From the NCBI GenBank assembly GCA_041661625.1, contig JBAZUB010000001.1, positions 523,504 through 587,503 on the forward strand: a stretch of 64,000 nt of DNA. The letters are read 5' to 3'. Below the pieces are notes generated by a model that worked only from the letters and a program-made list of their open reading frames with translations, did no database searches and was not told the DNA's origin. The position numbers were made by a program, and so were the translations under genes. This document shows positions 1-64,000 of the stretch, piece after piece (the first letter of the stretch is position 1; every line of letters starts with the position of its first letter). This DNA is from Patescibacteria group bacterium (GTDB lineage Bacteria > Patescibacteriota > Patescibacteriia > JAHIZJ01).

Positions 1-287
1 TGCCCGACAACATCTACAACATCATAGGACAGAACTTCACGTTCTTCTATGACCAGGTGCCAGCCGGTTGGAATTCGATCTCTGGCATCGTCTGGGGTAT
101 CGACTTCCGACCCGTGAAAGAGATCGATATTTTCGTCTCGGTCCCTTACATCAACGGCCTGCAGCTGAGATGGCTGAGGTACAAGCAGGAAAAAGGGCAG
201 TGGTACTGGCGTGCCTTCGATACTACCGGCACTAACTACGCAGGCACACTCATCATCCTGACCACCAATCCCCCCGCGCGGTCCTAG
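1..287 (+). CDS. 3' end of a hypothetical protein; the ORF is open to the window start
   Basis: Frame 3 is open from nt 3 to the stop at 287; a hairpin + T-run terminator follows. No recognisable domain. Confidence 0.35.
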   Translation, partial: PDNIYNIIGQNFTFFYDQVPAGWNSISGIVWGIDFRPVKEIDIFVSVPYINGLQLRWLRYKQEKGQWYWRAFDTTGTNYAGTLIILTTNPPARS

Positions 288-308
288 CCAAAGGACCGCT
301 TTATATTA
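276..308 (+). terminator. rho-independent terminator
   Basis: gcggtcc-tagccaaa-ggaccgc hairpin followed by tttatatt. Confidence 0.5.
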
Positions 309-464
309 GATTCGCATATATGACATCGTAACCTGGCAGCGCCACTTTACTTCCGCCGTACCTGTGCTATATTGCACCATTAAGTATCTTGATTGATCAT
401 TCGACACTCACCGGCAGATCACGCTGTCACATATCGGCTTCAACTTAATGGGAGGATTACTGAC

Positions 465-1094
465 ATGAAACCGCAGATTCCCGACCAGACTCGCCAAGTG
501 TGTGTGCTCGTTCGGCGAGGACATACCCTCATGGACGGCCCACCCAAATCTCGCACGCTAACGGCCTTGGGACTGCAACAATGCCTCGACCATCGGGTAG
601 TCTGGCAGAACGTAATCACAGCTATACCAACCGACCAGTTCGGTGAACCGGTCTATCGGGCGGGACCCTCGCCGGCGATGATACTGACCTGTTACCACCT
701 CTTCCAACCCGGGCAGATTGAGATTGCTCCCGAGCTGGCGGTCTGCCACAGCTTGAAGGAACTGCCCGGTGACTGGTTCCAGATCAGGGTAGCAGCCGAC
801 ATGACCCGCGCGGCCATCTTCCAGGACGCCTACGAAGATCGCGCCATCCGTGAAGAATCAGCGATCGGGATGGAGGCTAGACGACTGAGAGCCTTTCTGG
901 ATGGTGCTTGCGGAACGAATCGATTCGTGGTCGCGGTCAGCGATGAACCGGCGATCACCCTGGCGCTGCTAGACGTGGTGCCCAGCAGCGCGCTGGCGCT
1001 GGCTCCCGGTGAGGGTGTCATCGTGTACCGCGATTTAAGCGGACACTTTATCGGCGCCCAGAAGGTGGCCTTCGACGCACCGGTTTCAGTTTAG
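465..1094 (+). CDS. histidine-phosphatase (phosphoglycerate mutase-like) superfamily protein, tentative
   Basis: SD ggagg 9 nt upstream of ATG 465. N-terminal motif CVLVRRGHT resembles the LxRHG(E/Q)T catalytic motif. GC-rich ORF. Confidence 0.4.
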   Translation: MKPQIPDQTRQVCVLVRRGHTLMDGPPKSRTLTALGLQQCLDHRVVWQNVITAIPTDQFGEPVYRAGPSPAMILTCYHLFQPGQIEIAPELAVCHSLKELPGDWFQIRVAADMTRAAIFQDAYEDRAIREESAIGMEARRLRAFLDGACGTNRFVVAVSDEPAITLALLDVVPSSALALAPGEGVIVYRDLSGHFIGAQKVAFDAPVSV

Positions 1095-1122
1095 CTGGAC
1101 CGGTTTTCTTTTCGTACACAAA

Positions 1123-1163
1123 CGTAGGCGAGCAAACATTTGCTCGCCTATGGAACTTTTTTT
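1123..1163 (+). terminator. REP-like palindrome (CGTAGGCG...CGCCTA family) + T-run; acts as terminator
   Basis: cgtaggcgagcaaacatttgctcgcctatg is a perfect long hairpin followed by ttttttt. Same outer stem as repeats at 9368, 10233, 10895, 48224 and 50952. Confidence 0.6.
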
Positions 1164-1319
1164 GTAATAATACTGTCGTTTCGTTAACAACAACCATTGA
1201 CATCGATCAAGATTTAGGGTATCGTCGATAGGTTCTAGCTTGTCTGATGTTCGTGTTGTAATAGCCAAGCTCATGATTCTCGAATGATCCACCGCCATTT
1301 TCGGGAAAGGAGACCCGCT

Positions 1320-1523
1320 TTGACCACACCGGACAACGCTACGCCAACCGCGCCCTCCGACATGGAGGCCTTCCCGACCAGCGCCACGCCCCAAGTTCCA
1401 CCGCGACACCCCAACTTCCATTACGGTGTGGCGGGTATCATCACGGGCTACGCCGGAGGCGCCCCGGTGGTGACCAGCGGGCGGCTCAACCCCGTCCACA
1501 TGGACAGCCAGACCCGCGCATAA
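1320..1523 (+). CDS. small hypothetical protein (TTG start), low confidence
   Basis: SD aaggag 7 nt upstream of in-frame TTG; terminator follows at 1552-1586. GC-rich, no homology recognised. Confidence 0.2.
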   Translation: MTTPDNATPTAPSDMEAFPTSATPQVPPRHPNFHYGVAGIITGYAGGAPVVTSGRLNPVHMDSQTRA

Positions 1524-1551
1524 TCGCCAACCTGCCACGGGTGTTTCATGC

Positions 1552-1586
1552 TCGTTTCGCCGGTCCAGTTTCACTGCGACCGGCCT
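1552..1586 (+). terminator. rho-independent terminator
   Basis: gccggtc...gaccggc hairpin followed by tttttt. Confidence 0.5.
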
Positions 1587-2960
1587 TTTTTATTACAAAT
1601 AGAAAAGGTTCGATCTGGTGTCGAACCTTAGCAGACCGGACGGCGCGTCAGCGGGTCGCGCCGCATGCCCGGCGGACGGATAGCGCTGCGAAAGAGTCCG
1701 GTAACGGACAGGCTTGGCAGAACAACGCCCATTAGTCGCCCAACCGCGGTTTCGTCGGCTGCCGCCGGGATCGTCATAGCGGCGTTACAGCTTGGGCAGT
1801 GGCTGGGCAATGGTAGGCCGCGCTCCACACATCCGCACTCGCTGCACGAATGACCGGTTGCCATCAAACCAGGCCCGGCTAGTGGCATCCAGCTGCCAAC
1901 CTGATCATCGGTCACTTCCATATTGGCTCCCTCCTGATTTGGCACCGGTGGTTCCCAACACCGAGCCCAACCAGATACAGTATACACGGCTGTCGGCAAG
2001 AAACAAGTAAAATAAAACGCCTCATTGCTGAAGCGCTGCGTCCACGCCCATCGGATCGGGCAGGTGCGCGTGTGCGGGTTCGGGATAGATGATGTCAGCA
2101 AACGCCGTCAATACGACTGGCGGCACAGAGTCAGCCAACCTGACTGATGCCGGGTAGCCCGACCGGCGGTGATCCAGACGATAGTGCCCCCATTCGCCGG
2201 GACGAAGGTGTTGCGTGTGCCGGGTGGTCATCAGTCGGCGCCAAGTAATCCGATGGGGCCGTAGTCTCATGAGTTGTGCCAACCGATACCGCGCTGTGGC
2301 GAATGACACTCCATCACCCGGACCGTCGCTGCCCACATCAGCGAAGTAGCAGACGGGTAGTTTCCGACCCGGCGGTGGTGACAGCAACAGTATCCGGATC
2401 GTTACCTGGCCGATCTTGCACTCAAACCTGGCCAAAACATCCATGGCTCCTCCTAACCTAATACCACATACCCCGTTGCTCATCCGGTCGCAGTTTACTG
2501 CAATAATCGATTCATTGTCAATCGGATTTCGTGCAGTAAAAGAAACGACCCATCCTGTTACGAATGGGTCTCGACCGGCGCTGGCGTTCCAAGGTTCGTG
2601 AATCAGCTTGTCACTCACGCCCGAGTCTGGCGTCGTCGGCCATGAGCGCTTGCCATGCCTGCTCGACGTCCACATCAGGTTCACCCCAGGAACGTCGAAT
2701 CGTTTCCTGGAAGTTTGACTTGGCTCGCTGTAGTTCTTGTCTGGTAGCCGATACACGACCGCCCTTCTGGCCAAGCGCCAGAACTACGTAAACCCCCTCA
2801 TCCATTGGGCGCCTCTTGCCGTACAAGTCTCCCCTCCTGTTGGTGGCCCAAGAAACATCATGACATGTGAACGCGTTCATCCTAATACCACAACAACTTG
2901 GTGTCAATATTCACCGGTACTAAAAGTTATTATTGTACCCGTGCTATAAAATATTGCTCC

Positions 2961-2989
2961 TGGACAAAATCACAAATTTGCGCTATAAT
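2961..2989 (+). promoter_or_regulatory. sigma70-type promoter for the amidase gene
   Basis: TGGACA -17 nt- TATAAT, ending ~11 nt before ATG 3001 (very short or no leader). Confidence 0.5.
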
Positions 2990-3000
2990 AAAGTCAGAAA

Positions 3001-5241
3001 ATGAAAAATAAAAAGCGCCACAATCTGGGTTCACGGCATATGATCCGTCGGCTGATCGGAATCGTTTTTGTATTCACCATCATCGGCTGGATCGTAGCCG
3101 CGACGGCTCAAGCCGAACCAACACCCCAAGTAACTGCGGACACCTACACGCAAGATTCGCTTTCCGGCCAGCGTCACAGCTCACCGGCTGTGTTCGAATT
3201 CACTTCCGATCCCATTCAAGCCGAATCGTTAATCGAAGCCGTCGGATTCACCTGGAGCGAACCAGCTGATATTTCATTTGATATTCAATATCTCACCGAT
3301 GGTCAATGGAGTGGCTGGACCACCATCACCGCCTCGACCGATATTCAGCCCAAAGACGCGAGCCGGCACGCCACCGATCTGTTTTTCTTAATACCATCAA
3401 AAACTTTTCGCTATCGTACCCACTCGGTTGCAGAACCAAGCGACATTAAAATTACCGTTTTGTCAGAGGGACATACCCGCGCAGTAACCGGGTTCTTCCA
3501 TAATCTCTTGACGCGCCTGATTCCAAAAGCCACCGCCAGTGTCTCAATCGTCAACCGAACCGCCTGGGGTGCCGATGAATCGATCTCAACCTGGCAGCCG
3601 GAATACGCCGCTCCTAAAAAATTCATCGTTCACCATACCGTGACCAGCGATGGCGGCACTGACCCGGCCGCCACAATTCGGGCTATCCAGTACTATCACG
3701 CGGTGACATTGGGATGGGGTGATATCGGTTATAATTATTTAATTGATTCATCCGGCTTGGTATATGAAGGACGCAAAGGCGGCGACGCGGTGATTGGCGC
3801 CCACGCGGCGCGCGATGCGACCTGCAATCAGTCACGTTTCGGCGGCGGAAATGTTGAAATCAACTTTAATCCCGGTACTATTGGCATTGCCCTGTTGGGT
3901 AACTATGAGACGAATCAACCGACCCAAGCGGCAATCGACGCCTTATCAAACTTGATTGCTGAAAAAGGCGCTCTTGACGGTATCCAGCCGGCCGGCGCCT
4001 CAGACTTCCTAGGTATGTCGGCCCTGCCAAACGTCGTCGGCCATGGTGATATTGATTGTACGTTGTGTCCCGGCCAGAACCTGAATACATTACTGCCTCA
4101 AATACGCACCGCCAGCCAAACGCTGTACGATAGCGGAACGATTCAGCTCACCCAAAATGCCCGGCTGGATTTAATCAGCGAATCATCATTTGATCTGGAG
4201 CGCGGCACCACGAAAACTATCCGGGCTATCATTTCAAATATTGGTAATGTGCCGTGGCACAATTTTGACCAGGCATTGCTGGCCATCAGGCCAGTTAAAT
4301 CCCCGGCGATCATGGCGTCATCCAACTGGCCAGCTGCTAGCATCGCCGGGCAGTTAACTGCCGCAACTGTTACCCCGGGCGACAACGTGGCCGTTGACTT
4401 TACAGTAACGGCACCGAGCGATCGACTGACCGCCGATGAAGAATACTTGGTCGCGATTGGCGATCAGTTGTTCAACGGCACTAAATTTAATATACACATA
4501 GATGTTACCGGCTTAGATCGTGCGGCAAGCTTGAAACAAAAAACTGTCCCAGTAGCTACGCTGGTTAAATCGCGTCCCAAGATGGTCTTGCAATATACCA
4601 ATCTAGGCAAGATAACCTGGACGCCGAAAAACACCTATTTAAAAATACTCGATCTCAACAACCGGCCCAGTCGCTACAGCGACCGCAGCTGGCCCGATTC
4701 GGCTGGTAAAATAAAACTTAAGGAAGCCAGCATCGCCACCGGGCAGGTGGGTACGTTTGAATTTTATGAAACCAGCCCGGCCTACAGCGGACTGTACAAG
4801 CAGGTCTTCAGTCTCTATACCGATAATCAGCTGGTGATAAATTCTGCTACCGAACTGATCAGTCGGGTCGATCCCATTTACAAAGCCGAGTTGGTCAGCG
4901 CTAATGTCCCATTAGCGACGCGGGTCGGTTGGCGCCCCACCGTCACGGTGAAAGTAAAAAATACCGGTTCGGCCACCTGGGATAGTTCGATGCGCTTGAA
5001 GATATATGATCTCAATGGTCGCGCCAGTCCATTCCGCGATACCAGCTGGAACACTTCCGCGGGTGATATCAAGATGAAAGAGACCACCGTTCGCCCGGGT
5101 GCTACCGCAACTTTTACCTTTCGCTTGAACCCGGCTCGATCTGGTCTTTACCGGACGGAACTTCAACTGACTACCTCCGCTTCACCCGAAATCGTACCGG
5201 ACAGTAACTTCGTCCGGATACTGCGCGTTGATCCTAAGTAG
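3001..5241 (+). CDS. secreted/membrane-anchored N-acetylmuramoyl-L-alanine amidase (Amidase_2/PGRP family) with C-terminal Ig-like repeat domains
   Basis: N-terminal TM/signal (IGIVFVFTIIGWIVAATAQA). HHT...GWGDIGYNYLID...VYEGR...H...C motifs are typical of PGRP/AmpD-type zinc amidases. Two ~110-aa C-terminal repeats (TWxPKNTYLKILDLNxRxS...). Confidence 0.8.
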   Translation: MKNKKRHNLGSRHMIRRLIGIVFVFTIIGWIVAATAQAEPTPQVTADTYTQDSLSGQRHSSPAVFEFTSDPIQAESLIEAVGFTWSEPADISFDIQYLTDGQWSGWTTITASTDIQPKDASRHATDLFFLIPSKTFRYRTHSVAEPSDIKITVLSEGHTRAVTGFFHNLLTRLIPKATASVSIVNRTAWGADESISTWQPEYAAPKKFIVHHTVTSDGGTDPAATIRAIQYYHAVTLGWGDIGYNYLIDSSGLVYEGRKGGDAVIGAHAARDATCNQSRFGGGNVEINFNPGTIGIALLGNYETNQPTQAAIDALSNLIAEKGALDGIQPAGASDFLGMSALPNVVGHGDIDCTLCPGQNLNTLLPQIRTASQTLYDSGTIQLTQNARLDLISESSFDLERGTTKTIRAIISNIGNVPWHNFDQALLAIRPVKSPAIMASSNWPAASIAGQLTAATVTPGDNVAVDFTVTAPSDRLTADEEYLVAIGDQLFNGTKFNIHIDVTGLDRAASLKQKTVPVATLVKSRPKMVLQYTNLGKITWTPKNTYLKILDLNNRPSRYSDRSWPDSAGKIKLKEASIATGQVGTFEFYETSPAYSGLYKQVFSLYTDNQLVINSATELISRVDPIYKAELVSANVPLATRVGWRPTVTVKVKNTGSATWDSSMRLKIYDLNGRASPFRDTSWNTSAGDIKMKETTVRPGATATFTFRLNPARSGLYRTELQLTTSASPEIVPDSNFVRILRVDPK

Positions 5242-5266
5242 ACAATATACTAATCATAAAGAAACA

Positions 5267-5299
5267 AGACCCCTAGCGAGTGGCGCACGGGGGTCTTTC
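5267..5299. terminator. bidirectional hairpin terminator between convergent genes
   Basis: agacccc-loop-gggggtct hairpin between the amidase stop (5241) and the csrA-like stop (5332). Confidence 0.45.
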
Positions 5300-5331
5300 G
5301 ACGAGCAGCTTGAAGGTGCCCGAGCTGCTGC

Positions 5332-5568
5332 CTAGGAGCCGGGTCGGGGCGGTCCGATCGCCTGACGCCGCCAGAACTGAACCCACAAACGGATAACCGC
5401 ATTCTTGAGCTGGAGCAGGTAATTCCAAGGTAGCTCCCCCCTCAGAATCGGCATCCACCACGGTGCTTCGACACCAATCTCGACCACTCTCCCCTTGACA
5501 GAGACTACGGTGATTGTAGCGGGTCCGATTCGGACCACGTCACCATAGGTACGTTTCATCACGAGCAT
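5332..5568 (-). CDS. csrA: CsrA-like carbon storage regulator / translational repressor homolog
   Basis: MLVMKRTYGDVVRIGPATITVVSVKGRVVEIGVEAPWWMPILRGEL matches CsrA beta-strand core (MLILTRR.GE...IGD.I.V.VL..KG..VRIGI.AP..V.I.REE). SD ggagga 8 nt upstream of ATG at 5568. Confidence 0.5.
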   Translation of the reverse strand: MLVMKRTYGDVVRIGPATITVVSVKGRVVEIGVEAPWWMPILRGELPWNYLLQLKNAVIRLWVQFWRRQAIGPPRPGS

Positions 5569-5783
5569 GGCCACATCCTCCTGCCTGATGGCGCTATCTT
5601 CGTTTGTTGTGATCTGAGGTGTCCCAAGGTGCGCTAATTGGCAGCACATCGCACACAGTATACTGGCTGGTCGTCGCCTTGTCAACTGGTATGAAATACT
5701 CATACTATTTTCGCTTTACCTAGGAGAGTTTTTATGCTATTATGAAGCCTGATTATACCCGATAATACCTAACCGATTTTTTT

Positions 5784-6392
5784 ATGTATCTTACCTGGCT
5801 GGGCTTAAATTCCTTCAAAATTCAAACGTCCGATTGCACACTTTTCACGGACCCTTATGGAATTGTTTCCGGACTGAAATTCCCCCGTTCCCAGGCTGAT
5901 GTTGTGACCGTTTCCCAACCCGAAAATCCACTAGCTAATAACCTTGACGGCGTCAGCGGCACACCCTACCGGATTGTCAGTCCAGGAGAATATGAGGTAA
6001 AAAAAATCTTTATCCGCGGCATCGCCGATGCTGGTGTCACGTTGTTCTATTTTGAAGTCGAAAACGTCAGCATCGCCCATATTGCGGCTCTCAAGCACCC
6101 GCTGACCAGCGAACAGCTGGAAACTTTTGAAGATGTCGATGTGCTGCTGGTGCCAGCCGGGAATCCGAAGGCTGTCGAAGTGGACCAAGCCGTCAAATTG
6201 ATTAGTCAAATTGAACCCAGGTTGGTTGTGCCAATGTTTTATAAAATACCGGGCTTGAAATCGCCGGCCGAACCGTTGCAGCCTTTTCTCAAAGCCATGG
6301 GCGGACAGACGCCGGAGTCGCTCCCCAAGCTTAAACTGATCAAACGCGACCTGCCCCAGTCTGAAACCAAGGTGGTTGTTTTGACCCCGTAA
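5784..6392 (+). CDS. MBL-fold (metallo-beta-lactamase-like, UPF0173-type) hydrolase homolog, possibly degenerate
   Basis: N-terminus YLTWLGLNSFKIQTSDCTLFTDPY resembles the MBL-fold metal-dependent hydrolase family start (ITWLGHS.F.I....ILIDP); the canonical HxHxDH motif is not obvious. Confidence 0.45.
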   Translation: MYLTWLGLNSFKIQTSDCTLFTDPYGIVSGLKFPRSQADVVTVSQPENPLANNLDGVSGTPYRIVSPGEYEVKKIFIRGIADAGVTLFYFEVENVSIAHIAALKHPLTSEQLETFEDVDVLLVPAGNPKAVEVDQAVKLISQIEPRLVVPMFYKIPGLKSPAEPLQPFLKAMGGQTPESLPKLKLIKRDLPQSETKVVVLTP

Positions 6393-6397
6393 TCATC

Positions 6398-6874
6398 ATG
6401 CCCAGAGCCGCTAAAAAACTTGTTGCCAAACGATCCCGCCGCGTACCGATTCGCGTACTTGAATCCGCTCCGGAACCGGCCCGGCCGGCGTTAGATGAAA
6501 CATTCCTGGAGCACCGCCCACTCACGAGTGCGGCCGTGAAACCCAAGCCGGACACGGTGGCCAAACGCACTCCGCCGGTTTTTCAATTACCTGACCGGCC
6601 GGCCAGACGCGGCGCCTTGGTCTGGGGAGTGGGTATCAGTTTCATGTTGGTGCTGACGATATGGTTGGGCGTCATGCGCTTCCGGCCCCAGCGATCCGGC
6701 CCTAATTCGGCCGACGAGACAATAGCCAATATCGGACGGGTGCTGTCAGACTTCTCTGACCAATTCGATCAGCAGGTTAATGATGTCAAACAGCAATTGG
6801 ACGACGCCGGCGACCCAACTACGCCGGAAGTCAAGGAGTTGCAGAAACAAGTTTTTCCCGAGTTTATTAAATAA
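6398..6874 (+). CDS. hypothetical single-pass membrane protein
   Basis: Basic N-terminus, one TM (LVWGVGISFMLVLTIWLGV), acidic C-terminus. Sits directly upstream of gyrA. Confidence 0.45.
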   Translation: MPRAAKKLVAKRSRRVPIRVLESAPEPARPALDETFLEHRPLTSAAVKPKPDTVAKRTPPVFQLPDRPARRGALVWGVGISFMLVLTIWLGVMRFRPQRSGPNSADETIANIGRVLSDFSDQFDQQVNDVKQQLDDAGDPTTPEVKELQKQVFPEFIK

Positions 6875-6902
6875 TAGTAATCACAGTTAATATTACCGAC
6901 GT

Positions 6903-9353
6903 ATGACTGAAAATCCCATCGGCACAATTTCACCCCGCCAGATAACGGACGAAATGCAGGAGTCGTATCTCGACTATGCCATGTCCGTGATAGTTTCGCG
7001 CGCCTTGCCGGACGTGCGTGACGGTTTGAAACCGGTCCATCGACGAATCCTCTACGCCATGTGGACGATCGGCTTACGGGCCGGCGCCAAGTTCCGCAAA
7101 TCGGCCAATGTGGTCGGTGAGGTGCTGGGCAAATATCACCCGCACGGGGATATGGCCGTCTACGATTCCATGGTCCGCATGGCCCAGGATTTTTCTCTGC
7201 GCTACCCGCTGATCGAGGGCCAGGGCAACTTCGGTTCGATCGACGGTGACAGCGCGGCCGCCCATCGTTATACCGAGGCCCGGCTTGATCGCATTTCGGA
7301 CGAGATGCTGGGCAGTATTGAAAAGAACACCGTCAACTTCCTGCCCAACTATGACGGCTCGCAACAAGAGCCCCAGGTGTTGCCATCACGGCTGCCCAAT
7401 CTGCTGCTCAATGGCACGATGGGCATTGCCGTCGGCATGGCCACCAGCATTCCGCCGCACCATCTCGGCGAAATCATCGAAGGGACCGTTCACCTAATCG
7501 ACCACCCCAACGCGTCGGTCGAAGACCTGATGCAGTTTATCAAGGGGCCGGACTTTCCGACCGGCGGTCAAATATTTGATATCAATGAAATTTCCCAGGC
7601 CTACGCCACCGGCAAGGGCCGGATTGTGATGCGCGGCAAGTGTGAAATTATCGAAGCCGATTCCGGACGTTTTCAGATTATTGTCAATGAAATACCGTAC
7701 CAGGTAAACAAGGCCCATCTTATCGAACATATCGCCCAGCTGGTCAATGATAAAAAGATCGATGGCATTAGAGACCTGCGCGACGAGTCGGACAAAGATG
7801 GCATCCGGGTGGTGATCGATTTGAAAAAAGACGCCTATCCCAAGAAAGTTCTCAACCGCCTGTATAGCCTGACCGAGCTGCAAACCGCTTTTCACGTCAA
7901 CATGCTGGCGTTAATTGATGGCTTGCAGCCGCGCGTGCTCACGCTCAAGATGGTGCTCGAAGAATACATCAAGCACCAGCAGGAAGTGACCCGGCGCCAG
8001 GCTCAATACGATCTGGATCGAGCCAAAGAGCGGGCCCATGTGTTGGAAGGTCTAAAAATCGCCTTGAGCCATCTGGATGCGGTAATCGCGACGATCAAGA
8101 AGTCGAAAGACAAAGATGAAGCGAAAGTAAACCTAATGAAGCGGTTCAAGCTGACCGAGATCCAGAGCGTCGCCATTCTGGAAATGAAGCTGCAGCAGCT
8201 GGCCAACCTGGAACAGCAAAAGATCCTGGACGAATTAAAAGAAAAGCTGGCCATCATCAAAGATTTGCAGGCATTACTAGCTTCTCCTAAACGGATTCTA
8301 AGCGTTATCAAAGCCGACTTGGCGCGTATCAAAGAGAAATACGGCGATGCCCGGCGTACTCAGGTCTTCCCCAACGCCGTCGATAAATTTACTCAGGAAG
8401 ACCTGATACCAAACACACCGACTATCGTCATGACAACCCATGACGGATATATCAAGCGGGTGGAGCCGGAGTCTTTCCGCACCCAGGGCCGCGGCGGCAA
8501 AGGTGTTATCGGCCTAACCACCAAAGAACAAGACTTCGTGGAACACTTCTTCAGCACCACCACTCATACCGACCTGCTGTTCTTTACTACTAAGGGCCGT
8601 GTCTTCCAGCTTAAGACTTATGATATTCCGCCGGCCAGCCGTACCGCCAAGGGCCAGGCGATAGTAAACTTCCTGCAGCTGCCGAGCGAGGAAAAAGTTT
8701 CAGTAATTCTGCCGATATCGGAATTGAAGGAATACAAATTCCTGACTATGGTCACCCGCGATGGCGTGATCAAGAAGGTCGACATTACTGACTTTGCCAA
8801 GGTGCGGCGTTCTGGTTTGATCGCCATCAAGCTGCGAGCCGATGACATCCTGCAATGGGTCAAACCCACTACCGGACATGACAATCTGATTCTGGTCAGC
8901 GAACAGGGCCAGTCGATTCACTTCCGGGAAAAAGATATTCGAGCTATGGGTCGCAATGCTTCCGGTGTACGCGGCATCCGGTTAAAGAAGAATGACCGAG
9001 TCTCCGGAATGGACGTAATCTCCGAAGGCAAACCGGGACCGAACGAGCAAATCCTGGTAGTGATGGCTAATGGCTTTGGCAAGCGCACCGGTATCAAGAA
9101 CTACAAAGTCCAGGGTCGGGGCGGCAGCGGTATCAAAACCGCCAAAATCACGCCCAAGACCGGCCAGATTTGCGCTGCCTTCATCGTCAATGCCAAACTG
9201 GAACAAAACGATATTATCATTATGTCCGAGCGTGGACAAGTAATCCGCCTGCCGCTCAAATCGGTCTCCGTGCTCGGCCGCGCCACTCAAGGCGTCCGTC
9301 TGATGCGATTCTCCGAGTCAGCGGATAAGGTGGCGTCGGTGACAATCATATAA
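6903..9353 (+). CDS. gyrA: DNA gyrase subunit A
   Basis: [28 protein letters not shown]...GKYHPHGD...IEGQGNFGS and C-terminal beta-pinwheel repeats are unmistakable GyrA. Confidence 0.95.
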
Positions 9354-9367
9354 CACACCAATTTATT

Positions 9368-9397
9368 CGTAGGCGACCAAGCGATTGGTCGCCTACG
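9368..9397 (+). repeat. REP-like palindrome (CGTAGGCG...CGCCTACG family), terminator for gyrA
   Basis: cgtaggcgaccaagcgattggtcgcctacg is a perfect 13-bp stem. Confidence 0.6.
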
Positions 9398-9555
9398 GAA
9401 CAGATAATAGCCTCCGGAGGACGGGGGCTGTTTTGGTATATGACTTCAATTCGAAACTTTTAAAAGTTTCTAAATACCGAAAATGAAGCCACGGCGTGGT
9501 CCGTATACAATACCAAAAGAAAACTCGAACTGTTACGTCCGAGTCTGATTGTCTG

Positions 9556-10098
9556 TCACCGCCCAACATCTTCCGTTGTGAGCGGCCACACCGTTTCGAT
9601 GTTCCGGAACAGATCCGTCAGCATGCCACCCAGCCGTTCTCGAATGACCCGGATACCATCATCGTCCGGTTGATGATTTGCGGTCAGAGCCCAGAGGTAC
9701 CCTCGCAGTTCAAGCATGGCCGCGATGACCTTAGGATGCCGTGGAGCAACTTCCAACACACCACTTTTAGCCCGGACGCAGGCAACGGTTTGGCGCTGAA
9801 CGCTGTACTGTTCACACAATCCAGCCTTGTCCCATGATTGGACAAGCCTAGTTAGGTCCTCATTCCGCCAAAGTTTGCCAACGGTGTGTTCTAGATGGGA
9901 ACCTTGGCCACCTAAGTGCTCGCCGAAAATGAACACAACCCACGGCTGGTCACCCGCGTTCCACCGTGTGACCACCTCAACTAACCTTGATGGTTCCCAT
10001 GTTCCAGCTTCGAGTTGACTTGGGTTCCAAACAACTCGGAAAAGTAGCCTTTTTTCGGTGAACTCCGCTAGCCAGTCAACAAACCCTTCAGGAATCAT
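9556..10098 (-). CDS. hypothetical protein
   Basis: 205-aa ORF trimmed to Met with SD ggaggg; no recognisable domain. Confidence 0.4.
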   Translation of the reverse strand: MIPEGFVDWLAEFTEKRLLFRVVWNPSQLEAGTWEPSRLVEVVTRWNAGDQPWVVFIFGEHLGGQGSHLEHTVGKLWRNEDLTRLVQSWDKAGLCEQYSVQRQTVACVRAKSGVLEVAPRHPKVIAAMLELRGYLWALTANHQPDDDGIRVIRERLGGMLTDLFRNIETVWPLTTEDVGR

Positions 10099-10232
10099 CA
10101 TGCCCTCCAGTCGCCTAGGTAAAAACCGTCGGCTATGGTTGTTGGATCGGGCTTCCGGTTTGGAAACCGTCAAAGAACCAACCGAACCTTAATATCAATT
10201 GGAAATTGTGTCAAACTTCAGAACCTTCAATT

Positions 10233-10280
10233 CGTAGGCGGGCCCCGTACCAGACTCGGTACGGGGTTTGCCCGCCTACG
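10233..10280. repeat. REP-like palindrome (CGTAGGCGGG...CCCGCCTACG family)
   Basis: cgtaggcgggccccgtaccagactcggtacggggtttgcccgcctacg is a nested hairpin. Confidence 0.6.
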
Positions 10281-10295
10281 TTGTATTGATACTAA

Positions 10296-10327
10296 ATAAA
10301 AACGACTCGGATGATCTCATCCGAGTC
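10296..10327 (-). terminator. rho-independent terminator for minus-strand gene 10327-10773
   Basis: gactcggatga-tct-tcatccgagtc hairpin followed on the minus strand by a T-run. Confidence 0.5.
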
Positions 10328-10773
10328 TAGGTTAGTGGTGGTGGCAGCTCCCAGTCGCCACCCGATGCCGTCACTTGAATTGGTTTCTCGCCCAGCCAGA
10401 CGCGGCACAACGTCAGGACAACTTCAGGGCACGGCGTTGGCGTGGTAGCGAAGAATCCTCCCAACGGCGCGTATGAGCCCCCCGCCCCGTAACGCAGTAT
10501 GACGCGAGCAAAGAGATAGTGGCCGGGGCTTCCGATGAAACGGGCGTTGAGCCCGGCCAGTAGCACAAAATGCTGTACCGAGTCCGGATCGAAACCCTCT
10601 TTCCGAGCCGCCGCGATAATCGCACTGCCCACTGAGACCGCGTTGACCAAGCCCGGGACGCCATCATAGACCGGTGGATAGCAGTAAACGATTGAGTCGT
10701 CTTCGAGCACGACATAATATGGTCGGCGGCCTTGGCAAAGAGGACAGGTAATGGGCTTCAATTCAAGTGGCAT
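10327..10773 (-). CDS. hypothetical protein (Cys/Gly-rich, 148 aa)
   Basis: SD gaggag 8 nt upstream of ATG; no recognisable family. Confidence 0.45.
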   Translation of the reverse strand: MPLELKPITCPLCQGRRPYYVVLEDDSIVYCYPPVYDGVPGLVNAVSVGSAIIAAARKEGFDPDSVQHFVLLAGLNARFIGSPGHYLFARVILRYGAGGSYAPLGGFFATTPTPCPEVVLTLCRVWLGEKPIQVTASGGDWELPPPLT

Positions 10774-10894
10774 CTTTTAGCTCCTCGTTGAAAAAGGGCA
10801 GAAATCGGATCATCTCTGGTTTAGAGATTGTTTTGCTTTGGCCATTTGAGTTACCCAGACTCTAGCATTTTTATCACTACTGTCAACCCAGTAC

Positions 10895-10953
10895 CGTAGG
10901 CGAGGATGCCTGCCCGCCGAAGCCCTGGCGTAGGTGGGGCCAACCTCGCCTAA
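10895..10953. repeat. composite REP-like palindrome (CGTAGGCGAGG...CCTCGCCTA)
   Basis: Outer stem taggcgagg/cctcgccta enclosing a GC-rich inner hairpin; same family as 50952. Confidence 0.5.
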
Positions 10954-10974
10954 GTCCAGGGTGTACACCAGCCC

Positions 10975-11003
10975 TTGCCAAAATACCAAATATTAGTTAT
11001 GAT
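10975..11003 (+). promoter_or_regulatory. sigma70-type promoter upstream of rpmF
   Basis: TTGCCA -17 nt- TATGAT. Confidence 0.45.
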
Positions 11004-11017
11004 TCTCTCGAACACAT

Positions 11018-11245
11018 ATGGGATTACCTGGGAAAAAACTACCGAAGTCCGCAAAAGGTCCGAGACTGGCGCGCTTGAAACAAATCGCAGCCAATCTGAC
11101 GTCCTGCCCAAAATGCAAGAAACCGATTCGGCCGCATCAGTCCTGCCGTTTCTGCGGTTATTATAAAGGGCGCGAAGTTGTTGCCGTGAAATTCAAAGCC
11201 GGCAAATCGAAAGCCAAAGCGGAAACAAAGAACGCTAAATCATAA
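11018..11245 (+). CDS. rpmF: 50S ribosomal protein L32
   Basis: CPKC...[12 protein letters not shown] zinc-ribbon; basic, ~75 aa; immediately followed by nusB. Confidence 0.75.
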
Positions 11246-11258
11246 ACTGTTTCACGGC

Positions 11259-11717
11259 ATGTCGAACCGACACCTTGGTCGAACCATTGCGATGCAGACA
11301 CTGTACGAATGGGACTTCAACGGCCAAAAACAGTCCGATTTAACGCAGGCGGCGCGGTCGAACGTGGAAAAGTTCGCGCCCGGTTTTGATGACAGCGAGT
11401 TTACCGTTCAATTGATCACCGGCATTCAGAAGCACTTAGATGGCATCAACGGCATCATCGTCAAATACGCGCCCGAATGGCCGCTGCCGCAAATCACCGT
11501 GGTAGATCGGAATATACTCCGGATCGGAGTTTTTGAATTACTATACTCGCCCGACATTCCGCCCAAAGTGGCGATCAATGAGGCGATTGAGTTAGCTAAG
11601 ACTTTTGGTGGCGAATCATCGGGCAAGTTCGTTAATGGCGTACTGGGCGCTATCTTCAAGGATCTCGAAGCCAAGAAAATCACCCCCCAAGTTCCAAAAT
11701 CAGCAGTTTCAAGATAG
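11259..11717 (+). CDS. nusB: transcription antitermination factor NusB
   Basis: [13 protein letters not shown]...[13 protein letters not shown]...[10 protein letters not shown] is the NusB fold signature. Confidence 0.85.
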
Positions 11718-11838
11718 TTCCTGAGTTTCTATTGGTTAATTATTATTTGTTACTTATTAATTCTTAAATCCTGGCCGGCGCAGGAAACACGGTATCAAAC
11801 TTGATACCAGGTTCCCTACTCTGGTCCGCGGAGGACAC

Positions 11839-12534
11839 ATGAAAGATCTTGCCCGACTCGAAGAACGTTTAGGCGTCAAGTTTAAGAATCAGGATTTACT
11901 CACTCAGAGCCTGGTGCATCGTTCCTATCTCAATGAACATCCGGAATTCCGGCTCGGTCACAATGAGCGCTTGGAATTTTTAGGTGACGCAGTGCTCGAA
12001 TTGGCTGTAACGCGCTATCTTTATGAGCAGTACCCGGCCCAAACCGAGGGCGAACTGACCAATTGGCGCGCCAGCTTGGTGAATAGCGATAAACTAGCCG
12101 AGTGCGCCGAAGAGCTGAATATCAACGATTTTCTTTATTTAAGCCGAGGCGAATCAAAAGACTCACAATCCAAGGCGCGCCGCTACATTCTCGCCAATGC
12201 CTACGAAGCTATCATTGGCGCGATCTATCTGGATCAGGGCTTTGAGGGCGCCGAAAGTTTCTTGCATCGCGAGCTGCTGCCCAAGCTGGCCAACATCCTG
12301 GCCAATCAACTTTACTTGGATCCGAAAAGCCGGTTTCAGGAACGCAGCCAGGAAGTGGTTGGCGTCACGCCCCGTTACCAGGTAATTGCCGAGTCGGGCC
12401 CTGATCATGACAAGAGATTCGAAGTGGGGGTTTTCCTCAATGATGAGCGGGTCGCTACTGGCATTGGCGCTTCGAAGCAGGAAGCCGAAGAAGCAGCCGC
12501 CCGCAAAGGCCTCGAAGTAAAAAGCTGGCTGTAA
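11839..12534 (+). CDS. rnc: ribonuclease III
   Basis: ERLEFLGDAVLELAVTRYLY catalytic signature plus C-terminal dsRBD; a 120-nt hairpin-rich leader upstream is a possible autoregulatory site. Confidence 0.9.
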   Translation: MKDLARLEERLGVKFKNQDLLTQSLVHRSYLNEHPEFRLGHNERLEFLGDAVLELAVTRYLYEQYPAQTEGELTNWRASLVNSDKLAECAEELNINDFLYLSRGESKDSQSKARRYILANAYEAIIGAIYLDQGFEGAESFLHRELLPKLANILANQLYLDPKSRFQERSQEVVGVTPRYQVIAESGPDHDKRFEVGVFLNDERVATGIGASKQEAEEAAARKGLEVKSWL

Positions 12535-12594
12535 TCTTTTCCTCCGGAGAATTACCTTAATTTTACCTTTTAAATTTTGAATTATTAATTTTTC

Positions 12595-13089
12595 TTGACT
12601 ATGAGCGCGCTTGATCTCGTTCTCATTACCATGACTACTTTCCTGATGATTGTCGGCTTTTTAGGTACTCTTGTGCCAACGCTGCCGGGATTGCCGTTGC
12701 TCTGGGGCGTGGTCATGATTTATGGCATCACTACTAAGTTTGAAGAAATCGATAAGAATTTTATGATTCTGACGACGTTGCTGGTGGGATTGATTATTCT
12801 GCTTGATTTGATTGCCAGCCTACGTGGCACTCAAAAAATTAAGGCGAGCTTTTGGGGTGCGGCTGGAGCGATAATCGGCGGTGTGGTTGGGGCCAGTTTT
12901 CATTCATTAGCCACGCTGGTTATTATGCCGATTGTCGGCGCCGTCATCGCCGAACTGCTAACCGGCCGTGACGCGATTTATAAAGTCGAAACGCAGAACT
13001 ATCATTTTATCGGCTTTGTCGGGGGTACAATAGTAAGAGTAGCCGTAGGCGTGACCTTGATTGCCATGTTTCTGTCGAAGGTGCTGTAG
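12595..13089 (+). CDS. DUF456-like integral membrane protein
   Basis: Four TM segments; the N-terminal LPGLPLLWG motif is typical of the DUF456 family. Confidence 0.5.
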   Translation: MTMSALDLVLITMTTFLMIVGFLGTLVPTLPGLPLLWGVVMIYGITTKFEEIDKNFMILTTLLVGLIILLDLIASLRGTQKIKASFWGAAGAIIGGVVGASFHSLATLVIMPIVGAVIAELLTGRDAIYKVETQNYHFIGFVGGTIVRVAVGVTLIAMFLSKVL

Positions 13090-13255
13090 GTCTTTTATCA
13101 CGATTCGAGTCTGACCTATTGACAAAATGACAAAAATTTGGTAGCGTTGGGTTAGACATCAAGCGATGAGGCAATAACCGTTTCCATAATAAGCGCACCT
13201 TCCAAGTAGGTCAGTGTGATACGTTCGTTGCCAACCTAGAGAAAGGGGCGAATCC

Positions 13256-13849
13256 ATGAACAATAGAGCGTTGGTAATTCTAGCGGTACTGTTCAGCCAG
13301 TTCTGGGCGTTCAACCCGGCAATGTCAGCTGACACCGAGTCGTCGGCATCAGCCGATACCGATAAATGCTTCGTCAAGCCATCCGACATTGACAAGGCCT
13401 GCATCACCAGAGGTTGGTGTATCCAGGCGGAAAACTTCGCCTTTCGGATTCTCCCGAAGGAGGACATGTCGGTCCAGTTTCTTCAATATCTGCAAACAAC
13501 ACCGGGCAGCCCGAATTTGGAGTTTGTTATCAAGCAGGTGATGGAAAACCCGAATACGCGAACGTTCTCATGTTCAATCCGGCCGTTACCCGCGGTTCAC
13601 GCCATTAACTTCAAATGGAACATCGGGTTAGTTCTCAAATCCGGTGATCGAGTGTGGGCGACAAGCTGGATATACCTGACTAACGGAATCTTTTCCGCCC
13701 ACGAGCCATTCGGGTTACAGTTTGTTCCCGGTGTACAAGGCATGAGTGACTCCGGCTGCTCGTTTGAATTATTTTGCGTTTTTCCCAACCAGACTGAATC
13801 TGGGAAAGAATGGCGCAACGGCCAAGTTTCCGGCCTCGTCATCGAGTGA
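13256..13849 (+). CDS. secreted hypothetical protein (signal peptide, 8 Cys)
   Basis: N-terminal signal LVILAVLFSQFWAFNPAMSA; no homology recognised. Confidence 0.5.
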   Translation: MNNRALVILAVLFSQFWAFNPAMSADTESSASADTDKCFVKPSDIDKACITRGWCIQAENFAFRILPKEDMSVQFLQYLQTTPGSPNLEFVIKQVMENPNTRTFSCSIRPLPAVHAINFKWNIGLVLKSGDRVWATSWIYLTNGIFSAHEPFGLQFVPGVQGMSDSGCSFELFCVFPNQTESGKEWRNGQVSGLVIE

Positions 13850-13947
13850 CATGGGCCAAGAGTGTCCGTGGCATAAACGCAGCGAAGGTAACCTTAGTTG
13901 CCACGGAGGAATGGCGGCCATTGGGATAGCCGCCAAAGGAGGTTCTC

Positions 13948-14241
13948 ATGAGACGGCTTCTGGTTCCCCTGTTCGCGCTGGTTCTGTTGGTCACGCCCAT
14001 GGTCATACCGACCGTCCAGGTCACGACCGATCAGAACAACGCGACGATCATGACCGCCGGCAACGTCAACACGGCGACGGCACCGACGGACATCGGGACA
14101 ACGATCCATCTGGCGAACATCGAGATCACATTCGCACAGGGTGGAAACGCGCAAGCCTGGAACTTGATCTACGAGCTCTGCAGGGCCGGGGTGCCTGGCA
14201 TGTGCGAGCTCTACCAGGACGGTCAGGGTATCCTCTGGTAG
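13948..14241 (+). CDS. small secreted hypothetical protein
   Basis: Perfect SD aaggagg 5 nt upstream of the start; signal peptide LLVPLFALVLLVTPMVIPTVQV. GC-rich region. Confidence 0.5.
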   Translation: MRRLLVPLFALVLLVTPMVIPTVQVTTDQNNATIMTAGNVNTATAPTDIGTTIHLANIEITFAQGGNAQAWNLIYELCRAGVPGMCELYQDGQGILW

Positions 14242-14774
14242 ATCGACGGTTCCGGGGTTCCTGATCTGGTACTCGGGCATCGTATTTCAATCGCAAGGGC
14301 GGATGAAGCACGATGCTCTTTTTTTATTATTATATCGCTTTAGCCTGACTGCTTATTTTACAAAAGTTGGCCCGCTCTTGACATTGTATACAGGTAGTAC
14401 TAAGGTGGAATCAAATTGAATATGTGAGGCGATGAGCTATTGTCTGAATCTGGTCGCTTTCCCTATATAATTGCTAGTCTAAAGGCTTTTATGGAGGGGC
14501 GGACAATAGGGAGCTAGTAGCGAAACCGACACGATTCCACTCGATCATCAGCCTCAATTCGTTGAGGTTTTTGTGTAATATTAGGCATTTTCTCAAGCAT
14601 CCTAGTCTTATCCGAATACAAACCTCGGGTGAGACGGGGTGCTGGAGGGAAACCCGACAGCACCTTGACAACCTGTTTGACAAACATCCAAGTGATAGTA
14701 AAGTTCTGCACAACTGCCGATGGGAATACATCTCAGCGGCCATCCGGTCCGTCCTGATCGAAGGAGGTCTTGTC

Positions 14775-15476
14775 ATGCGACTCATCGGAACACTCATCAT
14801 CCTCACCGTGCTCATCACGAGCGTGGCGGGGGCACAGACGGAGCAGGTCTGGATCAAGGGGAACCCTATTCCCCCAGACACTACTGCTGCGACGCCCTAT
14901 ACGTGGGCCATCGTCGGTGATACCCTGTCGGTGAACGGCTACGTGGCGGCTATCGCACCACCGACGCCGCCGACTCGACGGCCCGACACACCGACTGGCA
15001 ATCTGAGCCAGGAGGCATACGATGCCATGTTCGTAGCCAAGGCTACGGACAAAACCAACTACGCCATCGCGCGAGCCGGGTGTGAAGTGTTTGGAGCGAG
15101 TGATCTAGTGGCCAAGGCCGAGATCATCGACGAAATCACGATCCTGGTAACTTGGGCTGACCAGCCCGACCGCCCGGAGTACGTTCGCATACCGACCCAG
15201 GAAAAAGCCGGCAAGCGTTCCGGGCCAGCACGGCTTCAAGACATCAAGACCGCCTACGAATACGACCTAGCACGCGGTAAGTACCTGCTCATCTACTCGT
15301 CTTCCAGTTTTGCTTCCGTCGGATCAGCCGACTGGCCAGCCTGGAAGGCGGAGATTGAGCGGGCGCGCGCCGGATTCGACAAGCGCACCTGGAATGGCCA
15401 CCTGATCGATCCGATGTCGGCGATGCTCTTCCGAAACCCGGCGACCCTGTCCAAGGTTCGCCGCGTGGCGGGCTGA
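14775..15476 (+). CDS. secreted hypothetical protein
   Basis: SD aaggagg 7 nt upstream of ATG 14775; signal peptide MRLIGTLIILTVLITSVAGAQ; ~62% GC. Confidence 0.5.
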   Translation: MRLIGTLIILTVLITSVAGAQTEQVWIKGNPIPPDTTAATPYTWAIVGDTLSVNGYVAAIAPPTPPTRRPDTPTGNLSQEAYDAMFVAKATDKTNYAIARAGCEVFGASDLVAKAEIIDEITILVTWADQPDRPEYVRIPTQEKAGKRSGPARLQDIKTAYEYDLARGKYLLIYSSSSFASVGSADWPAWKAEIERARAGFDKRTWNGHLIDPMSAMLFRNPATLSKVRRVAG

Positions 15477-15481
15477 CCGCT

Positions 15482-18328
15482 ATGCGCCGCCCAGCAATCA
15501 TCACCGTGGTCTTGCTGGCAATGCTGGCGGGACCGGTACTGGGGGCTAACCAGTCCCCGAAATACCACCAAGGACTGCTGTTCGCGCCCTACAACTGGGC
15601 GCTACAGAACTACAGCAACTTCTGCTTGAAGCTCACCGACCAGGGTAAGACCTACGTGGTCTGGGCCAACGACGAAGGGGACAACGCACCCGACGACGCC
15701 ACCGTGGATCGGTGGCGCTGGTACTGCAAGGAAGGTAGTATCGCCATGTACTTCGTGGATACCCATTCATGGAGTACGGCGGCTGCCTTCGAAGCATACA
15801 GTCTTACGGGGCAGACAGAGCGCAACAATGCGATCACCGCCTATGAGGCGACCGACGACTGGGCACCGGGTGATCTTTGGCCTGGACAGACATCGGATGG
15901 ATATGACATCTGTATCAATCCCACCAAGATATCCTGGCTGCTCCAGTCGGGGCTGAACACAATCGCCATCGTGGACGGTTGCTTCAGTGCTGGATGGATC
16001 GGCACTGGGTTCGCCAACGCCCGGGTTGCCGTCGGTTTCAGTGGCTCAACGGCTGGCAACATATACACCAACACCATGCTCAGCCGTATGAACGGGGAGG
16101 GCGGCGCCAACCTTAGAAGCGCCAGCTCGGCCATCGCTGGAATCGGCAGTGGGCTTACTTACACCGGTAGCGGGGAAACCGTATTCTCCCCGGTGGTTAC
16201 GGATGTCAACCCTGACCCCGGAACACTACTCAATGACGAAAAGACCGACGGTTGGATCGAGTTCGATTCAGCTATGGACACCAATCAAGACGTCGCCACT
16301 CGTGTCCAAGCCAGCGGTTGGGCCTATCTAACCGACTTCTGGTGGTCGGGCGACCACCGGCTGAACTACAAGATCAACCTGCTGCTTCCGGGTGATTTCA
16401 CCATCACTTGCGCAGACTTGACGGATGGCAGTAATGCCATCCTGGACGGCAACCAGAACCCCTATGACACAAACGGACAAGGTCCCAATGGGGACGACTA
16501 CGTCTACAGCCTGGCCAGCGGCTACACTAGCCCGAACACCGCCGCTACCTTCACCGGTGTGTGGGCGTTCCGGGACATAGACGGAATCCACGTTCTTTGG
16601 CTGACGGATCCGGAACTGGGATCGATCAACTTTCAGGTCTGGGGCGGTGAACACCGAGAACAGCTCCTGACAACCGTGCCAGCCGAGGGCGGCGTTCTGC
16701 CGCACTTCTATGAGGTGGTCGTCCAGAGTACGGCCGACTTCCTAGAAGTCGCGGAAAAAGCCAAGGATCCCACGACTGAAACCAGTTCGCGGCCATTTCC
16801 GGTTTCACCGGTACCACCACCGGAGCTGGCCAGCCTTCGCAAGCTGAACCAAACGGTGTCGACCTGGCAACCAACCCCATACACGCCGGAGCTACCACAA
16901 GACCGCTCCACGACAACTGTCCTTCCGGCGTCACACTTCACCTACTACACGTCCCAAGCTAGCTGGGTGACCATCATCCAACCCATCATCAACTACTGGG
17001 CTCAGTGGGGCTGGAACTCGCAGGTGATCGTGGGGTCGAACGACCCTAACGCGGCCAAATCAACATTCCGGGCCGCTTACGACGCGAACGTTGCCGCCGG
17101 GTGTTCCTATCCCCCATTCTGCACGATCGTCGGGGAAGCTAACCAGGGCGACCGACCCGCGGCTAACATCGTTGGGACATTCTACATTCCCGACGAGAAT
17201 CAACAGTGCTACTGGAATAGCTGCGGTTCAGACCTGCAGATGGTCAACTTCTTCGATGAAGGACCCGAGTGTTACTACTCCCGGGTCTACGCTACTACAA
17301 CGCAGGAGCTCAACAACTGCGTCACATCCACACTGCAGTACTACAATGGGCAGTACGTGTCCAGCCCCAGAGCCCTGGCCATCGTTGGCGACCTATCCAG
17401 CATGTGCCACGACGTGCCGGCCCCACGCCTCCTCTTCCAGGAGATCGGCGGGTGGTACACGGGTGCCGGGGTACCTTTCACCCAACTCAACGAAACAAGT
17501 ACGGGCTGCTATGACTACCTTGCTAAGCGCAATATGTTCGTGGCAGCTGTCCAGAGTGGGGTGACCGAGATCATCGGAACCGGCTCGCTGACAACGCGTG
17601 AAATCTGGCCCGGCTTCTTCGCTCAACTATCCATGGGCTCTCCGTTATCGATGTCACTGCTTCCCACGAAGCAGCGGATCGTGCTGGAGTTCCCGGGATG
17701 CGACATGGCCGACGGGGACCGCAACAATCCCACCTACTACCCGCCGCTCACCAAACGGTGGATGGTGAACGATCCCGCGGCCGGCGCATCAGCCGTGCTC
17801 GAGCTGTCTCATTCCCGCGGCGGATCCCAAGCCTTCCACCACCGACTAGCCCGGGAGTACTTCAGCGAAAGGATTTCTCCCGGACATTGGTGTGCACAGG
17901 AGGTCTACCAGACCGCAATCAAACGACTCTGGAAGACCGAGTCCATGCGCACCTATCTGAAGCTGGCTATGGCCTATGGTTTTCCCATTCCACTGCACGA
18001 CTTCCTTAGCCCGGCCGGCATGCCCGACTTCCAACCCCTGCCGGACAAAGCCGACCTGCAGCTGACCAACGCTCCAAATCCTGGCCGGACCACGGAGCTG
18101 CGCTACGACCTACCGGGTATGGCGCGTGTATCCTTGACCATCTACGGCGTCTCCGGCCAGCGCGTCCGAACTCTGGTGACACCGAACGTCATCCAGAGCC
18201 CCGGATCATACAGCTTGACCTGGGACGGCCAGAATGACAACGGCGCCCGCGCTCAGGCCGGTGTCTACTTCGTTCGATTGGAATTGGATGGGCGGATCGT
18301 AACATCGCACAAGGTTACGCTCCTCTAG
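15482..18328 (+). CDS. large secreted protein with C-terminal T9SS-type (Por/FlgD-Ig-like) sorting domain
   Basis: Signal peptide. The last ~85 aa (LQLTNAPNPGRTTELRYDLPGMARVSLTIYGVSGQRVRTLV...SLTWDGQNDNGARAQAGVYFVRLELDGRIVTSHKVTLL) match the TIGR04183-type C-terminal sorting domain consensus. ~60% GC. Confidence 0.65.
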   Translation: MRRPAIITVVLLAMLAGPVLGANQSPKYHQGLLFAPYNWALQNYSNFCLKLTDQGKTYVVWANDEGDNAPDDATVDRWRWYCKEGSIAMYFVDTHSWSTAAAFEAYSLTGQTERNNAITAYEATDDWAPGDLWPGQTSDGYDICINPTKISWLLQSGLNTIAIVDGCFSAGWIGTGFANARVAVGFSGSTAGNIYTNTMLSRMNGEGGANLRSASSAIAGIGSGLTYTGSGETVFSPVVTDVNPDPGTLLNDEKTDGWIEFDSAMDTNQDVATRVQASGWAYLTDFWWSGDHRLNYKINLLLPGDFTITCADLTDGSNAILDGNQNPYDTNGQGPNGDDYVYSLASGYTSPNTAATFTGVWAFRDIDGIHVLWLTDPELGSINFQVWGGEHREQLLTTVPAEGGVLPHFYEVVVQSTADFLEVAEKAKDPTTETSSRPFPVSPVPPPELASLRKLNQTVSTWQPTPYTPELPQDRSTTTVLPASHFTYYTSQASWVTIIQPIINYWAQWGWNSQVIVGSNDPNAAKSTFRAAYDANVAAGCSYPPFCTIVGEANQGDRPAANIVGTFYIPDENQQCYWNSCGSDLQMVNFFDEGPECYYSRVYATTTQELNNCVTSTLQYYNGQYVSSPRALAIVGDLSSMCHDVPAPRLLFQEIGGWYTGAGVPFTQLNETSTGCYDYLAKRNMFVAAVQSGVTEIIGTGSLTTREIWPGFFAQLSMGSPLSMSLLPTKQRIVLEFPGCDMADGDRNNPTYYPPLTKRWMVNDPAAGASAVLELSHSRGGSQAFHHRLAREYFSERISPGHWCAQEVYQTAIKRLWKTESMRTYLKLAMAYGFPIPLHDFLSPAGMPDFQPLPDKADLQLTNAPNPGRTTELRYDLPGMARVSLTIYGVSGQRVRTLVTPNVIQSPGSYSLTWDGQNDNGARAQAGVYFVRLELDGRIVTSHKVTLL

Positions 18329-18339
18329 CCCTCCACCAG

Positions 18340-18395
18340 ATCGAACCCTCAGCCAGTGCCTGTGCTTAGTCTGCCCTCGAGACTAACGCACAGGC
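18340..18395 (+). terminator. long hairpin terminator
   Basis: cagtgcctgtgcttagtct...agactaacgcacaggcac, a ~17-bp stem. Confidence 0.4.
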
Positions 18396-18449
18396 ACCAC
18401 ATCTGAGTGTTTGATTATTAACCCCACTAAATGGGGAGAGGAAACGACT

Positions 18450-18644
18450 ATGCAAAAACTGCAAATCATTGGCCTAGGAAGTGGCCTGCTATTGGCGACG
18501 TTATTTGTGGTAGTAGCTGGTTGGCTGACACAGCCCAAACCGGCTGAAGCCAGAACTGAAATTACGTACGGACAACTGAAATTGTGTTACCACGATTGTG
18601 GCAATGATCACGACTGCTTAGCTCGCTGCTTAGCGAAGAACTAG
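18450..18644 (+). CDS. Cys-rich secreted peptide paralog 1 (signal peptide + C-x3-C-x6-C-x3-C core)
   Basis: SD ggagaggaa; signal with AEA cleavage motif; core LKLCYHDCGNDHDCLARCLAKN. Confidence 0.55.
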   Translation: MQKLQIIGLGSGLLLATLFVVVAGWLTQPKPAEARTEITYGQLKLCYHDCGNDHDCLARCLAKN

Positions 18645-18706
18645 CATTAATAGTTATTGAACTATTTACACGTAATCACCCTTAGGGGGGGTCGAGGAAA
18701 TAACTT

Positions 18707-18904
18707 ATGACAAGAAAGCGTCTTATCAGCCTAGGGTTTGGCTTGCTGGTTTCGGCCATATTTGTGGTCGCAGCGGGTGTATTTTTCCAGCCCAAACTGG
18801 CGGAAGCATCAAATAGAATGACTATAGGTCGGATTAAGTATTGTTACCACGAATGCGGCAACGATCAAGCCTGCCTGGATCGATGTCTAGCTAAGGATCA
18901 GTAA
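18707..18904 (+). CDS. Cys-rich secreted peptide paralog 2
   Basis: SD gaggaaa; signal ...KLAEA; core IKYCYHECGNDQACLDRCLAKDQ. Confidence 0.55.
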   Translation: MTRKRLISLGFGLLVSAIFVVAAGVFFQPKLAEASNRMTIGRIKYCYHECGNDQACLDRCLAKDQ

Positions 18905-18980
18905 ATATATTATCGGTACAGTACCGGTTTAAATATATCAGTGCTAATTATTTATCTCATATAGAGAAAAGGAATGGTGT

Positions 18981-19199
18981 ATGTCAAAGATACGTTTGCT
19001 CGGCATGGCCATTGGCCTGCTCGTCGTATCCCTCTTCGTCGCCGGTATTGGCGTGATGGCCAAACCTAAACCGGCTGAAGCGACCTGGGGTAGGCTAAAG
19101 TATTGTTACGAACAGTGCGGCAATAATTCTGACTGCATTGCACGGTGTATGGGCAAAACTCAAAATGCCAGCCAAGAGGGCGGCGGCTCAGACTGGTAG
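18981..19199 (+). CDS. Cys-rich secreted peptide paralog 3
   Basis: SD aaaggaatgg; signal ...KPAEA; core LKYCYEQCGNNSDCIARCMGK plus tail. Confidence 0.55.
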   Translation: MSKIRLLGMAIGLLVVSLFVAGIGVMAKPKPAEATWGRLKYCYEQCGNNSDCIARCMGKTQNASQEGGGSDW

Positions 19200-19212
19200 G
19201 GTGAATTAACCG

Positions 19213-19262
19213 AAAATAAACCGTCCAACTCCCGGTCGGGTGCCGGGTAAGGGCGGTTTTTT
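19213..19262 (+). terminator. rho-independent terminator
   Basis: cccggtcgggtgccggg and an outer stem, followed by ggcggtttttt. Confidence 0.5.
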
Positions 19263-19379
19263 AGTTTACAATAATAATTTTCTTGCCGGATTGATAATAA
19301 TCTTGTACAATATGTGGGTAATTATCGTTAGTTTCTGAAAATTTTCTTATTTTCAAAGTCTGTCTGTAAACCACCAGTT

Positions 19380-22061
19380 ATGTATCTCGAAAAACTCGAA
19401 ATCCAAGGCTTCAAGTCATTCGCCAACCGAGTATCAATGCAATTCAACCGGGGGATCTGCGCGATTGTCGGCCCTAATGGTTCGGGAAAATCCAACGTGG
19501 CCGACGCGGTGCGCTGGGTGATGGGCGAGCAGAGTTTGAAACTGCTGCGCGGTAAAAAGTCCGAAGACGTGATTTTTTCCGGTTCGGATAAGAAAGCTCG
19601 CTTAGGGCTAGCCGAGGTCTCTTTGCATATCAACAACGAGGACAATACTATGCCGATCGACTACCCACAGGTGGTCATCACTCGCCGGGTGTTCCGATCG
19701 GGTGAAAATGAGTACTTATTGAACAATTCCAAGGTCCGACTGCAGGATATAATTCTATTGCTCGCCAAATCCAACTTCGGCCAGCGCAGTTATTCGGTGA
19801 TCGGCCAGGGTATGATTGAATCCGTGCTGACTTCATCACCCCAGGAACGGAAAGAGTTTTTTGATGAAGCCGCCGGCGTGCGCCAATTCCAGATCAAGAA
19901 AGAACAGGCGCAACAGAAACTGGAGCACACTCGAGAGAATCTGCGCCAAGGCGAAATGCTGATGCAGGAAATCGAACCGCGGCTGCGTTCACTCACCCGC
20001 CAGGTCAAACGCCTGGAGCGGCGCGAGACGATCGAACAAGACTTACGCTTGGTACAGAAGGAATACTTCGCCGGGCTGTGGCGGGACATATCCGGCCAGT
20101 TGAGCGAGTTGGATGGTCAGCAGTCAGCCACCAACCAAAGACTGCGGTCGGCTACTAGCGAGCTGCGCGCTGTTCAAACCCAGCTGGAAAAGATCGAGAG
20201 CGAGAGTTCCCGCGAGGATGCTTTCCGCCAATTGCAAAAAGAATACAACCGCTTACTCGACCAAAAAAACACCCTGCTGCAAGACCAAGCCGTACTCAAG
20301 GGCCGCCTGGAAGTCGAAGCCCATCAAGCCGGTGAGACAAATCGGGTCTGGCTGTCAAAACAGGCCGAACAGATCGACCGCCGGATCAAAGAAGTATGTG
20401 ATGATCTAGCACCGATCAATGACCAGCTTAGCGCCGCTCAAACCGCCCTGGAAACCAAGCGAAGCGAACAGGCCGTGGTGGTGACAAAGTTCGAAGAATT
20501 AGAACGCGGTTTGCTGTTGGCTAAGGAGCGCATGGAAACCAGCAAGCCTATTTCGGTAAAAGAGATCCACGACCATCTCAAGGATATCGAGACACGTCAA
20601 GCAAAATTCATAGAGGCGCTCAATGCCGCCCAGACGGTGGAGGATATCGGACGTATCAAAAAGCACGCCCAGGAAATATTCCGCAGTCTGAGCCAGTATT
20701 TAACCGAGTTGAGCCGGTCAGCGCCCGCTTCCGGTACCGATGAAGTAATACGCTTACAACACGAGCTGACCAACTTCTTGAAGAGCCGCGATAGCCTGGT
20801 CAATGAGATCAATGACTGGATCGTCAAAGTACGTATGCTGGAAGACAAGAAAGCCTTATTGATCGAACATCAGAATGAACTGGAACAGGAATTAAATCGT
20901 TTACGACGCGAACTGGAATTGTCCGAAAGCAGTTCCAAACAACCGGCTGAATCGCGCGCCGCTGCCGCCAAAGAGAACCAGAGCCTAAATCAGAGCATCG
21001 AAACCCTAGATCGTGATTTGAAATCGTCTAGAATCAAGATCGAGCAATTCAACCAGGTCGAGCAGCAGAAAAAAGAAGAGCTGTTTGCCCTGCAGAAACA
21101 GTTCCGTGACCGGCAGAATACTCTCAACGCGGTGACCCAGGAATCAAACGAACTGCGGGTCAAACAAGCCCGCCTGGAAACCCGCCGCGACGACCTCGAT
21201 CGGGAAATGCGCGCCGACTTGCCCGAAACATTGTTAATCGAAATACAAAAAGACTTTATAAATATTATCAGCGAATCGCCCGCTTCCGTATTGCTAGAAC
21301 GAATCACCAGCATCAAGCATCAGATCGAGCTGATCGGCGGCATCGACGAGAACGTCAGCTCGGAATATGAGCAGACCAACGAGCGCTTTGAGTTCCTATC
21401 CAAACAGGCCGAGGATCTGCACCAAGCCATTGAGTCATTGGACAAAGGCATCGCCGAGCTGGACGAACAAATCAAGGATCAGTTCGACGAATCGTTTCAA
21501 AAGATCAATACCGAGTTCACCCGGTACTTCAAGATGCTGTTCAAGGGCGGTTCGGCTAAATTAATTTTGAACAGAGAAGAGCTTTTTGAAGACGCCGATG
21601 AGGACGACGAAGATGATGAATTCGATGGCGAAGAAGACGCCACAGAAGAAGCGCCGAAACAACCGAAGAAGCATTCGATTGGCAAAGTCGTCACCGGCAT
21701 TGAAATCCAAGCCATTCCGCCGGGTAAACGGGTCAGCAGCATCAATGTGCTGTCCGGCGGTGAGAAGTCGCTCACTTCCATCGCGCTGATTTGCGCGATC
21801 ATTGCTAATAATCCATCGCCTTTCGTGATCCTGGACGAAGTGGACGCCGCCTTGGACGAATCGAATTCGATTAAGTTCTCGAACATCCTAACCGAGCTGG
21901 CTCACAAGACGCAGTTCATTACCATCACCCACAATCGCGCCACCATGCAACAGGCTTCAATTCTCTACGGCGTTACCATGGGTGCGGACAGCGTGTCGAA
22001 ACTCTTGTCGGTGAAAATGGAAGAGGCCGAAGCGGTCATCAACCAACACGGGAATCGGTAA
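19380..22061 (+). CDS. smc: chromosome segregation protein SMC (short form, 893 aa)
   Basis: Walker A GPNGSGKSN, long coiled coils, hinge, C-terminal signature LSGGEKSLTSIAL and Walker B ILDEVDAALD. Confidence 0.9.
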   Translation: MYLEKLEIQGFKSFANRVSMQFNRGICAIVGPNGSGKSNVADAVRWVMGEQSLKLLRGKKSEDVIFSGSDKKARLGLAEVSLHINNEDNTMPIDYPQVVITRRVFRSGENEYLLNNSKVRLQDIILLLAKSNFGQRSYSVIGQGMIESVLTSSPQERKEFFDEAAGVRQFQIKKEQAQQKLEHTRENLRQGEMLMQEIEPRLRSLTRQVKRLERRETIEQDLRLVQKEYFAGLWRDISGQLSELDGQQSATNQRLRSATSELRAVQTQLEKIESESSREDAFRQLQKEYNRLLDQKNTLLQDQAVLKGRLEVEAHQAGETNRVWLSKQAEQIDRRIKEVCDDLAPINDQLSAAQTALETKRSEQAVVVTKFEELERGLLLAKERMETSKPISVKEIHDHLKDIETRQAKFIEALNAAQTVEDIGRIKKHAQEIFRSLSQYLTELSRSAPASGTDEVIRLQHELTNFLKSRDSLVNEINDWIVKVRMLEDKKALLIEHQNELEQELNRLRRELELSESSSKQPAESRAAAAKENQSLNQSIETLDRDLKSSRIKIEQFNQVEQQKKEELFALQKQFRDRQNTLNAVTQESNELRVKQARLETRRDDLDREMRADLPETLLIEIQKDFINIISESPASVLLERITSIKHQIELIGGIDENVSSEYEQTNERFEFLSKQAEDLHQAIESLDKGIAELDEQIKDQFDESFQKINTEFTRYFKMLFKGGSAKLILNREELFEDADEDDEDDEFDGEEDATEEAPKQPKKHSIGKVVTGIEIQAIPPGKRVSSINVLSGGEKSLTSIALICAIIANNPSPFVILDEVDAALDESNSIKFSNILTELAHKTQFITITHNRATMQQASILYGVTMGADSVSKLLSVKMEEAEAVINQHGNR

Positions 22062-22094
22062 ACTGGTTTCAACCGCCCCCAATTAATTCCGTCA

Positions 22095-22190
22095 TTGCGA
22101 CCCCGCTCAGCGGGGGAAGCAATCCCCATGAAGGTTCACCAAACAATGGGATTGCCGCGCTCGCTGACTCGCTCGCAATGACTGGAATGG
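22095..22190. repeat. complex palindromic intergenic element
   Basis: Outer 11-bp inverted repeat cgtcattgcga/tcgcaatgacg encloses a ccccgctcagcgggg hairpin and a gcaatccc/gggattgc stem. Confidence 0.4.
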
Positions 22191-22273
22191 AAGTGGTTGT
22201 CATGATATAAATAGAGCAAGGCGCGCCCCACCTGGAAACGCGCTTTTTCGTTCTTTACTTTTATCGTAGCGTG

Positions 22274-22642
22274 CTACTGGGTTGGGGCGGCTATCTTTTT
22301 TGGTTTTGACGTCCAAGCGCCCACTATAGTAATAACCGCGATAATCATCTGCTGAACTAATATCGTCACGGCCGTGTTTGTAGACGTAAATTCATCGACC
22401 CGGGCAACCAGATAGAATATGCCCATGATAATCGAAAGGCCAATCACGTAACGGCGCCCTAGCAGTGCAGAAATGAAAAGTATTATCGATAAGATGGTGC
22501 CTAGAATGGTAATTATGTGCTGCCCGAGCGATAACCCCTTGTCTCCGGCGGTTGTGTACACTGTGATCATCCCCCAGACATTAATCGCAGCCAAAATTAG
22601 CAGCAGCGCGATTCCAATCCAACGACGTAGTTTGTGCGACAT
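22274..22642 (-). CDS. small integral membrane protein (3-4 TM)
   Basis: Hydrophobic 122 aa starting MSHKLRRWIGIALLLILAAINVW. Confidence 0.4.
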   Translation of the reverse strand: MSHKLRRWIGIALLLILAAINVWGMITVYTTAGDKGLSLGQHIITILGTILSIILFISALLGRRYVIGLSIIMGIFYLVARVDEFTSTNTAVTILVQQMIIAVITIVGAWTSKPKKIAAPTQ

Positions 22643-22724
22643 GGATGTTTGCCTTTTATTCAAGGTTAATATATAAACTGTACACTCGATTTTGGACCAA
22701 ATCAATAAATCAACATGCCTAATG

Positions 22725-22753
22725 TTGACAAAAACAGCCTGTTTCTGTAATAT
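22725..22753 (+). promoter_or_regulatory. sigma70-type promoter upstream of rpsP
   Basis: TTGACA -17 nt- TAATAT; ~120-nt leader to the rpsP ATG. Confidence 0.5.
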
Positions 22754-22876
22754 CACCATACCATCAATCGGGTTACGAAGGGCAAGTTATAAGTTACGCG
22801 TGTAACGAAAGGCTTGAAACTCTAAGTCACCAAAGTTCCGAACTTAAATCTTGTCATCATAACCTACGACTATTCT

Positions 22877-23347
22877 ATGTTAGCAATTAGACTCTCACCA
22901 ACCGGCAAGAAAGGGCAGAAATTCTTCCGCGTCATCGTCTCCGAAAAAACCAAGGATGTTTTCGGCGACTACATTGAACTGCTCGGCAACTACAATCCGC
23001 ACCCGAATCCGGCTCAGGCGACACTCAAAGCCGAACGGATAAAATATTGGCTGTCTCAAGGAGCTCAAGCCTCGCCCACCGTGCACAATCTTTTGGTAGA
23101 TCAAAAAATAATTGACGAACCGAAAGTGACCAGCTGGAAGCCCAAGAAGAAAGAGGTCAGCCCCGAAGAGGCCACCAAGGCAGCCACCGCTTCCGAGCCA
23201 GCCAAAGCTGAATCGATCGTAGAAGCCACATCAGCACCGGCCGAGCCAGCCCCTGAAGTGACTCCCACGCCTGAACCGATTAAACCCGCGCCAGCCGCCG
23301 AAACTGCGCCGACGCCAGCGCCAGCTGAGCCGAAACCAGCGGAATAG
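22877..23347 (+). CDS. rpsP: 30S ribosomal protein S16 with Ala/Pro/Glu-rich C-terminal extension
   Basis: AIRLSPTGKKGQKFFRVIVSEK...ELLGNYNPHP...KAERIKYWLSQGAQAS matches S16; low-complexity PAPE tail. Confidence 0.85.
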   Translation: MLAIRLSPTGKKGQKFFRVIVSEKTKDVFGDYIELLGNYNPHPNPAQATLKAERIKYWLSQGAQASPTVHNLLVDQKIIDEPKVTSWKPKKKEVSPEEATKAATASEPAKAESIVEATSAPAEPAPEVTPTPEPIKPAPAAETAPTPAPAEPKPAE

Positions 23348-23411
23348 TTCCATCCAAATTTATCATCGATACATCCAGCTCCTACGGGGGCTGGGTTTCG
23401 TTTATCGGGGG

Positions 23412-23440
23412 TTGACAACTATACCCCACACACATATACT
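23412..23440 (+). promoter_or_regulatory. strong sigma70-type promoter driving the RT leader and gene
   Basis: TTGACA -17 nt- TATACT, a near-consensus match. Confidence 0.55.
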
Positions 23441-23446
23441 GGTGCT

Positions 23447-23689
23447 GCCCTACAATACTAACCTTTGGCCCTATTGATGGGTCCTCGGCCCGGGGAGATG
23501 CGACAGGCACTGGTTATGAAGAGGGCTGGCGTACCTTGCAGATGCGCTCCGAGGGGAGCGTTTTCGTACGAGGCGAATCGCAACGCTTCGCGTTTGACCT
23601 GAAGCCTAGGGAGACAGTCGCAGAGGAGCAATCCTTCCCAACGTCTCCCTTCATATTTCTTGATCCTTTCATCATAAGGAGTGTACCCG
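23447..23689 (+). ncRNA. candidate structured non-coding leader / template RNA associated with the reverse transcriptase
   Basis: ~240 nt between the predicted TSS and the RT ATG with no ORF and multiple stable hairpins (agggagac...gtctccct 8 bp; gcgaa-tcgcaacgc-ttcgc; GC-rich stems around cggcccgggg). Ends with SD aaggag. Confidence 0.35.
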
Positions 23690-24793
23690 ATGCTCCGTAG
23701 CAGCCAGAGGTACTATTCGTTCGTCAACCCGCGCCAGTTTGCGCTCCCCTCTGACCCGCGTGTTGTGATGCGGGTGTCGGGCTGTGCAGCACTCCTCAAG
23801 GAGGTGCGGATCGGCCAGGCATTTCTTGCATCGATCCTGACAAATCCTGATCTTCACTGGCATCGCCGCATCGTTACAGGTGGGCGCAGTTCGCGCAAGG
23901 GAAAACAGCGCATTTGTTTCGTGGCAAGCGGCGAGCTCCGGTGGTACCAGAACAGACTGTGGAACCTCATGCGCTATATCCTTTCCGTCCGGAACGGACA
24001 TCTGCTCATCGCGCAAGAGCCGTGCCACTTGTATCGGAACATCAGAACGACCCAGTCGAGTGAGGGAACCGATTTCCCGGCAACAGCATACAACACCGGG
24101 TGCAATGTCATTCGCAACGCCCGATGGCACCGCCACAATCAGTCAAGCTGGTGTCTTGACATCTCGGGTGCATTCGCATCCATCCGCATGAAGCACTTGT
24201 ACCGCTTTCTGCTCCGCAAGCAGTTCCCGCCCGATCTAGCATGGATTATCTGCCGGATGTTCACCTATAACGGCGGACTTCCGCAGGGTGGCCCGTACTC
24301 ACCCTTCATCTACAACCTGCTCATGCAGCGGTTTGATGAAACTGTTGCGGCTGCGATCGGCGCTCCGACGAAAACTGTGACATTCCATCGAGCCAAACTG
24401 GAGGGATTTCCATACAGCGGTCCGATATATACGCGATACGGTGACGACCTCTGCTTCTCCCACCCGGATGAAGAATTCCCTGATGCGCTCAAGGGAACCA
24501 TCGACCGAGTGATAAGAGAACACCACCTGATTCTCAACGCGACAAAAACGCGCGAGGGTAGACATGGGATCATGGAACTTCCTGGCGTGGTGATTGTACA
24601 CGGACGCGTACGGCCACCTTCGGCTTATGTCACCCGTGTATGTACGGCTGCCGACCAAGGAAACCTCACCTCCATTCAGCGCTGCGGACACCGCGGCTAC
24701 CTCCTCACGTTCGGGCGGGCGGGCAGACTCCGATGCCTACGGCAACGGATTAACCTGCGATCCAAGCCGCGCTACGATCAACTTCCGTTCTAA
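23690..24793 (+). CDS. reverse transcriptase (RT domain only; retron/DRT-like, not DGR, no maturase/endonuclease)
   Basis: RT motifs in order: RICFVASGELRWYQNRLWNLMRYIL (motif 1/2-like), NARWH...WCLDISGAFASI (motif 3, catalytic D), LPQGGPYSPFIYNLL (motif 4, QGxxxSP), YTRYGDDLCFS (motif 5, YxDD), LILNATKTREG (motif 6). SD aaggag 8 nt upstream. Own terminator downstream. Confidence 0.8.
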   Translation: MLRSSQRYYSFVNPRQFALPSDPRVVMRVSGCAALLKEVRIGQAFLASILTNPDLHWHRRIVTGGRSSRKGKQRICFVASGELRWYQNRLWNLMRYILSVRNGHLLIAQEPCHLYRNIRTTQSSEGTDFPATAYNTGCNVIRNARWHRHNQSSWCLDISGAFASIRMKHLYRFLLRKQFPPDLAWIICRMFTYNGGLPQGGPYSPFIYNLLMQRFDETVAAAIGAPTKTVTFHRAKLEGFPYSGPIYTRYGDDLCFSHPDEEFPDALKGTIDRVIREHHLILNATKTREGRHGIMELPGVVIVHGRVRPPSAYVTRVCTAADQGNLTSIQRCGHRGYLLTFGRAGRLRCLRQRINLRSKPRYDQLPF

Positions 24794-24806
24794 TCACGCT
24801 TTCAGC

Positions 24807-24832
24807 AACCGGCCGACACAGACCGGTTTTTC
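24807..24832 (+). terminator. rho-independent terminator of the RT gene
   Basis: aaccgg-ccgacacaga-ccggtt followed by ttttt. Confidence 0.55.
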
Positions 24833-25004
24833 TATTGATAACCCAGCCATTTGTGACTAGTTGATTTGGGTGGATTTGACACTACGCCAGAACATTTTAT
24901 AATGAAGCTACTGATGCCAGGCTGTCGTGCCTCTCTCTCCGAGGTTAACACGTCGAAACAGCATCTCCGGCTATCAGCTCGTAACAATTAACCGCAACGA
25001 TGTA

Positions 25005-25343
25005 ATGGCTAAAGAACAAGATCAAGAGTTTGTCGAGTATTGCGTGAAGGGCCTCGTCGACCGTCCGGAAGACGTCACGACCGATCGCATGGTTGATGAA
25101 ATGGGAGTGTTGATCACTCTCAAAGTCAATCCAGAAGATTTGGGCCAGGTGATCGGCCGCCAAGGCCAGACCGCCAAAGCGCTTCGCACGCTGCTCCGGG
25201 TCGTCGGTGCCAAGCACCACGCCCGAGTGAACCTCAAGATCTATGAACCTGAAGGTCACCGTAAGAGCAAGATGATGGAAGAGGCGCCGCAGGAGACGCA
25301 ACCAACCGCGGTTGACGCCGATATGGACGATCTGAAACTATAA
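25005..25343 (+). CDS. KH-domain RNA-binding protein (YlqC/UPF0109-like)
   Basis: LGQVIGRQGQTAKALRTLLRVVG is the KH GxxG core; position between rpsP and trmD is typical. Confidence 0.6.
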   Translation: MAKEQDQEFVEYCVKGLVDRPEDVTTDRMVDEMGVLITLKVNPEDLGQVIGRQGQTAKALRTLLRVVGAKHHARVNLKIYEPEGHRKSKMMEEAPQETQPTAVDADMDDLKL

Positions 25344-25408
25344 CTAGCAGAGGTCAGAAATCGGAAGTTAGAAATCAGAAACCATGTTCCTGATAACGAG
25401 AGGACAAC

Positions 25409-25440
25409 AGCCGCTGGCTTAACTGGCGGTTTTTGTTTTT
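25409..25440 (+). terminator. rho-independent terminator
   Basis: ccgctgg-cttaa-ctggcgg followed by tttttgttttttt. Confidence 0.5.
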
Positions 25441-25486
25441 TTATCGTGAGGACAATTTGCTTGTTTTATGGTACAATTCGGCCAGC

Positions 25487-25597
25487 GATTTGTTGAGAAA
25501 TGTAAAATTGTACAATTCAAAATTCAAAACATGTGATTCCCCGCTGGGCGGGGTTACATTCATTTTGCATTTTGCATTTTACATTTTGAATTGCTTC
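25487..25597. repeat. inverted-repeat / microsatellite element (cattttg units) with central CCCCGCNNNGCGGGG hairpin
   Basis: aattcaaaattcaaaacatg ... ccccgctgggcgggg ... cattttgcattttgcattttacattttgaatt; the two arms are reverse complements. Confidence 0.45.
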
Positions 25598-25598
25598 C

Positions 25599-26270
25599 AT
25601 GCGCTTCGACATCCTGACCACGTTTCCCGATATTTTTGTATCATATTTCAACACCAGCATAATCAACCGCGCCCGGAAGAGCGGCCGAATTAATATAGTC
25701 ATACACGACCTGCGGGATTATACGACCGACAGACACCGCACCACCGACGACCGTCCCTATGGCGGCGGGCCCGGCATGGTGATGAAAGTAGAACCGGTTT
25801 TCAAGGCTTTGAAAAAACTGCGCGCCGTGGCACCGCACAAACTTAAGGATACGAAAGTTATTCTGCTCACACCTCAGGGACGGACTTTTAATCAGCCTAT
25901 CGCCCGCCAATACTCCGAACTCAAACGATTGATCTTTATCTGCGGTCATTATGAGGGTTTCGACGAACGCATTCGCTCACTGGTGGATGAACAGCTGTCG
26001 ATCGGCGACTACGTGCTGACCGGAGGCGAGCTAGGCGCCATGGTCGTAGTGGACGCCGTCAGCCGCTTGCTACCTGGCGTGCTGGGTGATGAAACCTCCA
26101 GCCATGACGAGTCTTTTTCTCAAGATTTAAAGACCCTGGAATACCCCCACTACACCCGCCCGGAAGTATTCCGCCGCCAACGGGTACCGAAGATTTTATT
26201 GTCAGGTGACCATTCAGCCATTGCCAACTGGCGCAAAGCAAATCAGCGTATAAAAAAGCCACGGCCATGA
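25599..26270 (+). CDS. trmD: tRNA (guanine37-N1)-methyltransferase
   Basis: MRFDILTTFPDIF...GGGPGMVMK...SIGDYVLTGGEL is the SPOUT/TrmD signature. Confidence 0.9.
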   Translation: MRFDILTTFPDIFVSYFNTSIINRARKSGRINIVIHDLRDYTTDRHRTTDDRPYGGGPGMVMKVEPVFKALKKLRAVAPHKLKDTKVILLTPQGRTFNQPIARQYSELKRLIFICGHYEGFDERIRSLVDEQLSIGDYVLTGGELGAMVVVDAVSRLLPGVLGDETSSHDESFSQDLKTLEYPHYTRPEVFRRQRVPKILLSGDHSAIANWRKANQRIKKPRP

Positions 26271-26863
26271 AGACCGAAATCGAAGCTAAATTCTTAGACA
26301 TTGATCCGGGCGCGATACGAAATACATTGAAGCAAATTGGAGCACGCTGCGTTTACTCTGAACAATTACAAAAGAGAAAGATTTTCGATTCCCCCGATCA
26401 TCACATGGAGCGGGTTGGCGGCTGTGTTTGGGTTCGTGAAGAAAATGGCAAAATCACATTGGCCTATAAGCAACTTAATAACCGTACACTACAAGGCACA
26501 AAAGAAGTTTCGGTACGGGTAGATGATTTTGATCGTGCTTGTGAATTTCTGCTGGATATTGGATTGGTTCTAAGATCCTACCAGGAAACCCGCCGCGAGC
26601 AGTGGTTATACCAATCGGTTGAGATTACCATTGACACCTGGCCCTGGATACCCACTTTTTTGGAAATCGAGGCACCTACCGAAGTAGAAGTTCGCAAAAC
26701 TGCCGCAGCTTTAGGTTTGGAGTGGGAACGAGCCTTGTTTGGCAGTGTCGAAATCGCGTACCAGCAAAATTATGATGTTACGGAGCAAGAAGTTGATTCT
26801 TGGCCAAGTGCCACTTTCACCGATATTCCTCAGGATTTGCTCAAAAAGCGAAAAAGAAAATAA
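26267..26863 (+). CDS. CYTH-domain protein (class IV adenylate cyclase / triphosphatase fold)
   Basis: N-terminal EIEAKF motif (EXEXK) and acidic strand pattern of CYTH; 4-nt overlap with trmD. Confidence 0.55.
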   Translation: MKTEIEAKFLDIDPGAIRNTLKQIGARCVYSEQLQKRKIFDSPDHHMERVGGCVWVREENGKITLAYKQLNNRTLQGTKEVSVRVDDFDRACEFLLDIGLVLRSYQETRREQWLYQSVEITIDTWPWIPTFLEIEAPTEVEVRKTAAALGLEWERALFGSVEIAYQQNYDVTEQEVDSWPSATFTDIPQDLLKKRKRK

Positions 26864-26866
26864 CTC

Positions 26867-28195
26867 ATGGATGTTCAATCCGAAAACTTGTCCGCATCAC
26901 CCGCCACCCGCACCCATCGTTACGTGAGCATTTTGAGATATCGAAACTTCCTCAAGCTCTGGGGCGCCCAGGCCAGTTCTAAGCTGGCCGAGAATGTACT
27001 AAACTTCAGCCTTGTGATACTGATCTACCAGCTGACCCATTCCAGTTTTATGGTCAGTCTGTTGTTGGTGCTGATTGGCGTACCGCCCATCCTACTATCC
27101 GCGGCAGCGGGCGTGGTTGCCGACACCCATAATCGCAAAACAATCATGTTTTTATCAAACCTGACTCGTTTTTTTCTGGTTGTCATGGCGATCATATTTC
27201 ATGAACAAGCCTGGGTACTGTTGGGAGTCGCCTTTATCCTGTCGGTGCTGGCTCAATTTTTCAGTCCGGCCGAAGTTTCCTCGATTCCCACGCTGGTCGA
27301 CAAGGAGCATTTATTCACGGCTAACAGCATTTACTCATTTACCAGCTATACCACTTTTCTAATCGGCTATACGATTGCCGGCCCGCTGCTTCAGCGCTGG
27401 CACTCCACCAACCTATTTATTTGCGTCATGGTGCTTTACGGCATTGCGTCATTACTGTCGGGCTGGCTGCCTCCCCTTGTTGAGCATCTGCGCGACGCCG
27501 CCCAACGCAGTCTGCGGCTGATTGACTGGGCCGACTTCCGTCATCGCCTGACCGAAGGCATGAGAATAATTCTTACCAACCGGGTCATCCGATTCGTGAT
27601 GATCCAGATGGCTATTGTATTCAGCATCCAGCGCGGCTTCTTATCTATGGCACCGGCCTTCGCTGAAAACTTTTTGAAGTTTAACCTCGACAAGATCAGC
27701 GTTTATTTAATTCTACCCGTCGGCGTCGGCGCGCTTGCGGGCGTCTTGTTAGCCAACACTATCAAGCATCGCGTCGCCAAGAGCCAGATGATCACCGGCG
27801 GCATGATTATCAACGGGCTGGCCCTGCTCTCTTTGGCTTTTTGGACGGCTGGACATTCGGCTCTAACGGCGTTGGGTGTATCAATTTCCCAGGAAGCATT
27901 CGCTCCGATTATTGTATCTATTCTGGCATTTCTATCCGGCTTCGCAGATCCGTTTATTATCGTCTCGGTTCAGACCACCCTCCAGGAACGCACCGAGCCG
28001 GCTGACCGCGGACGGGTCTTCGGCGGATTGTATACCTTTATGAACCTAGCCGGGCTGGCTCCGATTTTGATCATTGGCGCCATTACCAACCTAGTTAATC
28101 TCAACGTTGTCGTCTTGATTCTGGGACTGACTGTTATGACCGCGGCCGTCTGGGGTATCTTCTTCTACCGTCGGTATGGTTTGGGCGCAGAATAG
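26867..28195 (+). CDS. MFS transporter (12 TM)
   Basis: Hydropathy with 12 predicted TM helices, 442 aa, conserved loop 2-3 region. Confidence 0.75.
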   Translation: MDVQSENLSASPATRTHRYVSILRYRNFLKLWGAQASSKLAENVLNFSLVILIYQLTHSSFMVSLLLVLIGVPPILLSAAAGVVADTHNRKTIMFLSNLTRFFLVVMAIIFHEQAWVLLGVAFILSVLAQFFSPAEVSSIPTLVDKEHLFTANSIYSFTSYTTFLIGYTIAGPLLQRWHSTNLFICVMVLYGIASLLSGWLPPLVEHLRDAAQRSLRLIDWADFRHRLTEGMRIILTNRVIRFVMIQMAIVFSIQRGFLSMAPAFAENFLKFNLDKISVYLILPVGVGALAGVLLANTIKHRVAKSQMITGGMIINGLALLSLAFWTAGHSALTALGVSISQEAFAPIIVSILAFLSGFADPFIIVSVQTTLQERTEPADRGRVFGGLYTFMNLAGLAPILIIGAITNLVNLNVVVLILGLTVMTAAVWGIFFYRRYGLGAE

Positions 28196-28228
28196 CCATT
28201 TACTGCCATTTTCCGTAGATTCCATCTT

Positions 28229-28259
28229 GACCCCCCCCTATTGGTAATGTGTATAATGA
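28229..28259 (+). promoter_or_regulatory. sigma70-type promoter with extended -10
   Basis: TTGACC -18 nt- TGtgTATAAT; followed by a ~190-nt leader. Confidence 0.45.
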
Positions 28260-28451
28260 CGGTCGTGGGCGATTCGTCAGTTCTTGGTGAATTGAATCGT
28301 TCCTTACATCCGCAAAGTTATCTGTAGCCAAACGACTGACGTTGGCATGGAGAACAAATGGGAAGGAGGTAGCAAAAAGACTTTCCATGTTCACTCGCCA
28401 CACTACCAGCCACTGTGCAACACGAAACCTAAAAGGAGACCAAGAGAAGTT

Positions 28452-28829
28452 ATGAAACTGAAGAATCTCTGTGTTCTACTACTCTTCGCGGTGATCGCGA
28501 TCGGAGTCGTCGCGTCCGTTGCTCAGGCTGACACGGCACGAGTCGCCATCAAGGGACCCTCGTATGGCGTCAGTTACACGGTTCAACCTTGGCAGAACGG
28601 GGTGCTAAGGGCTCAAAACACCAACGTGACTCTGGTTAATGGATATCGCAATGTCATTTTCTACAACATTCCTCCCGGGTGTGGTTACATCGGAAATGCC
28701 TGGCTGAACGGCGTAGGAATCGAGTCTCACACTTGGCCATCAAAGTGCGTCAGTGGAACCACCCAACTCGGTTGTCTGCAGTTCAATGGAGCGGGCGAAC
28801 CGGAACCATGGAGCGGCAGCTGTCCGTAA
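28452..28829 (+). CDS. secreted Cys-containing hypothetical protein (125 aa)
   Basis: SD aaggag 7 nt upstream; signal peptide MKLKNLCVLLLFAVIAIGVVASVAQA. Confidence 0.5.
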   Translation: MKLKNLCVLLLFAVIAIGVVASVAQADTARVAIKGPSYGVSYTVQPWQNGVLRAQNTNVTLVNGYRNVIFYNIPPGCGYIGNAWLNGVGIESHTWPSKCVSGTTQLGCLQFNGAGEPEPWSGSCP

Positions 28830-28931
28830 CCACCGACCAGCGCTCTGACGACTAACAAAACTGTCGTCAGAGCGATTTCTTACTATCAACCAAGTCATAT
28901 ACATTTAGTATTAATACCTAAAATACAAGAC

Positions 28932-29489
28932 ATGAACAACTTTGGCACAAACATGATCACTTGGTACGTCATCTTTCCGGTTCTACTGATCGGGCTGGCG
29001 GGCATCATTTGGTTTATCTTCAAAATGAGTGTATCGCCCTGGAAACGAGTGGGTATCACCGCGATTAGTATCTTTGCGTTTTTCGGATTCACCGTAGCCG
29101 TGTTGGGAGTCTATTATCAATTTAACAAACCGTTCGCCGCTGCATTCAAGACCTATTCTTATTCCGCTTTGGCACCTGACTATGCCTTGTCCGCCTACCA
29201 TCCAACAAACAACGACCCGTTCCAACTACCCGAAAGAGGGTATGGACCCATGCTGGCCACTCTTGAAGTATACAAAGAAAACGGACAGACAAAGATATTG
29301 CGCATTCCGAGAAATAACACCAAATGGAGTGGTTATATATACACTCCCGGAAAGTGGTCAATCGTGGATATCGAAAATGACGTGATGACTATTGCGAAGG
29401 ATTCTGATTCAAAACCCCTTGTTACTCATACCTCACTTTGGTGGGCATTGACGAAAGACGTCTATAGTATGAATGCGTCTACCCAATAA
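28932..29489 (+). CDS. hypothetical membrane protein (3 TM N-terminal, soluble C-terminal domain)
   Basis: Hydrophobic N-terminus ITWYVIFPVLLIGLAGIIWFIF...; no homology recognised. Confidence 0.45.
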   Translation: MNNFGTNMITWYVIFPVLLIGLAGIIWFIFKMSVSPWKRVGITAISIFAFFGFTVAVLGVYYQFNKPFAAAFKTYSYSALAPDYALSAYHPTNNDPFQLPERGYGPMLATLEVYKENGQTKILRIPRNNTKWSGYIYTPGKWSIVDIENDVMTIAKDSDSKPLVTHTSLWWALTKDVYSMNASTQ

Positions 29490-29521
29490 ACTCTAGACTG
29501 GTTTGTATACCAGCTGTCCGA

Positions 29522-29556
29522 AACGACCTAGCGAGAAACACCGGGTCGTTTTGTAT
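29522..29556 (+). terminator. rho-independent terminator
   Basis: acgacc-loop-ggtcgt followed by tttg. Confidence 0.45.
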
Positions 29557-29605
29557 CCATCATTATTGAATAGCTTGGGTATTCGTTTTAGTATGGAAGT
29601 CTGAT

Positions 29606-29666
29606 TCTGGTAGCCGCCGTGCGCGGGATCTTCTTTTACCGCCGGTACGGTCTGGGTGCTGAATGG
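29606..29666 (+). pseudogene. remnant of the 3' end of a paralogous MFS transporter gene
   Basis: Translates to VAAVRGIFFYRRYGLGAEW; the MFS gene at 26867-28195 ends AAVWGIFFYRRYGLGAE*. ~75% nt identity over ~55 nt. Confidence 0.4.
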
Positions 29667-29714
29667 GCTGTATTTTAAACATTTTGGCGCCTGTTAATCT
29701 ATACCGAGCATCGC

Positions 29715-29743
29715 TTGACAGCCTTTTGGAAATACCTTATAGT
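29715..29743 (+). promoter_or_regulatory. sigma70-type promoter upstream of the 16S rRNA gene
   Basis: TTGACA -17 nt- TATAGT, ~370 nt upstream of 16S; a second weaker TTGACA lies at 29973. Confidence 0.5.
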
Positions 29744-30114
29744 ACTAGTGCTACAGAAAAGTCGGGGTTTTCAAACAAAACCGTTTAGTATTAACCGGGG
29801 AGACAACATTTGACCCAAGGTTAACCACCATCAGTTCCTTTGACCGCTCGGAGAAAAAACAGGGGTATCAAATCATATTGGGTATCACTGTTTTTTCTTC
29901 GCCCTACGCCAAGGCTACGGGCGACACTGTCCCCCGTACTTTTTGCGAAGTGCTACCGAAGAAAAAATGCACGTTGACAACCGAAAAGTGATAAGAAAGG
30001 CTTCAATCAATTCAATTCCGTCTCCTCAACCGCTTCTCACGAACGGTTTGAGCGAGACAACAAGAAATAATAGAGCTTCATTCCTTAAACGGAATGACAC
30101 TCTCTCATTCTAAT

Positions 30115-31727
<1,613 letters not shown>

Positions 31728-31947
31728 AGGGAGAAAAGTCAGTACCGACGCGCAAGCGCCTGGTACTGACCAACCCCGTTACCTCGGTGGGTAACGGACC
31801 CTATAAAAGGGTCGATGCATGGATCATCTTCGGATGATACATGTCACTGCCTTTCTTATCACCTTTCGGAATGTCAACCCCCGTCAGTCGCGACTGACGA
31901 GGTTAACAAACCTAGTACCCCCGTGGTACTGGGCAACAAACAACATT

Positions 31948-31972
31948 CCCGTTTCAACAACGGGTTTTTTGT
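31948..31972 (+). terminator. rho-independent terminator after the 16S gene and structured spacer
   Basis: cccgtt-tcaac-aacggg followed by ttttttg; the spacer 31728-31947 is hairpin-rich but contains no tRNA or 23S. Confidence 0.5.
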
Positions 31973-32070
31973 TATTACAGTGGCTATTGACAATCTGCCT
32001 CTTTTCCTGTATTATTCCCTATTCACGAAATCGACTTGGGTTGCCCGAACGATAGAGGAGGGTTCCGGCC

Positions 32071-33078
32071 ATGTCCAAGATACTGGTGGTTTCGGATGTT
32101 CATTTGATCAGTCATGTGGAGTCACTTTCGACTCAACAGTTACGGCTTCAATTCATGCCATGGCTGCTGCAGCGGCGCTGGATACCGCTGTGGCTGGTGC
32201 GCTGGATTGTCGCCAAGCTGCGGCAGACCAGCGTCGCCGCGATGGAGAAGCTGGTGTCCGTGGTCGGGCCTTACAAGTTCGACTCGGTTATTACGGTAGG
32301 TGACACCATCCACGGTGTCGAGGAGCGTGGCGGCCACGGTCTCGCCGGACGCGCGGTGATGGCGGAATTGCTTAGCTATCTACCCAGGCTAGCCAAGCGA
32401 GTCCTCTTCCAAGTACCTTCCGAACACGAATTGGGGTACTGGGATGGAGTTGATTATTTCCCTCATGTGAAGTGGTGGCCTTTTCGTTTCATTGTCTGGT
32501 TGATCCGCCTGCTTATCGGCCACCCTCATCCCTTCCCCCGGCTAACCTGGAATAGCCTGGTACCGAGACCCGGGCTAATCCTACAGCGTGAAATCGGGGG
32601 ACGGTACGATCCCGATGCGATCACGCAATGGCTCGAGCGAGTCGGACCGCTCTGGGGTAGCACCGTGGTCGAAGGCTGGACGTTTGTCTGGCTCGACTGC
32701 GACCTCATCCGCTGGCGGGAGAAGTTTTACAGGCTGAATAATTCCTACTACCTCGACCTAATGCGCCGCCAGGATGAGTTCCTGCAGCAGGTGCTCATGG
32801 ACGCGCCGATCGGTCGAGTGGTTCTATTCACCCATCGGGTGAGCGTGATGATCGACCCGGTACTGCGGCGGTTCTGGTACACCATTCACGCGGTCACATT
32901 CGGTGACGCGCACTTTGCGGCCCAAGCACGGCGCGATGTGGCCGCGCTTGGATTGATTCCGTTCAAAACATGGTTTATCCCGGCCGCCTGGGGCTTCCAA
33001 TGCGGCATCGGCCATCCCGGCTATGCCACCATCAACGTCACCCCAGAGGCGGTGACGTTCACCTCCACGACGATATAA
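32071..33078 (+). CDS. calcineurin-like metallophosphoesterase family protein
   Basis: MSKILVVSDVHL (D-x-H) and VITVGDTIHG (GDxxxG) motifs; ~58% GC. Confidence 0.5.
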   Translation: MSKILVVSDVHLISHVESLSTQQLRLQFMPWLLQRRWIPLWLVRWIVAKLRQTSVAAMEKLVSVVGPYKFDSVITVGDTIHGVEERGGHGLAGRAVMAELLSYLPRLAKRVLFQVPSEHELGYWDGVDYFPHVKWWPFRFIVWLIRLLIGHPHPFPRLTWNSLVPRPGLILQREIGGRYDPDAITQWLERVGPLWGSTVVEGWTFVWLDCDLIRWREKFYRLNNSYYLDLMRRQDEFLQQVLMDAPIGRVVLFTHRVSVMIDPVLRRFWYTIHAVTFGDAHFAAQARRDVAALGLIPFKTWFIPAAWGFQCGIGHPGYATINVTPEAVTFTSTTI

Positions 33079-33141
33079 CCCACATTCCCCTGACTGACGG
33101 CTCTGCTGCGGTTGGGGGTTTCTTTTTTTACCATGATAATA

Positions 33142-33576
33142 TTACGGTCTCGCGATCAAGCGACTATACGCACAGTTCATAAATACTAACGAACCAAGTA
33201 GCGGTATGTAAGCAAACAAAACATAATAATCAGCCGCGAAAATAAATACTGATAGTATTAAAAATATGGCGACTGATAATTTTATTATCAGATATGCTTG
33301 AGTCAACCGATACATGCGCCAGATACCTATTACGGCTAGCGTGTTTAAGACGACCAGGCTAAGAAATAAGATGGAGCCTACCAAAGAATATATTCGATCA
33401 TTCAATAACCCATCAACTGAAATCGGTGCCACATTTTTTGATAAGTGACGAATGAAGTATGGCATGGCCATTGCTACCATCCCCAAACCTGCAATCTGTA
33501 ATATTAACAAAATCCGCCAGGTGAGTCGGCGCCTGGGAAACTTATCGAAATAGTCCCGTCTTTCGTTTCTTTTCAT
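33142..33576 (-). CDS. small integral membrane protein (4 TM)
   Basis: Hydropathy; 144 aa. Confidence 0.4.
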   Translation of the reverse strand: MKRNERRDYFDKFPRRRLTWRILLILQIAGLGMVAMAMPYFIRHLSKNVAPISVDGLLNDRIYSLVGSILFLSLVVLNTLAVIGIWRMYRLTQAYLIIKLSVAIFLILSVFIFAADYYVLFAYIPLLGSLVFMNCAYSRLIARP

Positions 33577-33718
33577 TATGGCAATAAACTAGAATGTGTT
33601 CTATTATCATGAAATAGCTAACCCGGACAATACCGACCCTTGTCAAATATACTATTTTCTGCTAAATTGTGATAGTCACTAAATGGCTTTTTTCAAATAT
33701 ATTATTAATTCGGGCGAT

Positions 33719-33790
33719 TAGTCCCGATGTCCCGTTGCGGGAATCGGGATCCCGATCGATTACGAAGTAATCGCATCGGGACTCAGGTCG
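33719..33790 (+). repeat. tRNA-Ile 5'-end fragment (gggcgattag...ctcaggt) interrupted by a ~58-bp palindromic mini-element (TIR tcccgatg/catcggga; core atcgggatcccgat)
   Basis: gggcgattag + tcccgatgtcccgttgcgggaatcgggatcccgatcgattacgaagtaatcgcatcggga + ctcaggt. A related element lies at 57346-57400. Confidence 0.45.
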
Positions 33791-33833
33791 TGAGGCGGCG
33801 TAAGAAAGGATCATTAAATAATTGAAATTGTAA

Positions 33834-33869
33834 GGGCGATTAGCTCAGGTGGTTAGAGCGCGTCACTGA
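33834..33869 (+). pseudogene. exact copy of the 5' half of tRNA-Ile(GAT), nt 1-35, ending within the anticodon
   Basis: gggcgattagctcaggtggttagagcgcgtcactga is identical to the 5' 36 nt of the intact gene at 33929. Confidence 0.7.
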
Positions 33870-33928
33870 CCCGCCTGCCGAAGTAGGGAGAACATTGCCA
33901 GATAAATAGCTGAATTCGCTACCCTCAT

Positions 33929-34005
33929 GGGCGATTAGCTCAGGTGGTTAGAGCGCGTCACTGATAATGACGAGGTCCCAGGTTCGAGTCCTGGATCGCC
34001 CACCA
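33929..34005 (+). tRNA. tRNA-Ile (anticodon GAU), CCA encoded
   Basis: Cloverleaf: acceptor gggcgat/atcgccc, D-arm gctcaggtggttagagc, anticodon arm cgtca-ctGATaa-tgacg, T-arm ccagg-ttcgagt-cctgg, discriminator A, CCA. Confidence 0.9.
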
Positions 34006-34045
34006 GAGCGAAGCAGTTATTTATAGCGTTCGTACGGCGGGCAGG

Positions 34046-34086
34046 TAATGACGAGGTCCCAGGTTCGAGTCCTGGATCGCCCACCA
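34046..34086 (+). pseudogene. exact copy of the 3' half of tRNA-Ile(GAT), nt 36-76 incl. CCA
   Basis: taatgacgaggtcccaggttcgagtcctggatcgcccacca is identical to the 3' 41 nt of the intact gene; together with 33834-33869 it reconstitutes a full tRNA. Confidence 0.7.
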
Positions 34087-34108
34087 GCCTACGCCAAGGC
34101 TTCGTCTG

Positions 34109-34240
34109 GCGGGGCCATGTCTAGGTAGCTCAGCTGGGCCACGCAAAGCGGGGCGGGCAGAAGCGAACAAGCCCGCAGGGCGCCGTAAGCATCGACTGCT
34201 CAGAGCAGTAGCAGGTGCTGCCCCGGAAGAGCGAAGGAAA
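34109..34240 (+). pseudogene. degenerate tRNA-Phe-like D-arm fragments flanking a GC-rich structured insert
   Basis: gtctaGGTAGCTCAGCTGG ... ccggaaGAGCGAAGG resemble nt 5-19 and 22-30 of the downstream tRNA-Phe. Confidence 0.3.
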
Positions 34241-34266
34241 ATTATTTTAAAAAGTACTGACAATAA

Positions 34267-34342
34267 GCCGAGGTAGCTCAGCTGGTAGAGCGAAGGACTG
34301 AAAATCCTTGCGTCGCCGGTTCGATTCCGGCCCTCGGCACCA
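34267..34342 (+). tRNA. tRNA-Phe (anticodon GAA), CCA encoded
   Basis: gccgagg-ta-gctcagctggtagagc-g-aagga-ctGAAaa-tcctt-gcgtc-gccggttcgattccggc-cctcggc-a-cca. Confidence 0.9.
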
Positions 34343-34393
34343 GAGTTTTTTTGAATGAACCCAAAGTATAAGCGATCGTTGGTAGTATGATAA

Positions 34394-34470
34394 CGGGGTG
34401 TGGCGCAGTTGGCTAGCGCGCCTGCTTTGGGAGCAGGAGGTCGAGGGTTCAAGTCCCTCCACCCCGACCA
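34394..34470 (+). tRNA. tRNA-Pro (anticodon UGG), CCA encoded
   Basis: cggggtg...cctgc-ttTGGga-gcagg...gagggttcaagtccctc-caccccg-a-cca. Confidence 0.85.
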
Positions 34471-34482
34471 GCTGTATATACT

Positions 34483-34592
34483 ACCGGTCAGCGCAGTTGG
34501 ACTTGGAAACAGGAAGTCGAGGGTTTCCGCCCAAGGCGGACCACGAACCCGCTGTGGCTCGCGGCAAGTCCCTCCACCACGACCAGCTGTAT
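34483..34592 (+). pseudogene. degenerate tRNA-Pro-like copy with 40-nt insertion in the T-arm, bounded by direct repeat accagctgtatatact
   Basis: gtcgagggtt[tccgcccaaggcggaccacgaacccgctgtggctcgcgg]caagtccctccaccacgacca; the 16-nt direct repeat is also found at the 3' end of tRNA-Pro (34467-34482). Confidence 0.45.
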
Positions 34593-34713
34593 ATACTCCC
34601 GGTTAAGGCAGTCAGACGGGATCAGGCGGTCATAGTAGATTACGTTTTATTATACCTCACTACAATTGAAATGTGGAGTGTTGTAATTTTCAAGCAAAAC
34701 AGTTTGCCAGCCT

Positions 34714-35880
34714 ATGTCAACGATGATAGCATTATCGTATATGGCTCCATCGGCTGAACTTAAAACACAATTAGTATCCCTACTTCCAGTTTGGACAATC
34801 TGTTTACTGATGTTTTTTGGGTTGTGCGCCGGCGTTTATTTATTCCAGGCAAAACCAACGACTAACGCACTCCCGACGGACATAGCCAACGAACCAACTA
34901 CCCCAAACAATCCCACCAAACCACTGCCCGCCATTGAATCCAAGCGTGAACTGACTTTTTTCGCGGTTGGTGACATTATGCTATCTCGAACTGTGTCGGA
35001 TAAAATACGTAAATATGGTTTTAATTATCCGTTCGCTAAAACAAACGAATATCTCAATTCAGCTGATTTTGCTTTTGGTAATCTGGAAACGTCGATTACG
35101 GCTGGTCCCAACATTACTGCCGGCATGATGAGTTTTCGCGCTGATCCCGGCGTGGAGAATGCTTTGAAGCGGGCTAACTTCCAGGTCGTTTCATTGGCCA
35201 ACAATCACACTCCAAACTTTGGCCAGAATGGTCTTTTGGATACATTCAGCTATTTGAAAAAGGCCGGTATTTCTTATGCCGGAGCCGGATCCAACAGTAT
35301 CGAAGCGCATCAACCGGCTATCATCGAACGTAACGGGATTAAATTAGCCTTCCTGGCCTACAACGATACCGATGTGGTTCCTGCCTCCTACGGTGCTAGT
35401 GCCAACCGAGCCGGTACCGCCCTAATGAATATTACCGAACTAAAAAAAGATATCGCCGCCATTAAGCCGACGGTCGACTTTGTGATTGTCTCAATGCATA
35501 GTGGTACGGAATATACTTCCGCACCAAATAATCGACAAACCGATTTCGCCCATGCCGCTATCGATGCCGGCACGGAATTGGTGATCGGCCATCATCCGCA
35601 TGTAGTTCAAACGATCGAAACATACAAAGACAAATTGATTATGTACAGCCTGGGTAATTTTGTGTTTGACCAGATGTGGTCGGAAGATACCCGCCATGGT
35701 GTAACCGCAAAAATAATTGTCGACGAAGATGGCGTTGAACAAGCCGCGTTCTCACCAATTATTATTGATGATTACTCCCAACCTCGTCCGGCTGCACCCG
35801 GTGAAGCATCGGCTATACTAAAACGGCTAGACGCAAATCATCCCCCAACCGCGATTGAATTATGGGAGCCAAAACGGTAA
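34714..35880 (+). CDS. CapA/PgsA-family (poly-gamma-glutamate capsule biosynthesis-like) metallophosphatase
   Basis: N-terminal TM, VGDIMLSRTV and LANNHT motifs, and GHHPHV typical of CapA family. Confidence 0.65.
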   Translation: MSTMIALSYMAPSAELKTQLVSLLPVWTICLLMFFGLCAGVYLFQAKPTTNALPTDIANEPTTPNNPTKPLPAIESKRELTFFAVGDIMLSRTVSDKIRKYGFNYPFAKTNEYLNSADFAFGNLETSITAGPNITAGMMSFRADPGVENALKRANFQVVSLANNHTPNFGQNGLLDTFSYLKKAGISYAGAGSNSIEAHQPAIIERNGIKLAFLAYNDTDVVPASYGASANRAGTALMNITELKKDIAAIKPTVDFVIVSMHSGTEYTSAPNNRQTDFAHAAIDAGTELVIGHHPHVVQTIETYKDKLIMYSLGNFVFDQMWSEDTRHGVTAKIIVDEDGVEQAAFSPIIIDDYSQPRPAAPGEASAILKRLDANHPPTAIELWEPKR

Positions 35881-35925
35881 ATCAACCCAACTGTTAATTG
35901 ACTTCTTTCGTGCCAGCAATTCTCT

Positions 35926-35954
35926 TTGACAAAACGTCGTTTTTCAGCTATAAT
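35926..35954 (+). promoter_or_regulatory. consensus sigma70-type promoter for adhesin-like gene A
   Basis: TTGACA -17 nt- TATAAT. Confidence 0.55.
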
Positions 35955-36011
35955 TACCTTATTGACTAAGGAATAATTGCCACAAAGATAGTACAGAGTG
36001 ATAAAATATTC

Positions 36012-37631
36012 ATGTTATCAAACGATACCAAACCAAAAAGAGACAACGTGACGCGTTGTTTTTTTATTGTCGATCGTAAACCAAATAGTTTACTTTTGTA
36101 TGCAGTCACTGTTGTGATGATCGGTTTTGTATTTATTTTAACTAACCGTCCCACGCCAGCCAAAGCCGATACGACTCCTGTAATTGACTATGCTCCTAGT
36201 GCCATACAGAACGGTCAGATTGTAACCATTAACGGAACTGGGTTTGGAGTAAAAAGCCCGGTCGAACCCCTACGTTATGACGACTTCCAAGACGGGACGA
36301 TCGGACAACGTATAAATGATCAGGCCAGTGGCGGATGGTTTACACAAGCATTCGTGCACTACCCGTACTATTCAACCGAGTCACAACGCGTTATGGGCGA
36401 CGTCGTTGCTACCCAGCATTATGACGTAACCGACTACAACCAAAATATAGGTTTGCAAGAAATAAACCCGCCCTATAAGCACATGTACACTAGCATGTAC
36501 ATCCACCGGGACGACATCAGCGGTGATGCCAAATACAGCACCAATGTAAAGCTTTGGAGCAGGTTCGAAGCCGATGCGGGTGATTATATTTACCTTCCTC
36601 AAGCCCGCTGTGAGTCCCAACCCAGCAATGGACAGGGCCTCATGGTCGGATACGACCGCAATCAGATTGCCTCATGCAGTACCTGGTATGATATGTCACC
36701 CTGGTGGGAAAACGAGTTCTCGGGTTGGGTGCGTTCGGAAAGATACATTGATGCGGGGACTATAAATGGCAACGATTGGGTGCAGTGGTTTCGTGAAGAT
36801 TTACAGACCGTATCAGAAACGGGTCCTGGATGCGGTAGTCTTTTAGTGACTCCCCTCGATCTTAGTATGCTATATATCGGCAACTATTGGCGAGCTGAAA
36901 ACGCTCAGCAGGAGTCTAAAACATATACCAGCGAACTTTATGTGGACACCACCCAAGCCCGTGTCGAGATCGGCAATACCTCAACCTGGGATACGAACAC
37001 TCATCGTGAGATTCAAATACCCCACACCACTTGGAATGACGACCAGATTCAATTCACCGTCAACCAAGGCACTTTCACCGACGGTGAGTCGGCCTACCTC
37101 TATGTGGTAGATGAGAATGGAGTGGTAAATACCACCGGTTATCCAATTACTTTCGGGGGTATCGCCTCAAATATTCCCCCGGTTTTAGCCAGCATTGGTA
37201 ATAAGTCTCTTCATGAACAAGAGACCCTGACGATCAACGTGTTAGCTTCAGACGATGATCCGGAAGATACGCTGACTCTGTCAGCTTCCAATCTTCCTAC
37301 CGGCGCTACTTTTACAGATAATGATGGTGGATCGGGTGCCTTCTCTTGGACACCGACCGATCAACAGGCCAATATATATTCTAACATACACTTCGAAGTC
37401 ACGGACGGAACCGACACGGATACCGAAGATATTACTATTACCGTATTGGATGGAGCGGCTGACTGTACTCCGGCCTGGGATTGTTCGAATTGGTCTGTTT
37501 GCGCTGATTCGATTCAAACCCGATCCTGCCATGATGACAACAATTGCGGTTCCGATGCCGGACGGCCGGTGGAATCGGCCGAGTGCGACAGTACGGCACC
37601 GGGGGCGGCGGTAGATTTGGTGGCTAGTTAA
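36012..37631 (+). CDS. secreted adhesin-like protein A: signal/TM, IPT/TIG domain, variable middle, cadherin-like (putative Ig) domain, Cys-rich TSP1-like C-terminal module
   Basis: VTINGTGFG (IPT); ...LASDDDPEDTLTLSASNLPTGATFTDNDGGSGAFSWTPTDQQANIYSNIHFEVTDG (dystroglycan-type cadherin-like); CTPAWDCSNWSVCADSIQTRSCHDDNNCG. Confidence 0.7.
   Translation: MLSNDTKPKRDNVTRCFFIVDRKPNSLLLYAVTVVMIGFVFILTNRPTPAKADTTPVIDYAPSAIQNGQIVTINGTGFGVKSPVEPLRYDDFQDGTIGQRINDQASGGWFTQAFVHYPYYSTESQRVMGDVVATQHYDVTDYNQNIGLQEINPPYKHMYTSMYIHRDDISGDAKYSTNVKLWSRFEADAGDYIYLPQARCESQPSNGQGLMVGYDRNQIASCSTWYDMSPWWENEFSGWVRSERYIDAGTINGNDWVQWFREDLQTVSETGPGCGSLLVTPLDLSMLYIGNYWRAENAQQESKTYTSELYVDTTQARVEIGNTSTWDTNTHREIQIPHTTWNDDQIQFTVNQGTFTDGESAYLYVVDENGVVNTTGYPITFGGIASNIPPVLASIGNKSLHEQETLTINVLASDDDPEDTLTLSASNLPTGATFTDNDGGSGAFSWTPTDQQANIYSNIHFEVTDGTDTDTEDITITVLDGAADCTPAWDCSNWSVCADSIQTRSCHDDNNCGSDAGRPVESAECDSTAPGAAVDLVAS
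36951..37603 (+). repeat. copy 1 of ~653-bp segmental duplication (3' 500 bp 100% identical to copy 2)
   Basis: Direct comparison with 38500-39151: ~10 substitutions in the first 150 bp, none thereafter. Confidence 0.85.
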
Positions 37632-37634
37632 AAT

Positions 37635-39173
37635 ATGTCGAGCTTAAACCATAAAAACATCTTAAGAATATTAACACTGATATTTTCTATTGTCGGTAGT
37701 GTTTTTGTTTTGTTTAATTTTCCAACACGGGCTAAGGCGGATACGACTCCTGAAATAATCTTTATGCCTAGTACCATACAGAACGGTCAGAGCGTGACGA
37801 TTAATGGAAGTGGGTTTGGGATAAAATATCCGGTTGAACCAACAAAATGGGATACATTTGACGTTGGTTTAAACGAGGCCCTCCTAGGCTCTACCCAGCC
37901 TGAGTGGATAGCGTTTCAGCAAGGCGGGGCTAAATATGATAGCACATATTATCATAGTGGCCCTTTTTCAGTCGGTAATAAGCTCACCCCAGAATCACAG
38001 TGGGCAACAAATTATTTTCAATTCACACCCACGGATAACATATTCGTTTCTTATTGGTGGCGCACCGCTTACACTGATATCGACGACTATGGCATTACAA
38101 AACTAACCAGAATAACATCAAGCCCAGCCGCAGGTGGAGAAGGTATTTATGACGGGGTCGGCACAACAGCTCTGACCAATATGAATCCACGGTATAATTC
38201 AATACCGTATCTGTTTTATCAAAACACTAGCAGTCCCGTTGCGCCACCATTAGCCGAACTTACCGTTCCTTATAACGAATGGGCGCGAATCGACACCCAC
38301 ACCAAACGTTCGACGGCTGGAGTTTCCGATGGTTCTGTTATGACGGAATGCGTCGGCCATGACATTCATGCGCTGATATCGCAAGAGAACTGCTCAATCG
38401 GATATGACTATCATTGGGACACAGTATTACTTGGTCTGATGGCGGCAAATGTCGCTGGATATTATGAACTGTACTTAGATGACATCTATATTGACACTAC
38501 CCAAGCCCGTGTCGAGATCGGCAATACCTCAACCTGGGATACGAATACCCATCGTGAGATCCAAATACCCCACACCACCTGGAATGACGACCAGATTCAA
38601 TTCACCGTCAACCAAGGTACCTTCACTAATGGTGAGTCGGCCTATCTCTATGTGGTAGATGAGAATGGAGTGGTAAATACCACCGGTTATCCAATTACTT
38701 TCGGGGGTATCGCCTCAAATATTCCCCCGGTTTTAGCCAGCATTGGTAATAAGTCTCTTCATGAACAAGAGACCCTGACGATCAACGTGTTAGCTTCAGA
38801 CGATGATCCGGAAGATACGCTGACTCTGTCAGCTTCCAATCTTCCTACCGGCGCTACTTTTACAGATAATGATGGTGGATCGGGTGCCTTCTCTTGGACA
38901 CCGACCGATCAACAGGCCAATATATATTCTAACATACACTTCGAAGTCACGGACGGAACCGACACGGATACCGAAGATATTACTATTACCGTATTGGATG
39001 GAGCGGCTGACTGTACTCCGGCCTGGGATTGTTCGAATTGGTCTGTTTGCGCTGATTCGATTCAAACCCGATCCTGCCATGATGACAACAATTGCGGTTC
39101 CGATGCCGGACGGCCGGTGGAATCGGCCGAGTGCGACAGTACGGCACCGGGTATTGTATCCGACCTCCGATAA
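37635..39173 (+). CDS. secreted adhesin-like protein B (paralog of A; same IPT N-terminus and identical cadherin-like + Cys-rich C-terminus, different middle)
   Basis: Starts 4 nt after the A stop; the C-terminal 220 aa are identical to A except D->N. Confidence 0.7.
   Translation: MSSLNHKNILRILTLIFSIVGSVFVLFNFPTRAKADTTPEIIFMPSTIQNGQSVTINGSGFGIKYPVEPTKWDTFDVGLNEALLGSTQPEWIAFQQGGAKYDSTYYHSGPFSVGNKLTPESQWATNYFQFTPTDNIFVSYWWRTAYTDIDDYGITKLTRITSSPAAGGEGIYDGVGTTALTNMNPRYNSIPYLFYQNTSSPVAPPLAELTVPYNEWARIDTHTKRSTAGVSDGSVMTECVGHDIHALISQENCSIGYDYHWDTVLLGLMAANVAGYYELYLDDIYIDTTQARVEIGNTSTWDTNTHREIQIPHTTWNDDQIQFTVNQGTFTNGESAYLYVVDENGVVNTTGYPITFGGIASNIPPVLASIGNKSLHEQETLTINVLASDDDPEDTLTLSASNLPTGATFTDNDGGSGAFSWTPTDQQANIYSNIHFEVTDGTDTDTEDITITVLDGAADCTPAWDCSNWSVCADSIQTRSCHDDNNCGSDAGRPVESAECDSTAPGIVSDLR
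38500..39151 (+). repeat. copy 2 of ~653-bp segmental duplication
   Basis: See copy 1. Confidence 0.85.
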
Positions 39174-39319
39174 AGCAGTTATAAATTACATTAAATCAAT
39201 CTGGGCATATTTTACCGATGGGGCTATTTAAGGTACAATGTTTAACCATCAGGACTACGATAAGATAATCATATAGTACCCAACTATCGAAACATGGAGC
39301 CAAACAACAAACGAATTCA

Positions 39320-41116
39320 ATGATTCAAGTATTAATAAAAACAGTGTCAAAAAAACCTCGTATCGTACTTGTGGTACTATTTGTCACACTAAGCTATGTA
39401 ACGATATTGCATAATACTCCTCAAGCTCGTGCAGACGCGTCTACCTACTATGTTCGGCCAACTGATTGCAGCGATGATGGCTCAGGATCATCGAATTTGC
39501 CTTACTGTACGATTCAGAAAGCGGCCAACACTGCCCGGGCGGGCGATACGGTTCTTTTGTACGACGGCATATACCGCTCGAGTACGAATACCACCTTCTC
39601 ATATTCCGGGACGGAATCGCAACCTATTACATTTCGGGCAATTGGAGACGGTGCCATCTTAACCGGAAACGTGCCGCTGGATGAATCATTGTTTCAAAAA
39701 ACTGCTGGCTTCACTTCGGTCTATGAAATAACTGAAGCGCAAATCCCCGCTTCCGCTTATTACCAGGGTGTGTTTGATATTGTAAGAAGCGGACTCGTCC
39801 AGCTAGACGGGCAGTCGGTGTATACCGGATATCGAAGTGACCAGTTTAATAATATCCTCCACGAAAACTCCGCCGTACCAGTAGCTAACATAGCCGCGGT
39901 CGACTCGACAACTTATTCGTGGTACTTCGATACCGAATCGCGCAAACTCTACATCCATACCCGCGAGGGTGACGCCCCGACCACACATGAGTGGGAAGTT
40001 AATCGACCTTTTGGAGGACGATTTCTCACGCTGGCGGCGTCGGTAAAGAACCTGGTGTTTGATGGTCTCATATTTCGCTATGCCTCGATCTATTTTGGTA
40101 ATAGAGGTAATGAAAATATTACCGTGCAAAATTTCGAAACCATAGGATCTGGAATGTCGATCGACGGAGGGGCAATCAATGTGACCTTCCAGAACTGCCA
40201 TATTCACGATACGCTGGTGGCGGTCAATGCGGGATATGACGGGTTGAATGTTTCGGAAAGTACGGGTGCTAAAATAATAAACTGTGTGATAGAGCGTGGC
40301 TGGAATAATATCCAGTGGGGCAATAACACTAACACGTTATTTGACCGGGTAATTTCACGCGATTGCCCAAATCATCCTATGAATGGATCGAACTCAATAA
40401 ATATGAGCGTGTCAAATTCTATCATCTTGCGTGGCCAAGAAGGTTTTTATATCCACGGCGATGTTGGTATGACCATTGGGAATTCATTGTTTTCTAGTTT
40501 ACTCATGGAACGTAGTTCAAATTATGAGTGTCGCATTCCCAATCAAATCACATTAAGAAATAATATTTTTAGTGGCTACTATATAAACGCCGTTGATTGT
40601 CCGGCTTTCACTTGGGCGGAAGTTCTGCTCGATTCCGATGATAATTACTTTCTTCCCACTGATGGTCCAGACTCCAACTGGCTCGCGCAGACCGGTTGGT
40701 TTGAGATCTGTCATACTACCCAAGACACACTTACGATCTGCCAGGGTATAACCGGACAGGACATGAACTCGCGGACAGCCGACGGAACACCGCTTTGGAC
40801 GGATTGGACAAGTGATAACTTTCATCTGCTTTCAGGCGCGCTCGTTGTAGATACTGGCGTCAACGTTGGTAATTCTCATGATTACGATAATGTCCCGCGT
40901 CCCAAAGGTGCTGGTTTCGATATTGGCGCTTTCGAATACGACCCCAATTGCACTCCCAACTGGTGGTGCACCAATTGGTCGGTGTGTGCTGATTCACAAC
41001 AAACCCGATCCTGCCATGATGATAATAATTGCGGTTCGGATGCTGGCCGGCCTGTTGAGTCAGCCGATTGCGATAGCACGGCGCCAGGGGTAGTGGTAGA
41101 TTTGATGGCCAACTAG
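39320..41116 (+). CDS. secreted right-handed beta-helix (pectate-lyase-fold) protein C sharing the Cys-rich TSP1-like C-terminal module of A/B
   Basis: Signal peptide; parallel beta-helix repeat pattern (NxxxxNCxIHD, GxxNxxxxNC); C-terminal CTPNWWCTNWSVCADSQQTRSCHDDNNCGSDAGRPVESADCDSTAPGVVVDLMAN ~80% nt identical to A's tail. Confidence 0.65.
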   Translation: MIQVLIKTVSKKPRIVLVVLFVTLSYVTILHNTPQARADASTYYVRPTDCSDDGSGSSNLPYCTIQKAANTARAGDTVLLYDGIYRSSTNTTFSYSGTESQPITFRAIGDGAILTGNVPLDESLFQKTAGFTSVYEITEAQIPASAYYQGVFDIVRSGLVQLDGQSVYTGYRSDQFNNILHENSAVPVANIAAVDSTTYSWYFDTESRKLYIHTREGDAPTTHEWEVNRPFGGRFLTLAASVKNLVFDGLIFRYASIYFGNRGNENITVQNFETIGSGMSIDGGAINVTFQNCHIHDTLVAVNAGYDGLNVSESTGAKIINCVIERGWNNIQWGNNTNTLFDRVISRDCPNHPMNGSNSINMSVSNSIILRGQEGFYIHGDVGMTIGNSLFSSLLMERSSNYECRIPNQITLRNNIFSGYYINAVDCPAFTWAEVLLDSDDNYFLPTDGPDSNWLAQTGWFEICHTTQDTLTICQGITGQDMNSRTADGTPLWTDWTSDNFHLLSGALVVDTGVNVGNSHDYDNVPRPKGAGFDIGAFEYDPNCTPNWWCTNWSVCADSQQTRSCHDDNNCGSDAGRPVESADCDSTAPGVVVDLMAN

Positions 41117-41160
41117 ATATCAACCAACCAACTTGAAGCCGATCAAGTGATTTTGTCGTC

Positions 41161-41189
41161 TTTACATTATCGCCTCTTCGGGGTATGAT
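41161..41189 (+). promoter_or_regulatory. sigma70-type promoter upstream of the nuclease-ECF operon
   Basis: TTTACA -17 nt- TATGAT. Confidence 0.45.
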
Positions 41190-41222
41190 GTTCGGGACTA
41201 TTAAGTATTTTACTGCCGATAT

Positions 41223-42005
41223 ATGTCAAAGTATTACACCCCGAAACGGGTAAAAAACGTCTTCGATCCAAAACAGAGCTTCCCGTTTCAAATCAGCCGA
41301 TCGAAAATCGACTTGTTTATGAACTGCCCCCGATGTTTTTATTTTGACCGGCGTCTGGGCGTGGCTCAGCCGCCTGGCTATCCATTTAGTTTAAACTCAG
41401 CCGTGGATACGCTTCTGAAAAAAGAATTCGACTCGCACCGCGCCGCCGGCACACCGCATCCAATGATGAAGGTTTACGGACTCGATGCCGTGCCCTATCA
41501 GCACGAGCAATTGGAAGCGTGGCGCGATTCGCTCCGGCGCGGCATTCAATATCTGCACCCGGGCACCAATCTTTTAATCAGTGGCGGCGTCGATGATGTT
41601 TGGGTTAACCCGACTGGCGAACTCATCATCGTTGATTATAAAGCTACCGCAAAAATCGGCGAAGTCAGCCTGGATGCCGATTGGCAAATCGGGTACAAGC
41701 GGCAGATGGAAGTTTACCAGTGGCTATTCCGCCAAAATGGATTTCAGGTTTCACCCACCGGTTATTTCGTTTATTGCAATGGCCAAACCGATCGAATCGC
41801 TTTTGATGCGAAACTGGAGTTTGAAGTTAAGTTGATCCCATACACCGGCGATACCCAGTGGATTGAACCGGCCTTGCTTATAATGAAACAGTGTCTGCAG
41901 TCGGCGTCACTGCCGCCCGTTGGAGCGGATTGTGATTATTGCCGGTATCGCGAAGCCATCAAATCGGTCGAACCCAAGTTAACCGGTGTGGGAAAATTAC
42001 TCTAG
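41223..42005 (+). CDS. PD-(D/E)XK nuclease superfamily protein, Cas4/RecB-like with 4-Cys Fe-S cluster (no CRISPR array present)
   Basis: N-terminal C-x2-C (NCPRC) + C-terminal C-x2-C (CDYC); GVDDVW...IVDYK (D...D/ExK) and QMEVYQWL (QxxxY) motifs. Confidence 0.6.
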   Translation: MSKYYTPKRVKNVFDPKQSFPFQISRSKIDLFMNCPRCFYFDRRLGVAQPPGYPFSLNSAVDTLLKKEFDSHRAAGTPHPMMKVYGLDAVPYQHEQLEAWRDSLRRGIQYLHPGTNLLISGGVDDVWVNPTGELIIVDYKATAKIGEVSLDADWQIGYKRQMEVYQWLFRQNGFQVSPTGYFVYCNGQTDRIAFDAKLEFEVKLIPYTGDTQWIEPALLIMKQCLQSASLPPVGADCDYCRYREAIKSVEPKLTGVGKLL

Positions 42006-42034
42006 CCTATAGGCGCCAATAATAGTGTAATATT

Positions 42035-42601
42035 ATGCCCGCATCAAACGATACAAGTACCACGGAGCCAACCGAAGCGGACATCCAGATCATTGTGTCT
42101 CGAGCCCAGCAAGGTGACGCGGACGGCTTCGCCCGCTTATTTGATATCTTCAGTAATCGGATCTACCGGTTCTTCCGAGTTCGTCTGTCTGACAATGAGA
42201 CCGCCGAAGACTTGACCCAGGTGGTTTTTCTAGAGATGCTCCAGGCTTTGGGCCGCTACAAAACTCATCCAGACGCCAAATTTTCGACCTGGTTGTTTCA
42301 GATCGCCCGCTTTCGATTGATTGACCACTATCGCCAGCATCGTCAGCACGTTTCAATCGACGATCTGCCGGCTCAAGCGCACCCAAATCTGTCCGTTGAC
42401 GCGGTGGCCTACGAGCTGCCGGTGGTCGATGATCTACTGAATCAATTGCCGGAAAACTACCGCACGATATTGCACCTGCGCTACCAGGAACAACTTAGTA
42501 CCAGCGAAATTGCTAAAGTTCTGAAAACCAGCGCCATCAATGTCCGAGTGCTGCATCACCGGGCAATTCGCGCCGCGCGTAAATTATTGCCACCAACCTA
42601 A
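42035..42601 (+). CDS. ECF-type RNA polymerase sigma-70 factor
   Basis: Region 2 (IYRFFRVRLSDNETAEDLTQVVFLEMLQAL...FSTWLFQIARFRLIDHYRQ) and region 4 HTH (LSTSEIAKVLKTSAINVRVLHHRAIRAARKLL). Confidence 0.8.
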   Translation: MPASNDTSTTEPTEADIQIIVSRAQQGDADGFARLFDIFSNRIYRFFRVRLSDNETAEDLTQVVFLEMLQALGRYKTHPDAKFSTWLFQIARFRLIDHYRQHRQHVSIDDLPAQAHPNLSVDAVAYELPVVDDLLNQLPENYRTILHLRYQEQLSTSEIAKVLKTSAINVRVLHHRAIRAARKLLPPT

Positions 42602-42605
42602 TTAT

Positions 42606-43739
42606 ATGAATATTCCATCCACCTCCGGATCAAAGCCCGATATCGCCGACCGGCTATGCCAAAACGCAAATGTCTGCCTGACATCGGATGCGCAACGGCG
42701 CATTCGGGAGCGTTTGTTGTCCGAATATCAGGAGCAGAAATACCGCTATTCAATGCCTCCGGTTTCCGCAACGCCCCGGCATCGCCTGGCTCCGGTAATT
42801 ATCTCCGTGGCCTTCGTGGTAATAATTGGCGCCGGGATTGGCACTGTTTCGGCTGCCAACGACGCTAAACCGGGCGATCTCTTATTTGGCATCGACCGAG
42901 CCGTAGAACGCGTCCAGCTGGCGGTTACGCCCGATCAGATCCAACGGGCCAAGCTGCTGGCCGACATTGCCCGGGAACGGGAACAAGAGCACCGAGATTT
43001 GAAGTTGACCGACAATACCGCGGCCGCCCAAAAAGCCGAACAGCTGGCCGTGGCCGCTGTTAGCCGGGCGGTTGAGACCAATGACACCGTTCGAGCTGAA
43101 TTGATCGAGCGGGGCGACAGTGCGGCCGTGACCGACTTGAACCAGGTTCGTAACGAAGTGGACTCGCTGACTAATTCAGAACCCAGCCCGGCCACCACAG
43201 GACTGACCGGCGTCAGCATAAAGATACAACAGCACTCGGCGACTGTAACCCTGAAACTGAACGCGGCTGTCGCTACCTTTCAGCTTCCAACCGACAATTT
43301 AGCCGAAATTGAACAAAGTATTGCCCAACGCACCGGCATCGGCTTGCCGGAGATCAAACAAATGGTCGTACTCGAGCCGGATCACGCGGCCGATGGCATA
43401 CCGAATTCCGAAACGCCCACTGGTGCCAACGATTCAAACACTAATTCCACGAATGATGGCCAACCGGTAAGTGATATTACTGCTGCCCCATCTACCGCCG
43501 ATACCAATTCAGCCGACCCGTCGCCGGTAAATGGTAGTACAATCTTGCCGGCAGGGTGGGACATAACAGTAACCACCCAGGACGACACGGCCAGCGTTGG
43601 AATCACGCAAAACGGTTTGGCGATCTTTGCCTGGACTCTCCCGACGGCTGACGCCGAGCAGATTATTGCCAGCATCAGCCAAAGAACTGGTTTAAGTGCT
43701 GATCAAATTCGTTCAACCTGGCATCTCGTAGCTGAGTAG
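42606..43739 (+). CDS. putative anti-sigma factor / single-pass membrane protein with extracytoplasmic domain
   Basis: Starts 4 nt after the ECF sigma stop; one TM (LAPVIISVAFVVIIGAGIGTVSA); Thr/Ala-rich periplasmic part. Alternative upstream start at 42540 overlaps the sigma gene. Confidence 0.45.
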   Translation: MNIPSTSGSKPDIADRLCQNANVCLTSDAQRRIRERLLSEYQEQKYRYSMPPVSATPRHRLAPVIISVAFVVIIGAGIGTVSAANDAKPGDLLFGIDRAVERVQLAVTPDQIQRAKLLADIAREREQEHRDLKLTDNTAAAQKAEQLAVAAVSRAVETNDTVRAELIERGDSAAVTDLNQVRNEVDSLTNSEPSPATTGLTGVSIKIQQHSATVTLKLNAAVATFQLPTDNLAEIEQSIAQRTGIGLPEIKQMVVLEPDHAADGIPNSETPTGANDSNTNSTNDGQPVSDITAAPSTADTNSADPSPVNGSTILPAGWDITVTTQDDTASVGITQNGLAIFAWTLPTADAEQIIASISQRTGLSADQIRSTWHLVAE

Positions 43740-43785
43740 TATCCAGTTGGAGCCGTCACTTCATTAACTGATATACCGAGAACTG

Positions 43786-44814
43786 ATGCAGCACTTGCCG
43801 CACCAAAATCATCGTCTATTGCCCTGGCCGATCGAATCGGCAGATTGGCCGGCTTTTCGTTACGCGCAGATTAATCGCGCCGTGTTTCATGATTTGATCG
43901 ACAATTGGTCACAGGCCACCACTTTGCCACAAACGGTTCGTGCCGGTTTGGCTAATACGTGGCCCTTGTCTTTTGAAGTTAGAAGATTGGAATCAAGCGA
44001 CCAACGCACCACGAAAGCGCTGATGACGCTGGCCGATGGTGCGGTAATTGAGTCAGTATTGATGCGCTACCCAAAACGCAATAGCGTCTGTGTTTCCTGC
44101 CAAGTAGGGTGCGCAGTTGGCTGCAGTTTCTGCGCCACTGGCCGGCTGGGTTTTCGGCGCAATTTAACGCCCTGGGAAATCATCAGCCAGGTCTTGCTAT
44201 TCAGCCGCCAATTGAAAGTCAAAAACGAGCGCGTCGACAGCGTCGTGTTTATGGGTATGGGTGAGCCCTTCCTGAACTACGAATCAGTTCTACCTGCAAT
44301 CCGATTGCTCAATGACCCGGCCGGCCTCAACCTGGGCGCCCGGCATATGTCGATTTCCACCAGCGGAATAGTTCCGGGTATCAGACGTTTTCTCAAAGAA
44401 CGCCTCGAGGTCAATTTGGCAATATCTTTGCACGCCCCCAATGACCGTCTGCGCACCCGCCTGATGCCGATCAACACCACCTACCCGCTCAAGACGCTAA
44501 TGTCCGCTGCGTCTGAATACGTGTCCAAAGCTCGACGCCGTTTGATGTTTGAATATATAATGATAGCGGGTCTGAACGATACCGACGATTGCGCCGAAGA
44601 GTTGGCAGCGCTGTTAAAACATCCGCTATATTTCGTGAATATCATACCGTACAATCTGACAGGCATTTATTCGCCCACTCCCGCCCACCAAGTAAAGCGC
44701 TTCATCAATCTGCTGCGCCGGCAACACGTCAGCGTTACCCAACGAGCCGAGTTCGGCCAGGAAATTATGGCAGCCTGCGGCCAGCTGGCCGGTCGGTCAG
44801 GACAGTCAAAGTAA
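43786..44814 (+). CDS. rlmN: 23S rRNA (adenine2503-C2)-methyltransferase RlmN (radical SAM)
   Basis: CQVGCAVGCSFCATG radical-SAM CxxxCxxC; MGMGEPFLNY and SGIVP motifs. Confidence 0.85.
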   Translation: MQHLPHQNHRLLPWPIESADWPAFRYAQINRAVFHDLIDNWSQATTLPQTVRAGLANTWPLSFEVRRLESSDQRTTKALMTLADGAVIESVLMRYPKRNSVCVSCQVGCAVGCSFCATGRLGFRRNLTPWEIISQVLLFSRQLKVKNERVDSVVFMGMGEPFLNYESVLPAIRLLNDPAGLNLGARHMSISTSGIVPGIRRFLKERLEVNLAISLHAPNDRLRTRLMPINTTYPLKTLMSAASEYVSKARRRLMFEYIMIAGLNDTDDCAEELAALLKHPLYFVNIIPYNLTGIYSPTPAHQVKRFINLLRRQHVSVTQRAEFGQEIMAACGQLAGRSGQSK

Positions 44815-44839
44815 TAATCATATCAGTAATAATTTATCT

Positions 44840-46846
44840 ATGTTTTTACAACGACGCTTGGACAGTTACGTAGCTCTGGTATCCAGTCTGATTATTGTCT
44901 TTATCGGCGCTACATTGTATATCGGGTTGGATCACAAGCTAAATCAAACAGCCGATACTAAACCATCCCCGAGGGAACTCCACTACCCCGGCAATGGTTA
45001 TTTTACCAGCGCCGACGATTTCAAGAGTTTTCTCCAAGAATCATCGAGTGTCAACGCTCGCAATTATTCCAACGCCAGGGTAACTGACTTAGCATTGCCG
45101 AATATGGCCGAGCAGGATGCGGCTGGTATTCTAAAATCGACCAGCGGCGCCAGCCGATATTCACAAACCAATGTCCAAGTGGCGGGCATCGACGAACCTG
45201 ATATCGTCAAGACAAATGGCCAAGAAATATTTATCTCTACCGAAAGCCCCTATTATGGCGCGGTTGAACCAGCTATACTGGAAGAAGACCAAGCGGTCAA
45301 GAGCAGCGCATCGAGTGAAACGGCCTTGCCCGCCCCCACCACTCCCACCCGGATTGTTTCTGCGCTTCCGGCTGACAAAGCCGCCGTCGCCAGCACGTTG
45401 GCCAAAACTGGCCCACTACTCTATGCGCAAGATACACTGGTTGTTTTTTCCACCGATAAAAAAGTGACGGGCTATAACGTAGCCGATCAAAATAAGCCAA
45501 CCCAAAGCTGGACTTACGACATTGATGGCTCGTATCTGACCGCGCGCCTGTGGCAGAATAAAATCTATCTGATTGTCGACGCTAGTATCGACGAATCAAA
45601 TCCCTGTCCGATCCAACCTCTAGCGACCGATCATACAACTATCACTATTCCTTGCAATCGGGTATACCATCCAGCCGCTGATACGGCCGTCGACTCAACC
45701 TATTCAGTCATGAAGATCGACCCCGCTACCGGCCAAGTTGAACAGTCGCTTTCGTTTGTCGGCAGTACCGACGCGTCAACTGTTTACGTATCGCCGAATG
45801 CTATTTATCTGACCCATCCCGCCGTGATCGACTATGCGGCTTACTCTTACACCTCGATGATTGAATCGGCGCTGACCCTGCTGCCTACCAGCGTTCAAGA
45901 TAAAATCACCCGGCTTAATACTTATGATATAAGCATCGAGGCCAAATATACGGAACTCCAATCAATCCTGGATGACTACTACAACTCGCTAACCGCCGAG
46001 GATCGTCTGCGCCAGCAAACCGCGATCGAAAAAAGCCTCGACGCGTACTTCCAGGAACATCGCCGCGAATTGGAGAAAACCGGCCTGACAAAAATAACCC
46101 TATCTGACCTGACAGTTACCGCTACCGGCGAAGTGCCCGGTTATCCCCTCAACCAATTCTCAATCGATGAATACCAGGGTAACCTGCGCATTGCCACCAC
46201 ATCAAGCAGTCAGTTCTCTTCTCTGGGCTCGGGGGACACCGCCAACGATATCTATGTCTTCGATAGCAAATTGGACAAGATCGGCCAGCTGCAAAATCTC
46301 GGATTGGGCGAGACAATATACTCCGCCCGTTTTGTCGGCAACCGCGGTTATTTAGTTACCTTCCGGCAGACCGATCCATTCTTCGTCCTCGACTTGTCCG
46401 ATCCCCGCAAACCTGAATTGAAGGGTGAATTGAAAATCCCCGGCTACTCATCATATCTTCACCCCCTAACCGATACATTAGTCCTGGGAGTTGGGGCTGA
46501 GAGCTCCCATGCGAAGTTATCGCTGTTTGACGTGACCGACGCCAATAAACCCATCGAGCTGGCAAATCAGAAATTGGATGACTACTGGTCCGAGGCGCAG
46601 AATAATCATCACGCCTTCCTTCAGGATGCACAACATAAAGTGTTCTTCCTGCCGGGCGGAACTAATGGTTACGTGTATAGCTACGACGCCAACACCCTGA
46701 CCCTGGCGAAAAAAGTAGATGGCCTGTCCATGAAACGGGCGGTATATCTCGATAACAATCTCTACATAATCGGCGAGTCGAGCCTGGTGGTGCTGGATGA
46801 AACCAATTGGAATCAAGTGGGTCAGCTTCAATATCCGACGAATTGA
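44840..46846 (+). CDS. secreted protein with C-terminal beta-propeller domain (COG4880-like)
   Basis: N-terminal TM/signal; C-terminal repeats ...IYSARFVGNRGYLVTFRQTDPFFVLDLSDP... match the secreted beta-propeller family. Confidence 0.5.
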   Translation: MFLQRRLDSYVALVSSLIIVFIGATLYIGLDHKLNQTADTKPSPRELHYPGNGYFTSADDFKSFLQESSSVNARNYSNARVTDLALPNMAEQDAAGILKSTSGASRYSQTNVQVAGIDEPDIVKTNGQEIFISTESPYYGAVEPAILEEDQAVKSSASSETALPAPTTPTRIVSALPADKAAVASTLAKTGPLLYAQDTLVVFSTDKKVTGYNVADQNKPTQSWTYDIDGSYLTARLWQNKIYLIVDASIDESNPCPIQPLATDHTTITIPCNRVYHPAADTAVDSTYSVMKIDPATGQVEQSLSFVGSTDASTVYVSPNAIYLTHPAVIDYAAYSYTSMIESALTLLPTSVQDKITRLNTYDISIEAKYTELQSILDDYYNSLTAEDRLRQQTAIEKSLDAYFQEHRRELEKTGLTKITLSDLTVTATGEVPGYPLNQFSIDEYQGNLRIATTSSSQFSSLGSGDTANDIYVFDSKLDKIGQLQNLGLGETIYSARFVGNRGYLVTFRQTDPFFVLDLSDPRKPELKGELKIPGYSSYLHPLTDTLVLGVGAESSHAKLSLFDVTDANKPIELANQKLDDYWSEAQNNHHAFLQDAQHKVFFLPGGTNGYVYSYDANTLTLAKKVDGLSMKRAVYLDNNLYIIGESSLVVLDETNWNQVGQLQYPTN

Positions 46847-46867
46847 TCGTGAATTATTGCTGAAGAT

Positions 46868-46900
46868 AGACGGAGCGCCAAACTTGACGCTCCGTTTTTG
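46868..46900 (+). terminator. rho-independent terminator
   Basis: gacggagcg-ccaaacttga-cgctccg followed by tttttg. Confidence 0.55.
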
Positions 46901-46940
46901 TCGCGGTATAGTGTGTGGTTATTAACTTAGGAACAACTAT

Positions 46941-47414
46941 ATGAATATTACTGTCGGACAAAAAGCGCCGGATTTCTCACTGGCCGATCAGAGCGGTCAG
47001 GTTCGCCACTTGAACCAATACCGCGGCAGTTGGGTATTGTTGTATTTTTACCCCCAAGATGACACGCCCGGCTGCACCACCGAAGCCTGCGGCCTGCGTG
47101 ATGCTTTCCCAGATTTTGGCAAATTAGACACCGTGGTTTTGGGCGTCAGCACCGATTCGGTGGCCAGCCACAAGAAGTTTGCCGCGAAGTACCATCTGCC
47201 GTTCACTATCCTGGCCGATGAGCAGAAAGAAGTGGTCAAACTTTACGGCGTTTGGGCGCCGAAGAAGTTTCTCGGCAAAGAATTTCTCGGTACGAAACGG
47301 GTTTCGTTTCTCATTGACCCCGCAGGCTTGATTGCCAAGATATATGACCCGGTCAAACCCGCCGCCCATACCGATGAAGTTAAACGCGATCTGAAAATAC
47401 TCCGCGGCAAATAA
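46941..47414 (+). CDS. bcp: thiol peroxidase / peroxiredoxin Bcp
   Basis: APDFSL...LLYFYPQDDTPGCTTEAC is the 1-Cys/atypical 2-Cys Prx (BCP) active site. Confidence 0.85.
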   Translation: MNITVGQKAPDFSLADQSGQVRHLNQYRGSWVLLYFYPQDDTPGCTTEACGLRDAFPDFGKLDTVVLGVSTDSVASHKKFAAKYHLPFTILADEQKEVVKLYGVWAPKKFLGKEFLGTKRVSFLIDPAGLIAKIYDPVKPAAHTDEVKRDLKILRGK

Positions 47415-47494
47415 ACGGCGCAGTCATCAGCTTGACTAAGTGGCGTGTTATTCGTTAGGCTTAGGGGGTATTTACTAAATCATTCTTATGCCCC

Positions 47495-48202
47495 ATGCCT
47501 GATTTTACACCGTATCGAATTGCGCGCCGGGAGCAGCTGACGCCCACGATTATTTCTTTTACCCTACAACCGGAAACGGGCCAGTTAATTGAATACCAGC
47601 CTGGGCAATTTGTCATGGTTGGAGTCTACGATAAAGCTGGTCAGATAATCGCCAAGAAACCCTATTCTATCTGCAGCACGCCCACCAACAAGCACGAACT
47701 CCAGCTTTCTTACAAGATCCAGGGGGAGTTTACGCATCGGCTGGCTGAGTTGCGGGAGAATGACCGGGTCGCGATCGCCGGGCCATTCGGCGTGTTTACC
47801 CTGCGTCCGCAGACCACCCGGGATGTAGTGCTGCTGGCTGGCGGCATCGGCCTGACGCCGTTGTTGGGTATGCTACGTTACGCGGCTGATAATAATATTA
47901 CGCAGAACTTCACCCTTCTGTACGCCGTTCGCAGTCCGGAAGAGCTAGCTTTCAAAACTGAATTGGATATACTGGCCCAACAACATCCCAACATCAAGTG
48001 CGTCTATTTTGCTGAATCATTCTCCGATGACTGGTCTGGCGAACGCGGACGGATTACGCCGGAACTGCTAAAAATATACAGTGATCCGATGGCAGCTAAA
48101 GAATACTACATTTGCGGACCGCCGATATTTATCCAAATAATGATCAAGCTATTGGCAGATGGCGGCGTCCCCGCCCAGCAGGTGCATAATGAGAAGTTTT
48201 AA
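47495..48202 (+). CDS. ferredoxin-NADP+ reductase-like FAD/NAD(P)-binding oxidoreductase
   Basis: KPYSICS (RxYS FAD motif) and GGIGLTPL (NAD(P) binding). Confidence 0.65.
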   Translation: MPDFTPYRIARREQLTPTIISFTLQPETGQLIEYQPGQFVMVGVYDKAGQIIAKKPYSICSTPTNKHELQLSYKIQGEFTHRLAELRENDRVAIAGPFGVFTLRPQTTRDVVLLAGGIGLTPLLGMLRYAADNNITQNFTLLYAVRSPEELAFKTELDILAQQHPNIKCVYFAESFSDDWSGERGRITPELLKIYSDPMAAKEYYICGPPIFIQIMIKLLADGGVPAQQVHNEKF

Positions 48203-48223
48203 ACTCTTCAAGCTAGTTTAAAC

Positions 48224-48253
48224 CGTAGGCGGGCAAACGTTTGCCCGCCTACG
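48224..48253. repeat. REP-like palindrome (CGTAGGCGGGCAAACGTTTGCCCGCCTACG), bidirectional terminator
   Basis: Perfect 13-bp stem; near-identical inner sequence to the 1123 copy. Confidence 0.6.
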
Positions 48254-48281
48254 TTATTGTATTCGCAAAAGTGGCTTGGTG

Positions 48282-49151
48282 CTACCTAAACTCCGCCAAG
48301 ATCTTCTTGGCCGCGGTTCTATTGGCCAGCTGCCGCACTAACGGCGCTTTTTGTAACTGGGGATGAAGTGATTCAAAAGTCGGTTTTGATTCTTGAAATA
48401 GAATCCCGATTGGCAGCTTTTCCATTTCACCGGCTTTGACATAAGCCTTTGCCCGATTATTGGCCAGCCAGTTGATTGTCTCCAGTTTGTATATGCGCAG
48501 CTTAACTTCCTCGCGTAAGTTTTTCTTGTCGTAAAATATCACGCAGGGCTGGATTACTTCGACCACCGCGAAACCGGGGTGCTTGATGGCAGCTTGGTAT
48601 AAATCTTTCAGATGGCTAACTTCGTCTGAAAACCCACGGGCGACAAACGTGGCGCCAGCCGTCAGAGCCATCTGCAAACCATTGAGCGGATATTCTTTTG
48701 CTCCGGTTGGGGCGGTTTTTGTTTTATCGCCGGTTTTGGTAGTGGGCGAAGTTTGGCCGGTCGTTAAACTATAGCGCTCATTATTATGCACAATCATGGT
48801 CATATCAATATTGCGCCGGCAGGCATGTAAGAAATGGTTGCCGCCCTCACCATATGCGCCGCCATCGCCGCCCATCGCTAATACCGTCAGGTCGTGATTG
48901 GCTAATTTAACTGCTTGCGCTACCGGCAGTGCCCGCCCGTGCAGACTGTGGAAACCGTACAGCCGATGCCAGTTGGCGCCATTACTGGAGCACCCGATAT
49001 CAAAAGCCATCATCACTTGATACGGTTTTAATCCCAGACCGCTGAGCGCCTGGGTCAACGCCGTCCACATGCCAAAGTTGCCACAACCGGGACACCAAGT
49101 CGGCTGATTCTGGTTCATAAAGCTTTGTGGCGATGTGGTTGAGGTGGGCAT
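48282..49151 (-). CDS. 2-oxoacid:ferredoxin oxidoreductase beta subunit (TPP-binding)
   Basis: CPGCGNFG...GGDGG..YGEGGNHF...TGQ; TPP-binding fold of the KorB/PorB family. Confidence 0.85.
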   Translation of the reverse strand: MPTSTTSPQSFMNQNQPTWCPGCGNFGMWTALTQALSGLGLKPYQVMMAFDIGCSSNGANWHRLYGFHSLHGRALPVAQAVKLANHDLTVLAMGGDGGAYGEGGNHFLHACRRNIDMTMIVHNNERYSLTTGQTSPTTKTGDKTKTAPTGAKEYPLNGLQMALTAGATFVARGFSDEVSHLKDLYQAAIKHPGFAVVEVIQPCVIFYDKKNLREEVKLRIYKLETINWLANNRAKAYVKAGEMEKLPIGILFQESKPTFESLHPQLQKAPLVRQLANRTAAKKILAEFR

Positions 49152-49152
49152 A

Positions 49153-50901
49153 TTATATTCGTTGAGTACAAGTAATCTTGGTCACCCGCTCGACTATTTC
49201 TTGCGGGTAGAATTGTGAACCGTTGTACTTGAGTATTTTGGCAGTAATGGTAATACCAGTGGCTTGGCGCAGCAGCTGAGCAAATTGTCCGGTGGCATTG
49301 TTTTCGATCGCGACCAAATGTTTGGTATTTTTTAATAACTGAACGTAGGTTTTTTCATCTAACGGCCAGGGAGATTGGACATGAATATAATTTACGTTCG
49401 GCAATGATTTCAAGGCTTCCAGCACCGGACCCTTAACCGAACCCCAACCGATCAAAGTCAAACGGGCTTTAGCCGGCCCGTATCGCTTTGGCTTGGGTAG
49501 TTCTTTCAATACTCTCTTTAGTTTTGCCAACCGTTTGTTGGTCTGGGCCAAGCGCATCGCCGGTGTAAAACCTTCGATAGTGAAACCCGCTTCATCGTGC
49601 TCATCACTATTGGTTAGATGTACCCCGCCAGGCTGACCCGGCACTGCCCGCGCTGAGATTCCGCTGGCGGTAATCTGGTAGCGTTGATAGTTTTTTATCT
49701 TGGCCAGTTGAGCGGTCGTTAACATCACACCGCGATCAACGGCCACGGTCGTGTTTGGCAACTTGATAGCCTGATGGCCTTCGGAGAGATATTTGTCCAA
49801 TAATACAAACGTGGGAATCTGATATTTCTCGGCTAAATTTAATGCCAGAGCCGTATGTGTAAACGCTTCTGCTTGATCACCCGGCGCTAACACTGCCCGC
49901 ACAAACTCTCCGTGTCCCGCGTGACAGATATACTGCAGATCGCCTTGTTCGGTCCAGGTGGGTAAGCCGGTCGCCGGTCCGGGACGTTGCGAATCTATGA
50001 CGGTCAATGGCGTCTCGGTCATAGCCGCCAAGCTCACACCCTCGTTCATTAGCGCGAAACCGCCACCGGAAGTCGCTACCAGCGATCGTACGCCGGCATA
50101 ACTGGCGCCAATCGCGTGATGCACGGCGGCAATTTCATCTTCCGGCTGCACCACCAGCATACCTGTTTTATCCGCCCAGTTCGTTAAATTGTGTAATATT
50201 GAAGTGGCCGGAGTCATGGGATAGGCCACATAGTATTGGCAACCAGCAGCGACAGCGCCTAGAGCGGCCATCTCATTGCCCGTGACCAACACACGGTTGT
50301 GTCCAGACTTACCGTGGTCAAACTGATAGGGGTACTGCTTGGGATGAAGTTCTCGCTGGGCATATTGATATCCGAATGTAATCGCCTTCACGTTCGATTC
50401 GGCTACCTCGCTTCCCTTACCGCCAAACATCTCGCGTACTACTTGTTCAATCATCGCTAGATTATGACTCATCAGCCGTACCGCGATACCCAACATAATC
50501 ATGTTGCCGGCGATTATCGGCACCCCGGCTTGTTCGGTCATTGCTTTCAAAGACACGCCGTGCATTTTGCGGCCGCGGGTGTATTTGGCTTCGGGCGTGA
50601 ATTTGTCTTTATCAAACAGAATCAAACCCTCACGCACCACGTCTTTTTGGCAATACGCGAAAGCCTCTGGCGATAACGCGATTAACAGATGAGTCGGCTC
50701 GTATACGGCATAGATTGGTTTATTTGACAGACTGACTTGAAACGTGACAATGCCACCCCGGATCCGTGATGGATATTCCGACATATCACAAACATATAAA
50801 CCAGAACGCATACACGCCTTGGCGAAAATATTACCGGCAATCTGCTGGCCGGCACCAGCCGGTCCACCAATCTCCCAATTAAAGATTTTTGTTTGCACCA
50901 T
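49153..50901 (-). CDS. 2-oxoacid:ferredoxin oxidoreductase alpha subunit (fused gamma-alpha type)
   Basis: MTGNEMAALGAVAAGCQYYVAYPMTPATSILH and C-terminal domain III; adjacent to and co-oriented with the beta subunit. Start trimmed to MVQTKI. Confidence 0.85.
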   Translation of the reverse strand: MVQTKIFNWEIGGPAGAGQQIAGNIFAKACMRSGLYVCDMSEYPSRIRGGIVTFQVSLSNKPIYAVYEPTHLLIALSPEAFAYCQKDVVREGLILFDKDKFTPEAKYTRGRKMHGVSLKAMTEQAGVPIIAGNMIMLGIAVRLMSHNLAMIEQVVREMFGGKGSEVAESNVKAITFGYQYAQRELHPKQYPYQFDHGKSGHNRVLVTGNEMAALGAVAAGCQYYVAYPMTPATSILHNLTNWADKTGMLVVQPEDEIAAVHHAIGASYAGVRSLVATSGGGFALMNEGVSLAAMTETPLTVIDSQRPGPATGLPTWTEQGDLQYICHAGHGEFVRAVLAPGDQAEAFTHTALALNLAEKYQIPTFVLLDKYLSEGHQAIKLPNTTVAVDRGVMLTTAQLAKIKNYQRYQITASGISARAVPGQPGGVHLTNSDEHDEAGFTIEGFTPAMRLAQTNKRLAKLKRVLKELPKPKRYGPAKARLTLIGWGSVKGPVLEALKSLPNVNYIHVQSPWPLDEKTYVQLLKNTKHLVAIENNATGQFAQLLRQATGITITAKILKYNGSQFYPQEIVERVTKITCTQRI

Positions 50902-50951
50902 AGTGTATGTATTGTACCAAAATATCGCCGCTTTAGGAACATCACGACCAT

Positions 50952-50981
50952 CGTAGGCGAGGTTGGCCAACCTCGCCTACG
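50952..50981. repeat. REP-like palindrome (CGTAGGCGAGGTTGGCCAACCTCGCCTACG)
   Basis: Perfect 13-bp stem directly upstream of korA. Confidence 0.6.
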
Positions 50982-51041
50982 GCGTATTTAAATACATTGA
51001 CTTGAAATTAATCCCGTTTATTGCTAAATTAACTTAGTCAT

Positions 51042-51362
51042 ATGGACTTTTTTCAACAAGTTTACGCCATTACCAAACGGATCCCGCGCGGCCGGGTGGC
51101 CACCTATGGCCAGATTGCGGCCATGATTTCCACGCCCCGAGCCGCGCGCGTGGTCGGCTGGGCATTGCACGCACTGGACAATCAACCCTATCCGTGGCAG
51201 CGGGTAATCAATAGCCGGGGCGTGATCAGCACCACTTGCGAGACCCACACCCGGGAATATCAAAAACAGTTGCTTGAATCCGAAGGAGTAAAGGTAGAAA
51301 CCAATGGCGATGAGTATCGGGTTGATTTGAAAAAGTATCTTTGGCAACCAAAAGTTAAATAA
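51042..51362 (+). CDS. alkyltransferase-like (ATL) protein: MGMT DNA-binding domain lacking the acceptor cysteine
   Basis: HTH with RIPRGRVATYGQIA and active-site region YPWQRV (Trp replaces the Cys of PCHRV). Confidence 0.65.
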   Translation: MDFFQQVYAITKRIPRGRVATYGQIAAMISTPRAARVVGWALHALDNQPYPWQRVINSRGVISTTCETHTREYQKQLLESEGVKVETNGDEYRVDLKKYLWQPKVK

Positions 51363-51382
51363 TCGCAGTTCGTGTCTTCTGA

Positions 51383-51453
51383 GCGGGTGTCGTATAATGG
51401 CAATACCTCAGCTTTCCAAGCTGATGCTAGGGGTTCGATTCCCCTCACCCGCT
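51383..51453 (+). tRNA. tRNA-Gly (anticodon UCC)
   Basis: gcgggtg...tcagc-ttTCCaa-gctga...aggggttcgattcccct-cacccgc-t; flanked by extended stem ctgagc/gctcag. Confidence 0.85.
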
Positions 51454-51490
51454 CAGTTGACATGAACAGAATATATTTCATTATTCGATT

Positions 51491-52027
51491 ATGAAAATCG
51501 GTATTATCGCCGACTTACACGATAACCTCCGCCACCTAGAAATCGTGCGCCAAGAATTACTAGGACACAATGTTGAACTGTTGTTGTTCTGTGGAGATTT
51601 CGATATGCCTTTTTCAATGCGAGGCTTTATCGATTTTAATATTCCGATAAAAGCCGTCCTAGGCAATGGCGATCCCGACATCCAGAAGTTTCAATATCAA
51701 TTACAAAATCTTCAGGTACTTAAGAGCCTCGACCTGGATATCGGCTTACGTTTTCAGGATATAACGGTCGATGGCCGCCGTATTGCTATTTCCCACGGTG
51801 ACGACGAAGCGCTGAATAAAGTTATTATTGAAAGCCAGTTGTTTGATGTGTTTTGTCTAGGGCACAATCATGTCCCACGGATTAACCAGGAAGGCAAAAC
51901 AACAATCATAAATCCAGGTTCGTTGGTGGGTTGGTTTTATGAACAGCCGGGACGGTTAGTCCCGGTGACCTATTCGATATACAATACTACCACCGGTACG
52001 GCTGAATTGTACGAAGCCAAGCTATAA
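51491..52027 (+). CDS. metallophosphoesterase, YfcE/MJ0936 family
   Basis: IIADLHDN (DxH), CGDFD (GDxxD), GNGD, GHNH motifs. Confidence 0.7.
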   Translation: MKIGIIADLHDNLRHLEIVRQELLGHNVELLLFCGDFDMPFSMRGFIDFNIPIKAVLGNGDPDIQKFQYQLQNLQVLKSLDLDIGLRFQDITVDGRRIAISHGDDEALNKVIIESQLFDVFCLGHNHVPRINQEGKTTIINPGSLVGWFYEQPGRLVPVTYSIYNTTTGTAELYEAKL

Positions 52028-52277
52028 TCACGCGCTTCGATACTCAATGATTTTATACAATCGCGGCGGGTTGATATCCTATCAGCCATTGACATAAATA
52101 TTGTATCGTGGTATCTTTAGCACCAATCAACAACCGCCCCACAATTTGATGGGGCAAAGACTCGAACCACATTGTGTCATAGCTTTCCGTGACTCAGAGG
52201 AATCGGGTCACGGATCTTCGTTCTCCCTAAACCCACGAACGGAATCCAGCACCCCCGTGGTGCTGGAAAAAGCAATT

Positions 52278-53741
52278 ATGACACAACCTCAAACTGTCCA
52301 GCCCGATTTTACGGCTCTGGGCGTCAACCCAAAACTCGTCCAGATTCTCAAAGGACGGCGGATTTTTACACCCACGCCGATCCAATCTCAAACCATCCCC
52401 ATCGGCCTGACCGGCAAGGATGTGATGGGTATCGCCCAGACCGGTACCGGCAAGACGCTGGCTTTTGGCTTACCCATAATTCAGCGCATCGCCACCAAAG
52501 GCGGCCAGGCTTTGGTTATTCTGCCAACCCGCGAACTGGCGCACCAGGTCAATGAGGCGCTACAGCAGATCGGCAGCGTGATCGGACTGCGCACGGCTAT
52601 TTTGATCGGCGGCGAGAACATTAATCGCCAGATCAAACAATTGGAGCGCAAGCCGCATATTGTCATCGGCACGCCCGGCCGACTGATCGATCACCTACAG
52701 CAAAAAACTCTCAACCTGACCAAGGTGAATATGTTGGTGCTCGATGAAGCCGATCGGATGCTGGACATGGGCTTTCTGCCCCAAATTAAGCAGGTGCTGC
52801 TGAGCGTTTCCCGCGAACGGCAGACGATGCTTTTTTCAGCCACGATGCCCAATACGATCGTCAAAATAGCCCAGGCCACGATGCGCTCACCGCTTCGGAT
52901 CGAGGTCAGCCCAGCCGGTACCGCGGCCGAACATGTCACGCATGAAGTTTTTATCGTGCCAAACGCCAATAAGAATCAACTGCTGGAAAAACTATTGGCT
53001 GAATACCATGGTACTGTCCTGGTGTTCACCCGCACCAAGTTCACGGCTAAAAAGGTTTCCCGCGCCATGAGCCAGCTCAATCACAAAGTTACAGATATAC
53101 ATTCGAACCGATCGCTGTCACAACGTCTGGAAGCGCTCAACGGCTTTAAAAAAGGCAAATATCGGATTCTGATTGCCACCGACATTGCGGCTCGTGGCAT
53201 TGATGTCAAAAACATCGAAGTGGTAGTTAACTACGACCTGCCACAAAACTCCGACGACTACGTACATCGGATTGGCCGCACCGGACGCGCCGGATTGACG
53301 GGCAAGGCGATATCATTTGCCACCCGGGATCAAGTCAAAGATATCCGCCAAATTGAACGACTGATTCGATCGCAAATCCCGGTAACACCCCTGCCTGATT
53401 TCCCGAGGCAAACCACACCATCTGAACCGATGACGCGCGAGTCTCGGCCGGAACGTTCGCGCTTTCAAAAATACCAGCTGCAGCGCGAACAACCCATTGC
53501 CGGTTCACGTTTCAATCGGAATAATCGGTCGGCGCGCCCCCAATTTCCCAGACCACAGACAGAGCATGTTCGATCCACAGACGACACCCAGGGCATACCT
53601 TTTACTACTCCAGCTGAATTCGCCCTTCGTACTGGCATCAAGTCGACTGGCCAAGTGCCGCGCGAACGGTTCTTTAACCGACGCGGCGGTAGTCATGGTC
53701 GGAGCCGCTCCGCTCGACCCCAACGTTCCAAACGGCCCTAA
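52278..53741 (+). CDS. DEAD-box ATP-dependent RNA helicase with basic C-terminal tail
   Basis: Q-motif, AQTGTGKT (I), PTRELA, DEAD (VLDEAD), SAT, HRIGRTGR (VI). The ~250-nt hairpin-rich region 52030-52277 is probably 5' UTR. Confidence 0.85.
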   Translation: MTQPQTVQPDFTALGVNPKLVQILKGRRIFTPTPIQSQTIPIGLTGKDVMGIAQTGTGKTLAFGLPIIQRIATKGGQALVILPTRELAHQVNEALQQIGSVIGLRTAILIGGENINRQIKQLERKPHIVIGTPGRLIDHLQQKTLNLTKVNMLVLDEADRMLDMGFLPQIKQVLLSVSRERQTMLFSATMPNTIVKIAQATMRSPLRIEVSPAGTAAEHVTHEVFIVPNANKNQLLEKLLAEYHGTVLVFTRTKFTAKKVSRAMSQLNHKVTDIHSNRSLSQRLEALNGFKKGKYRILIATDIAARGIDVKNIEVVVNYDLPQNSDDYVHRIGRTGRAGLTGKAISFATRDQVKDIRQIERLIRSQIPVTPLPDFPRQTTPSEPMTRESRPERSRFQKYQLQREQPIAGSRFNRNNRSARPQFPRPQTEHVRSTDDTQGIPFTTPAEFALRTGIKSTGQVPRERFFNRRGGSHGRSRSARPQRSKRP

Positions 53742-53907
53742 CGAGCAATACCAGACCGGCTCAGTATCCGTGGGTCGGTTTTGTGCTGCACATTATTGGC
53801 ATTGACGGACTTGACATTGCGGATAAATAATCTATAATACCTGACAGAGATCCAGGCAAACAGGGTCGTTTGCGCGGGTCTTTCGTTTTCTATTCGCGAC
53901 TGTTAAG

Positions 53908-55095
53908 TTGGGCAGTTGGCGCGGATGGCAGGGGGTGCCATTCGATCGACGACAAGAGTTTGCATCACTAATCACCGGGGGTTCAGAAATGCCATCAAGT
54001 TCACTGGTCGAGTTTCTACTGGAGCACAACGCGCGTCAAAGCGAAGCGTTTTGCAGTCCCGACGCTCGGCTCTGGCGCAAACAGTATCGCAGCCGGCATC
54101 CAACTGAGATTGCGGCGTTGAAGTGCATGGATGGCCGGCTAAACCTGGCGATTATGAGCAACACTCCGCCGGGCATCATCCAACCGTTTCGGAATATTGC
54201 CGGCAAATTCGACATCGGCTGGCCGTACTTCGGGGAATTGCTGGAAGACTGGGTGAACTATTCCATGAGCATGGGGCGCGACTGCCTGATCCTGGTCACC
54301 CATCACTGGTCAAAGGGTGAACGGCATCGGGGCTGCCGCGGCTTCGAATACGACACCGGGTCGGCTGCTAATTACACCCACGAACTCAAAGCCCAGATTG
54401 AACGGGTATTCGGCTCCGGACACGTGGTGGTCTACCCAATCCGTCTCGGCATCGAGACCGACGAGGACGCGTTTGTGCTGTACGGTAACAATGGCGACTA
54501 TCTGAACCTGGCTCAGCTTGGTCAGACATTGCCCGAGGATCTCCAGCTAAGGGTTCAAGCGCTCTACCCCGACATGAAACCGCAGATGGTGAACGATCTT
54601 CTGCCGTTGTTGCTGGGCAACCTGGAGCACATCGCCAATGTCCGGCGCGAACAGAGACCAATCGAGGAGGCACACCACCAGGAGCAGGTTCTGGCGGTGG
54701 GACGCGGATTTGACTGGCTGCACCTGCCAAATAAGGCGCTCATTATCGGACCGTATACCTACGACCTGGCTGAACCAGTCGCCACCGCCGCTGGTATTCT
54801 GCTTTCCAATCTGCAGGAAGAGCGCGTCCCGGCCAATGAAGGTTTCGTGCTTATGACCTCAGCGGTATATCGCGATGAGGCTGGCTCGCAAAGGTTTCGG
54901 GCGATTGAAAAAACCCTCTCGCTGGCTCGATTTGCCGAGACTACCATTAGTCGTACGGTACCACAGCTAAGGGAGCGCTTGGCTATCCTGCCCGGCATCG
55001 TGAACCTGAATACTCGCCGTTTCACTCAGATACCTTTCAACGTTGAACCGGCCGCACACCACACAACCGCTGTGTCGTCGGCTACTGCGATCTGA
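53908..55095 (+). CDS. hypothetical protein (GC-rich); probable start at 53989
   Basis: Long ORF, 58% GC; KCMDGR...HRGC loosely resembles beta-carbonic-anhydrase CxDxR...HxxC, but this is unverified. Confidence 0.4.
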   Translation: MGSWRGWQGVPFDRRQEFASLITGGSEMPSSSLVEFLLEHNARQSEAFCSPDARLWRKQYRSRHPTEIAALKCMDGRLNLAIMSNTPPGIIQPFRNIAGKFDIGWPYFGELLEDWVNYSMSMGRDCLILVTHHWSKGERHRGCRGFEYDTGSAANYTHELKAQIERVFGSGHVVVYPIRLGIETDEDAFVLYGNNGDYLNLAQLGQTLPEDLQLRVQALYPDMKPQMVNDLLPLLLGNLEHIANVRREQRPIEEAHHQEQVLAVGRGFDWLHLPNKALIIGPYTYDLAEPVATAAGILLSNLQEERVPANEGFVLMTSAVYRDEAGSQRFRAIEKTLSLARFAETTISRTVPQLRERLAILPGIVNLNTRRFTQIPFNVEPAAHHTTAVSSATAI

Positions 55096-55121
55096 CCGCG
55101 GCATCACCCAACGACAACTAC

Positions 55122-55150
55122 CGCACACCCATTCGCGAGTGTGCGTTTTC
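55122..55150. terminator. hairpin terminator
   Basis: cgcacac-ccattcgcga-gtgtgcg followed by ttttc. Confidence 0.45.
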
Positions 55151-55191
55151 TTATTTGTTTAAAAGAATATAGTGTGCTCGTCCAATTGCAA

Positions 55192-55842
55192 CTAACCCAG
55201 ATGCGCGTGATCGTTGTATATCCACACGCGCCATCCTATGCCTTCCCGCATTTTGCAATACTTTAATACAGAAAGACCGGTATTTTCCATTGATATTCGC
55301 GATTTGAAGTATTTGAATGTTTCGGGCGTTAGTGAGACACCTAATAGAACCAGCGCAAAAATGACTTGCAGAAAGAACCCGTGTGTCACGACCACAATTT
55401 CCTTCTCTTTCCTAGCCCTAAGGTAATCAAGCGCCTTACCCGCGCGCACAACTAGGTCGTCATAATTTTCACTCTCCTCAACCCTAATACCGGAAGTAAA
55501 TAGGCTTTTTTCCCACTCATTCCATAACTTTTTTGCGTCTTCATCAAGGTGCGATTTGCCCACGAGCCTTGCGGGTTTTGCACGTTCGACGAATAGGTCA
55601 GAATATTCTGGTTTATGCCCAGTTATTCTACCGATTACTTCGGCGGTTTGTTTTGACCGCGTCAGGGGGCTAGCAATTAGCACTTCAAACGAAAGCCTGG
55701 CGATGCGTTTGGCTATGTGCAGCGCCTGCTTTTTACCCAGCTCTGTTAGCGGCGAATCGAGCGGTTGATAGATGGGCAAACTATTTGCCTCGCTTTGACC
55801 GTGACGGACAAAGTAAACAATTTTTTCTGGCTGCTCATTCAT
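55192..55842 (-). CDS. histidine phosphatase family protein (phosphoglycerate mutase-like)
   Basis: KIVYFVRHGQSEAN (RHG motif) and VVTHGFFLQ (second catalytic His). Confidence 0.7.
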   Translation of the reverse strand: MNEQPEKIVYFVRHGQSEANSLPIYQPLDSPLTELGKKQALHIAKRIARLSFEVLIASPLTRSKQTAEVIGRITGHKPEYSDLFVERAKPARLVGKSHLDEDAKKLWNEWEKSLFTSGIRVEESENYDDLVVRAGKALDYLRARKEKEIVVVTHGFFLQVIFALVLLGVSLTPETFKYFKSRISMENTGLSVLKYCKMREGIGWRVWIYNDHAHLG

Positions 55843-55915
55843 TAGCTTGTTGGATCAATAATTATTGCGCCAATCGCGATGTTTCTTCTGCGCCAATCTT
55901 GAAATATTCTCTGCG

Positions 55916-56455
55916 CTAACGCATCAAGAGTATGACCAATATACCAACAGTATTGGAGACTAGGGCGAGTCCGATAAATTGTTTTACCGACAATCGCAAG
56001 AATCCAAAAAAACCAGCAGCAAATTCGTCTGGAAGCGGAGAGCCGAGTATCGCGACTCCGACAGCTATCGATAACCAATTTGGAATCCGTCGTTTCGAAA
56101 CCAGGATACTCATCCTTTCAAACACGCCCTTCCGTGATCCACTTTTAACGATGCTATAAATTGTCAGATCATAGAGAGCCGCCCCTAGCCCGCCTAAAAT
56201 GGCCAAGAGCACTGTATTGCCAGTTTTAGGGATATTAAGAAATATAACCGTGGCCGTGCTTGAGGTAAACGCAAAGGCATAAAGTACGCCACCGACTAGA
56301 GCGCCCACGATGCTCGATTGTCCAAGATTGACGATCAGCTGCTTGGTGCTAGGCATTTGCATCAGCAGAACAGTCAACGCCAATCCCACTAAAAACAGAA
56401 ATAACGGCACTCTTGCTTTACGTAGATTGTTCATATTTCTAGATACTTTTTCCAA
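55916..56455 (-). CDS. integral membrane protein (5 TM), hypothetical
   Basis: Hydropathy; no recognised family. Confidence 0.45.
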   Translation of the reverse strand: MEKVSRNMNNLRKARVPLFLFLVGLALTVLLMQMPSTKQLIVNLGQSSIVGALVGGVLYAFAFTSSTATVIFLNIPKTGNTVLLAILGGLGAALYDLTIYSIVKSGSRKGVFERMSILVSKRRIPNWLSIAVGVAILGSPLPDEFAAGFFGFLRLSVKQFIGLALVSNTVGILVILLMR

Positions 56456-56456
56456 T

Positions 56457-56705
56457 TACACACCTTAATTTAGGCTCTGGCCGGTGTCACCCACTATGTA
56501 ATTACTACAGGCGTTTGACGAGAAGAGTTTCGCTGGTCGGCCCTACCGACCCCGGACTCTGATCCGGGGGAACCGGTCTCCAGGGTCTCGCTGGCCACAC
56601 TTCGCTAAAGTTACGCGTGACACCGCTCGACCCGTCTAAGCTCTCGTAGACTAAAGCAGTTCAGTCTACTCGTGGCTAAGACCCTCCGCGTTGTCCCGAT
56701 AGTTT
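56457..56705 (-). other. structured non-coding region downstream of tRNA-Ala (unassigned; possible small RNA)
   Basis: 250 nt without an ORF; several stable hairpins (gtagact...agtctac; ccccgg...ccgggg; ggtcgg...ccgacc). I could not match it to 5S, SRP, tmRNA or RNase P consensus by eye. Confidence 0.2.
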
Positions 56706-56708
56706 GGG

Positions 56709-56781
56709 TGGACCCTACCGGGCTCGAACCGGTCACCTCCGCGTTGCAAACGCGGCGCTCTACCAAATGAGCTAAGGGCCC
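56709..56781 (-). tRNA. tRNA-Ala (anticodon UGC) with G3:U70
   Basis: gggccct-ta-gctcatttggtagagc-gccgcg-ttTGCaa-cgcggag-gtgac-cggttcgagcccgg-agggtcc-a; flanked by inverted repeat cgatagtttgggtgg/ccacccaaactatcg. Confidence 0.85.
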
Positions 56782-56791
56782 ACCCAAACTA

Positions 56792-56920
<129 letters not shown>

Positions 56921-57118
56921 TCATGGTCTATGCAAACGTGTTGTTTTACTGCATCTCTATTATGTTGGGCCAAACGTTTATCGCTATCTTCAGCACTACC
57001 AATATAGTACCGTCTACTATCGACCGACTGTTATATGTATGTGTCGTACATGTCGTCGCAAAGTATCGGAACAAACGCGATGCCCCGCCTGCCACGACGG
57101 CATGCCGGGCGGGTCTAC

Positions 57119-57140
57119 CAGCTGAGCTAACGGCCCGTGA
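57119..57140 (-). pseudogene. tRNA 5' fragment (gggccgttagctcagctggtag) followed by GC-rich hairpin
   Basis: 19-22 nt identical to a tRNA acceptor + D-arm start; no complete cloverleaf follows. Confidence 0.3.
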
Positions 57141-57298
57141 TCCTGTTGTTACTCATTGCTAAGATGCTTTGGTTGATATAACTGCGAGAACCTGGGCGGG
57201 TCGGTCAGAGACATCGCCCCGCCCGTCTCAGCCGTCGCGACACAAGCGGTTGTGTCGCTCCCCGCTTACAGCGGTGACGGCTTCGACCCAGCTGAGCT

Positions 57299-57318
57299 AA
57301 CGGCCCAAGTTGTTGTTC
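57299..57318 (-). pseudogene. second copy of tRNA 5' fragment (gggccgttagctcagctggg)
   Basis: Same 19-mer as 57119-57140, 180 nt away, again followed by a long GC-rich structured insert. Confidence 0.3.
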
Positions 57319-57345
57319 TCGTGTCTAAGAACCTATTTATGTATC

Positions 57346-57400
57346 TCAGATGAATCCCGATGTGGCTATAGGCCAATCGGGATCCCGACTCCCGTCATCG
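57346..57400. repeat. small palindromic element related to the one at 33729-33786 (TIR tcccgatg/catcggga, core atcgggatcccga)
   Basis: tcccgatgtggctataggccaatcgggatcccgactcccgtcatcggga. Confidence 0.4.
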
Positions 57401-57411
57401 GGACGTCGAGA

Positions 57412-57683
57412 CTAACGGACCGCGATTAAGTTCCTGATACCGGGAAGAATTGCTCCAAAAAACCCAGGCGTATACGTCCGAACGCGATTACTATGGATAC
57501 CAAAATTAATACCAACCCAACCACCCGATAAAAAATGCTGGTACCGCCATACAACTTGAAAACACGCCTTTCCACCCACTGAATTGGGCCGGTGATATTC
57601 ATAATCCAATTGGGTTTGAGGGCAAAGAATAGCCCACCAGCCATAAAACACAACGCAATAATGTATCTCATTTGTTTATTCAA
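57412..57683 (-). CDS. small membrane protein (2 TM), hypothetical
   Basis: 85-aa hydrophobic ORF. Confidence 0.3.
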
Positions 57684-57758
57684 ATTCTATCTGAACGGGT
57701 CCCCATCCGACGGGACTGTATTGCAAACAATTACTATAACGCGCCACGCTCTGCGTGG

Positions 57759-57843
57759 TGCGCGGGAGAGGACTCGAACCTCCACGGCCTTGCGACCACT
57801 AGCACCTCAAGCTAGCGCGTTTACCAAATTACGCCACCCGCGC
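57759..57843 (-). tRNA. tRNA-Leu (anticodon GAG), long variable arm
   Basis: gcgcggg-tg-gcgtaatttggtaaacgc-g-ctagc-ttGAGgt-gctag-tggtcgcaaggccgtgg-aggttcgagtcctc-tcccgcgc-a. Confidence 0.8.
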
Positions 57844-57942
57844 ATGTTACATAAAACTTGAAACTACGAAAACATCGGTAGGTATGTAACCCAGTACCCG
57901 AGCGAAGCGAATGGTGCTGGGCGCCCGCGCCTGTCGGCAATG

Positions 57943-58302
57943 TTACTGTTTCCGTCTTTTATTCTTGGCGCTGTCTTTCAACGGTCGGGCCTTGGGGTCG
58001 CGAGAATAATACAGTTTGGCACGGCGAATGTCGGACGAGCGCACGATTTCTATCTTGGCAATCTGGGGTGAATGCACCGGAAAAATGCGTTCCACGCCGA
58101 TGCCTTCCGATACTTTTCGTACGGTGATAGTGCTGCGCAAACCAATTCCATTATTGCGAGCCAACACCATGCCTTCAAAAATCTGGATGCGTTCTTTTTC
58201 GCCTTCTTTGACCCGCTGGTGGACTCGAATGGTTTGGCCAGACTTAATATCCGGCATATCCGGTTTGATTTTGCTTTGCTCCAAAGCGTGAATAACGTCC
58301 AT
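57943..58302 (-). CDS. rplS: 50S ribosomal protein L19
   Basis: [70 protein letters not shown] matches L19. Confidence 0.85.
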
Positions 58303-58417
58303 GATATACTGCGTTACAAATAAAAAGACTACCGAGAGTATAGCTAAATTGCCCCTGAATGTCAACTGTGCCGACGACCTATCGCGTGAAGGGTTTAACC
58401 CACGCTCCGACCAAACA

Positions 58418-59338
58418 TTAGCCTTTTCTCAGGCTTTTTAGGGTCTGCTGCCACCAGGCTGGCGGGTCTATCTTGAAAGACTGGCTCTGGCCGTCACGGT
58501 CGGAAAACTCCAGGCGGTCGGCTAAAAGCATCAGATGTTCGGTGCTAGCCAAACGGCTAAACCGGCTGATCCGATATAATGGGTCGCCAACTAGCGGATG
58601 TCCTAGCCCGTGAAAGTGAACCCGGATTTGGTGGGTTCGGCCGGTGAGAGTTTTTACTCCCACTAACGCCATGTGGTTGAATCTTTCCAATACCTCATAC
58701 TCGGTATGCGCCGATCGCCCTTCGGCCTGTTCGCTGGGACGGCTCGACATGCGGCCTTCTTTGGTTCGGACAATATTGAAAGTAATTGCGCCCTCGTCCG
58801 GCAAAACGGGATCATACACCAGGGCTAAATAATGTTTGTGTATTTTATGAGCCTGGAATTGGCTTTTGTAATATTCAAACGACGCTTGATTCAATGTCAC
58901 CAAAATAAGTCCACTGGCCTCCTTATCCAACCGATGGACAATGCCGGGCCGGATCGGATCGTCGCCGACTTTTATGATATCCGGCCAACGATGTGTCAAC
59001 CCGTTGACCAGTGTATGAGCCGGCGCACCTTCGGCCGGATGTACCACCAAGCCAGCCGGTTTTACGATTACCGCGTAATCTGCTGTCTCGGCCAGTATTT
59101 TAAAATCAATATCCGGTTCGGGTAATGTGTTCATAATTGGCCGAGCGACTGGTTCAAAATTTATTTTGTCATTAACACACAACGCCAAATGTGGCTTGGC
59201 TATCACGCCATTAACCCAAACTCGCTGATCTAGAATCAGTTTTTGGATCCAGGACCGGCTATATTCCGGATGCTGGTTGTGCAAGTATTTATCTAGGCGC
59301 TGCCCGATGGCTTCGGGTGCGATGGTGAGGTGTTCCAT
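58418..59338 (-). CDS. RluA-family pseudouridine synthase (RluD-like, S4 domain + catalytic domain)
   Basis: QRLDKYL (S4), [13 protein letters not shown] (catalytic Asp), and YLALV... motifs. Confidence 0.8.
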
Positions 59339-60794
59339 GGCGTTTTTTTAAGTAGGTCCGCGCTTGGTCCTTGGTGGTAACTTGTCCTCGCAATTGGCGC
59401 AATCTCAGATCTTCCAGCGCCAGGCCAACCTGCGGTCCGGGTGACCATTTTATTAGGCGCATTATTTCGGTTCCATCCAGCAATAATTTGGGGGTAGCGG
59501 AGTGGCTGTAACCTGTTTTTTTTATACGCTGAATTGACCGGACTGTCGCCTGGTATCTTTGCAATGCGGGTTTATTATTTTTTGTCCGGCTGCCCCCGCC
59601 ATCGGCGTATAGCATCTGGAGCAGTCTTTGCCCGCGCTCGGGTGGAATAAGAAAATACCGCTCCAGCGTGGTCGGGCGCATCTTAGCCGGCTCACCATGG
59701 AGCACCACCATATGGGATTGAATCAACCAACATAACCGGTCGCAGTCTATCAAACCCTGATAACTGCTTAGTTTTAGCCGTTGGCAAACATCACCCGCGA
59801 TTTTACTGCCAACGATTTCATGACCATAGAAAGACCGCCGGCCATTAGGTAAACTCTTGGCTGTGTATGGCTTTCCGACATCATGCAGCAACACTCCCAG
59901 AATCAGTTCGGGATGCAACTGGGCGGTGTCCGGAAATTCTTTTTTAAATCCTGGCGATGCTAACACCTCCAAAGCTAGCCGTGTATGCGTCCAGACGTCG
60001 CCCTCCAAATGAAACCGTGGGTCATGGCGACAACCTTTCATTTTCAACAGTTCGGGTAATAATACCTTGAACGCGCCGCTACGCTCACAAAGGTCAAAAG
60101 CTCTCACTGGCTGAGCAGTTAGCGTTTTTATCAACTCTTTGGCCACCGCCTCCCTGGGTACGACCGCCGAGTTAACCCTGGGCATTAGTCGGACCAACGC
60201 CAGCCAGGTAGCTGGTTCAATATCAAAACCCAATTGCACGCTGAAACGCAGGGCGCGCAACAGCCGTGAATAGTCCTCTTGAAATCGACGTGTAGGTGAA
60301 CCGGCTGCCCGAATCTTCTTGGCCGCTAGGTCAGACAAACCGCCCGTGGGATCAATTAATTTTTCCGCTGCCATGTCCCAGGCCAGCGCGTTGGCCGTAA
60401 AATCACGCCGCTTCAAATCTTGTTCGATCGGCAGACGATAATCAGATTGGACTTTGAAATCGTGGTACCCGCCGGACATGTGTAGCGAATGCTCGGTGCG
60501 AGGTAGTGCCACATCGATCGGATCCGCACCGCTCTGGTCTCTGGGCACCACTTTGTATACACCGAATACTCGGCCGACGTAATCGACCCGACCGACACGA
60601 TTTAAATATTTTTCCAACTCCTTGGGCGGTAAGCCAGACACAACGATATCGACATCTTTGGTCGGACGCCCCATCAGCCAATCACGCACCGCACCGCCCA
60701 CAATATATATCCGGCATTTCGGATACAACTTCAAAAGGCGCGTGGCAAAATTCAATCGCGCGTCCCGCTTGATATGTTGTTTGATGGTAATCAT
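59289..60794 (-). CDS. cca: CCA-adding enzyme / poly(A) polymerase family nucleotidyltransferase with HD domain
   Basis: YIVGGAVRDWLMGRPTKDVDIVV (GG..RD...D.D head), RRDFTANA, and C-terminal HD (LLHDVGK). Confidence 0.8.
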   Translation of the reverse strand: MITIKQHIKRDARLNFATRLLKLYPKCRIYIVGGAVRDWLMGRPTKDVDIVVSGLPPKELEKYLNRVGRVDYVGRVFGVYKVVPRDQSGADPIDVALPRTEHSLHMSGGYHDFKVQSDYRLPIEQDLKRRDFTANALAWDMAAEKLIDPTGGLSDLAAKKIRAAGSPTRRFQEDYSRLLRALRFSVQLGFDIEPATWLALVRLMPRVNSAVVPREAVAKELIKTLTAQPVRAFDLCERSGAFKVLLPELLKMKGCRHDPRFHLEGDVWTHTRLALEVLASPGFKKEFPDTAQLHPELILGVLLHDVGKPYTAKSLPNGRRSFYGHEIVGSKIAGDVCQRLKLSSYQGLIDCDRLCWLIQSHMVVLHGEPAKMRPTTLERYFLIPPERGQRLLQMLYADGGGSRTKNNKPALQRYQATVRSIQRIKKTGYSHSATPKLLLDGTEIMRLIKWSPGPQVGLALEDLRLRQLRGQVTTKDQARTYLKKRHGTPHHRTRSHRAAPR

Positions 60795-60851
60795 GATAGT
60801 TTGAGCATACGTAATAACCGGGAAACTGACAAGGGTGCTTGGGTAAGAAAA

Positions 60852-60878
60852 TCCGTACAGCCCCTCTGCTGTACGGTG
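60852..60878 (-). terminator. rho-independent terminator (minus strand)
   Basis: ccgtacagc-ccctct-gctgtacgg hairpin followed on the minus strand by ttttctt. Confidence 0.45.
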
Positions 60879-61211
60879 TCACTCGGCCGCCTCTGGAGCA
60901 GGCAGATTGACGCGAAACTCGTGCTGCTCGGTGTAGTCTGGCCTGGCGCAAACTAATACCTTGCGCCACCCTTCTGGCACATCGTCTCCAGGATACGTGC
61001 CCTCCTCTCTGATGACTCGATAAGCCCGACACGAAGCGGGGCCTTCGAGAAGAAGTGTCCCCGAGGAAAGCGGCTGGGTCGTGTGCACCAACAGCGTTAG
61101 AAAAACTTCACTGCCGCTTAGAAACCTCGCCACCGGTAAATGTTTCTCGTTGGGTGCATGTACTTCGTCGTAGTCACCAGTTTCGTCCGCCGTCAGACCT
61201 AGGTCAGGCAT
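60879..61211 (-). CDS. hypothetical protein (GC-rich, second gene of a 2-gene operon)
   Basis: 110-aa ORF overlapping the upstream gene by 8 nt (ATGA-type coupling); ~60% GC. Confidence 0.35.
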   Translation of the reverse strand: MPDLGLTADETGDYDEVHAPNEKHLPVARFLSGSEVFLTLLVHTTQPLSSGTLLLEGPASCRAYRVIREEGTYPGDDVPEGWRKVLVCARPDYTEQHEFRVNLPAPEAAE

Positions 61212-61497
61212 GACTCACCGCCGGCTTCACCACCACCTGTACGATACCCTCAAACCGTAGCGGCTGGATGCGTACCAAGCCGCCCTTCAAATCGCCGTTG
61301 GCAGAGTAGACAATCTCCGCAACAACAGCATGCACCTGCGGCCCGCCCTTGACGTTCAGTACGAGTGGGGTTCCCACAACTACCGGATATGGCGCACCCT
61401 CTTGGTGACTATCGACCCAACTCATCATGAAACGGCCGTCTCCGCAATCGTGAACGACCGTGCCAACGGTCTTGCGATCCTCCTGTCCATCAGCCAT
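61204..61497 (-). CDS. hypothetical protein (GC-rich)
   Basis: Strong SD ggaagggagg 6 nt upstream of the ATG; 97 aa. Confidence 0.45.
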   Translation of the reverse strand: MADGQEDRKTVGTVVHDCGDGRFMMSWVDSHQEGAPYPVVVGTPLVLNVKGGPQVHAVVAEIVYSANGDLKGGLVRIQPLRFEGIVQVVVKPAVSHA

Positions 61498-61577
61498 GGT
61501 TTATACCTCCCTTCCACGACTGGCGCCCAGAAACCTGCGCCAACCTTATCACCGAATTGGATTAACGTCAACACCAA

Positions 61578-61600
61578 AACACCCCGCTCGGGGGTGAATG
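61578..61600 (-). terminator. rho-independent terminator of the tRNA-Val transcription unit (minus strand)
   Basis: cacccc-gagc-ggggtg followed on the minus strand by ttttgg. Confidence 0.4.
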
Positions 61601-61610
61601 TGGGCAAATA

Positions 61611-61679
61611 TTATCCTTGGTGGGCGATAGAGGAATCGAACCTCTGTCCGGGGTGCGCCGGTCAGAACAACGGCACACC
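61611..61679 (-). pseudogene. tRNA 3'-end-derived fragment (T-arm + acceptor atcgccc + CCA) fused to a repeat also found at 62750-62781
   Basis: Minus strand: acgggtgtgccgttgttctgaccggcgcaccccggacagaggttcgattcctctatcgcccacca. The acceptor 3' strand matches tRNA-Ile (gggcgat). Confidence 0.4.
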
Positions 61680-61756
61680 CGTCGTGGCCCGCGCAAAGGC
61701 AAGCAGTTGCCTTTGCTTGTCACCACAACCCTCCACAACCCGCCCGCCAAAGCTTG

Positions 61757-61830
61757 TGGGCGGCACAAGAGTTGAACTTGTGACCTCCACAATGTCAATG
61801 TGGCGCTCTAACCAACTGAGCTAGCCGCCC
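61757..61830 (-). tRNA. tRNA-Val (anticodon GAC)
   Basis: gggcggc-ta-gctcagttggttagagc-g-ccaca-ttGACat-tgtgg-aggtc-acaagttcaactcttgt-gccgccc-a. Confidence 0.85.
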
Positions 61831-61846
61831 ACAAGCGGCGCGCGGG

Positions 61847-61884
61847 TGTCAATGTGGCGCTCTAACCATCTGAGCTAACCGCCC
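61847..61884 (-). pseudogene. duplicated 5' half of a tRNA-Val (ends in anticodon loop) 17 nt upstream of the intact gene
   Basis: Minus strand gggcggttagctcagatggttagagcgccacattgaca, i.e. nt 1-37 of a Val(GAC) tRNA, then diverges (cccgcgcgccgcttgt). Confidence 0.55.
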
Positions 61885-61942
61885 ACCAAGAAAATAATAT
61901 TTTCAAAATGCCCTTACAAATTAACACACTGCCCTAGCTTTA

Positions 61943-62581
61943 TCAAGCCCCCAGTGGAATGACGTGTTCGCGAATTACTCTTGCATAATCGTGACGCGAT
62001 TTATCATACGCGTACAGTCCGATAACTACCTCGTTAGCCACAAATGATTTGCCTCTCAGCGTACGGGCTTCCGCTTGGATTCGAGAAACATGCTTATACT
62101 GAGCCGTGACACTACCCAGCGTTACATGAGGATGAAACCGACTACCGACACGTAAATACCCGTATTTTAGTATCGCTTTAATTTCTATCGGTGTAAATAT
62201 CTTCTCTCGAATCCGTTGCATATCTTTGCTTCTGATTCGATTCCCGCGCAACTGATTAGCGATTCTGATAATATTCATATGGAATTTTTTTAGCAACGGC
62301 CTCTCGGTTATGCCCAAGCTAATGAATGTGCCCTTACGGTGCGGCGCCAGACGCACTTTGGTTATAGTCAATCGTATTGATTTGAGCTGGGTGCGTATAA
62401 TTTGCCTCTGAAGAATTGGAAAGTCGGTTTGCCTAAATTTAGACAAATATATAGTTACGTGCGGTTCATGCTGAAAATTACCCGGATAAACCAAACCAAA
62501 CGCTTTCTGTATACCCCGAATCTTCTTAGCGATATCAGGTCTAACGTTAAGATGTATACCGAGTACTGTTTCGGTTCTCAT
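61943..62581 (-). CDS. 2H phosphoesterase superfamily protein (LigT-like 2'-5' RNA ligase / cyclic phosphodiesterase)
   Basis: Two H-x-T-x motifs: EPHVTIYL and HPHVTLGS. Confidence 0.65.
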   Translation of the reverse strand: MRTETVLGIHLNVRPDIAKKIRGIQKAFGLVYPGNFQHEPHVTIYLSKFRQTDFPILQRQIIRTQLKSIRLTITKVRLAPHRKGTFISLGITERPLLKKFHMNIIRIANQLRGNRIRSKDMQRIREKIFTPIEIKAILKYGYLRVGSRFHPHVTLGSVTAQYKHVSRIQAEARTLRGKSFVANEVVIGLYAYDKSRHDYARVIREHVIPLGA

Positions 62582-62639
62582 TATACTATATTATTTGATA
62601 CTTGTAACAACGAGCTGCACGGCAATGCTTTACTCTTGG

Positions 62640-62713
62640 TGGGCGGTGGAGGACTCGAACCTCCGACCCTCTCGGTGTAAACGAGATACTCTAACCAACT
62701 GAGCTAACCGCCC
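62640..62713 (-). tRNA. tRNA-Val (anticodon UAC)
   Basis: gggcggt-ta-gctcagttggttagagt-a-tctcg-ttTACac-cgaga-gggtc-ggaggttcgagtcctcc-accgccc-a. Confidence 0.85.
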
Positions 62714-62749
62714 GAGTATGTTGATATAAATAGCGGAACCTGGATGCGC

Positions 62750-62781
62750 CGGTCAGAACAACGGCACACCCGTCTCACCCC
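62750..62781 (-). repeat. second copy of the tRNA-3'-fragment-associated repeat (acgggtgtgccgttgttctgaccggcgca)
   Basis: 32/32 identical to 61648-61679; followed by a degenerate T-arm-like sequence. Confidence 0.5.
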
Positions 62782-62902
62782 TCGTAGACGCAAACAGTTG
62801 CGTCTACTTGTGGGTTCGACCCATCTTATATCAGCCTCCGACCTGACATTGATTATTGTGGCTGATATATCAACGACCTCACAATCAGTATTTATCCCGT
62901 GG

Positions 62903-62975
62903 TGGGCGTGGATGGTCTCGAACCATCGACCCCTGCCTTATAAGGGCAGTGCTCTAACCCCTGAGCTACACGCCC
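62903..62975 (-). tRNA. tRNA with anticodon UAU (nominally Ile, AUA-decoding), CCA encoded
   Basis: gggcgtg-ta-gctcaggggttagagc-a-ctgcc-ctTATaa-ggcag-gggtc-gatggttcgagaccatc-cacgccc-a-cca; flanked by extended stem atcccgtgg/ccacgggat. Confidence 0.7.
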
Positions 62976-63206
62976 ACCACGGGATATTAATATTTGAAAT
63001 CGTCGCTATAAAGACGGTGCTCCCAGCTCCGCATCCCGAACGCAGTGAGTGGTGTGGGGTAACCTTCGCCTACTCACTTGGGCACCGAACAAAAGTGGGA
63101 TCAACACGCCCATAATGTATAACGTACTTTTTCACCAGACCGAAAGCCGGGCGCAGAGCGTCCGGGCTCGCTGACGCTGTCAGTGTCGGTGCTACTTTAC
63201 TTTGTT

Positions 63207-63914
63207 TTACTTCTTTTGTCCAGACACGCGACCGGCTAATCGTAGAATCCAGCTGGGTTTATGGCCTTCTTTCAGACGAAGGAATGTGGTCACCCAGGCT
63301 GAAAATTGAAAGCTGGACAATAGCGAACCAGTAATTATCACAATGGCCAACACCAGAGCAACGGCAGCCCCGAAGATAAAGTTGGCCGTGGTGGTGTAGC
63401 CACCGCTGTTCATCACTAGAATGATGATAAAGAACGGCAAGATGATCAGCGCAATTACCAGCAAGATAGCCAGATTGGCCACTAAGTTGATCAGAAAGAT
63501 CAATATGGCCATTTCGATACTATCGACCCAGTTTTTAATGAACAATTTCCAACCGGACAGGATGGCCCGGCCGGTGTTTTCGTTATTTACCACCACATAA
63601 CCGGCGGCGTATCGGGCTACAAAAGAAACGATCAGAGAAACGATGAATGATATTACGGCCAATAACGCACCTAGCCATAACCCGACCGCGTGCAACAGCA
63701 TCAAAGAGACCAACACGGCCATAAGTATCAGCACGCCATAGTCAACCACTTTGGCCAGTAGAATGATAACAATATTCTTCCAAAAGTATTTGTGCCCATT
63801 AGCCATTGCGCCATTGAATGATATCTTTTTGCCGGCGTCGAGCTGCGCAATGCTATGCGTCAGGGCACCGACCGATGCGACCATCAGCCAGACAAACAGC
63901 GCCAGTATCATCAA
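63207..63914 (-). CDS. integral membrane protein (6-7 TM), hypothetical
   Basis: Hydropathy; 235 aa; no recognised family. Confidence 0.45.
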   Translation of the reverse strand: MMILALFVWLMVASVGALTHSIAQLDAGKKISFNGAMANGHKYFWKNIVIILLAKVVDYGVLILMAVLVSLMLLHAVGLWLGALLAVISFIVSLIVSFVARYAAGYVVVNNENTGRAILSGWKLFIKNWVDSIEMAILIFLINLVANLAILLVIALIILPFFIIILVMNSGGYTTTANFIFGAAVALVLAIVIITGSLLSSFQFSAWVTTFLRLKEGHKPSWILRLAGRVSGQKK

Positions 63915-64000
63915 GGCGATCAGCGATCCGATAATGGCTGACGCCGTGGAATCAGTCAGCGATGACCAAATACTGGAAAATACCCCGCCAAAGCCATTCG

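Follow-up and report, generated by a model that had tools for sequence, protein, structure and literature searches.

Tandem small genes upstream of smc in a Patescibacteria genome belong to a clade-restricted family of predicted exported helical hairpin peptides

Three small open reading frames follow one another ahead of smc in the window, by which is meant the whole 64 kb stretch of DNA analyzed, and they raise the question of what such tandem Cys-containing genes encode and what their products do. A sequence-only reading had taken them for secreted mini-proteins with a shared cysteine framework that are diversifying rapidly, in the manner of bacteriocins, signalling peptides or host-interaction effectors. 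The arrangement of the genes and their signals is as follows, with the segments divided at the predicted cleavage site.

18433-18444, + strand: Shine-Dalgarno sequence of gene 1, purine-rich, GGGGAGAGGAAA
18450-18644, + strand: gene 1, ATG at 18450, precursor of 64 aa (64 codons)
18450-18551, + strand: signal or anchor segment of gene 1, residues 1-34, ending PKPAEA
18552-18641, + strand: predicted mature peptide of gene 1, 30 aa, RTEITYGQLKLCYHDCGNDHDCLARCLAKN
18694-18699, + strand: Shine-Dalgarno sequence of gene 2, GAGGAA
18707-18904, + strand: gene 2, ATG at 18707, precursor of 65 aa, annotated as hypothetical protein WC734_02680
18707-18808, + strand: signal or anchor segment of gene 2
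18809-18901, + strand: predicted mature peptide of gene 2, 31 aa, SNRMTIGRIKYCYHECGNDQACLDRCLAKDQ
18969-18974, + strand: Shine-Dalgarno sequence of gene 3, AAGGAA
18981-19199, + strand: gene 3, ATG at 18981, precursor of 72 aa, annotated as WC734_02685
18981-19082, + strand: signal or anchor segment of gene 3
19083-19196, + strand: predicted mature peptide of gene 3, 38 aa, TWGRLKYCYEQCGNNSDCIARCMGKTQNASQEGGGSDW, with a disordered C-terminal tail
19218-19262, + strand: stem-loop and U-run resembling an intrinsic terminator (dG -28, z -3.4), after gene 3 and 118 nt before smc

Three paralogous genes under purifying selection

The ORFs lie exactly where they had been placed, each preceded by its own purine-rich Shine-Dalgarno sequence at a distance of 5-8 nt, and the ATG codons are the likely starts; the boundary at 18411 given in the sequence-only reading is merely an upstream in-frame TTG lacking a Shine-Dalgarno sequence. 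The terminator proposed after the third gene is present as the stem-loop listed above, and a sigma-70 promoter scan found no + strand promoter ahead of gene 1.

The precursors share a plan of M-x-K/R, 22 uncharged residues, (Q/K)PK(P/L)AEA, 0-4 variable residues and a Cys core with the consensus T-x-G-x-[LI]-K-x-C-Y-x-x-C-G-N-[DN]-x-x-C-[LI]-x-R-C-[LM]-x-K. All three share one cysteine framework, as had been described, and its spacing is corrected here from x6 to x5 in the center, giving C-x3-C-x5-C-x3-C (Cys-46, Cys-50, Cys-56 and Cys-60 in gene 1). Protein identity among the three is 51-55%, with an alignment that is internally gap-free except for a 4-residue deletion in gene 3. At the DNA level the Cys core forms an in-frame direct repeat of three 60-nt copies with 70% identity, which is the sole repeat family within positions 13000-30000, and a six-frame scan of the whole 64 kb window finds no C-x3-C...C-x3-C motif outside genes 1-3. 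A link to a diversity-generating retroelement was considered and rejected, the reverse transcriptase 4.5 kb away being retron-like and TR/VR repeats being absent.

Comparison of genes 1-3 gives pS values of 0.62-0.78, near saturation, and pN values of 0.27-0.31, and the homologues in other genomes described below give 0.65-0.85 and 0.14-0.50, respectively. Because pS is close to saturation while pN is low, the three genes are old duplicates under purifying, frame-specific selection, the reverse of the rapid diversification that had been suggested. That the ORFs arose by chance or are decaying repeats and not genes might be argued from the lack of annotation for several copies in relatives and from the search of 5.8 billion proteins, in which gene 1 is matched in Logan only and not in NCBI-sourced records. 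This idea is effectively refuted: every copy is intact, the excess of pS over pN reflects conservation of the reading frame, the motif is confined to this one slot, and the Shine-Dalgarno sites are conserved, the small genes of the relatives having GAAAGGGGGTGA at the same distance from the start as in the window. In addition, a Logan contig from an independent assembly (SRR18595301) carries a 100% identical locus, the window itself being part of a 697-kb contig of an uncultured Patescibacteria MAG.

A narrow family at the end of a conserved gene module

The statement that the family was not recognizable holds in all searches made. Scans of Pfam and NCBIfam with the three peptides give no family, the EACC1 and Squash matches (E 0.06-0.18) being noise. 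A profile of the triplet run against 5.8 billion proteins in a word-indexed search returns only the three proteins themselves, and an exhaustive HMMER scan of 1.84 billion cluster representatives added three matches, all of which were rejected as non-homologous: P0004 and P0005 are long β-rich repeat proteins in which a repeated TCTDECGNSSDC motif sums to the score, and P0006 consists of junk tandem repeat sequence. Back-translated patterns of the triplet matched nothing in GTDB genomes or JGI metagenomes, and a scan of genome contigs based on smc gave only Paraclostridium.

Homologues were reached by synteny, starting from the closest smc relatives (61-67% identity) and proceeding to their contigs. 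Gene order is kept in seven related genome groups and runs from OMP decarboxylase through a protein of ~240 aa, a C25-like protein of ~930-1000 aa, a slot, smc, rpsP, a KH protein and trmD to an MFS transporter. In all seven groups the slot between the C25-like gene and smc holds one to three small ORFs of similar design, mostly unannotated. The prospect raised by the sequence-only reading that the ORFs might be frame-disrupted in close relatives is thus not borne out, as intact homologous ORFs occupy the same slot in 7/7 related genomes with the C25-like gene; the neighboring immunity or export genes that it had proposed to look for are not found nearby. The copies in the relatives, labeled by locus, are listed here.

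L005: one copy, C-x3-C-x8-C-x4-C
L007/L006 and L017: three copies, six Cys, C-x7-C-x4-C-x2/3-CC-x3-C
L008/L009: one copy, 46 aa, C-x5-C, with a textbook 24-aa signal peptide
L010: one copy, C-x3-C-x10-C-x3-C
L012: one copy, six Cys
L013: one copy, six Cys

The number of cysteines is therefore 2, 4 or 6 across the family and the copy number 1-3. In an alignment of 11 members (A4) no variation is seen at the initiator Met, at position -1 of an A/V-x-A motif (Ala) or at the Gly and Lys of [ST]WGx[IL]K, and the Cys that follows this motif ([ST]WGx[IL]KxC) is nearly invariant. A metagenome scan with the six-Cys subgroup gives two contigs only, that of L012 and the new L017, and the wider family profile returns from the 5.8 billion proteins nothing but the same proteins and near-identical variants. 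The whole block is absent from L004, a relative without the C25-like gene, and from the more distant L014 and L015 (smc 47-51% identical). Taken on these searches, the family is genuine and restricted to a narrow Patescibacteria clade of about eight genomes. Paralogues of one genome are mutually closest (49-55% identity), and those of the window are 18-40% identical to the copies in any other genome; since the nearest relatives are found within the genome, the two triplications would appear either to have originated independently or to have been homogenized within each lineage.

Linkage of the small genes to a riboswitch-headed surface-protein module is an observation absent from the earlier reading. 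The upstream features in the window are the following.

14416-14540, + strand: predicted riboswitch aptamer of the c-di-GMP-II class (Rfam RF01786, clan CL00127), about 200 nt before the 233-aa gene
14550-14569, + strand: terminator-like hairpin directly after the aptamer
14775-15476, + strand: first gene of the module, a secreted hypothetical protein of 233 aa with signal peptide MRLIGTLIILTVLITSVAGA
15482-18328, + strand: C25-like gene, a secreted protein of 948 aa with a weak Peptidase_C25-like region (E 4e-6) and a C-terminal domain of FlgD-Ig/Por_Secre_tail type
18356-18397, + strand: GC-rich hairpin just past the stop codon of the C25-like gene (dG -41.2 kcal/mol, z -8.7), with no U-tract in this genome

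The predicted riboswitch scores 53.5 bits, which is exactly the gathering score (E 5e-9), and a riboswitch of the same clan (c-di-GMP-II-GAG, 40-45 bits) is found at the equivalent site in five of the six module-bearing relatives scanned. Homologues of the 233-aa gene (~230-255 aa) lie upstream of the C25-like gene in the relatives, and the C25-like gene directly precedes the small gene or genes in all seven related genomes. The hairpin past the C25-like gene is present in all relatives, as a canonical U-tailed terminator in L012/L013 and with a U-rich tail that is shorter or interrupted in L007 and L005; it likely separates the large gene from the small ones as a transcript boundary or as an attenuation/stability element. 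Gene order across the clade points to a conserved module composed of the predicted riboswitch, the secreted protein of ~240 aa, the C25-like/FlgD-Ig protein of ~950 aa, the hairpin, the small gene or genes and a terminator, followed by smc.

When the C25-like protein or the profile of its family is searched by sequence against the PDB, matches fall at the FlgD-Ig C terminus only. One Cys is invariant in the family alignment, and the position taken by eye as the equivalent of the gingipain GHG is occupied by Thr, Asn, Ile, Ala or Ser. Catalytic activity of the C25-like protein is doubtful because no His is present at this presumed position.

The surroundings are of housekeeping type, with gyrA, nusB, rnc, DUF456, smc, rpsP and trmD, and genes for immunity, transport, kinase or modification functions are absent within about 10 kb. 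Next to the small genes, both in the window and in every relative, transporter, immunity, kinase, radical-SAM and glycosyltransferase genes are lacking; the closest radical-SAM gene lies 25 kb off in another cluster. No small membrane-protein gene is found between gene 3 and smc, and there are no DsbA- or VKOR-type oxidoreductases within the 64 kb window.

Predicted export, cleavage and fold of the products

The N termini of the three precursors (MQK, MTRKR and MSKIR) are followed by 22 uncharged residues, giving a basic n-region and an unbroken h-region, and the P-K-P/L-A-E-A sequence places small residues at -3 and -1 after a c-region containing Pro. The layout of basic N terminus, hydrophobic stretch and A/V-x-A is common to 11/11 family members, in which Ala is invariant at -1 and Ala or Val is kept at -3. 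Conservation of these two positions despite very divergent linkers is the pattern predicted for recognition by signal peptidase I, and inspection of the precursors by eye shows neither a lipobox Cys nor a twin-arginine consensus. On this basis the products of genes 1-3 are probably exported by Sec and cleaved by signal peptidase I. The Sec-type signal peptide ending in AEA/AxA that had been read from the three genes thus gains from the retention of AxA in 11 homologues, with the caveat that a hydrophobic segment of 22 residues is long for a signal peptide.

The length of this stretch makes an uncleaved signal anchor a serious rival. The products may in that case be single-pass (N-in, C-out) membrane mini-proteins that display a disulfide hairpin on a short surface tether and could serve to anchor or regulate a partner in the membrane or at the surface, by analogy with small membrane regulators such as MgrB. 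A stretch of 20-23 residues, unusually long for a signal peptide, is found in 10/11 members and would span the bilayer, compared with only 10-18 residues in the two secreted proteins encoded upstream; AlphaFold gives residues 3-27 as one continuous helix, and a Gly inside the segment is nearly invariant. However, an uncleaved linker has no reason to retain the -1 Ala and -3 Ala/Val in 11/11 members together with the Pro of the c-region, the L009 member has an h-region of just 16 residues, and between the closest pairs change is quicker in the N-terminal segment than in the mature part. The uncleaved form is consequently considered possible and rather unlikely, and cleavage is the preferred reading in what follows.

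The AlphaFold2 model of gene 1, calculated from a 3-sequence alignment, has a helix at residues 3-27, a low-confidence linker at 28-39 and two further helices at 40-50 and 54-63 joined by a G-N-D turn, with a core pLDDT of 82-85. The model of the gene 3 mature peptide similarly comprises a helix, a GNN turn and a second helix with a pLDDT of about 90, followed by the disordered C-terminal tail. The helix-loop-helix arrangement is thus a property of AlphaFold models with core pLDDT of 82-90 and a 3-sequence alignment. Foldseek returns no significant structural match, all scores lying below the usual significance as expected for only ~40 residues. The weak matches, which include BWI-2c, the buckwheat α-hairpinin (E 3.7), and a vicilin-leader hairpin, are enriched in a way that agrees with the helical-hairpin assignment. 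AlphaFold therefore predicts the hairpin that had been proposed from the cysteine framework, and the peptide is probably a helical hairpin stapled by two disulfides of presumptive pairing. The molecular description as a whole, namely a Sec-exported and probably cleaved product forming a helical hairpin that is probably disulfide-stapled, is reasonably well supported.

Possible function and relation to known systems

The products might be Sec-dependent antimicrobial or host-directed peptides, unmodified and bacteriocin-like or toxin-like, whose tandem copies broaden the target range; a life attached to host cells is generally assumed for Patescibacteria, the products are small, exported, Cys-stapled and tandemly amplified, the three-copy state seems to have arisen independently in two lineages, and the Cys motif fits the definition of the plant α-hairpinins, C-x3-C-x4-20-C-x3-C (PMC11591084). 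Several features argue against such a function. The mature peptides of the family range from neutral to weakly acidic (net -2 to +1; 0, +1 and 0 for genes 1-3) whereas bacteriocins are cationic, selection is purifying and not diversifying, and the genes reside in a conserved housekeeping neighborhood next to smc, rpsP and the surface module rather than on a mobile island, with no immunity gene, ABC/PCAT transporter or accessory gene nearby. The combination of cationic mature peptide and adjacent immunity gene that marks the Sec-dependent class II bacteriocins is accordingly not seen, and an antimicrobial or host-directed role is judged distinctly improbable. The bacteriocin or signalling role given in the sequence-only reading finds no backing in these neighbors and charges.

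A still different possibility is that the ORFs encode precursors of a modified peptide (a sactipeptide, ranthipeptide or glycocin-like RiPP) or of a quorum-sensing pheromone. The precursors are short and Cys-rich, two nested disulfides are also found in the helical hairpins of the bacterial glycocins (PMC12457901), and an N-N-S sequon is present in the loop of gene 3, but this sequon is not conserved and the N terminus is hydrophobic and Sec-type, resembling neither a RiPP leader nor a double-Gly leader. The locus in the window and in every relative also lacks an adjoining radical-SAM, glycosyltransferase, C39 peptidase-transporter or sensor kinase gene, so the modification enzyme, peptidase-transporter and non-Sec leader of a glycocin or RiPP cluster are missing, and the chance of this reading being correct is very small.

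The explanation preferred here, in which we place about even confidence when taken as a whole, is that the small genes encode exported, cleaved and disulfide-stapled hairpin peptides accompanying a surface-protein module. Genes 1-3 would be translated paralogues of a small family limited to one Patescibacteria clade. The basic N terminus and hydrophobic segment would insert the precursor N-in/C-out via Sec, and signal peptidase I would most likely cut after the conserved A/V-x-A (AEA here), freeing a roughly neutral peptide of 30-38 aa. Outside the cell the [ST]WGx[IL]K-C core is predicted in silico to fold into a helix-turn-helix hairpin that two nested disulfides, presumably C1-C4 and C2-C3, would cross-brace in the manner of α-hairpinin or twin-CX3C proteins. 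The small genes would come last, at the 3' end, in a conserved extracellular module (predicted riboswitch, proteins of ~240 and ~950 aa, one to three peptides), and the role of the peptides may be that of stable binding partners or modulators on the cell surface that are associated with this module and functionally coupled to it. A binding or modulating role at the surface is favored because the small genes and the C25-like gene strictly co-occur, the peptides are neutral, selection is purifying and accessory genes of bacteriocin or RiPP type are lacking, and we do not think that the peptides are diffusible toxins or pheromones.

A bolder version can be formulated that we consider improbable. 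The peptides would constitute a new bacterial class of Sec-exported, disulfide-stapled α-hairpins, convergent with plant α-hairpinins and mitochondrial twin-CX3C proteins and specific to one host-dependent Patescibacteria lineage, and would serve as the ligand, adaptor or effector subunit of a surface module for host attachment or manipulation controlled by a c-di-GMP-class riboswitch, with the number of copies (1 to 3) and the Cys framework (2/4/6) set independently by each lineage.

The Patescibacteria (CPR) have tiny genomes and a surface and host-interaction machinery that is mostly uncharacterized, and the present locus defines a concrete conserved extracellular module whose small components annotation pipelines mostly overlook. 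If cleaved and disulfide-bonded, the peptides would be rare bacterial examples of the α-hairpinin/twin-CX3C architecture, and at 30-38 aa they would be chemically accessible as synthetic probes for a partner protein. On present evidence they are one more orphan small-protein family, of which metagenomes hold many, and their value is moderate; the riboswitch-headed conserved module offers the best starting point for further work. Searching the literature on Cys-rich peptides secreted by Patescibacteria gave nothing of relevance.

Among known small membrane regulators, those of the MgrB type have fewer than 75 aa, with a transmembrane helix at the N terminus and a short Cys-containing tail outside. 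The Patescibacteria peptides differ from these in having no homology and no adjacent sensor kinase, and the conserved AxA argues for cleavage. The Sec-dependent class II bacteriocins, among them enterocin P and enterocin Gr17, are reported to be small peptides with a Sec signal peptide and no dedicated leader (PMC6700250). The likeness lies in a Sec signal peptide, predicted for the Patescibacteria products, on a small peptide. Bacteriocins of this class are cationic and paired with an immunity gene, in contrast to the Patescibacteria peptides with a net charge of about 0 and no immunity gene.

The small Tims (Tim8/9/10/13) are a twin-CX3C family of the mitochondrial intermembrane space whose match scores lie below significance. 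They are eukaryotic hexameric chaperones imported via Mia40, and the spacer between their CX3C pairs is longer than the 5 residues found here. Closer in being bacterial and secreted are the glycocins, peptides with two helices held by two nested disulfides (PMC12457901). Sublancin, glycocin F and thermoglycocin share this arrangement with the Patescibacteria peptides, in which the pairing is presumptive, but they have double-Gly-type leaders, a C39 peptidase-transporter, an S/O-glycosyltransferase and immunity genes, all absent from the Patescibacteria locus.

A further architectural likeness is with the plant α-hairpinins (EcAMP1, MBP-1, BWI-2c and the vicilin-buried peptides), whose 4C members are defined by C-x3-C-x4-20-C-x3-C (PMC11591084). 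Genes 1-3 of the window and L010 have this pattern with a central spacing within 4-20, while L005, L009 and the six-Cys relatives depart from it. The two groups are also alike in the helix-loop-helix with two nested disulfides (predicted and presumptive, respectively, for the Patescibacteria peptides), the size of 30-40 aa and the occurrence of 4-Cys and 6-Cys variants. They are unlike in that no sequence homology is detectable, with no Pfam or NCBIfam match and only the clade's own members returned by the large searches, and in that the Patescibacteria peptides are bacterial and each have their own Sec signal, whereas the plant peptides are excised from vicilin or multi-module precursors. In addition, the Patescibacteria loop is very short at 5 residues, the peptides lack a cationic character, and the Cys framework is not conserved even inside the family (C-x3-C-x8-C-x4-C, C-x5-C or six Cys). 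The resemblance to the plant α-hairpinins is most likely convergent. The Patescibacteria peptides have no detectable homology to the α-hairpinins, the small Tims or the glycocins, are set apart by a Sec-type precursor, and make up a new, unnamed, clade-restricted small-protein family with a predicted architecture already known from plants, mitochondria and, more loosely, the bacterial glycocins.

Recovery of the peptide family

The first of the three tandem genes for Cys-rich, putatively exported mini-proteins has no match among NCBI-sourced records, and several other members of the family lack a gene call in the deposited assemblies; protein-database searches therefore undercount the family, and the sole route to it was the reading of syntenic intergenic DNA. 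The members concerned are listed below, with L numbers denoting loci of related Patescibacteria that share the slot between the C25-like gene and smc.

Peptide genes with a missing database record or gene call
Window 18450-18644, + strand, gene 1
L005 7582-7791
L008 6387-6527
L012 6405-6614
L013 7581-7793

Two matches from the HMMER scan with the peptide profile, P0004 and P0005, were rejected as long repeat proteins with the recurring unit T-C-T-D-E/D-C-G-N-S-S-x-C, their E values of 1e-12 to 1e-6 arising only from the sum over 7-12 repeats. The case is a warning on the use of short Cys-rich profiles.

Other genes in the window

Features outside the module
23681-24793, + strand, reverse transcriptase (370 amino acids; Pfam RVT_1, E 4e-15)
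30109-31725, + strand, 16S rRNA gene (1617 nt compared with a 1533-position model)
36012-37631 and 37635-39173, + strand, adjacent paralogous genes (539 and 512 amino acids), each with a He_PIG/Big_9 Ig-like domain
42035-46846, + strand, gene cluster (ECF-type sigma factor, DUF5667 protein, radical-SAM enzyme, 668-amino acid β-propeller protein)

The reverse transcriptase is an insertion in the rpsP-trmD gap that is found at this slot in none of the relatives examined. Its top NCBIfam match is the retron St85 reverse transcriptase, at 90 bits and under the cutoff of that model, and no TR/VR-type repeats were found nearby, so that it is not an obvious DGR. Between the 16S rRNA gene and tRNA-Ile/Phe/Pro lie ~2.2 kb (31726-33928) with ORFs at 31815-32303 and 32071-33078; the 64-kb window holds no 23S rRNA gene, which suggests rRNA genes that are either interrupted or not linked. 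The Ig-like domain pair, probably surface proteins, is a further tandem duplication in the window besides the peptide genes. The DUF5667 protein is possibly an anti-sigma factor, and its cluster is placed 25 kb away from the peptide genes and unlinked to them.

The riboswitch-headed operon and its C25-like protein

A conserved operon, in which a ~240-amino acid secreted protein is encoded together with the C25-like surface protein, is headed in this Patescibacteria clade by a c-di-GMP-II-class riboswitch, assigned in the window to RF01786 with a score exactly at the gathering score and in the related loci to the RF03169 "GAG" variant. To our knowledge, this variant has no established ligand.

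Riboswitches and associated features
Window 14416-14540, + strand, c-di-GMP-II-class riboswitch (RF01786)
Window 14550-14569, + strand, adjacent terminator-like hairpin
Window 15482-18328, + strand, C25-like gene (alignment A5)
L005 3613-3727, GAG variant
L007 2947-3057, GAG variant
L010 2323-2429, GAG variant
L012 2230-2342, GAG variant
L013 3375-3492, GAG variant

The C25-like gene of L007 is in two pieces, with ORFs of 492 and 475 amino acids. In the alignment of C25-like proteins (A5) the invariant cysteine is Cys-740, within EFPGCD, and Thr, Asn, Ile, Ala or Ser occupies the position, matched by eye, where the G-H-G motif of the gingipains is expected. Judged from these residues, the C25-like protein may be a pseudo-peptidase or may have a different catalytic arrangement.

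Follow-up and report, generated by a model that had tools for sequence, protein, structure and literature searches.

A retron-related reverse transcriptase and its conserved upstream RNA, inserted between rpsP and khpA in a Patescibacteria genome

Locus and insertion site

The window analysed here is a 64-kb stretch of the genome of a Patescibacteria group bacterium (contig JBAZUB010000001.1); all coordinates refer to it. A reverse transcriptase (RT) gene lies between rpsP (22877–23347, Ribosomal_S16) and khpA (25005–25343), with trmD (25599–26270) beyond. These neighbours had been named in the first-pass annotation, made from the sequence alone, and were confirmed by domain search. The locus carries the following features.

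23350 (or 23365)–24797, + strand: inserted cassette, approximately 1.4 kb, from comparison with the empty spacer of relatives; boundaries approximate
23373–23396, + strand: hairpin with T-rich tail, a terminator-like insulator; 10-bp stem with six G-C pairs (terminator scan)
23412–23440, + strand: sigma-70-type promoter-like site, TTGACA-17-TATACT, matching at 11 of 12 positions
23492–23650, + strand: ncRNA core, 159 nt, closed by outer helix P1a (13-locus comparison)
23492–23498, + strand: P1a 5′ strand GGGGAGA (a1-like), pairing with 23644–23650
23499–23504, + strand: P1b 5′ strand TGCGAC, six Watson–Crick pairs with 23617–23622
23544–23561, + strand: hairpin H, 7-bp stem and GAGG loop closed by C-G (C-GNRR-G); conserved in the family and the core of covariance model R1
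23577–23594, + strand: conserved ATCGCAAC motif, then a small CTTCG-type hairpin (AACGC TTC GCGTT), recognised by eye
23617–23622, + strand: P1b 3′ strand GTCGCA (13-locus comparison)
23623–23636, + strand: hairpin Px (GAGGA GCAA TCCTT), between the P1b and P1a 3′ strands (13-locus comparison)
23644–23650, + strand: P1a 3′ strand TCTCCCT (a2-like), 39 nt 5′ of the RT start codon
23676–23681, + strand: Shine-Dalgarno AAGGAG of the RT gene, read from the sequence
23690–24793, + strand: RT gene, 367 aa; retron-related but of a separate family
24811–24828 (feature to 24836), + strand: intrinsic terminator after the RT gene, hairpin and T-run (terminator scan; L183 alignment)

At least four related genomes (TrmD 67–87% identical; L183, also L184, L185, L187 and L188) have rpsP directly followed by khpA. 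A blastn comparison of the window with L183, whose TrmD is 87% identical, gave matching segments at 22724–23328 and 24876–28197; L183 has an rpsP–khpA spacer of 147 nt, and that of the window is 1548 nt long. Because the spacer is empty in related genomes, approximately 1.4 kb has been inserted in the window, and the insertion proposed at first pass is borne out by these empty sites. The terminator had been assigned to the cassette itself. The native rpsP 3′ UTR and terminator of L183 align locally to 24798–24858 of the window, however, and the terminator 3′ of the RT gene is, from this alignment, probably the displaced native rpsP terminator and not the cassette's own. The hairpin at 23373–23396 occupies the left edge of the insertion, directly 3′ of the rpsP stop codon, and aligns only weakly to the L183 spacer. 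The near-consensus promoter described earlier is found as claimed. Seven promoter-like sites occur in the region, compared to 2.4 ± 1.3 in shuffles, and in at least six further loci of the family promoter-like hexamers are seen by eye at the equivalent place, approximately 30–50 nt 5′ of the outer helix.

The reverse transcriptase and its family

Each of the RT motifs listed at first pass (CLDISGAF, LPQGGPYSP, YTRYGDD and NATKT) is present in ORF 23690–24793, and the ORF matches Pfam RVT_1 (E = 4e-15, 56.5 bits; cutoff 29.6). RVT_1 is the sole domain found in a domain search, in keeping with the description of the RT as stand-alone; no maturase, endonuclease or integrase domain was found in it. 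Across 42 members of the family, no substitution occurs at the catalytic residues D157 and D252. The ATG at 23690 is supported as the RT start by the Shine-Dalgarno sequence at 23676–23681; an in-frame GTG at 23681 also lies upstream. The public gene call, P0001, is 341 aa long and starts 26 codons downstream of ATG 23690, a choice that drops the conserved N-terminus. The AF2 model of the RT has a pLDDT of 85 and a pTM of 0.83. The region X motif NAxxH is kept as NARWH at residues 143–147, with N143, A144 and H147 invariant in the 42 members. The VTG triplet directs retron RTs to the msr. It is literally absent from the RT, being replaced by (F/L)PG: the window reads LPG at this position, where the family as a whole has the consensus (F/L)PGV, with G299, the most conserved residue of the triplet, invariant and P298 nearly so in the same 42 members.

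In PADLOC the best 25 matches of the RT are all retron RT models (approximately 1e-24). The NCBIfam model retron_St85_RT gave 1.3e-25 and 90.3 bits (cutoff 235) and the Ec67 retron model 64 bits (cutoff 450). Lower scores were obtained for the group II RT/maturase model TIGR04416 (2e-8, 33.7 bits; cutoff 300), Drt2 (3.5e-6, 26.4 bits; cutoff 390) and Drt3a (17.3 bits; cutoff 200). All seven matches of a PDB sequence search are retron RTs. When the AF2 model was compared to the PDB by fold, retron RTs took ranks 1–14 (7v9x, E = 1.9e-14); G2L4 followed at rank 15 and DRT2 and DRT9 at 20 and 26. Group II RTs are also behind the retrons, as are the DGR RT structures, which rank below retron RTs, G2L4 and DRT2. 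The RT is therefore closest to retron RTs by both sequence and predicted fold. The first-pass annotation had offered a retron or a DRT/UG system; the retron half of that proposal holds in HMM, PDB and fold matches and the DRT half fails on its profile scores.

Retron models are the best of the RT profiles searched, but no described retron type is reached: retron-type models give at most 85–100 bits on family members, compared to 190–400 bits on ordinary retron RTs. Judged by these model scores, the RT is placed outside every described retron type. An exhaustive phmmer search returned approximately 55 clusters at E ≤ 1e-20, after which there is a fall to E ≥ 1e-15. As placed by profile scores and predicted fold, the family is a small, undescribed nearest-relative group of retron RTs. 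Its named hosts are two, Patescibacteria and Saccharibacteria. We did not find any family member on viral contigs, nor any account of this RT family in the literature on retrons and retroelements in Patescibacteria, CPR or Saccharibacteria.

The leader RNA

The leader upstream of the RT gene is free of ORFs, as first described. It had been taken to be structured over approximately 240 nt; a structured RNA is indeed present, and its conserved part is confined to the 159-nt core at 23492–23650. P1b acts as a second closing helix around a conserved inner domain, which carries the C-GNRR-G hairpin, and gives the ncRNA a three-way junction. Unconstrained MFE folding of the window leader recovers the conserved helices. 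The fold is no more stable than expected by chance (z-score −0.87; 35 of 200 shuffles fold equally well) and the case for the structure is thus wholly comparative, from related loci. The same four helices (outer helix, second helix, C-GNRR-G hairpin and terminal hairpin) occur in the same order in 13 family loci, differing in sequence with complementarity kept. P1a equivalents elsewhere include GAGGAGG/CCTCCTC, GGGGAT/ATCCCC, TGGGAT/ATCCCA and CAGGGGTG/CACCCCTG, among others. P1b is found in 13 of 13 loci with nine different sequences. A hairpin at the Px position is likewise present in all 13, unrelated in sequence between subfamilies and 5–8 bp long in 12 loci (approximately 13 bp in L023). 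The region 5′ of Px is variable (53–110 nt) and contains further hairpins that could belong to an msd. The P1a 3′ strand ends 31–48 nt 5′ of the RT start codon in every one of the 13 loci. The ATCGCAAC motif and CTTCG-type hairpin are common to L019, L020, L022 and L024 in alignments judged by eye.

Global MAFFT alignments of the leaders put the helices out of register. Curated blocks, joined by artificial A-linkers, were therefore used to count pairs, and the covariance model was restricted to the well-aligned central domain. In the block alignment 98.8% of cells pair, compared to 63% in shuffles and 33–38% with slid partners, and 18 of 20 pairs vary on both sides. The covariation score is 1.04 versus 0.27, a value reached by none of 500 shuffles; the count is partly circular, since the helices in it were picked by complementarity. 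Models that leave out the window also bear on this point. Covariance model R1 has its top match at 23516–23604 (23 bits, E = 0.006; next match 0.88) and no match in 323 kb of control loci; L003 and L018, family loci that had been left out, were not detected by it. An nhmmer profile from five loci places the window leader first, at 23521–23636 (E = 0.012); a profile from all 12 other loci did not find it. No RNA motif was recognisable in L021, which belongs to a different RT subfamily. A structural descriptor of the motif is loose, with approximately one match per 25 kb of background, and is useful only with a fixed distance to the RT start. Duplex folding of the long leader arms was uninformative. 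The conserved structure and covariation that the earlier reading of the leader had called for among homologous loci are present, both in the 13 loci and in the R1 match.

Conservation is higher in the ncRNA than in the RT (87–96% nucleotide identity versus 67–86% amino acid identity). No Rfam family matches within 22000–26500 even at E ≤ 10, and the leader is a candidate structured RNA family absent from Rfam. We note that a first a1/a2 candidate, a 15-nt inverted repeat at 23508–23522 and 23669–23683, was dropped, as the family comparison puts the outer helix at 23492–23498 and 23644–23650. The repeat may sequester the Shine-Dalgarno sequence of the RT gene.

Relation to known systems and possible function

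The window RT has the NAxxH motif of region X, located between RT2 and RT3 in retron RTs (PMC7736814), as well as the conserved G of region Y. As in retrons, the ncRNA immediately precedes the RT gene in the same orientation, its ends pair (P1a resembling a1/a2), a hairpin beside the 3′ arm comes after the internal ones, and the cassette is approximately 1.4 kb in size. The differences are also considerable. The RT reaches less than half the score that retron types obtain on each other's models, has (F/L)PG instead of VTG, and carries an extra N-terminal helical region of approximately 50 aa together with family-specific insertions. The second closing helix P1b, and with it the three-way junction, sets the RNA apart. 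The retron msd stem-loop, adjacent to a2, is long and stable (10–50 bp); Px is short (5–8 bp in most loci) and no long msd stem was identified in the ncRNA of the 13 loci. In retrons a conserved G directly 3′ of a1 serves as the branch point, and the msDNA is 2′-5′ branched. No G is found at a fixed position after P1a in the 13 loci, where the junction is A-rich (TAA, TA, CA, CTAAG or none).

To our knowledge every characterised retron works with an effector, and retrons are seen as three-part toxin–antitoxin-like defence systems. They consist of an msr–msd ncRNA, an RT and an effector, and are divided into types I–XIII (Mestre et al. 2020, PMC7736814); approximately 75% have an associated effector gene or a fused effector domain (PMC8632793). 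The window RT has neither. No recurrent effector gene lies beside the RT in the family and the flanks, all housekeeping, differ in every context examined: rpsP/khpA, L10/L12 with 23S rRNA, L27/PyrG, SecA, QueF, LepA and an ABC transporter. The anti-phage role suggested at first pass finds no backing here: the cassette has no effector, lies in no defence-island context and is inherited vertically in one lineage. Among the RTs of Patescibacteria and Saccharibacteria, DGRs dominate and not retrons (PMC8632793).

On balance we think it probable that the cassette is a divergent, effector-less retron-like RT–ncRNA element, a self-contained retroelement of the Patescibacteria genome. The cassette of approximately 1.4 kb was inserted 3′ of the rpsP stop codon and ahead of the native rpsP terminator; it comprises an insulating hairpin, a sigma-70-type promoter, an ncRNA of approximately 160 nt and, 39 nt further, the RT gene. 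By analogy with retrons, RNA binding, cDNA synthesis, its priming and the role of the module could be as follows. A single transcript from this promoter would comprise both ncRNA and RT message. The RT may bind the leader of the transcript that encodes it, recognising the inner domain of the folded RNA, and may use Px and the sequence beyond it, immediately 5′ of the P1a 3′ strand, as the template of a short cDNA. In retron topology Px occupies the predicted start of reverse transcription. The short cDNA would stay bound in the RT–RNA complex. There being no effector protein in the module, it would act through the RT–RNA(–DNA) complex itself or through unlinked host factors.

A retron-related RT and a covarying ncRNA, long kept without an effector in tiny symbiotic genomes, raise the question of what the pair does alone. 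Such a pair may represent an ancestral or a reduced state of retrons. It also defines a new candidate structured RNA family not in Rfam, and compact RT–ncRNA pairs from an unexplored lineage are possible retron-type genome-editing tools. Should the cassette merely be a divergent retron with an unlinked effector, the gain would be that retron diversity is extended into Patescibacteria.

More tentatively, the family could be a separate, Patescibacteria-associated class of retron-derived effector-less RT–ncRNA elements. In that case the three-way-junction RNA would represent a novel type of RT template or scaffold and the RT–RNA(–cDNA) complex the functional end product, serving as a minimal defence, regulatory or maintenance device for reduced genomes; or the class would be a new autonomous retroelement landing beside terminators. 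We regard this as conceivable but doubtful.

It is unlikely that the RT is a domesticated stand-alone host enzyme (for example in DNA repair, as G2L4), with the leader a cis- or autoregulatory 5′ UTR, bound but not copied by the RT, and with no msDNA-like product. The cassette is syntenic in L099, L100 and L102 and has diverged there in step with host genes (RT 67–86%, PyrG 83%, L9 72%); it is inherited vertically in this lineage. Like G2L4 and other stand-alone host RTs, the window RT is chromosomal, lacks mobility and effector domains and is vertical in at least one lineage. G2L4 appears among the fold matches, the cassette is always amid housekeeping genes with neither effector nor defence island, and the inverted repeat, its 3′ arm over the Shine-Dalgarno sequence, could serve translational control. 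Four relatives of the window genome lack the cassette, however, and it is thus dispensable. The same cassette also occurs in unrelated contexts (L020 versus L022, below). Retron RTs are clearly nearer than G2L4 in PDB sequence and fold; G2L4 is group II-like and ranks below 14 retron structures. An RNA with a terminal closing helix directly 5′ of the RT is the layout of a retron template, and we know of no report of a dedicated conserved upstream ncRNA for G2L4.

Still less probable is an autonomous mobile retroelement, in which the transcript of RNA and RT is copied into DNA and integrated in spacers beside terminators or promoters, spreading selfishly. The insertion is precise, separating the rpsP stop codon from the terminator of that gene. 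L020 and L022 share an 83%-identical cassette with unrelated flanks. L022 also carries a second, paralogous version of the upstream ORF with terminator and 32-nt promoter but without RNA and RT, and the homology stops near the expected transcription start. By eye, the cassette lies directly 3′ of a terminator in seven loci. Against this reading, the RT lacks endonuclease, integrase and maturase domains. Neither target-site duplications nor terminal repeats shared between cassettes were found, and cassette boundaries vary among loci: the promoter is included in L020 and L022, an extra upstream hairpin in the window. None of the contigs examined has more than one copy, one lineage is vertical, and viral contigs yielded no member of the RT family.

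We give little credence to a DRT/UG-type defence RT with a non-retron use of the ncRNA, whether rolling-circle synthesis of repeated cDNA encoding a toxic product (DRT2-like) or homopolymer synthesis (DRT9-like). In DRT2 and DRT9 an adjacent structured ncRNA is the template of the RT. A single RT gene with such an RNA and no separate effector protein has the look of DRT2 (UG2) and DRT9; both are among the fold matches, and a closing helix that joins the RNA ends would suit template jumping. Their RTs, however, are of the UG/Abi lineage. The window RT scores marginally on DRT models (Drt2 26 bits, Drt3a 17 bits), retron RTs score and superpose better, and there is no sign of a defence role. When the unit from P1a to P1a is circularised, stops occur in every frame on both strands in eight of 13 loci, and in six of the 13 the unit length is not divisible by three. 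With the template taken as P1a to P1a, these stops and lengths mean that no conserved neo-like ORF is possible on the circular unit.

A group II intron remnant, or a DGR RT with its other parts elsewhere, is scarcely credible and is refuted as far as the tools used allow, in agreement with the first-pass annotation: the RT domain is generic and the group II model does match (E = 2e-8), but at 33.7 bits against a cutoff of 300; there is no Rfam group II domain in 22000–26500 at E ≤ 10, no maturase or endonuclease domain, no TR/VR-type repeat pair involving the region in the 64-kb window and no Avd-like ORF; DGR structures rank low, motif 4 is QGxxxSP, and RT and upstream RNA are conserved together as one unit.

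The reverse transcriptase and its family

The stand-alone reverse transcriptase (RT) gene, its promoter-like site and the rpsP/khpA/trmD setting are all present as the first-pass annotation described them, and the ORF matches Pfam RVT_1 (E = 4e-15, 56.5 bits, cutoff 29.6). The locus is laid out as follows.

22877-23347: rpsP, flanking gene
23373-23396: hairpin and T-run directly 3′ of rpsP
23412-23440: promoter-like site TTGACA-17-TATACT, 11 of 12 positions matching
23492-23498 / 23644-23650: P1a, outer helix (a1/a2-like) of the leader RNA
23499-23504 / 23617-23622: P1b, second helix
23544-23561: hairpin H (C-GNRR-G)
23577-23594: ATCGCAAC motif and small hairpin
23623-23636: Px, terminal hairpin
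23676-23681: AAGGAG, ahead of the RT ATG
23690-24793, + strand: RT ORF, 367 aa
24811-24828: hairpin and T-run after the RT
25005-25343: khpA, flanking gene
25599-26270: trmD, flanking gene

In public data the identical protein, P0001, is called as 341 aa, with a start 26 codons downstream of the ATG at 23690; the N-terminus that this omits is conserved among relatives. An in-frame GTG at 24927 upstream of khpA gives 138 aa, versus 112 aa from the ATG at 25005, and agrees with the 138-aa gene call in the related locus L183.

The best 25 PADLOC matches to the RT are retron RT models only (III-A, Ec107-like, VI, II-A; all about 1e-24). Retron models also lead in NCBIfam (retron_St85_RT 1.3e-25, Ec67 8e-18, TIR-retron 4e-14), above group II (2e-8) and Drt2 (3.5e-6), every one of these matches being far under its cutoff. 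All seven matches of a PDB sequence search are retron RTs. An AlphaFold2 model made on the family alignment (pLDDT 85.3, pTM 0.83) has retron RTs as its best 14 PDB fold matches (Ec86, Eco2/Ec67, type I-A, Eco7, Ec83, Eco8, Ec78), followed by G2L4, DRT2, DGR and group II RTs. By published motif definitions (PMC7736814), the retron region X motif NAxxH is NARWH in the window RT and invariant across the family; the VTG position reads (F/L)PG, with the G invariant.

Exhaustive searching of 1.84 billion representatives with phmmer yielded about 55 clusters at E ≤ 1e-20, followed by a gap before generic retron RTs begin at E ≥ 1e-15. On any PADLOC retron-type model the window protein and three further family members score 85–100 bits at most, compared with 190–400 bits for ordinary retron RTs from the phmmer tail, even on models of other types. 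Given this gap and these scores, the window RT falls outside every described retron type. The family signatures are NAxxHR.NRSS, LRQGAPxSP, YTRYGDDLCFS, FPGVVIV.GRIRP and a C-terminal GHRGFL.QFGR.GR. A host name is available for two members only, the window RT (Patescibacteria group) and that of L003 (Ca. Saccharibacteria); no members were found on viral contigs. The nearest relatives outside the family are ~300-aa Arg/Trp-rich RTs (loci L004-L010 from Planctomycetota MAGs, proteins P0003-P0007) with canonical VTG and IYTRYGDDLTFSW. They look likewise unclassified, since many retron-type models give them much the same score (~190 bits).

The leader RNA

Taken from the window alone, the "hairpin-dense" leader of the first-pass annotation has no evidence of structure, since it folds no better than shuffled sequence (z = -0.87) and has no Rfam match; its support comes from helices conserved across 13 loci with a family RT and enough upstream sequence (the window, L001, L003, L018-L020, L022-L024, L098-L100 and L102). 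The order of elements is identical in all 13: P1a 5′ strand, junction, P1b 5′ strand, inner domain, P1b 3′ strand, Px and P1a 3′ strand. The 5′ strand of P1a is G-rich and its 3′ strand C-rich, the latter ending 31–48 nt ahead of the start codon. The junction between P1a and P1b is A-rich (0–6 nt), the C-GNRR-G loop hairpin of the inner domain lies 34–65 nt past P1b, and Px follows the P1b 3′ strand after 0 or 1 nt. Helix sequences vary among subfamilies with complementarity kept; P1b occurs as TGCGAC/GTCGCA, GACGCG/CGCGTC, TGGCAGA/TCTGCCA, GGCATT/AATGCC, GTCGGAAA/TTTCCGAC and AAACACGA/TCGTGTTT.

Pairs were counted after aligning, for each helix, the 5 bp nearest the junction, the blocks being joined with artificial linkers. 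Standard pairs fill 98.8% of cells (63% in column shuffles, 33–38% with slid partners), 18 of the 20 pairs change on both sides and the covariation score is 1.04 versus 0.27, reached by none of 500 shuffles; the count is partly circular because the blocks were picked by complementarity. Four checks are less biased. The unconstrained minimum free energy folds of the P1a-to-P1a segments contain the curated helices; their energies equal those of the constrained folds for 7 of the 13 loci and lie within about 1 kcal/mol of them for another 5. A composite descriptor, whose background rate over 2.36 Mb of unrelated sequence is about one match per 25 kb, matched 11 of 15 family-locus records (the 15 include L002, a duplicate of the window, and L025, a duplicate of L020), each time ending 32–47 nt ahead of the RT start; about 0.02 were expected. 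With an nhmmer profile from five other loci, window 23521-23636 is the top match (E = 0.012). Covariance model R1, of the RNA central domain in ten loci other than the window, finds 23516-23604 as its top match in the 64 kb (23 bits, E = 0.006; next E = 0.88). Control loci totalling 323 kb, ordinary retron loci included, give it no match at E ≤ 1. R1 did not recover L003 and L018, a pair left out of it whose loop has one extra nucleotide, and no such RNA was seen in the L021 subfamily. Across homologous loci the leader reads as a conserved, covarying RNA, in keeping with the first-pass view.

A 15-nt inverted repeat, 80% complementary (23508-23522 / 23669-23683), has its 3′ arm over the RT Shine–Dalgarno sequence and could form an alternative pairing to the conserved fold, controlling RT translation.

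Relation to retrons

As in retrons, the retron-like RT is directly preceded, in one transcript, by a structured RNA that a terminal helix closes. By analogy, the likeliest working model is one in which the RT would bind its own leader and make a short cDNA by reverse transcription of the stretch immediately 5′ of the P1a 3′ strand, comprising Px and beyond. Three differences speak against a straightforward retron: the hairpin at the msd position is short, no G in a fixed place can be put forward as the branching one, and VTG, the triplet that contacts the msr in retrons, is changed. NAxxH and an ncRNA with pairing ends are present; retron-level RT-model scores and an effector are not. No gene recurs beside the RT across the family loci, its neighbours being rpsP/khpA; L10/L12 and 23S rRNA; L27/PyrG/L9; SecA; QueF and dCMP deaminase; LepA; an ABC transporter; and a tRNA.

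Two alternatives considered were an RT domesticated by its host, with a leader for autoregulation, and a retroelement able to mobilise itself. A third was a DRT2/DRT9-like, non-retron use of the RNA; here an open frame conserved across the circularised units is excluded, since stops fall in all six frames at 8 of the 13 loci. Remnants of a group II intron or a DGR were rejected, as the first-pass annotation had argued, on a domain search, the sub-cutoff NCBIfam score, a negative Rfam search and a repeat search of the window. Its likeness to retrons also holds: they are the closest known systems, with membership not established.

No account of retron-type elements in Patescibacteria, CPR or Saccharibacteria came up in literature searches; DGRs are about 80% of CPR RTs (PMC8632793). 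The comparative evidence is solid. The element is classed as an effector-less, retron-related RT–ncRNA family with its own RNA architecture. The missing effector is unusual, though about a quarter of retron-like RTs already have no recognised partner (PMC8632793).

Insertion, inheritance and other features of the window

A TrmD identical to that of the window is named "MAG: Patescibacteria group bacterium" in NCBI. The loci of its closest relatives, L183 (87% identity), L184 (74%), L185 (69%) and L187/L188 (67%), all carry SMC or other genes followed by rpsP, khpA and trmD, and none has an RT between rpsP and khpA/trmD, giving the empty site sought from the first-pass annotation. Against L183, blastn aligns 22724-23328 and 24876-28197, leaving a spacer of 1548 nt in the window versus 147 nt in L183. 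The terminator at 24807-24832, first annotated as the RT's own, is probably not so: window 24798-24858, which includes it, aligns locally with the native rpsP 3′ UTR and terminator of L183. The simplest history is that ~1.4 kb (roughly 23350/23365-24797, ends approximate) entered between the rpsP stop codon and terminator, bringing the hairpin, promoter, RNA and RT; the RT would now be served by the old rpsP terminator and rpsP by the hairpin at 23373-23396. The TTGACA of the cassette promoter (23412-23417) and that of the khpA promoter (24876-24881) both align to a single TTGACA in L183, which could reflect a short duplication from insertion or two coinciding -35 boxes.

L099, L100 and L102 all carry the cassette in synteny, with L27 and PyrG on its two sides (identities: RT 67–86% aa, PyrG 83%, L9 72%, ncRNA 87–96% nt). 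This synteny and the divergence alongside host genes show vertical inheritance under selection, with the RNA constrained at least as much as the protein. L020 and L022 share an 83%-identical cassette (promoter to 120 nt beyond the RT) in unrelated flanks. From these flanks and the absence of the window cassette from relatives, the element is gained and lost, yet able to persist, as in L099/L100/L102. In L022, the sequence ahead of the RT cassette (a 150-aa ORF, its terminator and the 32-nt promoter) occurs twice, the copies being 89% identical (3157-3737, 6699-7283); the second copy has no ncRNA or RT, and homology stops close to where transcription is expected to begin. The L022 RT terminator is followed at once by a 68-nt segment that recurs about 830 nt downstream (5126-5193, 5953-6020).

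Elsewhere in the window, a tRNA-Ile(GAT) gene appears split in the anticodon loop (33835-33870 and 34046-34087, +). Its 175-nt insert has complementary ends (CCCGCCTGCCG / CGGCGGGCAGG) and holds a complete identical tRNA-Ile(GAT) at 33929-34005, so that 33835-34087 looks like a tRNA nested in a tRNA. In the region 61600-62820 (-), a 40-nt tRNA-Val fragment is repeated 54 nt apart (61793-61832, 61847-61886; 95% identical), and a 73-nt repeat (61648 and 62739, 81% identical) lies on either side of two tRNA-Val genes. A c-di-GMP-II riboswitch aptamer match at 14416-14540 (+) scores 53.5 bits, exactly the Rfam gathering threshold. The 16S rRNA gene (30109-31725, +) spans 1617 nt versus a model of 1533 positions, which suggests an insertion; Patescibacteria rRNA commonly has such insertions. 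The stretch 36121-41109 holds two to three paralogous copies in tandem, with a period of 1548–1937 nt and 74–96% identity over 150–300-nt blocks.

What the first reader, a model, noticed from the sequence alone, without database searches (positions are those of the whole stretch)
33719..34592. tRNA locus riddled with tRNA-derived fragments and a small palindromic insertion element
Besides the nested Ile gene, this 0.9-kb stretch contains three further features. (i) A 10-nt tRNA-Ile 5' end (gggcgattag) followed by a 58-bp palindromic element (terminal inverted repeats tcccgatg/catcggga, central palindrome atcgggatcccgat) and then ctcaggt, the next tRNA nucleotides, i.e. a mini-element inserted into a tRNA-Ile pseudo-copy. 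(ii) D-arm fragments of tRNA-Phe (ggtagctcagctgg...gagcgaagg) interrupted by a ~90-nt GC-rich insert just upstream of the intact tRNA-Phe. (iii) After tRNA-Pro, a degenerate second tRNA-Pro-like copy with a 40-nt insertion in the T-arm, bounded by a 16-nt direct repeat (accagctgtatatact). A related element (tcccgatg...atcgggatcccga...catcggga) recurs at 57346-57400 next to other tRNA fragments. This looks like repeated site-specific recombination or MITE-like activity targeting tRNA genes, though no integrase is seen in the window.
Basis: seen in the sequence. Interest (0 to 1): 0.5.

Follow-up and report, generated by a model that had tools for sequence, protein, structure and literature searches.

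The report
Relics of tRNA-targeting GIY-YIG nuclease cassettes
The tRNA fragments and small palindromes are real, and they look like decayed remains of a widespread, apparently undescribed selfish DNA element: a tiny GIY-YIG nuclease gene plus a conserved double hairpin that lodges in tRNA genes of ultra-small (CPR) and other uncultured bacteria while an intact tRNA copy stays alongside.

Summary
All the described features are present, with small coordinate corrections. The window is from a Patescibacteria (CPR) genome. The "palindromic element" is a discrete 57-60 nt double hairpin (DHE): TCCCGAYG-hairpin-RTCGGGA|TCCCGAY-hairpin-CRTCGGGA. About 87 real copies lie in CPR, Margulisiibacteriota/Saganbacteria/WOR-1, Omnitrophota and some Planctomycetota, and none in 2.9 million viral contigs. 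Half lie within 200 nt of an intact tRNA (5% expected). They sit inside partial copies of that same tRNA, at the D-stem (10/11), D-loop or T-loop. 5' fragments lie upstream of the intact gene and 3' fragments downstream, in places forming nested tRNAs. Stems covary strongly while four 7-mers stay conserved. In 21 loci a minimal GIY-YIG (UPF0213) nuclease gene abuts the DHE, laid out as tRNA - ORF - DHE - tRNA fragment. Searching from the protein side recovered the same layout. The window itself holds a GIY-YIG pseudogene (about 57072-56810, minus strand) between an Ala-like fragment and tRNA-Ala. My best reading is relics of a homing-endonuclease-like cassette family that targets tRNA genes, with ORF-less MITE-like derivatives. 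The mechanism is inferred, not shown. I found no Rfam family or paper describing it.

The parts
33712..33721 (+). tRNA-Ile 5' fragment (nt 1-10, GGGCGATTAG)
   Evidence: Exact match to Ile-GAT nt 1-10; sequence.
33722..33781 (+). Double-hairpin element (DHE) copy 1, 60 nt, inserted at tRNA position 10/11
   Evidence: Folds as two hairpins with z = -3.1. Member of the cross-phylum family.
33782..33788 (+). Continuation of the Ile fragment (nt 11-17, CTCAGGT)
   Evidence: Sequence.
33834..33869 (+). Outer tRNA-Ile 5' half (nt 1-36), 100% identical to the inner gene
33870..34045 (+). 176-nt insert at anticodon position 35/36 with ends CCCGCCTGCC...GGCGGGCAGG, carrying the intact tRNA-Ile(GAT) at 33929-34005
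   Evidence: The whole unit folds as a nested cloverleaf, z = -4.3. The same ends at the same site occur in L047, and similar but diverged ends at the same site in L121.
34046..34086 (+). Outer tRNA-Ile 3' half (nt 37-77)
34123..34238 (+). tRNA-Phe 5' fragment (nt 5-19 and 21-31) split by a 90-nt G+C-rich insert (34138-34227), upstream of the intact tRNA-Phe at 34267-34342
34483..34597 (+). Degenerate tRNA-Pro copy with a 39-nt hairpin insert in the T-loop (34526-34564), plus the duplicated 12-nt downstream flank; lies downstream of the intact tRNA-Pro at 34394-34470
   Evidence: family D13.
57355..57411 (-). DHE copy 2 (57 nt), directly after the tRNA-like 5' fragment GGTCCGTTAG (57421-57412)
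57190..57306 (-). Ala-like tRNA 5' fragment (57306-57288, GGGCCGTTAGCTCAGCTGG) followed by G+C-rich hairpins
   Evidence: Fold z = -2.4.
57083..57136 (-). Ala-like tRNA 5' fragment (57136-57114) followed by a CCCGCC...GGCGGG hairpin (57113-57083)
   Evidence: The hairpin family is also in L064, L007 and L123.
56810..57072 (-). GIY-YIG (UPF0213-type) nuclease pseudogene with two in-frame stops and one frameshift
   Evidence: tblastn E = 2e-9 to 8e-9. hmmsearch E = 1.9e-7 and 1.1e-6 for the two pieces. It keeps every invariant residue of the family.
56694..56812 (-). tRNA-Ala(TGC) (56782-56705) held at the tip of a 20-bp leader-trailer stem whose base resembles the DHE arms (TCCTCGAT...ATCGGGA), preceded by the DHE-like palindrome ATCGAGGATCCTCGAT
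   Evidence: (I24).
61618..61884 (-). Nested tRNA-Val(GAC). Outer 5' half at 61884-61847. Insert CCCGCGCGCC...GGCGGGCGGG carries the inner tRNA at 61830-61756. A second structured insert lies at about 61730-61650. The outer T-arm and acceptor are at 61644-61618.
   Evidence: The whole unit folds as a cloverleaf, z = -8.5.

Best explanation
The 33.7-34.6 kb locus, and its sisters at 56.7-57.4 kb and 61.6-61.9 kb, are scarred by a family of selfish DNA cassettes that live in tRNA genes.

The complete cassette, seen in relatives, is a roughly 250-nt gene for a minimal GIY-YIG (UPF0213, Slx1-like) nuclease joined to a 50-90 nt double hairpin (DHE). The DHE has four conserved 7-mers (TCCCGAY / RTCGGGA), which are probably the protein's recognition or cleavage site.

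My inference is as follows. The nuclease breaks a conserved stretch of a tRNA gene (D-stem 10/11, D-loop, anticodon loop or T-loop). Recombinational repair then copies in the cassette together with a tRNA part, or a whole tRNA, carried by the donor. An intact tRNA is thereby rebuilt. The displaced piece of the old gene remains as a fragment that abuts the hairpin.

Loss of the ORF leaves MITE-like solo hairpins inside tRNA fragments; these are features (i)-(iii) of the finding. Repeated rounds give 'Russian-doll' nested tRNAs.

What is shown: the family exists, it is tied to tRNA fragments, it is linked to the GIY-YIG gene, a dead GIY-YIG gene is in the window, and related loci differ in presence or absence of the inserts. 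What is inferred: the cleavage target, the repair route and the role of the hairpin.
For: Family and distribution. After removing duplicates and chance hits, 89 elements remain, including the 2 in the window. They lie in CPR, Margulisiibacteriota/Saganbacteria/WOR-1, Omnitrophota and Planctomycetota, with 3-5 or more copies in several genomes.

Discrete ends. Where direct repeats flank an element, one repeat copy abuts exactly TCCCGA... or ...TCGGGA.

tRNA association. 46 of 89 elements lie within 200 nt of an intact tRNA, where 5.4% of bases would be expected. 55 of 89 have tRNA-like flanks. For 35 of the 59 elements whose nearest tRNA is within 400 nt, the flank matches that same neighbouring tRNA. 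Insertion points cluster at 10-13, 15-20 and 55-59.

Non-functional hosts. Removing the element restores a detectable tRNA in only 4 cases, each with a paralogue of the same anticodon nearby. Both orientations relative to the tRNA occur.

Recent copying. Identical 51-nt copies sit in an Ile fragment and a Val fragment of one genome.

Structure. 97.8% of cells are paired. 113 cells show a change on both sides, against 30.8 +/- 4.3 in shuffles (0 of 500 reach it). The covariation score is 0.348, against at most 0.104 in the slid controls.

Nuclease link. 24 GIY-YIG ORFs occur in 21 loci, and 13 of them are within 16 nt of a DHE. All are co-oriented with the tRNAs. The layouts are tRNA-ORF-DHE-fragment or fragment+DHE-ORF-tRNA. 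Starting from protein homologues instead, 3 of 4 distinct loci show the ORF stop abutting a DHE beside a tRNA and its fragment. Four homologues' gene calls read into the DHE (SPDV...RDPD). The catalytic-type residues Y, Y, R, H, N and E are invariant. The protein matches Pfam GIY-YIG at 61.5 bits and the UPF0213 structures 1zg2 and 1ywl.

In the window. The GIY-YIG pseudogene lies between Ala-like fragment F3 and tRNA-Ala, which is the second layout.

Dynamics. Related Ile-Val-GIY-DHE loci differ: L125 has a clean Ile, L121 a nested Ile with three inserts, and L010 an Ile plus a DHE-bearing Ile(11-76). The outer Ile copies are at different stages of decay in the window, L047 and L121.
Against: No biochemistry exists for any of this. 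UPF0213 proteins have no shown homing activity and no DNA-binding domain.

Only about a quarter of DHE loci carry the ORF within the roughly 8 kb fetched.

The duplications vary in length (12-63 nt) and contain unique spacers, which textbook homing does not predict.

The rebuilt intact tRNA still carries the presumed target, so how the host copy escapes cutting is unexplained.

The loci were selected by the DHE pattern itself. The invariance of the centre and right arm is therefore forced, and the sample is biased.

The inserts in (ii) and (iii) and the CCCGCC-type inserts are different sequences. Their link to the nuclease rests on one window case (F3) and on analogy.

An apparent polarity of the spacer relative to the two hairpins (9 of 11 cases) was not upheld in the ORF-bearing loci.
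Confidence: 0.55

Rival explanations
1. Passive palindromes in junk. The tRNA fragments arise from unrelated processes such as slippage duplications, old integrase att scars or recombination after DNA uptake. The hairpins are REP-like repeats that merely survive in these dispensable fragments. The GIY-YIG genes are independent selfish genes that also favour tRNA flanks.
For: Elements are seen only in non-essential partial copies. About a third of the copies have no recognisable tRNA flank. Most DHE loci lack the ORF. Several unrelated hairpin families share the same loci.
Against: The ORF stop codon abuts or overlaps the DHE in many independent lineages, including loci found from the protein side. 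Fragment ends coincide exactly with element ends. The four 7-mers are conserved across phyla whose hairpin tips range from AT-rich to GC-rich, which argues for specific recognition.
Confidence: 0.22
2. RNA-level element. The double hairpin and the other inserts are intron-like or processing modules of functional tRNA precursors. They would be cut out, or cut at, by an RNA endonuclease (possibly the GIY-YIG protein), giving spliced or split tRNAs. The nested inner tRNA would be released by RNase P and RNase Z.
For: The nested units fold as near-perfect cloverleaves carrying a tRNA on a long stem (z = -4.3 and -8.5). The ORFs are co-oriented with the tRNAs. Stems covary. Prokaryotic Slx1-like GIY-YIG domains fused to a TrmH-like tRNA methyltransferase led others to suggest an RNA role (PMC1564403). 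Patescibacteria are known to carry tRNA introns at position 35/36 (PMC13011429).
Against: Host copies are usually truncated, lacking an acceptor strand, and lie next to an intact gene of the same anticodon. The element occurs in both orientations and also outside tRNAs. No bulge-helix-bulge can form at the blunt terminal stem. No group I or other Rfam family matches. The insert after A35 of tRNA-Ile does not follow a U, as a group I intron would.
Confidence: 0.07
3. A REPIN or PATE mobilised by a Y1 (RAYT or IS200/IS605-type) transposase encoded elsewhere in the genome.
For: Hairpin doublets with exact ends and no fixed TSD, often preceded by NTAG, resemble REP and IS200/IS605 biology. A Y1_Tnp gene lies 112 nt from a DHE in L016.
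Against: That gene and its homologue in L112 are flanked by their own, different hairpins (GGAGAACAGTTCTCC and CGGAAGCCTTGCTTCCG), not by DHEs. Only 2 loci hold such a gene, against 21 with GIY-YIG. The window has none.
Confidence: 0.05

Closest known systems
Free-standing GIY-YIG homing endonuclease genes, especially phage T4 SegB in the tRNA gene cluster (from my own knowledge; not read here)
   Same: A small selfish GIY-YIG nuclease gene sits among tRNA genes. The presumed cut is in tRNA-gene DNA, with spread by recombinational repair. Tolerance of varied target sites is typical of this class.
   Different: These are 80-100 aa catalytic domains only (UPF0213 type), without the DNA-binding domains of Seg or I-TevI. 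They are chromosomal in CPR and other bacteria, and none was found in viral contigs. They are tied to a conserved double hairpin and to partial duplication of the target tRNA.
Mitochondrial double-hairpin elements of chytrid fungi (Allomyces), and the Allomyces atp6 mobile endonuclease insertion that brings its own gene end (from my own knowledge; not read here)
   Same: Two adjacent hairpins with conserved stems and variable tips behave as mobile DNA. An endonuclease gene inserts together with a replacement copy of the gene's end, leaving the displaced end as a downstream pseudo-fragment.
   Different: Different sequence, host domain and target (tRNA genes). No homology was tested.
REP/REPIN elements with RAYT transposases; IS200/IS605-derived palindromic MITEs
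   Same: Short palindromic doublets with exact ends, no fixed target duplication, and many copies per genome.
   Different: The adjacent enzyme is GIY-YIG, not a Y1 HUH transposase. The Y1 genes seen nearby have their own hairpins. Insertion sites lie inside tRNA sequences.
tRNA-targeting integrative elements (attL/attR scars)
   Same: An intact tRNA is followed by a partial direct repeat of its 3' part.
   Different: No integrase. The unit is only 0.1-0.4 kb. 5' fragments upstream are equally common. The crossover points are marked by a hairpin module.
Group I introns at position 35/36 of Patescibacteria tRNAs (PMC13011429)
   Same: Same phylum, and the same unusual 35/36 site for the tRNA-Ile insert.
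   Different: The insert is 176 nt, of which 77 nt are a complete tRNA. It has no group I core and follows A rather than U.
Rickettsia palindromic elements (from my own knowledge)
   Same: Palindromic selfish DNA tolerated inside genes, including RNA genes, of reduced genomes.
   Different: RPEs sit in functional genes and have no known linked nuclease. Here the hosts are dead partial copies and a nuclease gene is linked.

Membership tests
GIY-YIG nuclease superfamily, UPF0213 / minimal Slx1-like branch (for the associated ORF and the window pseudogene) | GIY...YIG motifs plus conserved Arg, His/Tyr, Glu and Asn in a domain of about 80 aa | tested here: met
   Pfam PF01541 at 61.5 bits (cut-off 22.6). 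Matches PDB 1zg2 and 1ywl, both UPF0213. Invariant Y6, Y17, I18, G19, R27, H31, N32, E63. The window pseudogene aligns with all of them but has 2 stops and 1 frameshift.
Homing endonuclease gene (functional definition) | The enzyme cleaves the cassette-free allele, and the cassette is copied in by repair | not testable with these tools
   Only indirect evidence: exact element ends, presence/absence differences among related loci, and identical copies at different tRNAs.
MITE (miniature inverted-repeat transposable element) | Short, non-coding, with terminal inverted repeats and many copies | tested here: met
   46-88 nt long, with terminal arms TCCCGAYG / CRTCGGGA. 3-5 or more copies in several genomes, as lower bounds.
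MITE | Fixed-length target-site duplication made by a transposase | tested here: not met
   Flanking repeats are absent or 12-63 nt long and variable, with spacers.
REP/REPIN-RAYT | The RAYT (Y1) gene is flanked by the same palindromes | tested here: not met
   The Y1_Tnp genes in L016 and L112 are flanked by other hairpins.
Group I intron | Conserved catalytic core (Rfam RF00028), 5' exon ending in U | tested here: not met
   No match even at E <= 10. The Ile insert follows A35. After subtracting the inner tRNA, 99 nt remain.
Archaeal-type (bulge-helix-bulge) tRNA intron or split tRNA | Bulge-helix-bulge motif at the exon-intron junctions, and an otherwise complete, needed tRNA | tested here: not met
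   The element ends pair with each other as a blunt 7-8 bp stem. Host copies are truncated and redundant.
Integron attC site | R''/R' core sites RYYYAAC...GTTRRRY with an adjacent integrase or cassette array | tested here: not met
   The arms are TCCCGAY / RTCGGGA. No integrase gene was noticed in the window or loci, but only a few ORFs were scanned against Pfam, so its absence was not tested.
Intrinsic terminator or ordinary tRNA leader-trailer stem | Hairpin followed by a T-run, or a stem that encloses a functional tRNA | tested here: not met
   No T-run follows. Only 2 of 130 intact tRNAs are enclosed by the arms: L037 Val and the window's tRNA-Ala.

The most novel reading that the evidence does not exclude
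The double hairpin and the other inserts are removed, or cut at, on the RNA level by the co-transcribed minimal GIY-YIG protein. That would make this a protein-dependent bacterial tRNA intron or split-tRNA system, with nested tRNAs released by RNase P and RNase Z and the outer halves rejoined or used as a two-piece tRNA. Most of my evidence speaks against this (truncated, redundant host copies; both orientations) but does not exclude it for the few nearly intact interrupted genes, such as the outer Ile and Val in the window and the L016 Val.
Probability: 0.05. Interest if true: 0.95.

Novelty: new variant of a known kind. Interest (0 to 1): 0.65.

Why it matters
If the main reading is right, it defines a compact selfish element (about 0.3 kb) built from the smallest known GIY-YIG domain plus a conserved double hairpin. 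The element colonises tRNA genes, the most conserved DNA available, across several uncultured phyla, and it does no lethal damage because an intact tRNA is always kept.

It would give UPF0213 proteins, a large family with solved structures but no known role, a testable function and a candidate substrate.

It also has practical consequences. tRNA fragments, nested tRNAs and hairpins confuse tRNA annotation in CPR genomes; ARAGORN called false tRNAs across element ends in L010 and L125. They break assemblies, and they may drive chimeric tRNA genes and rearrangements in very small genomes.

A nuclease with a defined short cis-site and a self-repairing insertion mode could also interest tool builders.

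Tried and rejected
Known RNA families. Rfam at gathering threshold over the whole window, and at E <= 10 over 33600-34720, gave only tRNAs, the 16S rRNA and a c-di-GMP-II riboswitch.

Group I intron, for the insert at position 35/36. Rejected on size, the missing core and the 5' exon base.

Orthologous locus through the neighbouring CapA/PGA_cap gene. The closest relative (62% identity) is not syntenic. The exact NCBI protein was not on record.

Phage origin. There were 0 matches in viral contigs.

RAYT/Y1 transposase as the partner. Its flanking hairpins are different.

The LigT-like 2H phosphoesterase gene between the Val genes as part of a splicing system. It has no homologue in any other DHE locus.

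The idea that the arms are general tRNA processing stems. Only 2 of 130 intact tRNAs are enclosed by them.

A fixed polarity of the spacer relative to the two hairpins. It looked real in 9 of 11 cases but is not consistent in the ORF-bearing loci.

Homologues of the (ii) and (iii) inserts among the fetched loci. Only short, probably chance matches were found. The exception is the CGTACGGCGGGCAGG end of the Ile insert and the CCCGCC hairpin, which recur in other CPR loci.

Literature. Seven full-text searches found no description of this element.
Full report
**1. What is in the window**

ARAGORN and Rfam find nine tRNAs, an unlinked 16S rRNA gene and a c-di-GMP-II riboswitch. The DNA is about 51% G+C and densely coding. 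The neighbouring CapA protein is 100% identical to one from an NCBI "Patescibacteria group bacterium" MAG. The 33.7-34.6 kb stretch is 100% identical in an independent ENA assembly.

- GGGCGATTAG (33712-33721) + a 60-nt palindromic element (33722-33781) + CTCAGGT.
- tRNA-Phe pieces (34123-34137 and 34228-34238) around a 90-nt G+C-rich insert.
- A degenerate tRNA-Pro copy with a 39-nt T-loop insert (34526-34564), bounded by a 16-nt repeat that occurs exactly twice (0.01 expected).

A BLAST of the intact tRNAs against the window showed more:
- The nested tRNA-Ile has a twin. tRNA-Val(GAC) on the minus strand is also nested (outer halves at 61884-61847 and 61644-61618, inner gene at 61830-61756). 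Its insert ends, CCCGCGCGCC...GGCGGGCGGG, resemble those of the Ile insert, CCCGCCTGCC...GGCGGGCAGG.
- Three Ala-like 5' fragments, each followed by hairpins, lie upstream of tRNA-Ala at 57.08-57.42 kb.
- In every case the fragment is of the same kind as the adjacent intact tRNA.

**2. The palindrome is a double hairpin with exact ends**

Re-aligning the two window copies gives:
- Copy 1 (plus strand): TCCCGAT G TCCCG TTG CGGGA ATCGGGA | TCCCGAT CGATTAC GAA GTAATCG C ATCGGGA.
- Copy 2 (minus strand, 57411->57355): TCTCGAC G TCCCG ATGA CGGGA GTCGGGA | TCCCGAT TGGC CTATA GCCA C ATCGGGA.

Both directly follow tRNA nucleotides 1-10 (...TTAG). Both fold as two hairpins, with z = -3.1 and -2.4. No Rfam family matches, even at E <= 10.

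**3. It is a large cross-phylum family tied to tRNA genes**

For random sequence I would expect about 6 hits (my own arithmetic).

The rest, 87 unique elements plus the 2 in the window, also carry the left arm TCCCGAYG, which was not part of the pattern.

By my own tally of record titles, they come from:
- about 34 loci of Patescibacteria lineages (Kerfeld-, Parcu-, Sacchari-, Kuenen-, Magasanik-, Nomura-, Doudna-, Buchanan-, Berkel-, Gottesman-, Wildermuth- and Daviesbacteria);
- about 20 loci of Margulisiibacteriota, Saganbacteria and WOR-1;
- 7-9 loci of Omnitrophota;
- 3-4 loci of Planctomycetota;
- a few MAGs labelled only "bacterium" or "uncultured Gammaproteobacteria".

Several genomes have 3-5 copies even in this truncated list. 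No copy was found in 2.9 million viral contigs.

In a 37-sequence alignment, the outer six base pairs of each hairpin are invariant or nearly so. The seventh pair switches between C:G and U:A, and the inner stems differ freely while staying paired. The counts are:
- 97.8% of cells are paired.
- 113 cells have changes on both sides, against 30.8 +/- 4.3 in shuffles (0 of 500 shuffles reach it).
- The covariation score is 0.348, against at most 0.104 when partners are slid.

The invariance of the centre and right arm is partly forced by the search pattern. That of the left arm is not.

**4. Where the elements sit**

- 46 of the 89 elements lie within 200 nt of an intact tRNA, although only 5.4% of the fetched bases do.
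- 55 of 89 have a tRNA-like flank. Junctions cluster at tRNA positions 10-13, 15-20 and 55-59.
- Deleting the element restores an ARAGORN-detectable tRNA in only four cases, each with an intact paralogue nearby.
- Instead, the element lies in a partial copy of the neighbouring tRNA. For 35 of the 59 elements whose nearest intact tRNA is within 400 nt, the flank matches that same tRNA.
- 5' fragments lie upstream and 3' fragments downstream of the intact gene.
- Direct repeats of 12-63 nt flank 19 of 85 elements, against 6 of 400 control positions. One repeat copy then abuts the element exactly, which fixes the element ends at TCCCGA...TCGGGA.
- Both orientations relative to the tRNA occur.
- Two identical 51-nt copies sit in an Ile fragment and a Val fragment of one Kerfeldbacteria genome.

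Nested tRNAs like the window's recur:
- tRNA-Ile at 35/36 with the same CCCGCC...GGCGGGCAGG ends in L047, and with similar but diverged ends at the same site in L121.
- tRNA-Phe at 33/34 in L116.
- tRNA-Val in L037, where the inner tRNA sits inside the second hairpin of a DHE.
- L103.

The outer Ile copy is clean in the window, carries one DHE in L047 and three inserts in L121. A related locus, L125, has an un-nested Ile. This is what decay plus turnover would look like.

**5. The linked gene**

Between the intact tRNA-Val and the DHE-bearing Val fragment of L121 and L010 lies an 81-aa ORF with GIY...YIG motifs. Its stop codon is the TAG just before the DHE.

A jackhmmer search over all ORFs of the fetched loci found 24 such ORFs in 21 loci. 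Thirteen of them lie within 16 nt of a DHE, and all are co-oriented with the tRNAs. The two layouts are tRNA - ORF - DHE - tRNA fragment, and fragment + DHE - ORF - tRNA. The frequent spacing of about 250-300 nt between a DHE and its nearest tRNA is this ORF.

The protein is a GIY-YIG domain only: Pfam PF01541 at 61.5 bits, with best solved relatives the UPF0213 proteins 1zg2 and 1ywl.

As a test from the protein side, I searched for homologues and fetched the contigs of four of them:
- L125 shows tRNA-Val - ORF - DHE - Val(11-76).
- L124 shows fragment + DHE - tRNA-Val(CAC) - ORF - DHE - fragment.
- L126-128 show tRNA-Ala(GGC) - ORF running into a DHE - Ala(31-76).
- The Omnitrophota locus L129 has the same layout with a different palindrome.

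Four further homologues have gene calls that read into the DHE (...SPDV...RDPD). The Tyr, Tyr, Arg, His, Asn and Glu positions are invariant.

The window has no intact copy. However, tblastn and an HMM of the family find a pseudogene on the minus strand at about 57072-56810 (E = 2e-9; two in-frame stops and one frameshift; every invariant residue kept). It lies exactly between Ala-like fragment F3 with its CCCGCC hairpin and tRNA-Ala. tRNA-Ala itself is held in a 20-bp stem whose base resembles the DHE arms, and it is preceded by the DHE-like palindrome ATCGAGGATCCTCGAT.

**6. Interpretation**

The simplest account is a selfish cassette, a minimal GIY-YIG nuclease gene plus a double hairpin, that resides in tRNA genes. 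The window's features are its ORF-less or decayed remains.

I infer, without direct evidence, three things:
- The nuclease cuts conserved tRNA-gene segments or the extruded hairpins. Slx1-type enzymes are structure-specific (from my own knowledge).
- Recombinational repair copies in the cassette together with a donor tRNA part, rebuilding an intact tRNA and displacing a fragment.
- The conserved D-arm and T-arm sequences shared by many tRNAs let the hairpin hop between tRNA species.

A Campbell-type or ends-in recombination of a small DHE-plus-tRNA-segment unit reproduces the observed order "intact tRNA - spacer or ORF - DHE - fragment". It remains a model.

Unexplained points are the variable duplication lengths, how the rebuilt tRNA escapes cutting, and the nature of the other hairpin families: the inserts in (ii) and (iii), the CCCGCC type, and the GACGGG...TGTYCTGAC motif.

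Rivals are passive REP-like palindromes in junk fragments (0.22), an RNA-level intron or processing system (0.07) and a Y1-transposase REPIN (0.05).

**7. Comparison with known systems**

The closest known systems are:
- free-standing GIY-YIG homing endonuclease genes such as T4 segB in the phage tRNA cluster;
- the double-hairpin elements, and the end-replacing endonuclease insertion in atp6, of Allomyces mitochondria;
- REP/REPIN elements;
- tRNA att-site scars.

This case differs from each in enzyme size, in the cis element, in the target or in the tRNA duplication; the membership rows give the details. Neither Rfam 15 nor the searchable literature describes the element. That literature includes a 2026 survey of tRNA introns in Patescibacteria (PMC13011429) and the GIY-YIG phylogenomic survey (PMC1564403). 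I rate it a new variant of a known kind.

**8. Verdict**

Interest is 0.65.

Noticed in passing
window 61618-61884 (-) and 33834-34086 (+): Two nested tRNAs (Val-GAC and Ile-GAT) whose whole units fold as cloverleaves carrying a complete inner tRNA on a long stem in the anticodon loop (z = -8.5 and -4.3). The outer Val has an Ile-like 3' acceptor strand, so it is chimeric. The inner Val lacks an encoded CCA while the outer has one.
   Followed up: partly
window 61648-61720 and 62739-62811 (-): A 73-nt structured repeat (81% identical) containing GACGGG-stem-TTGTTCTGAC-stem and a second hairpin whose stem sequence is fully exchanged between the copies (CAAAGGCAAGCAGTTGCCTTTG against GTAGACGCAAACAGTTGCGTCTAC). 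One copy is inside the outer tRNA-Val and one is upstream of tRNA-Val(TAC). A related motif lies at about 57190-57230.
   Followed up: no
window 61943-62581 (-): An ORF with two HxT motifs and a borderline Pfam match to the 2'-5' RNA ligase / 2H phosphoesterase family (27.2 bits, cut-off 27), lying between the two tRNA-Val loci. No homologue was found in the other fetched loci.
   Followed up: partly
window 62900-62975 (-): tRNA-Ile with a UAU anticodon, rare in bacteria. Its CCA end is paired with the leader in a 10-bp extension of the acceptor stem. Most tRNAs in the window have long leader-trailer stems (Gly 13 of 15 bp, Ala 20 bp).
   Followed up: no
window 30109-31725, with 29981-30001 / 31849-31869: The 16S rRNA gene is 1617 nt long against a 1533-position model. 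It is not followed by a 23S gene and is flanked by a 21-nt, 95% complementary inverted repeat, probably a processing stem. Protein-sized ORFs follow before the tRNA cluster.
   Followed up: no
window 14416-14540 (+): A c-di-GMP-II riboswitch match exactly at the Rfam gathering score (53.5 bits) in a CPR genome.
   Followed up: no
window 36012-41116 (+): Three tandem paralogous genes with Ig-like domains. They share repeats of 150-300 nt at 74-96% identity, and these repeats end the ENA contig at window position 37603.
   Followed up: no
L016:2254-2961 and L112 (minus strand): RAYT-like Y1 transposase genes, each flanked by its own pair of hairpins (GGAGAACAGTTCTCC; CGGAAGCCTTGCTTCCG). This is a second, separate palindrome system in CPR genomes, in L016 right next to a DHE.
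   Followed up: partly
L084, L091, L092, L105, L109 (Poribacteria chromosomes): A different repeat that shares the DHE core (CTCCCGACCTG TCGGGATCCCGATTTATCCCGATTCATCGGGA) recurs with conserved flanks in three Poribacteria genomes. It is not next to tRNAs in the stretches I read.
   Followed up: no
L129:2745-3631: In Omnitrophota, the tRNA downstream of the GIY-YIG gene carries an insert of about 380 nt in the anticodon region (possibly a group I intron). The upstream 5' tRNA fragment is split by the palindrome CCTGCCTGCCGGCAGGCAGG, which also occurs in L070.
   Followed up: no
L010:5872-5949 and L125:2789-2866: ARAGORN calls false 'intact' tRNAs that use the last hairpin arm of the DHE as an acceptor strand. 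This is an annotation trap in genomes that carry the element.
   Followed up: partly
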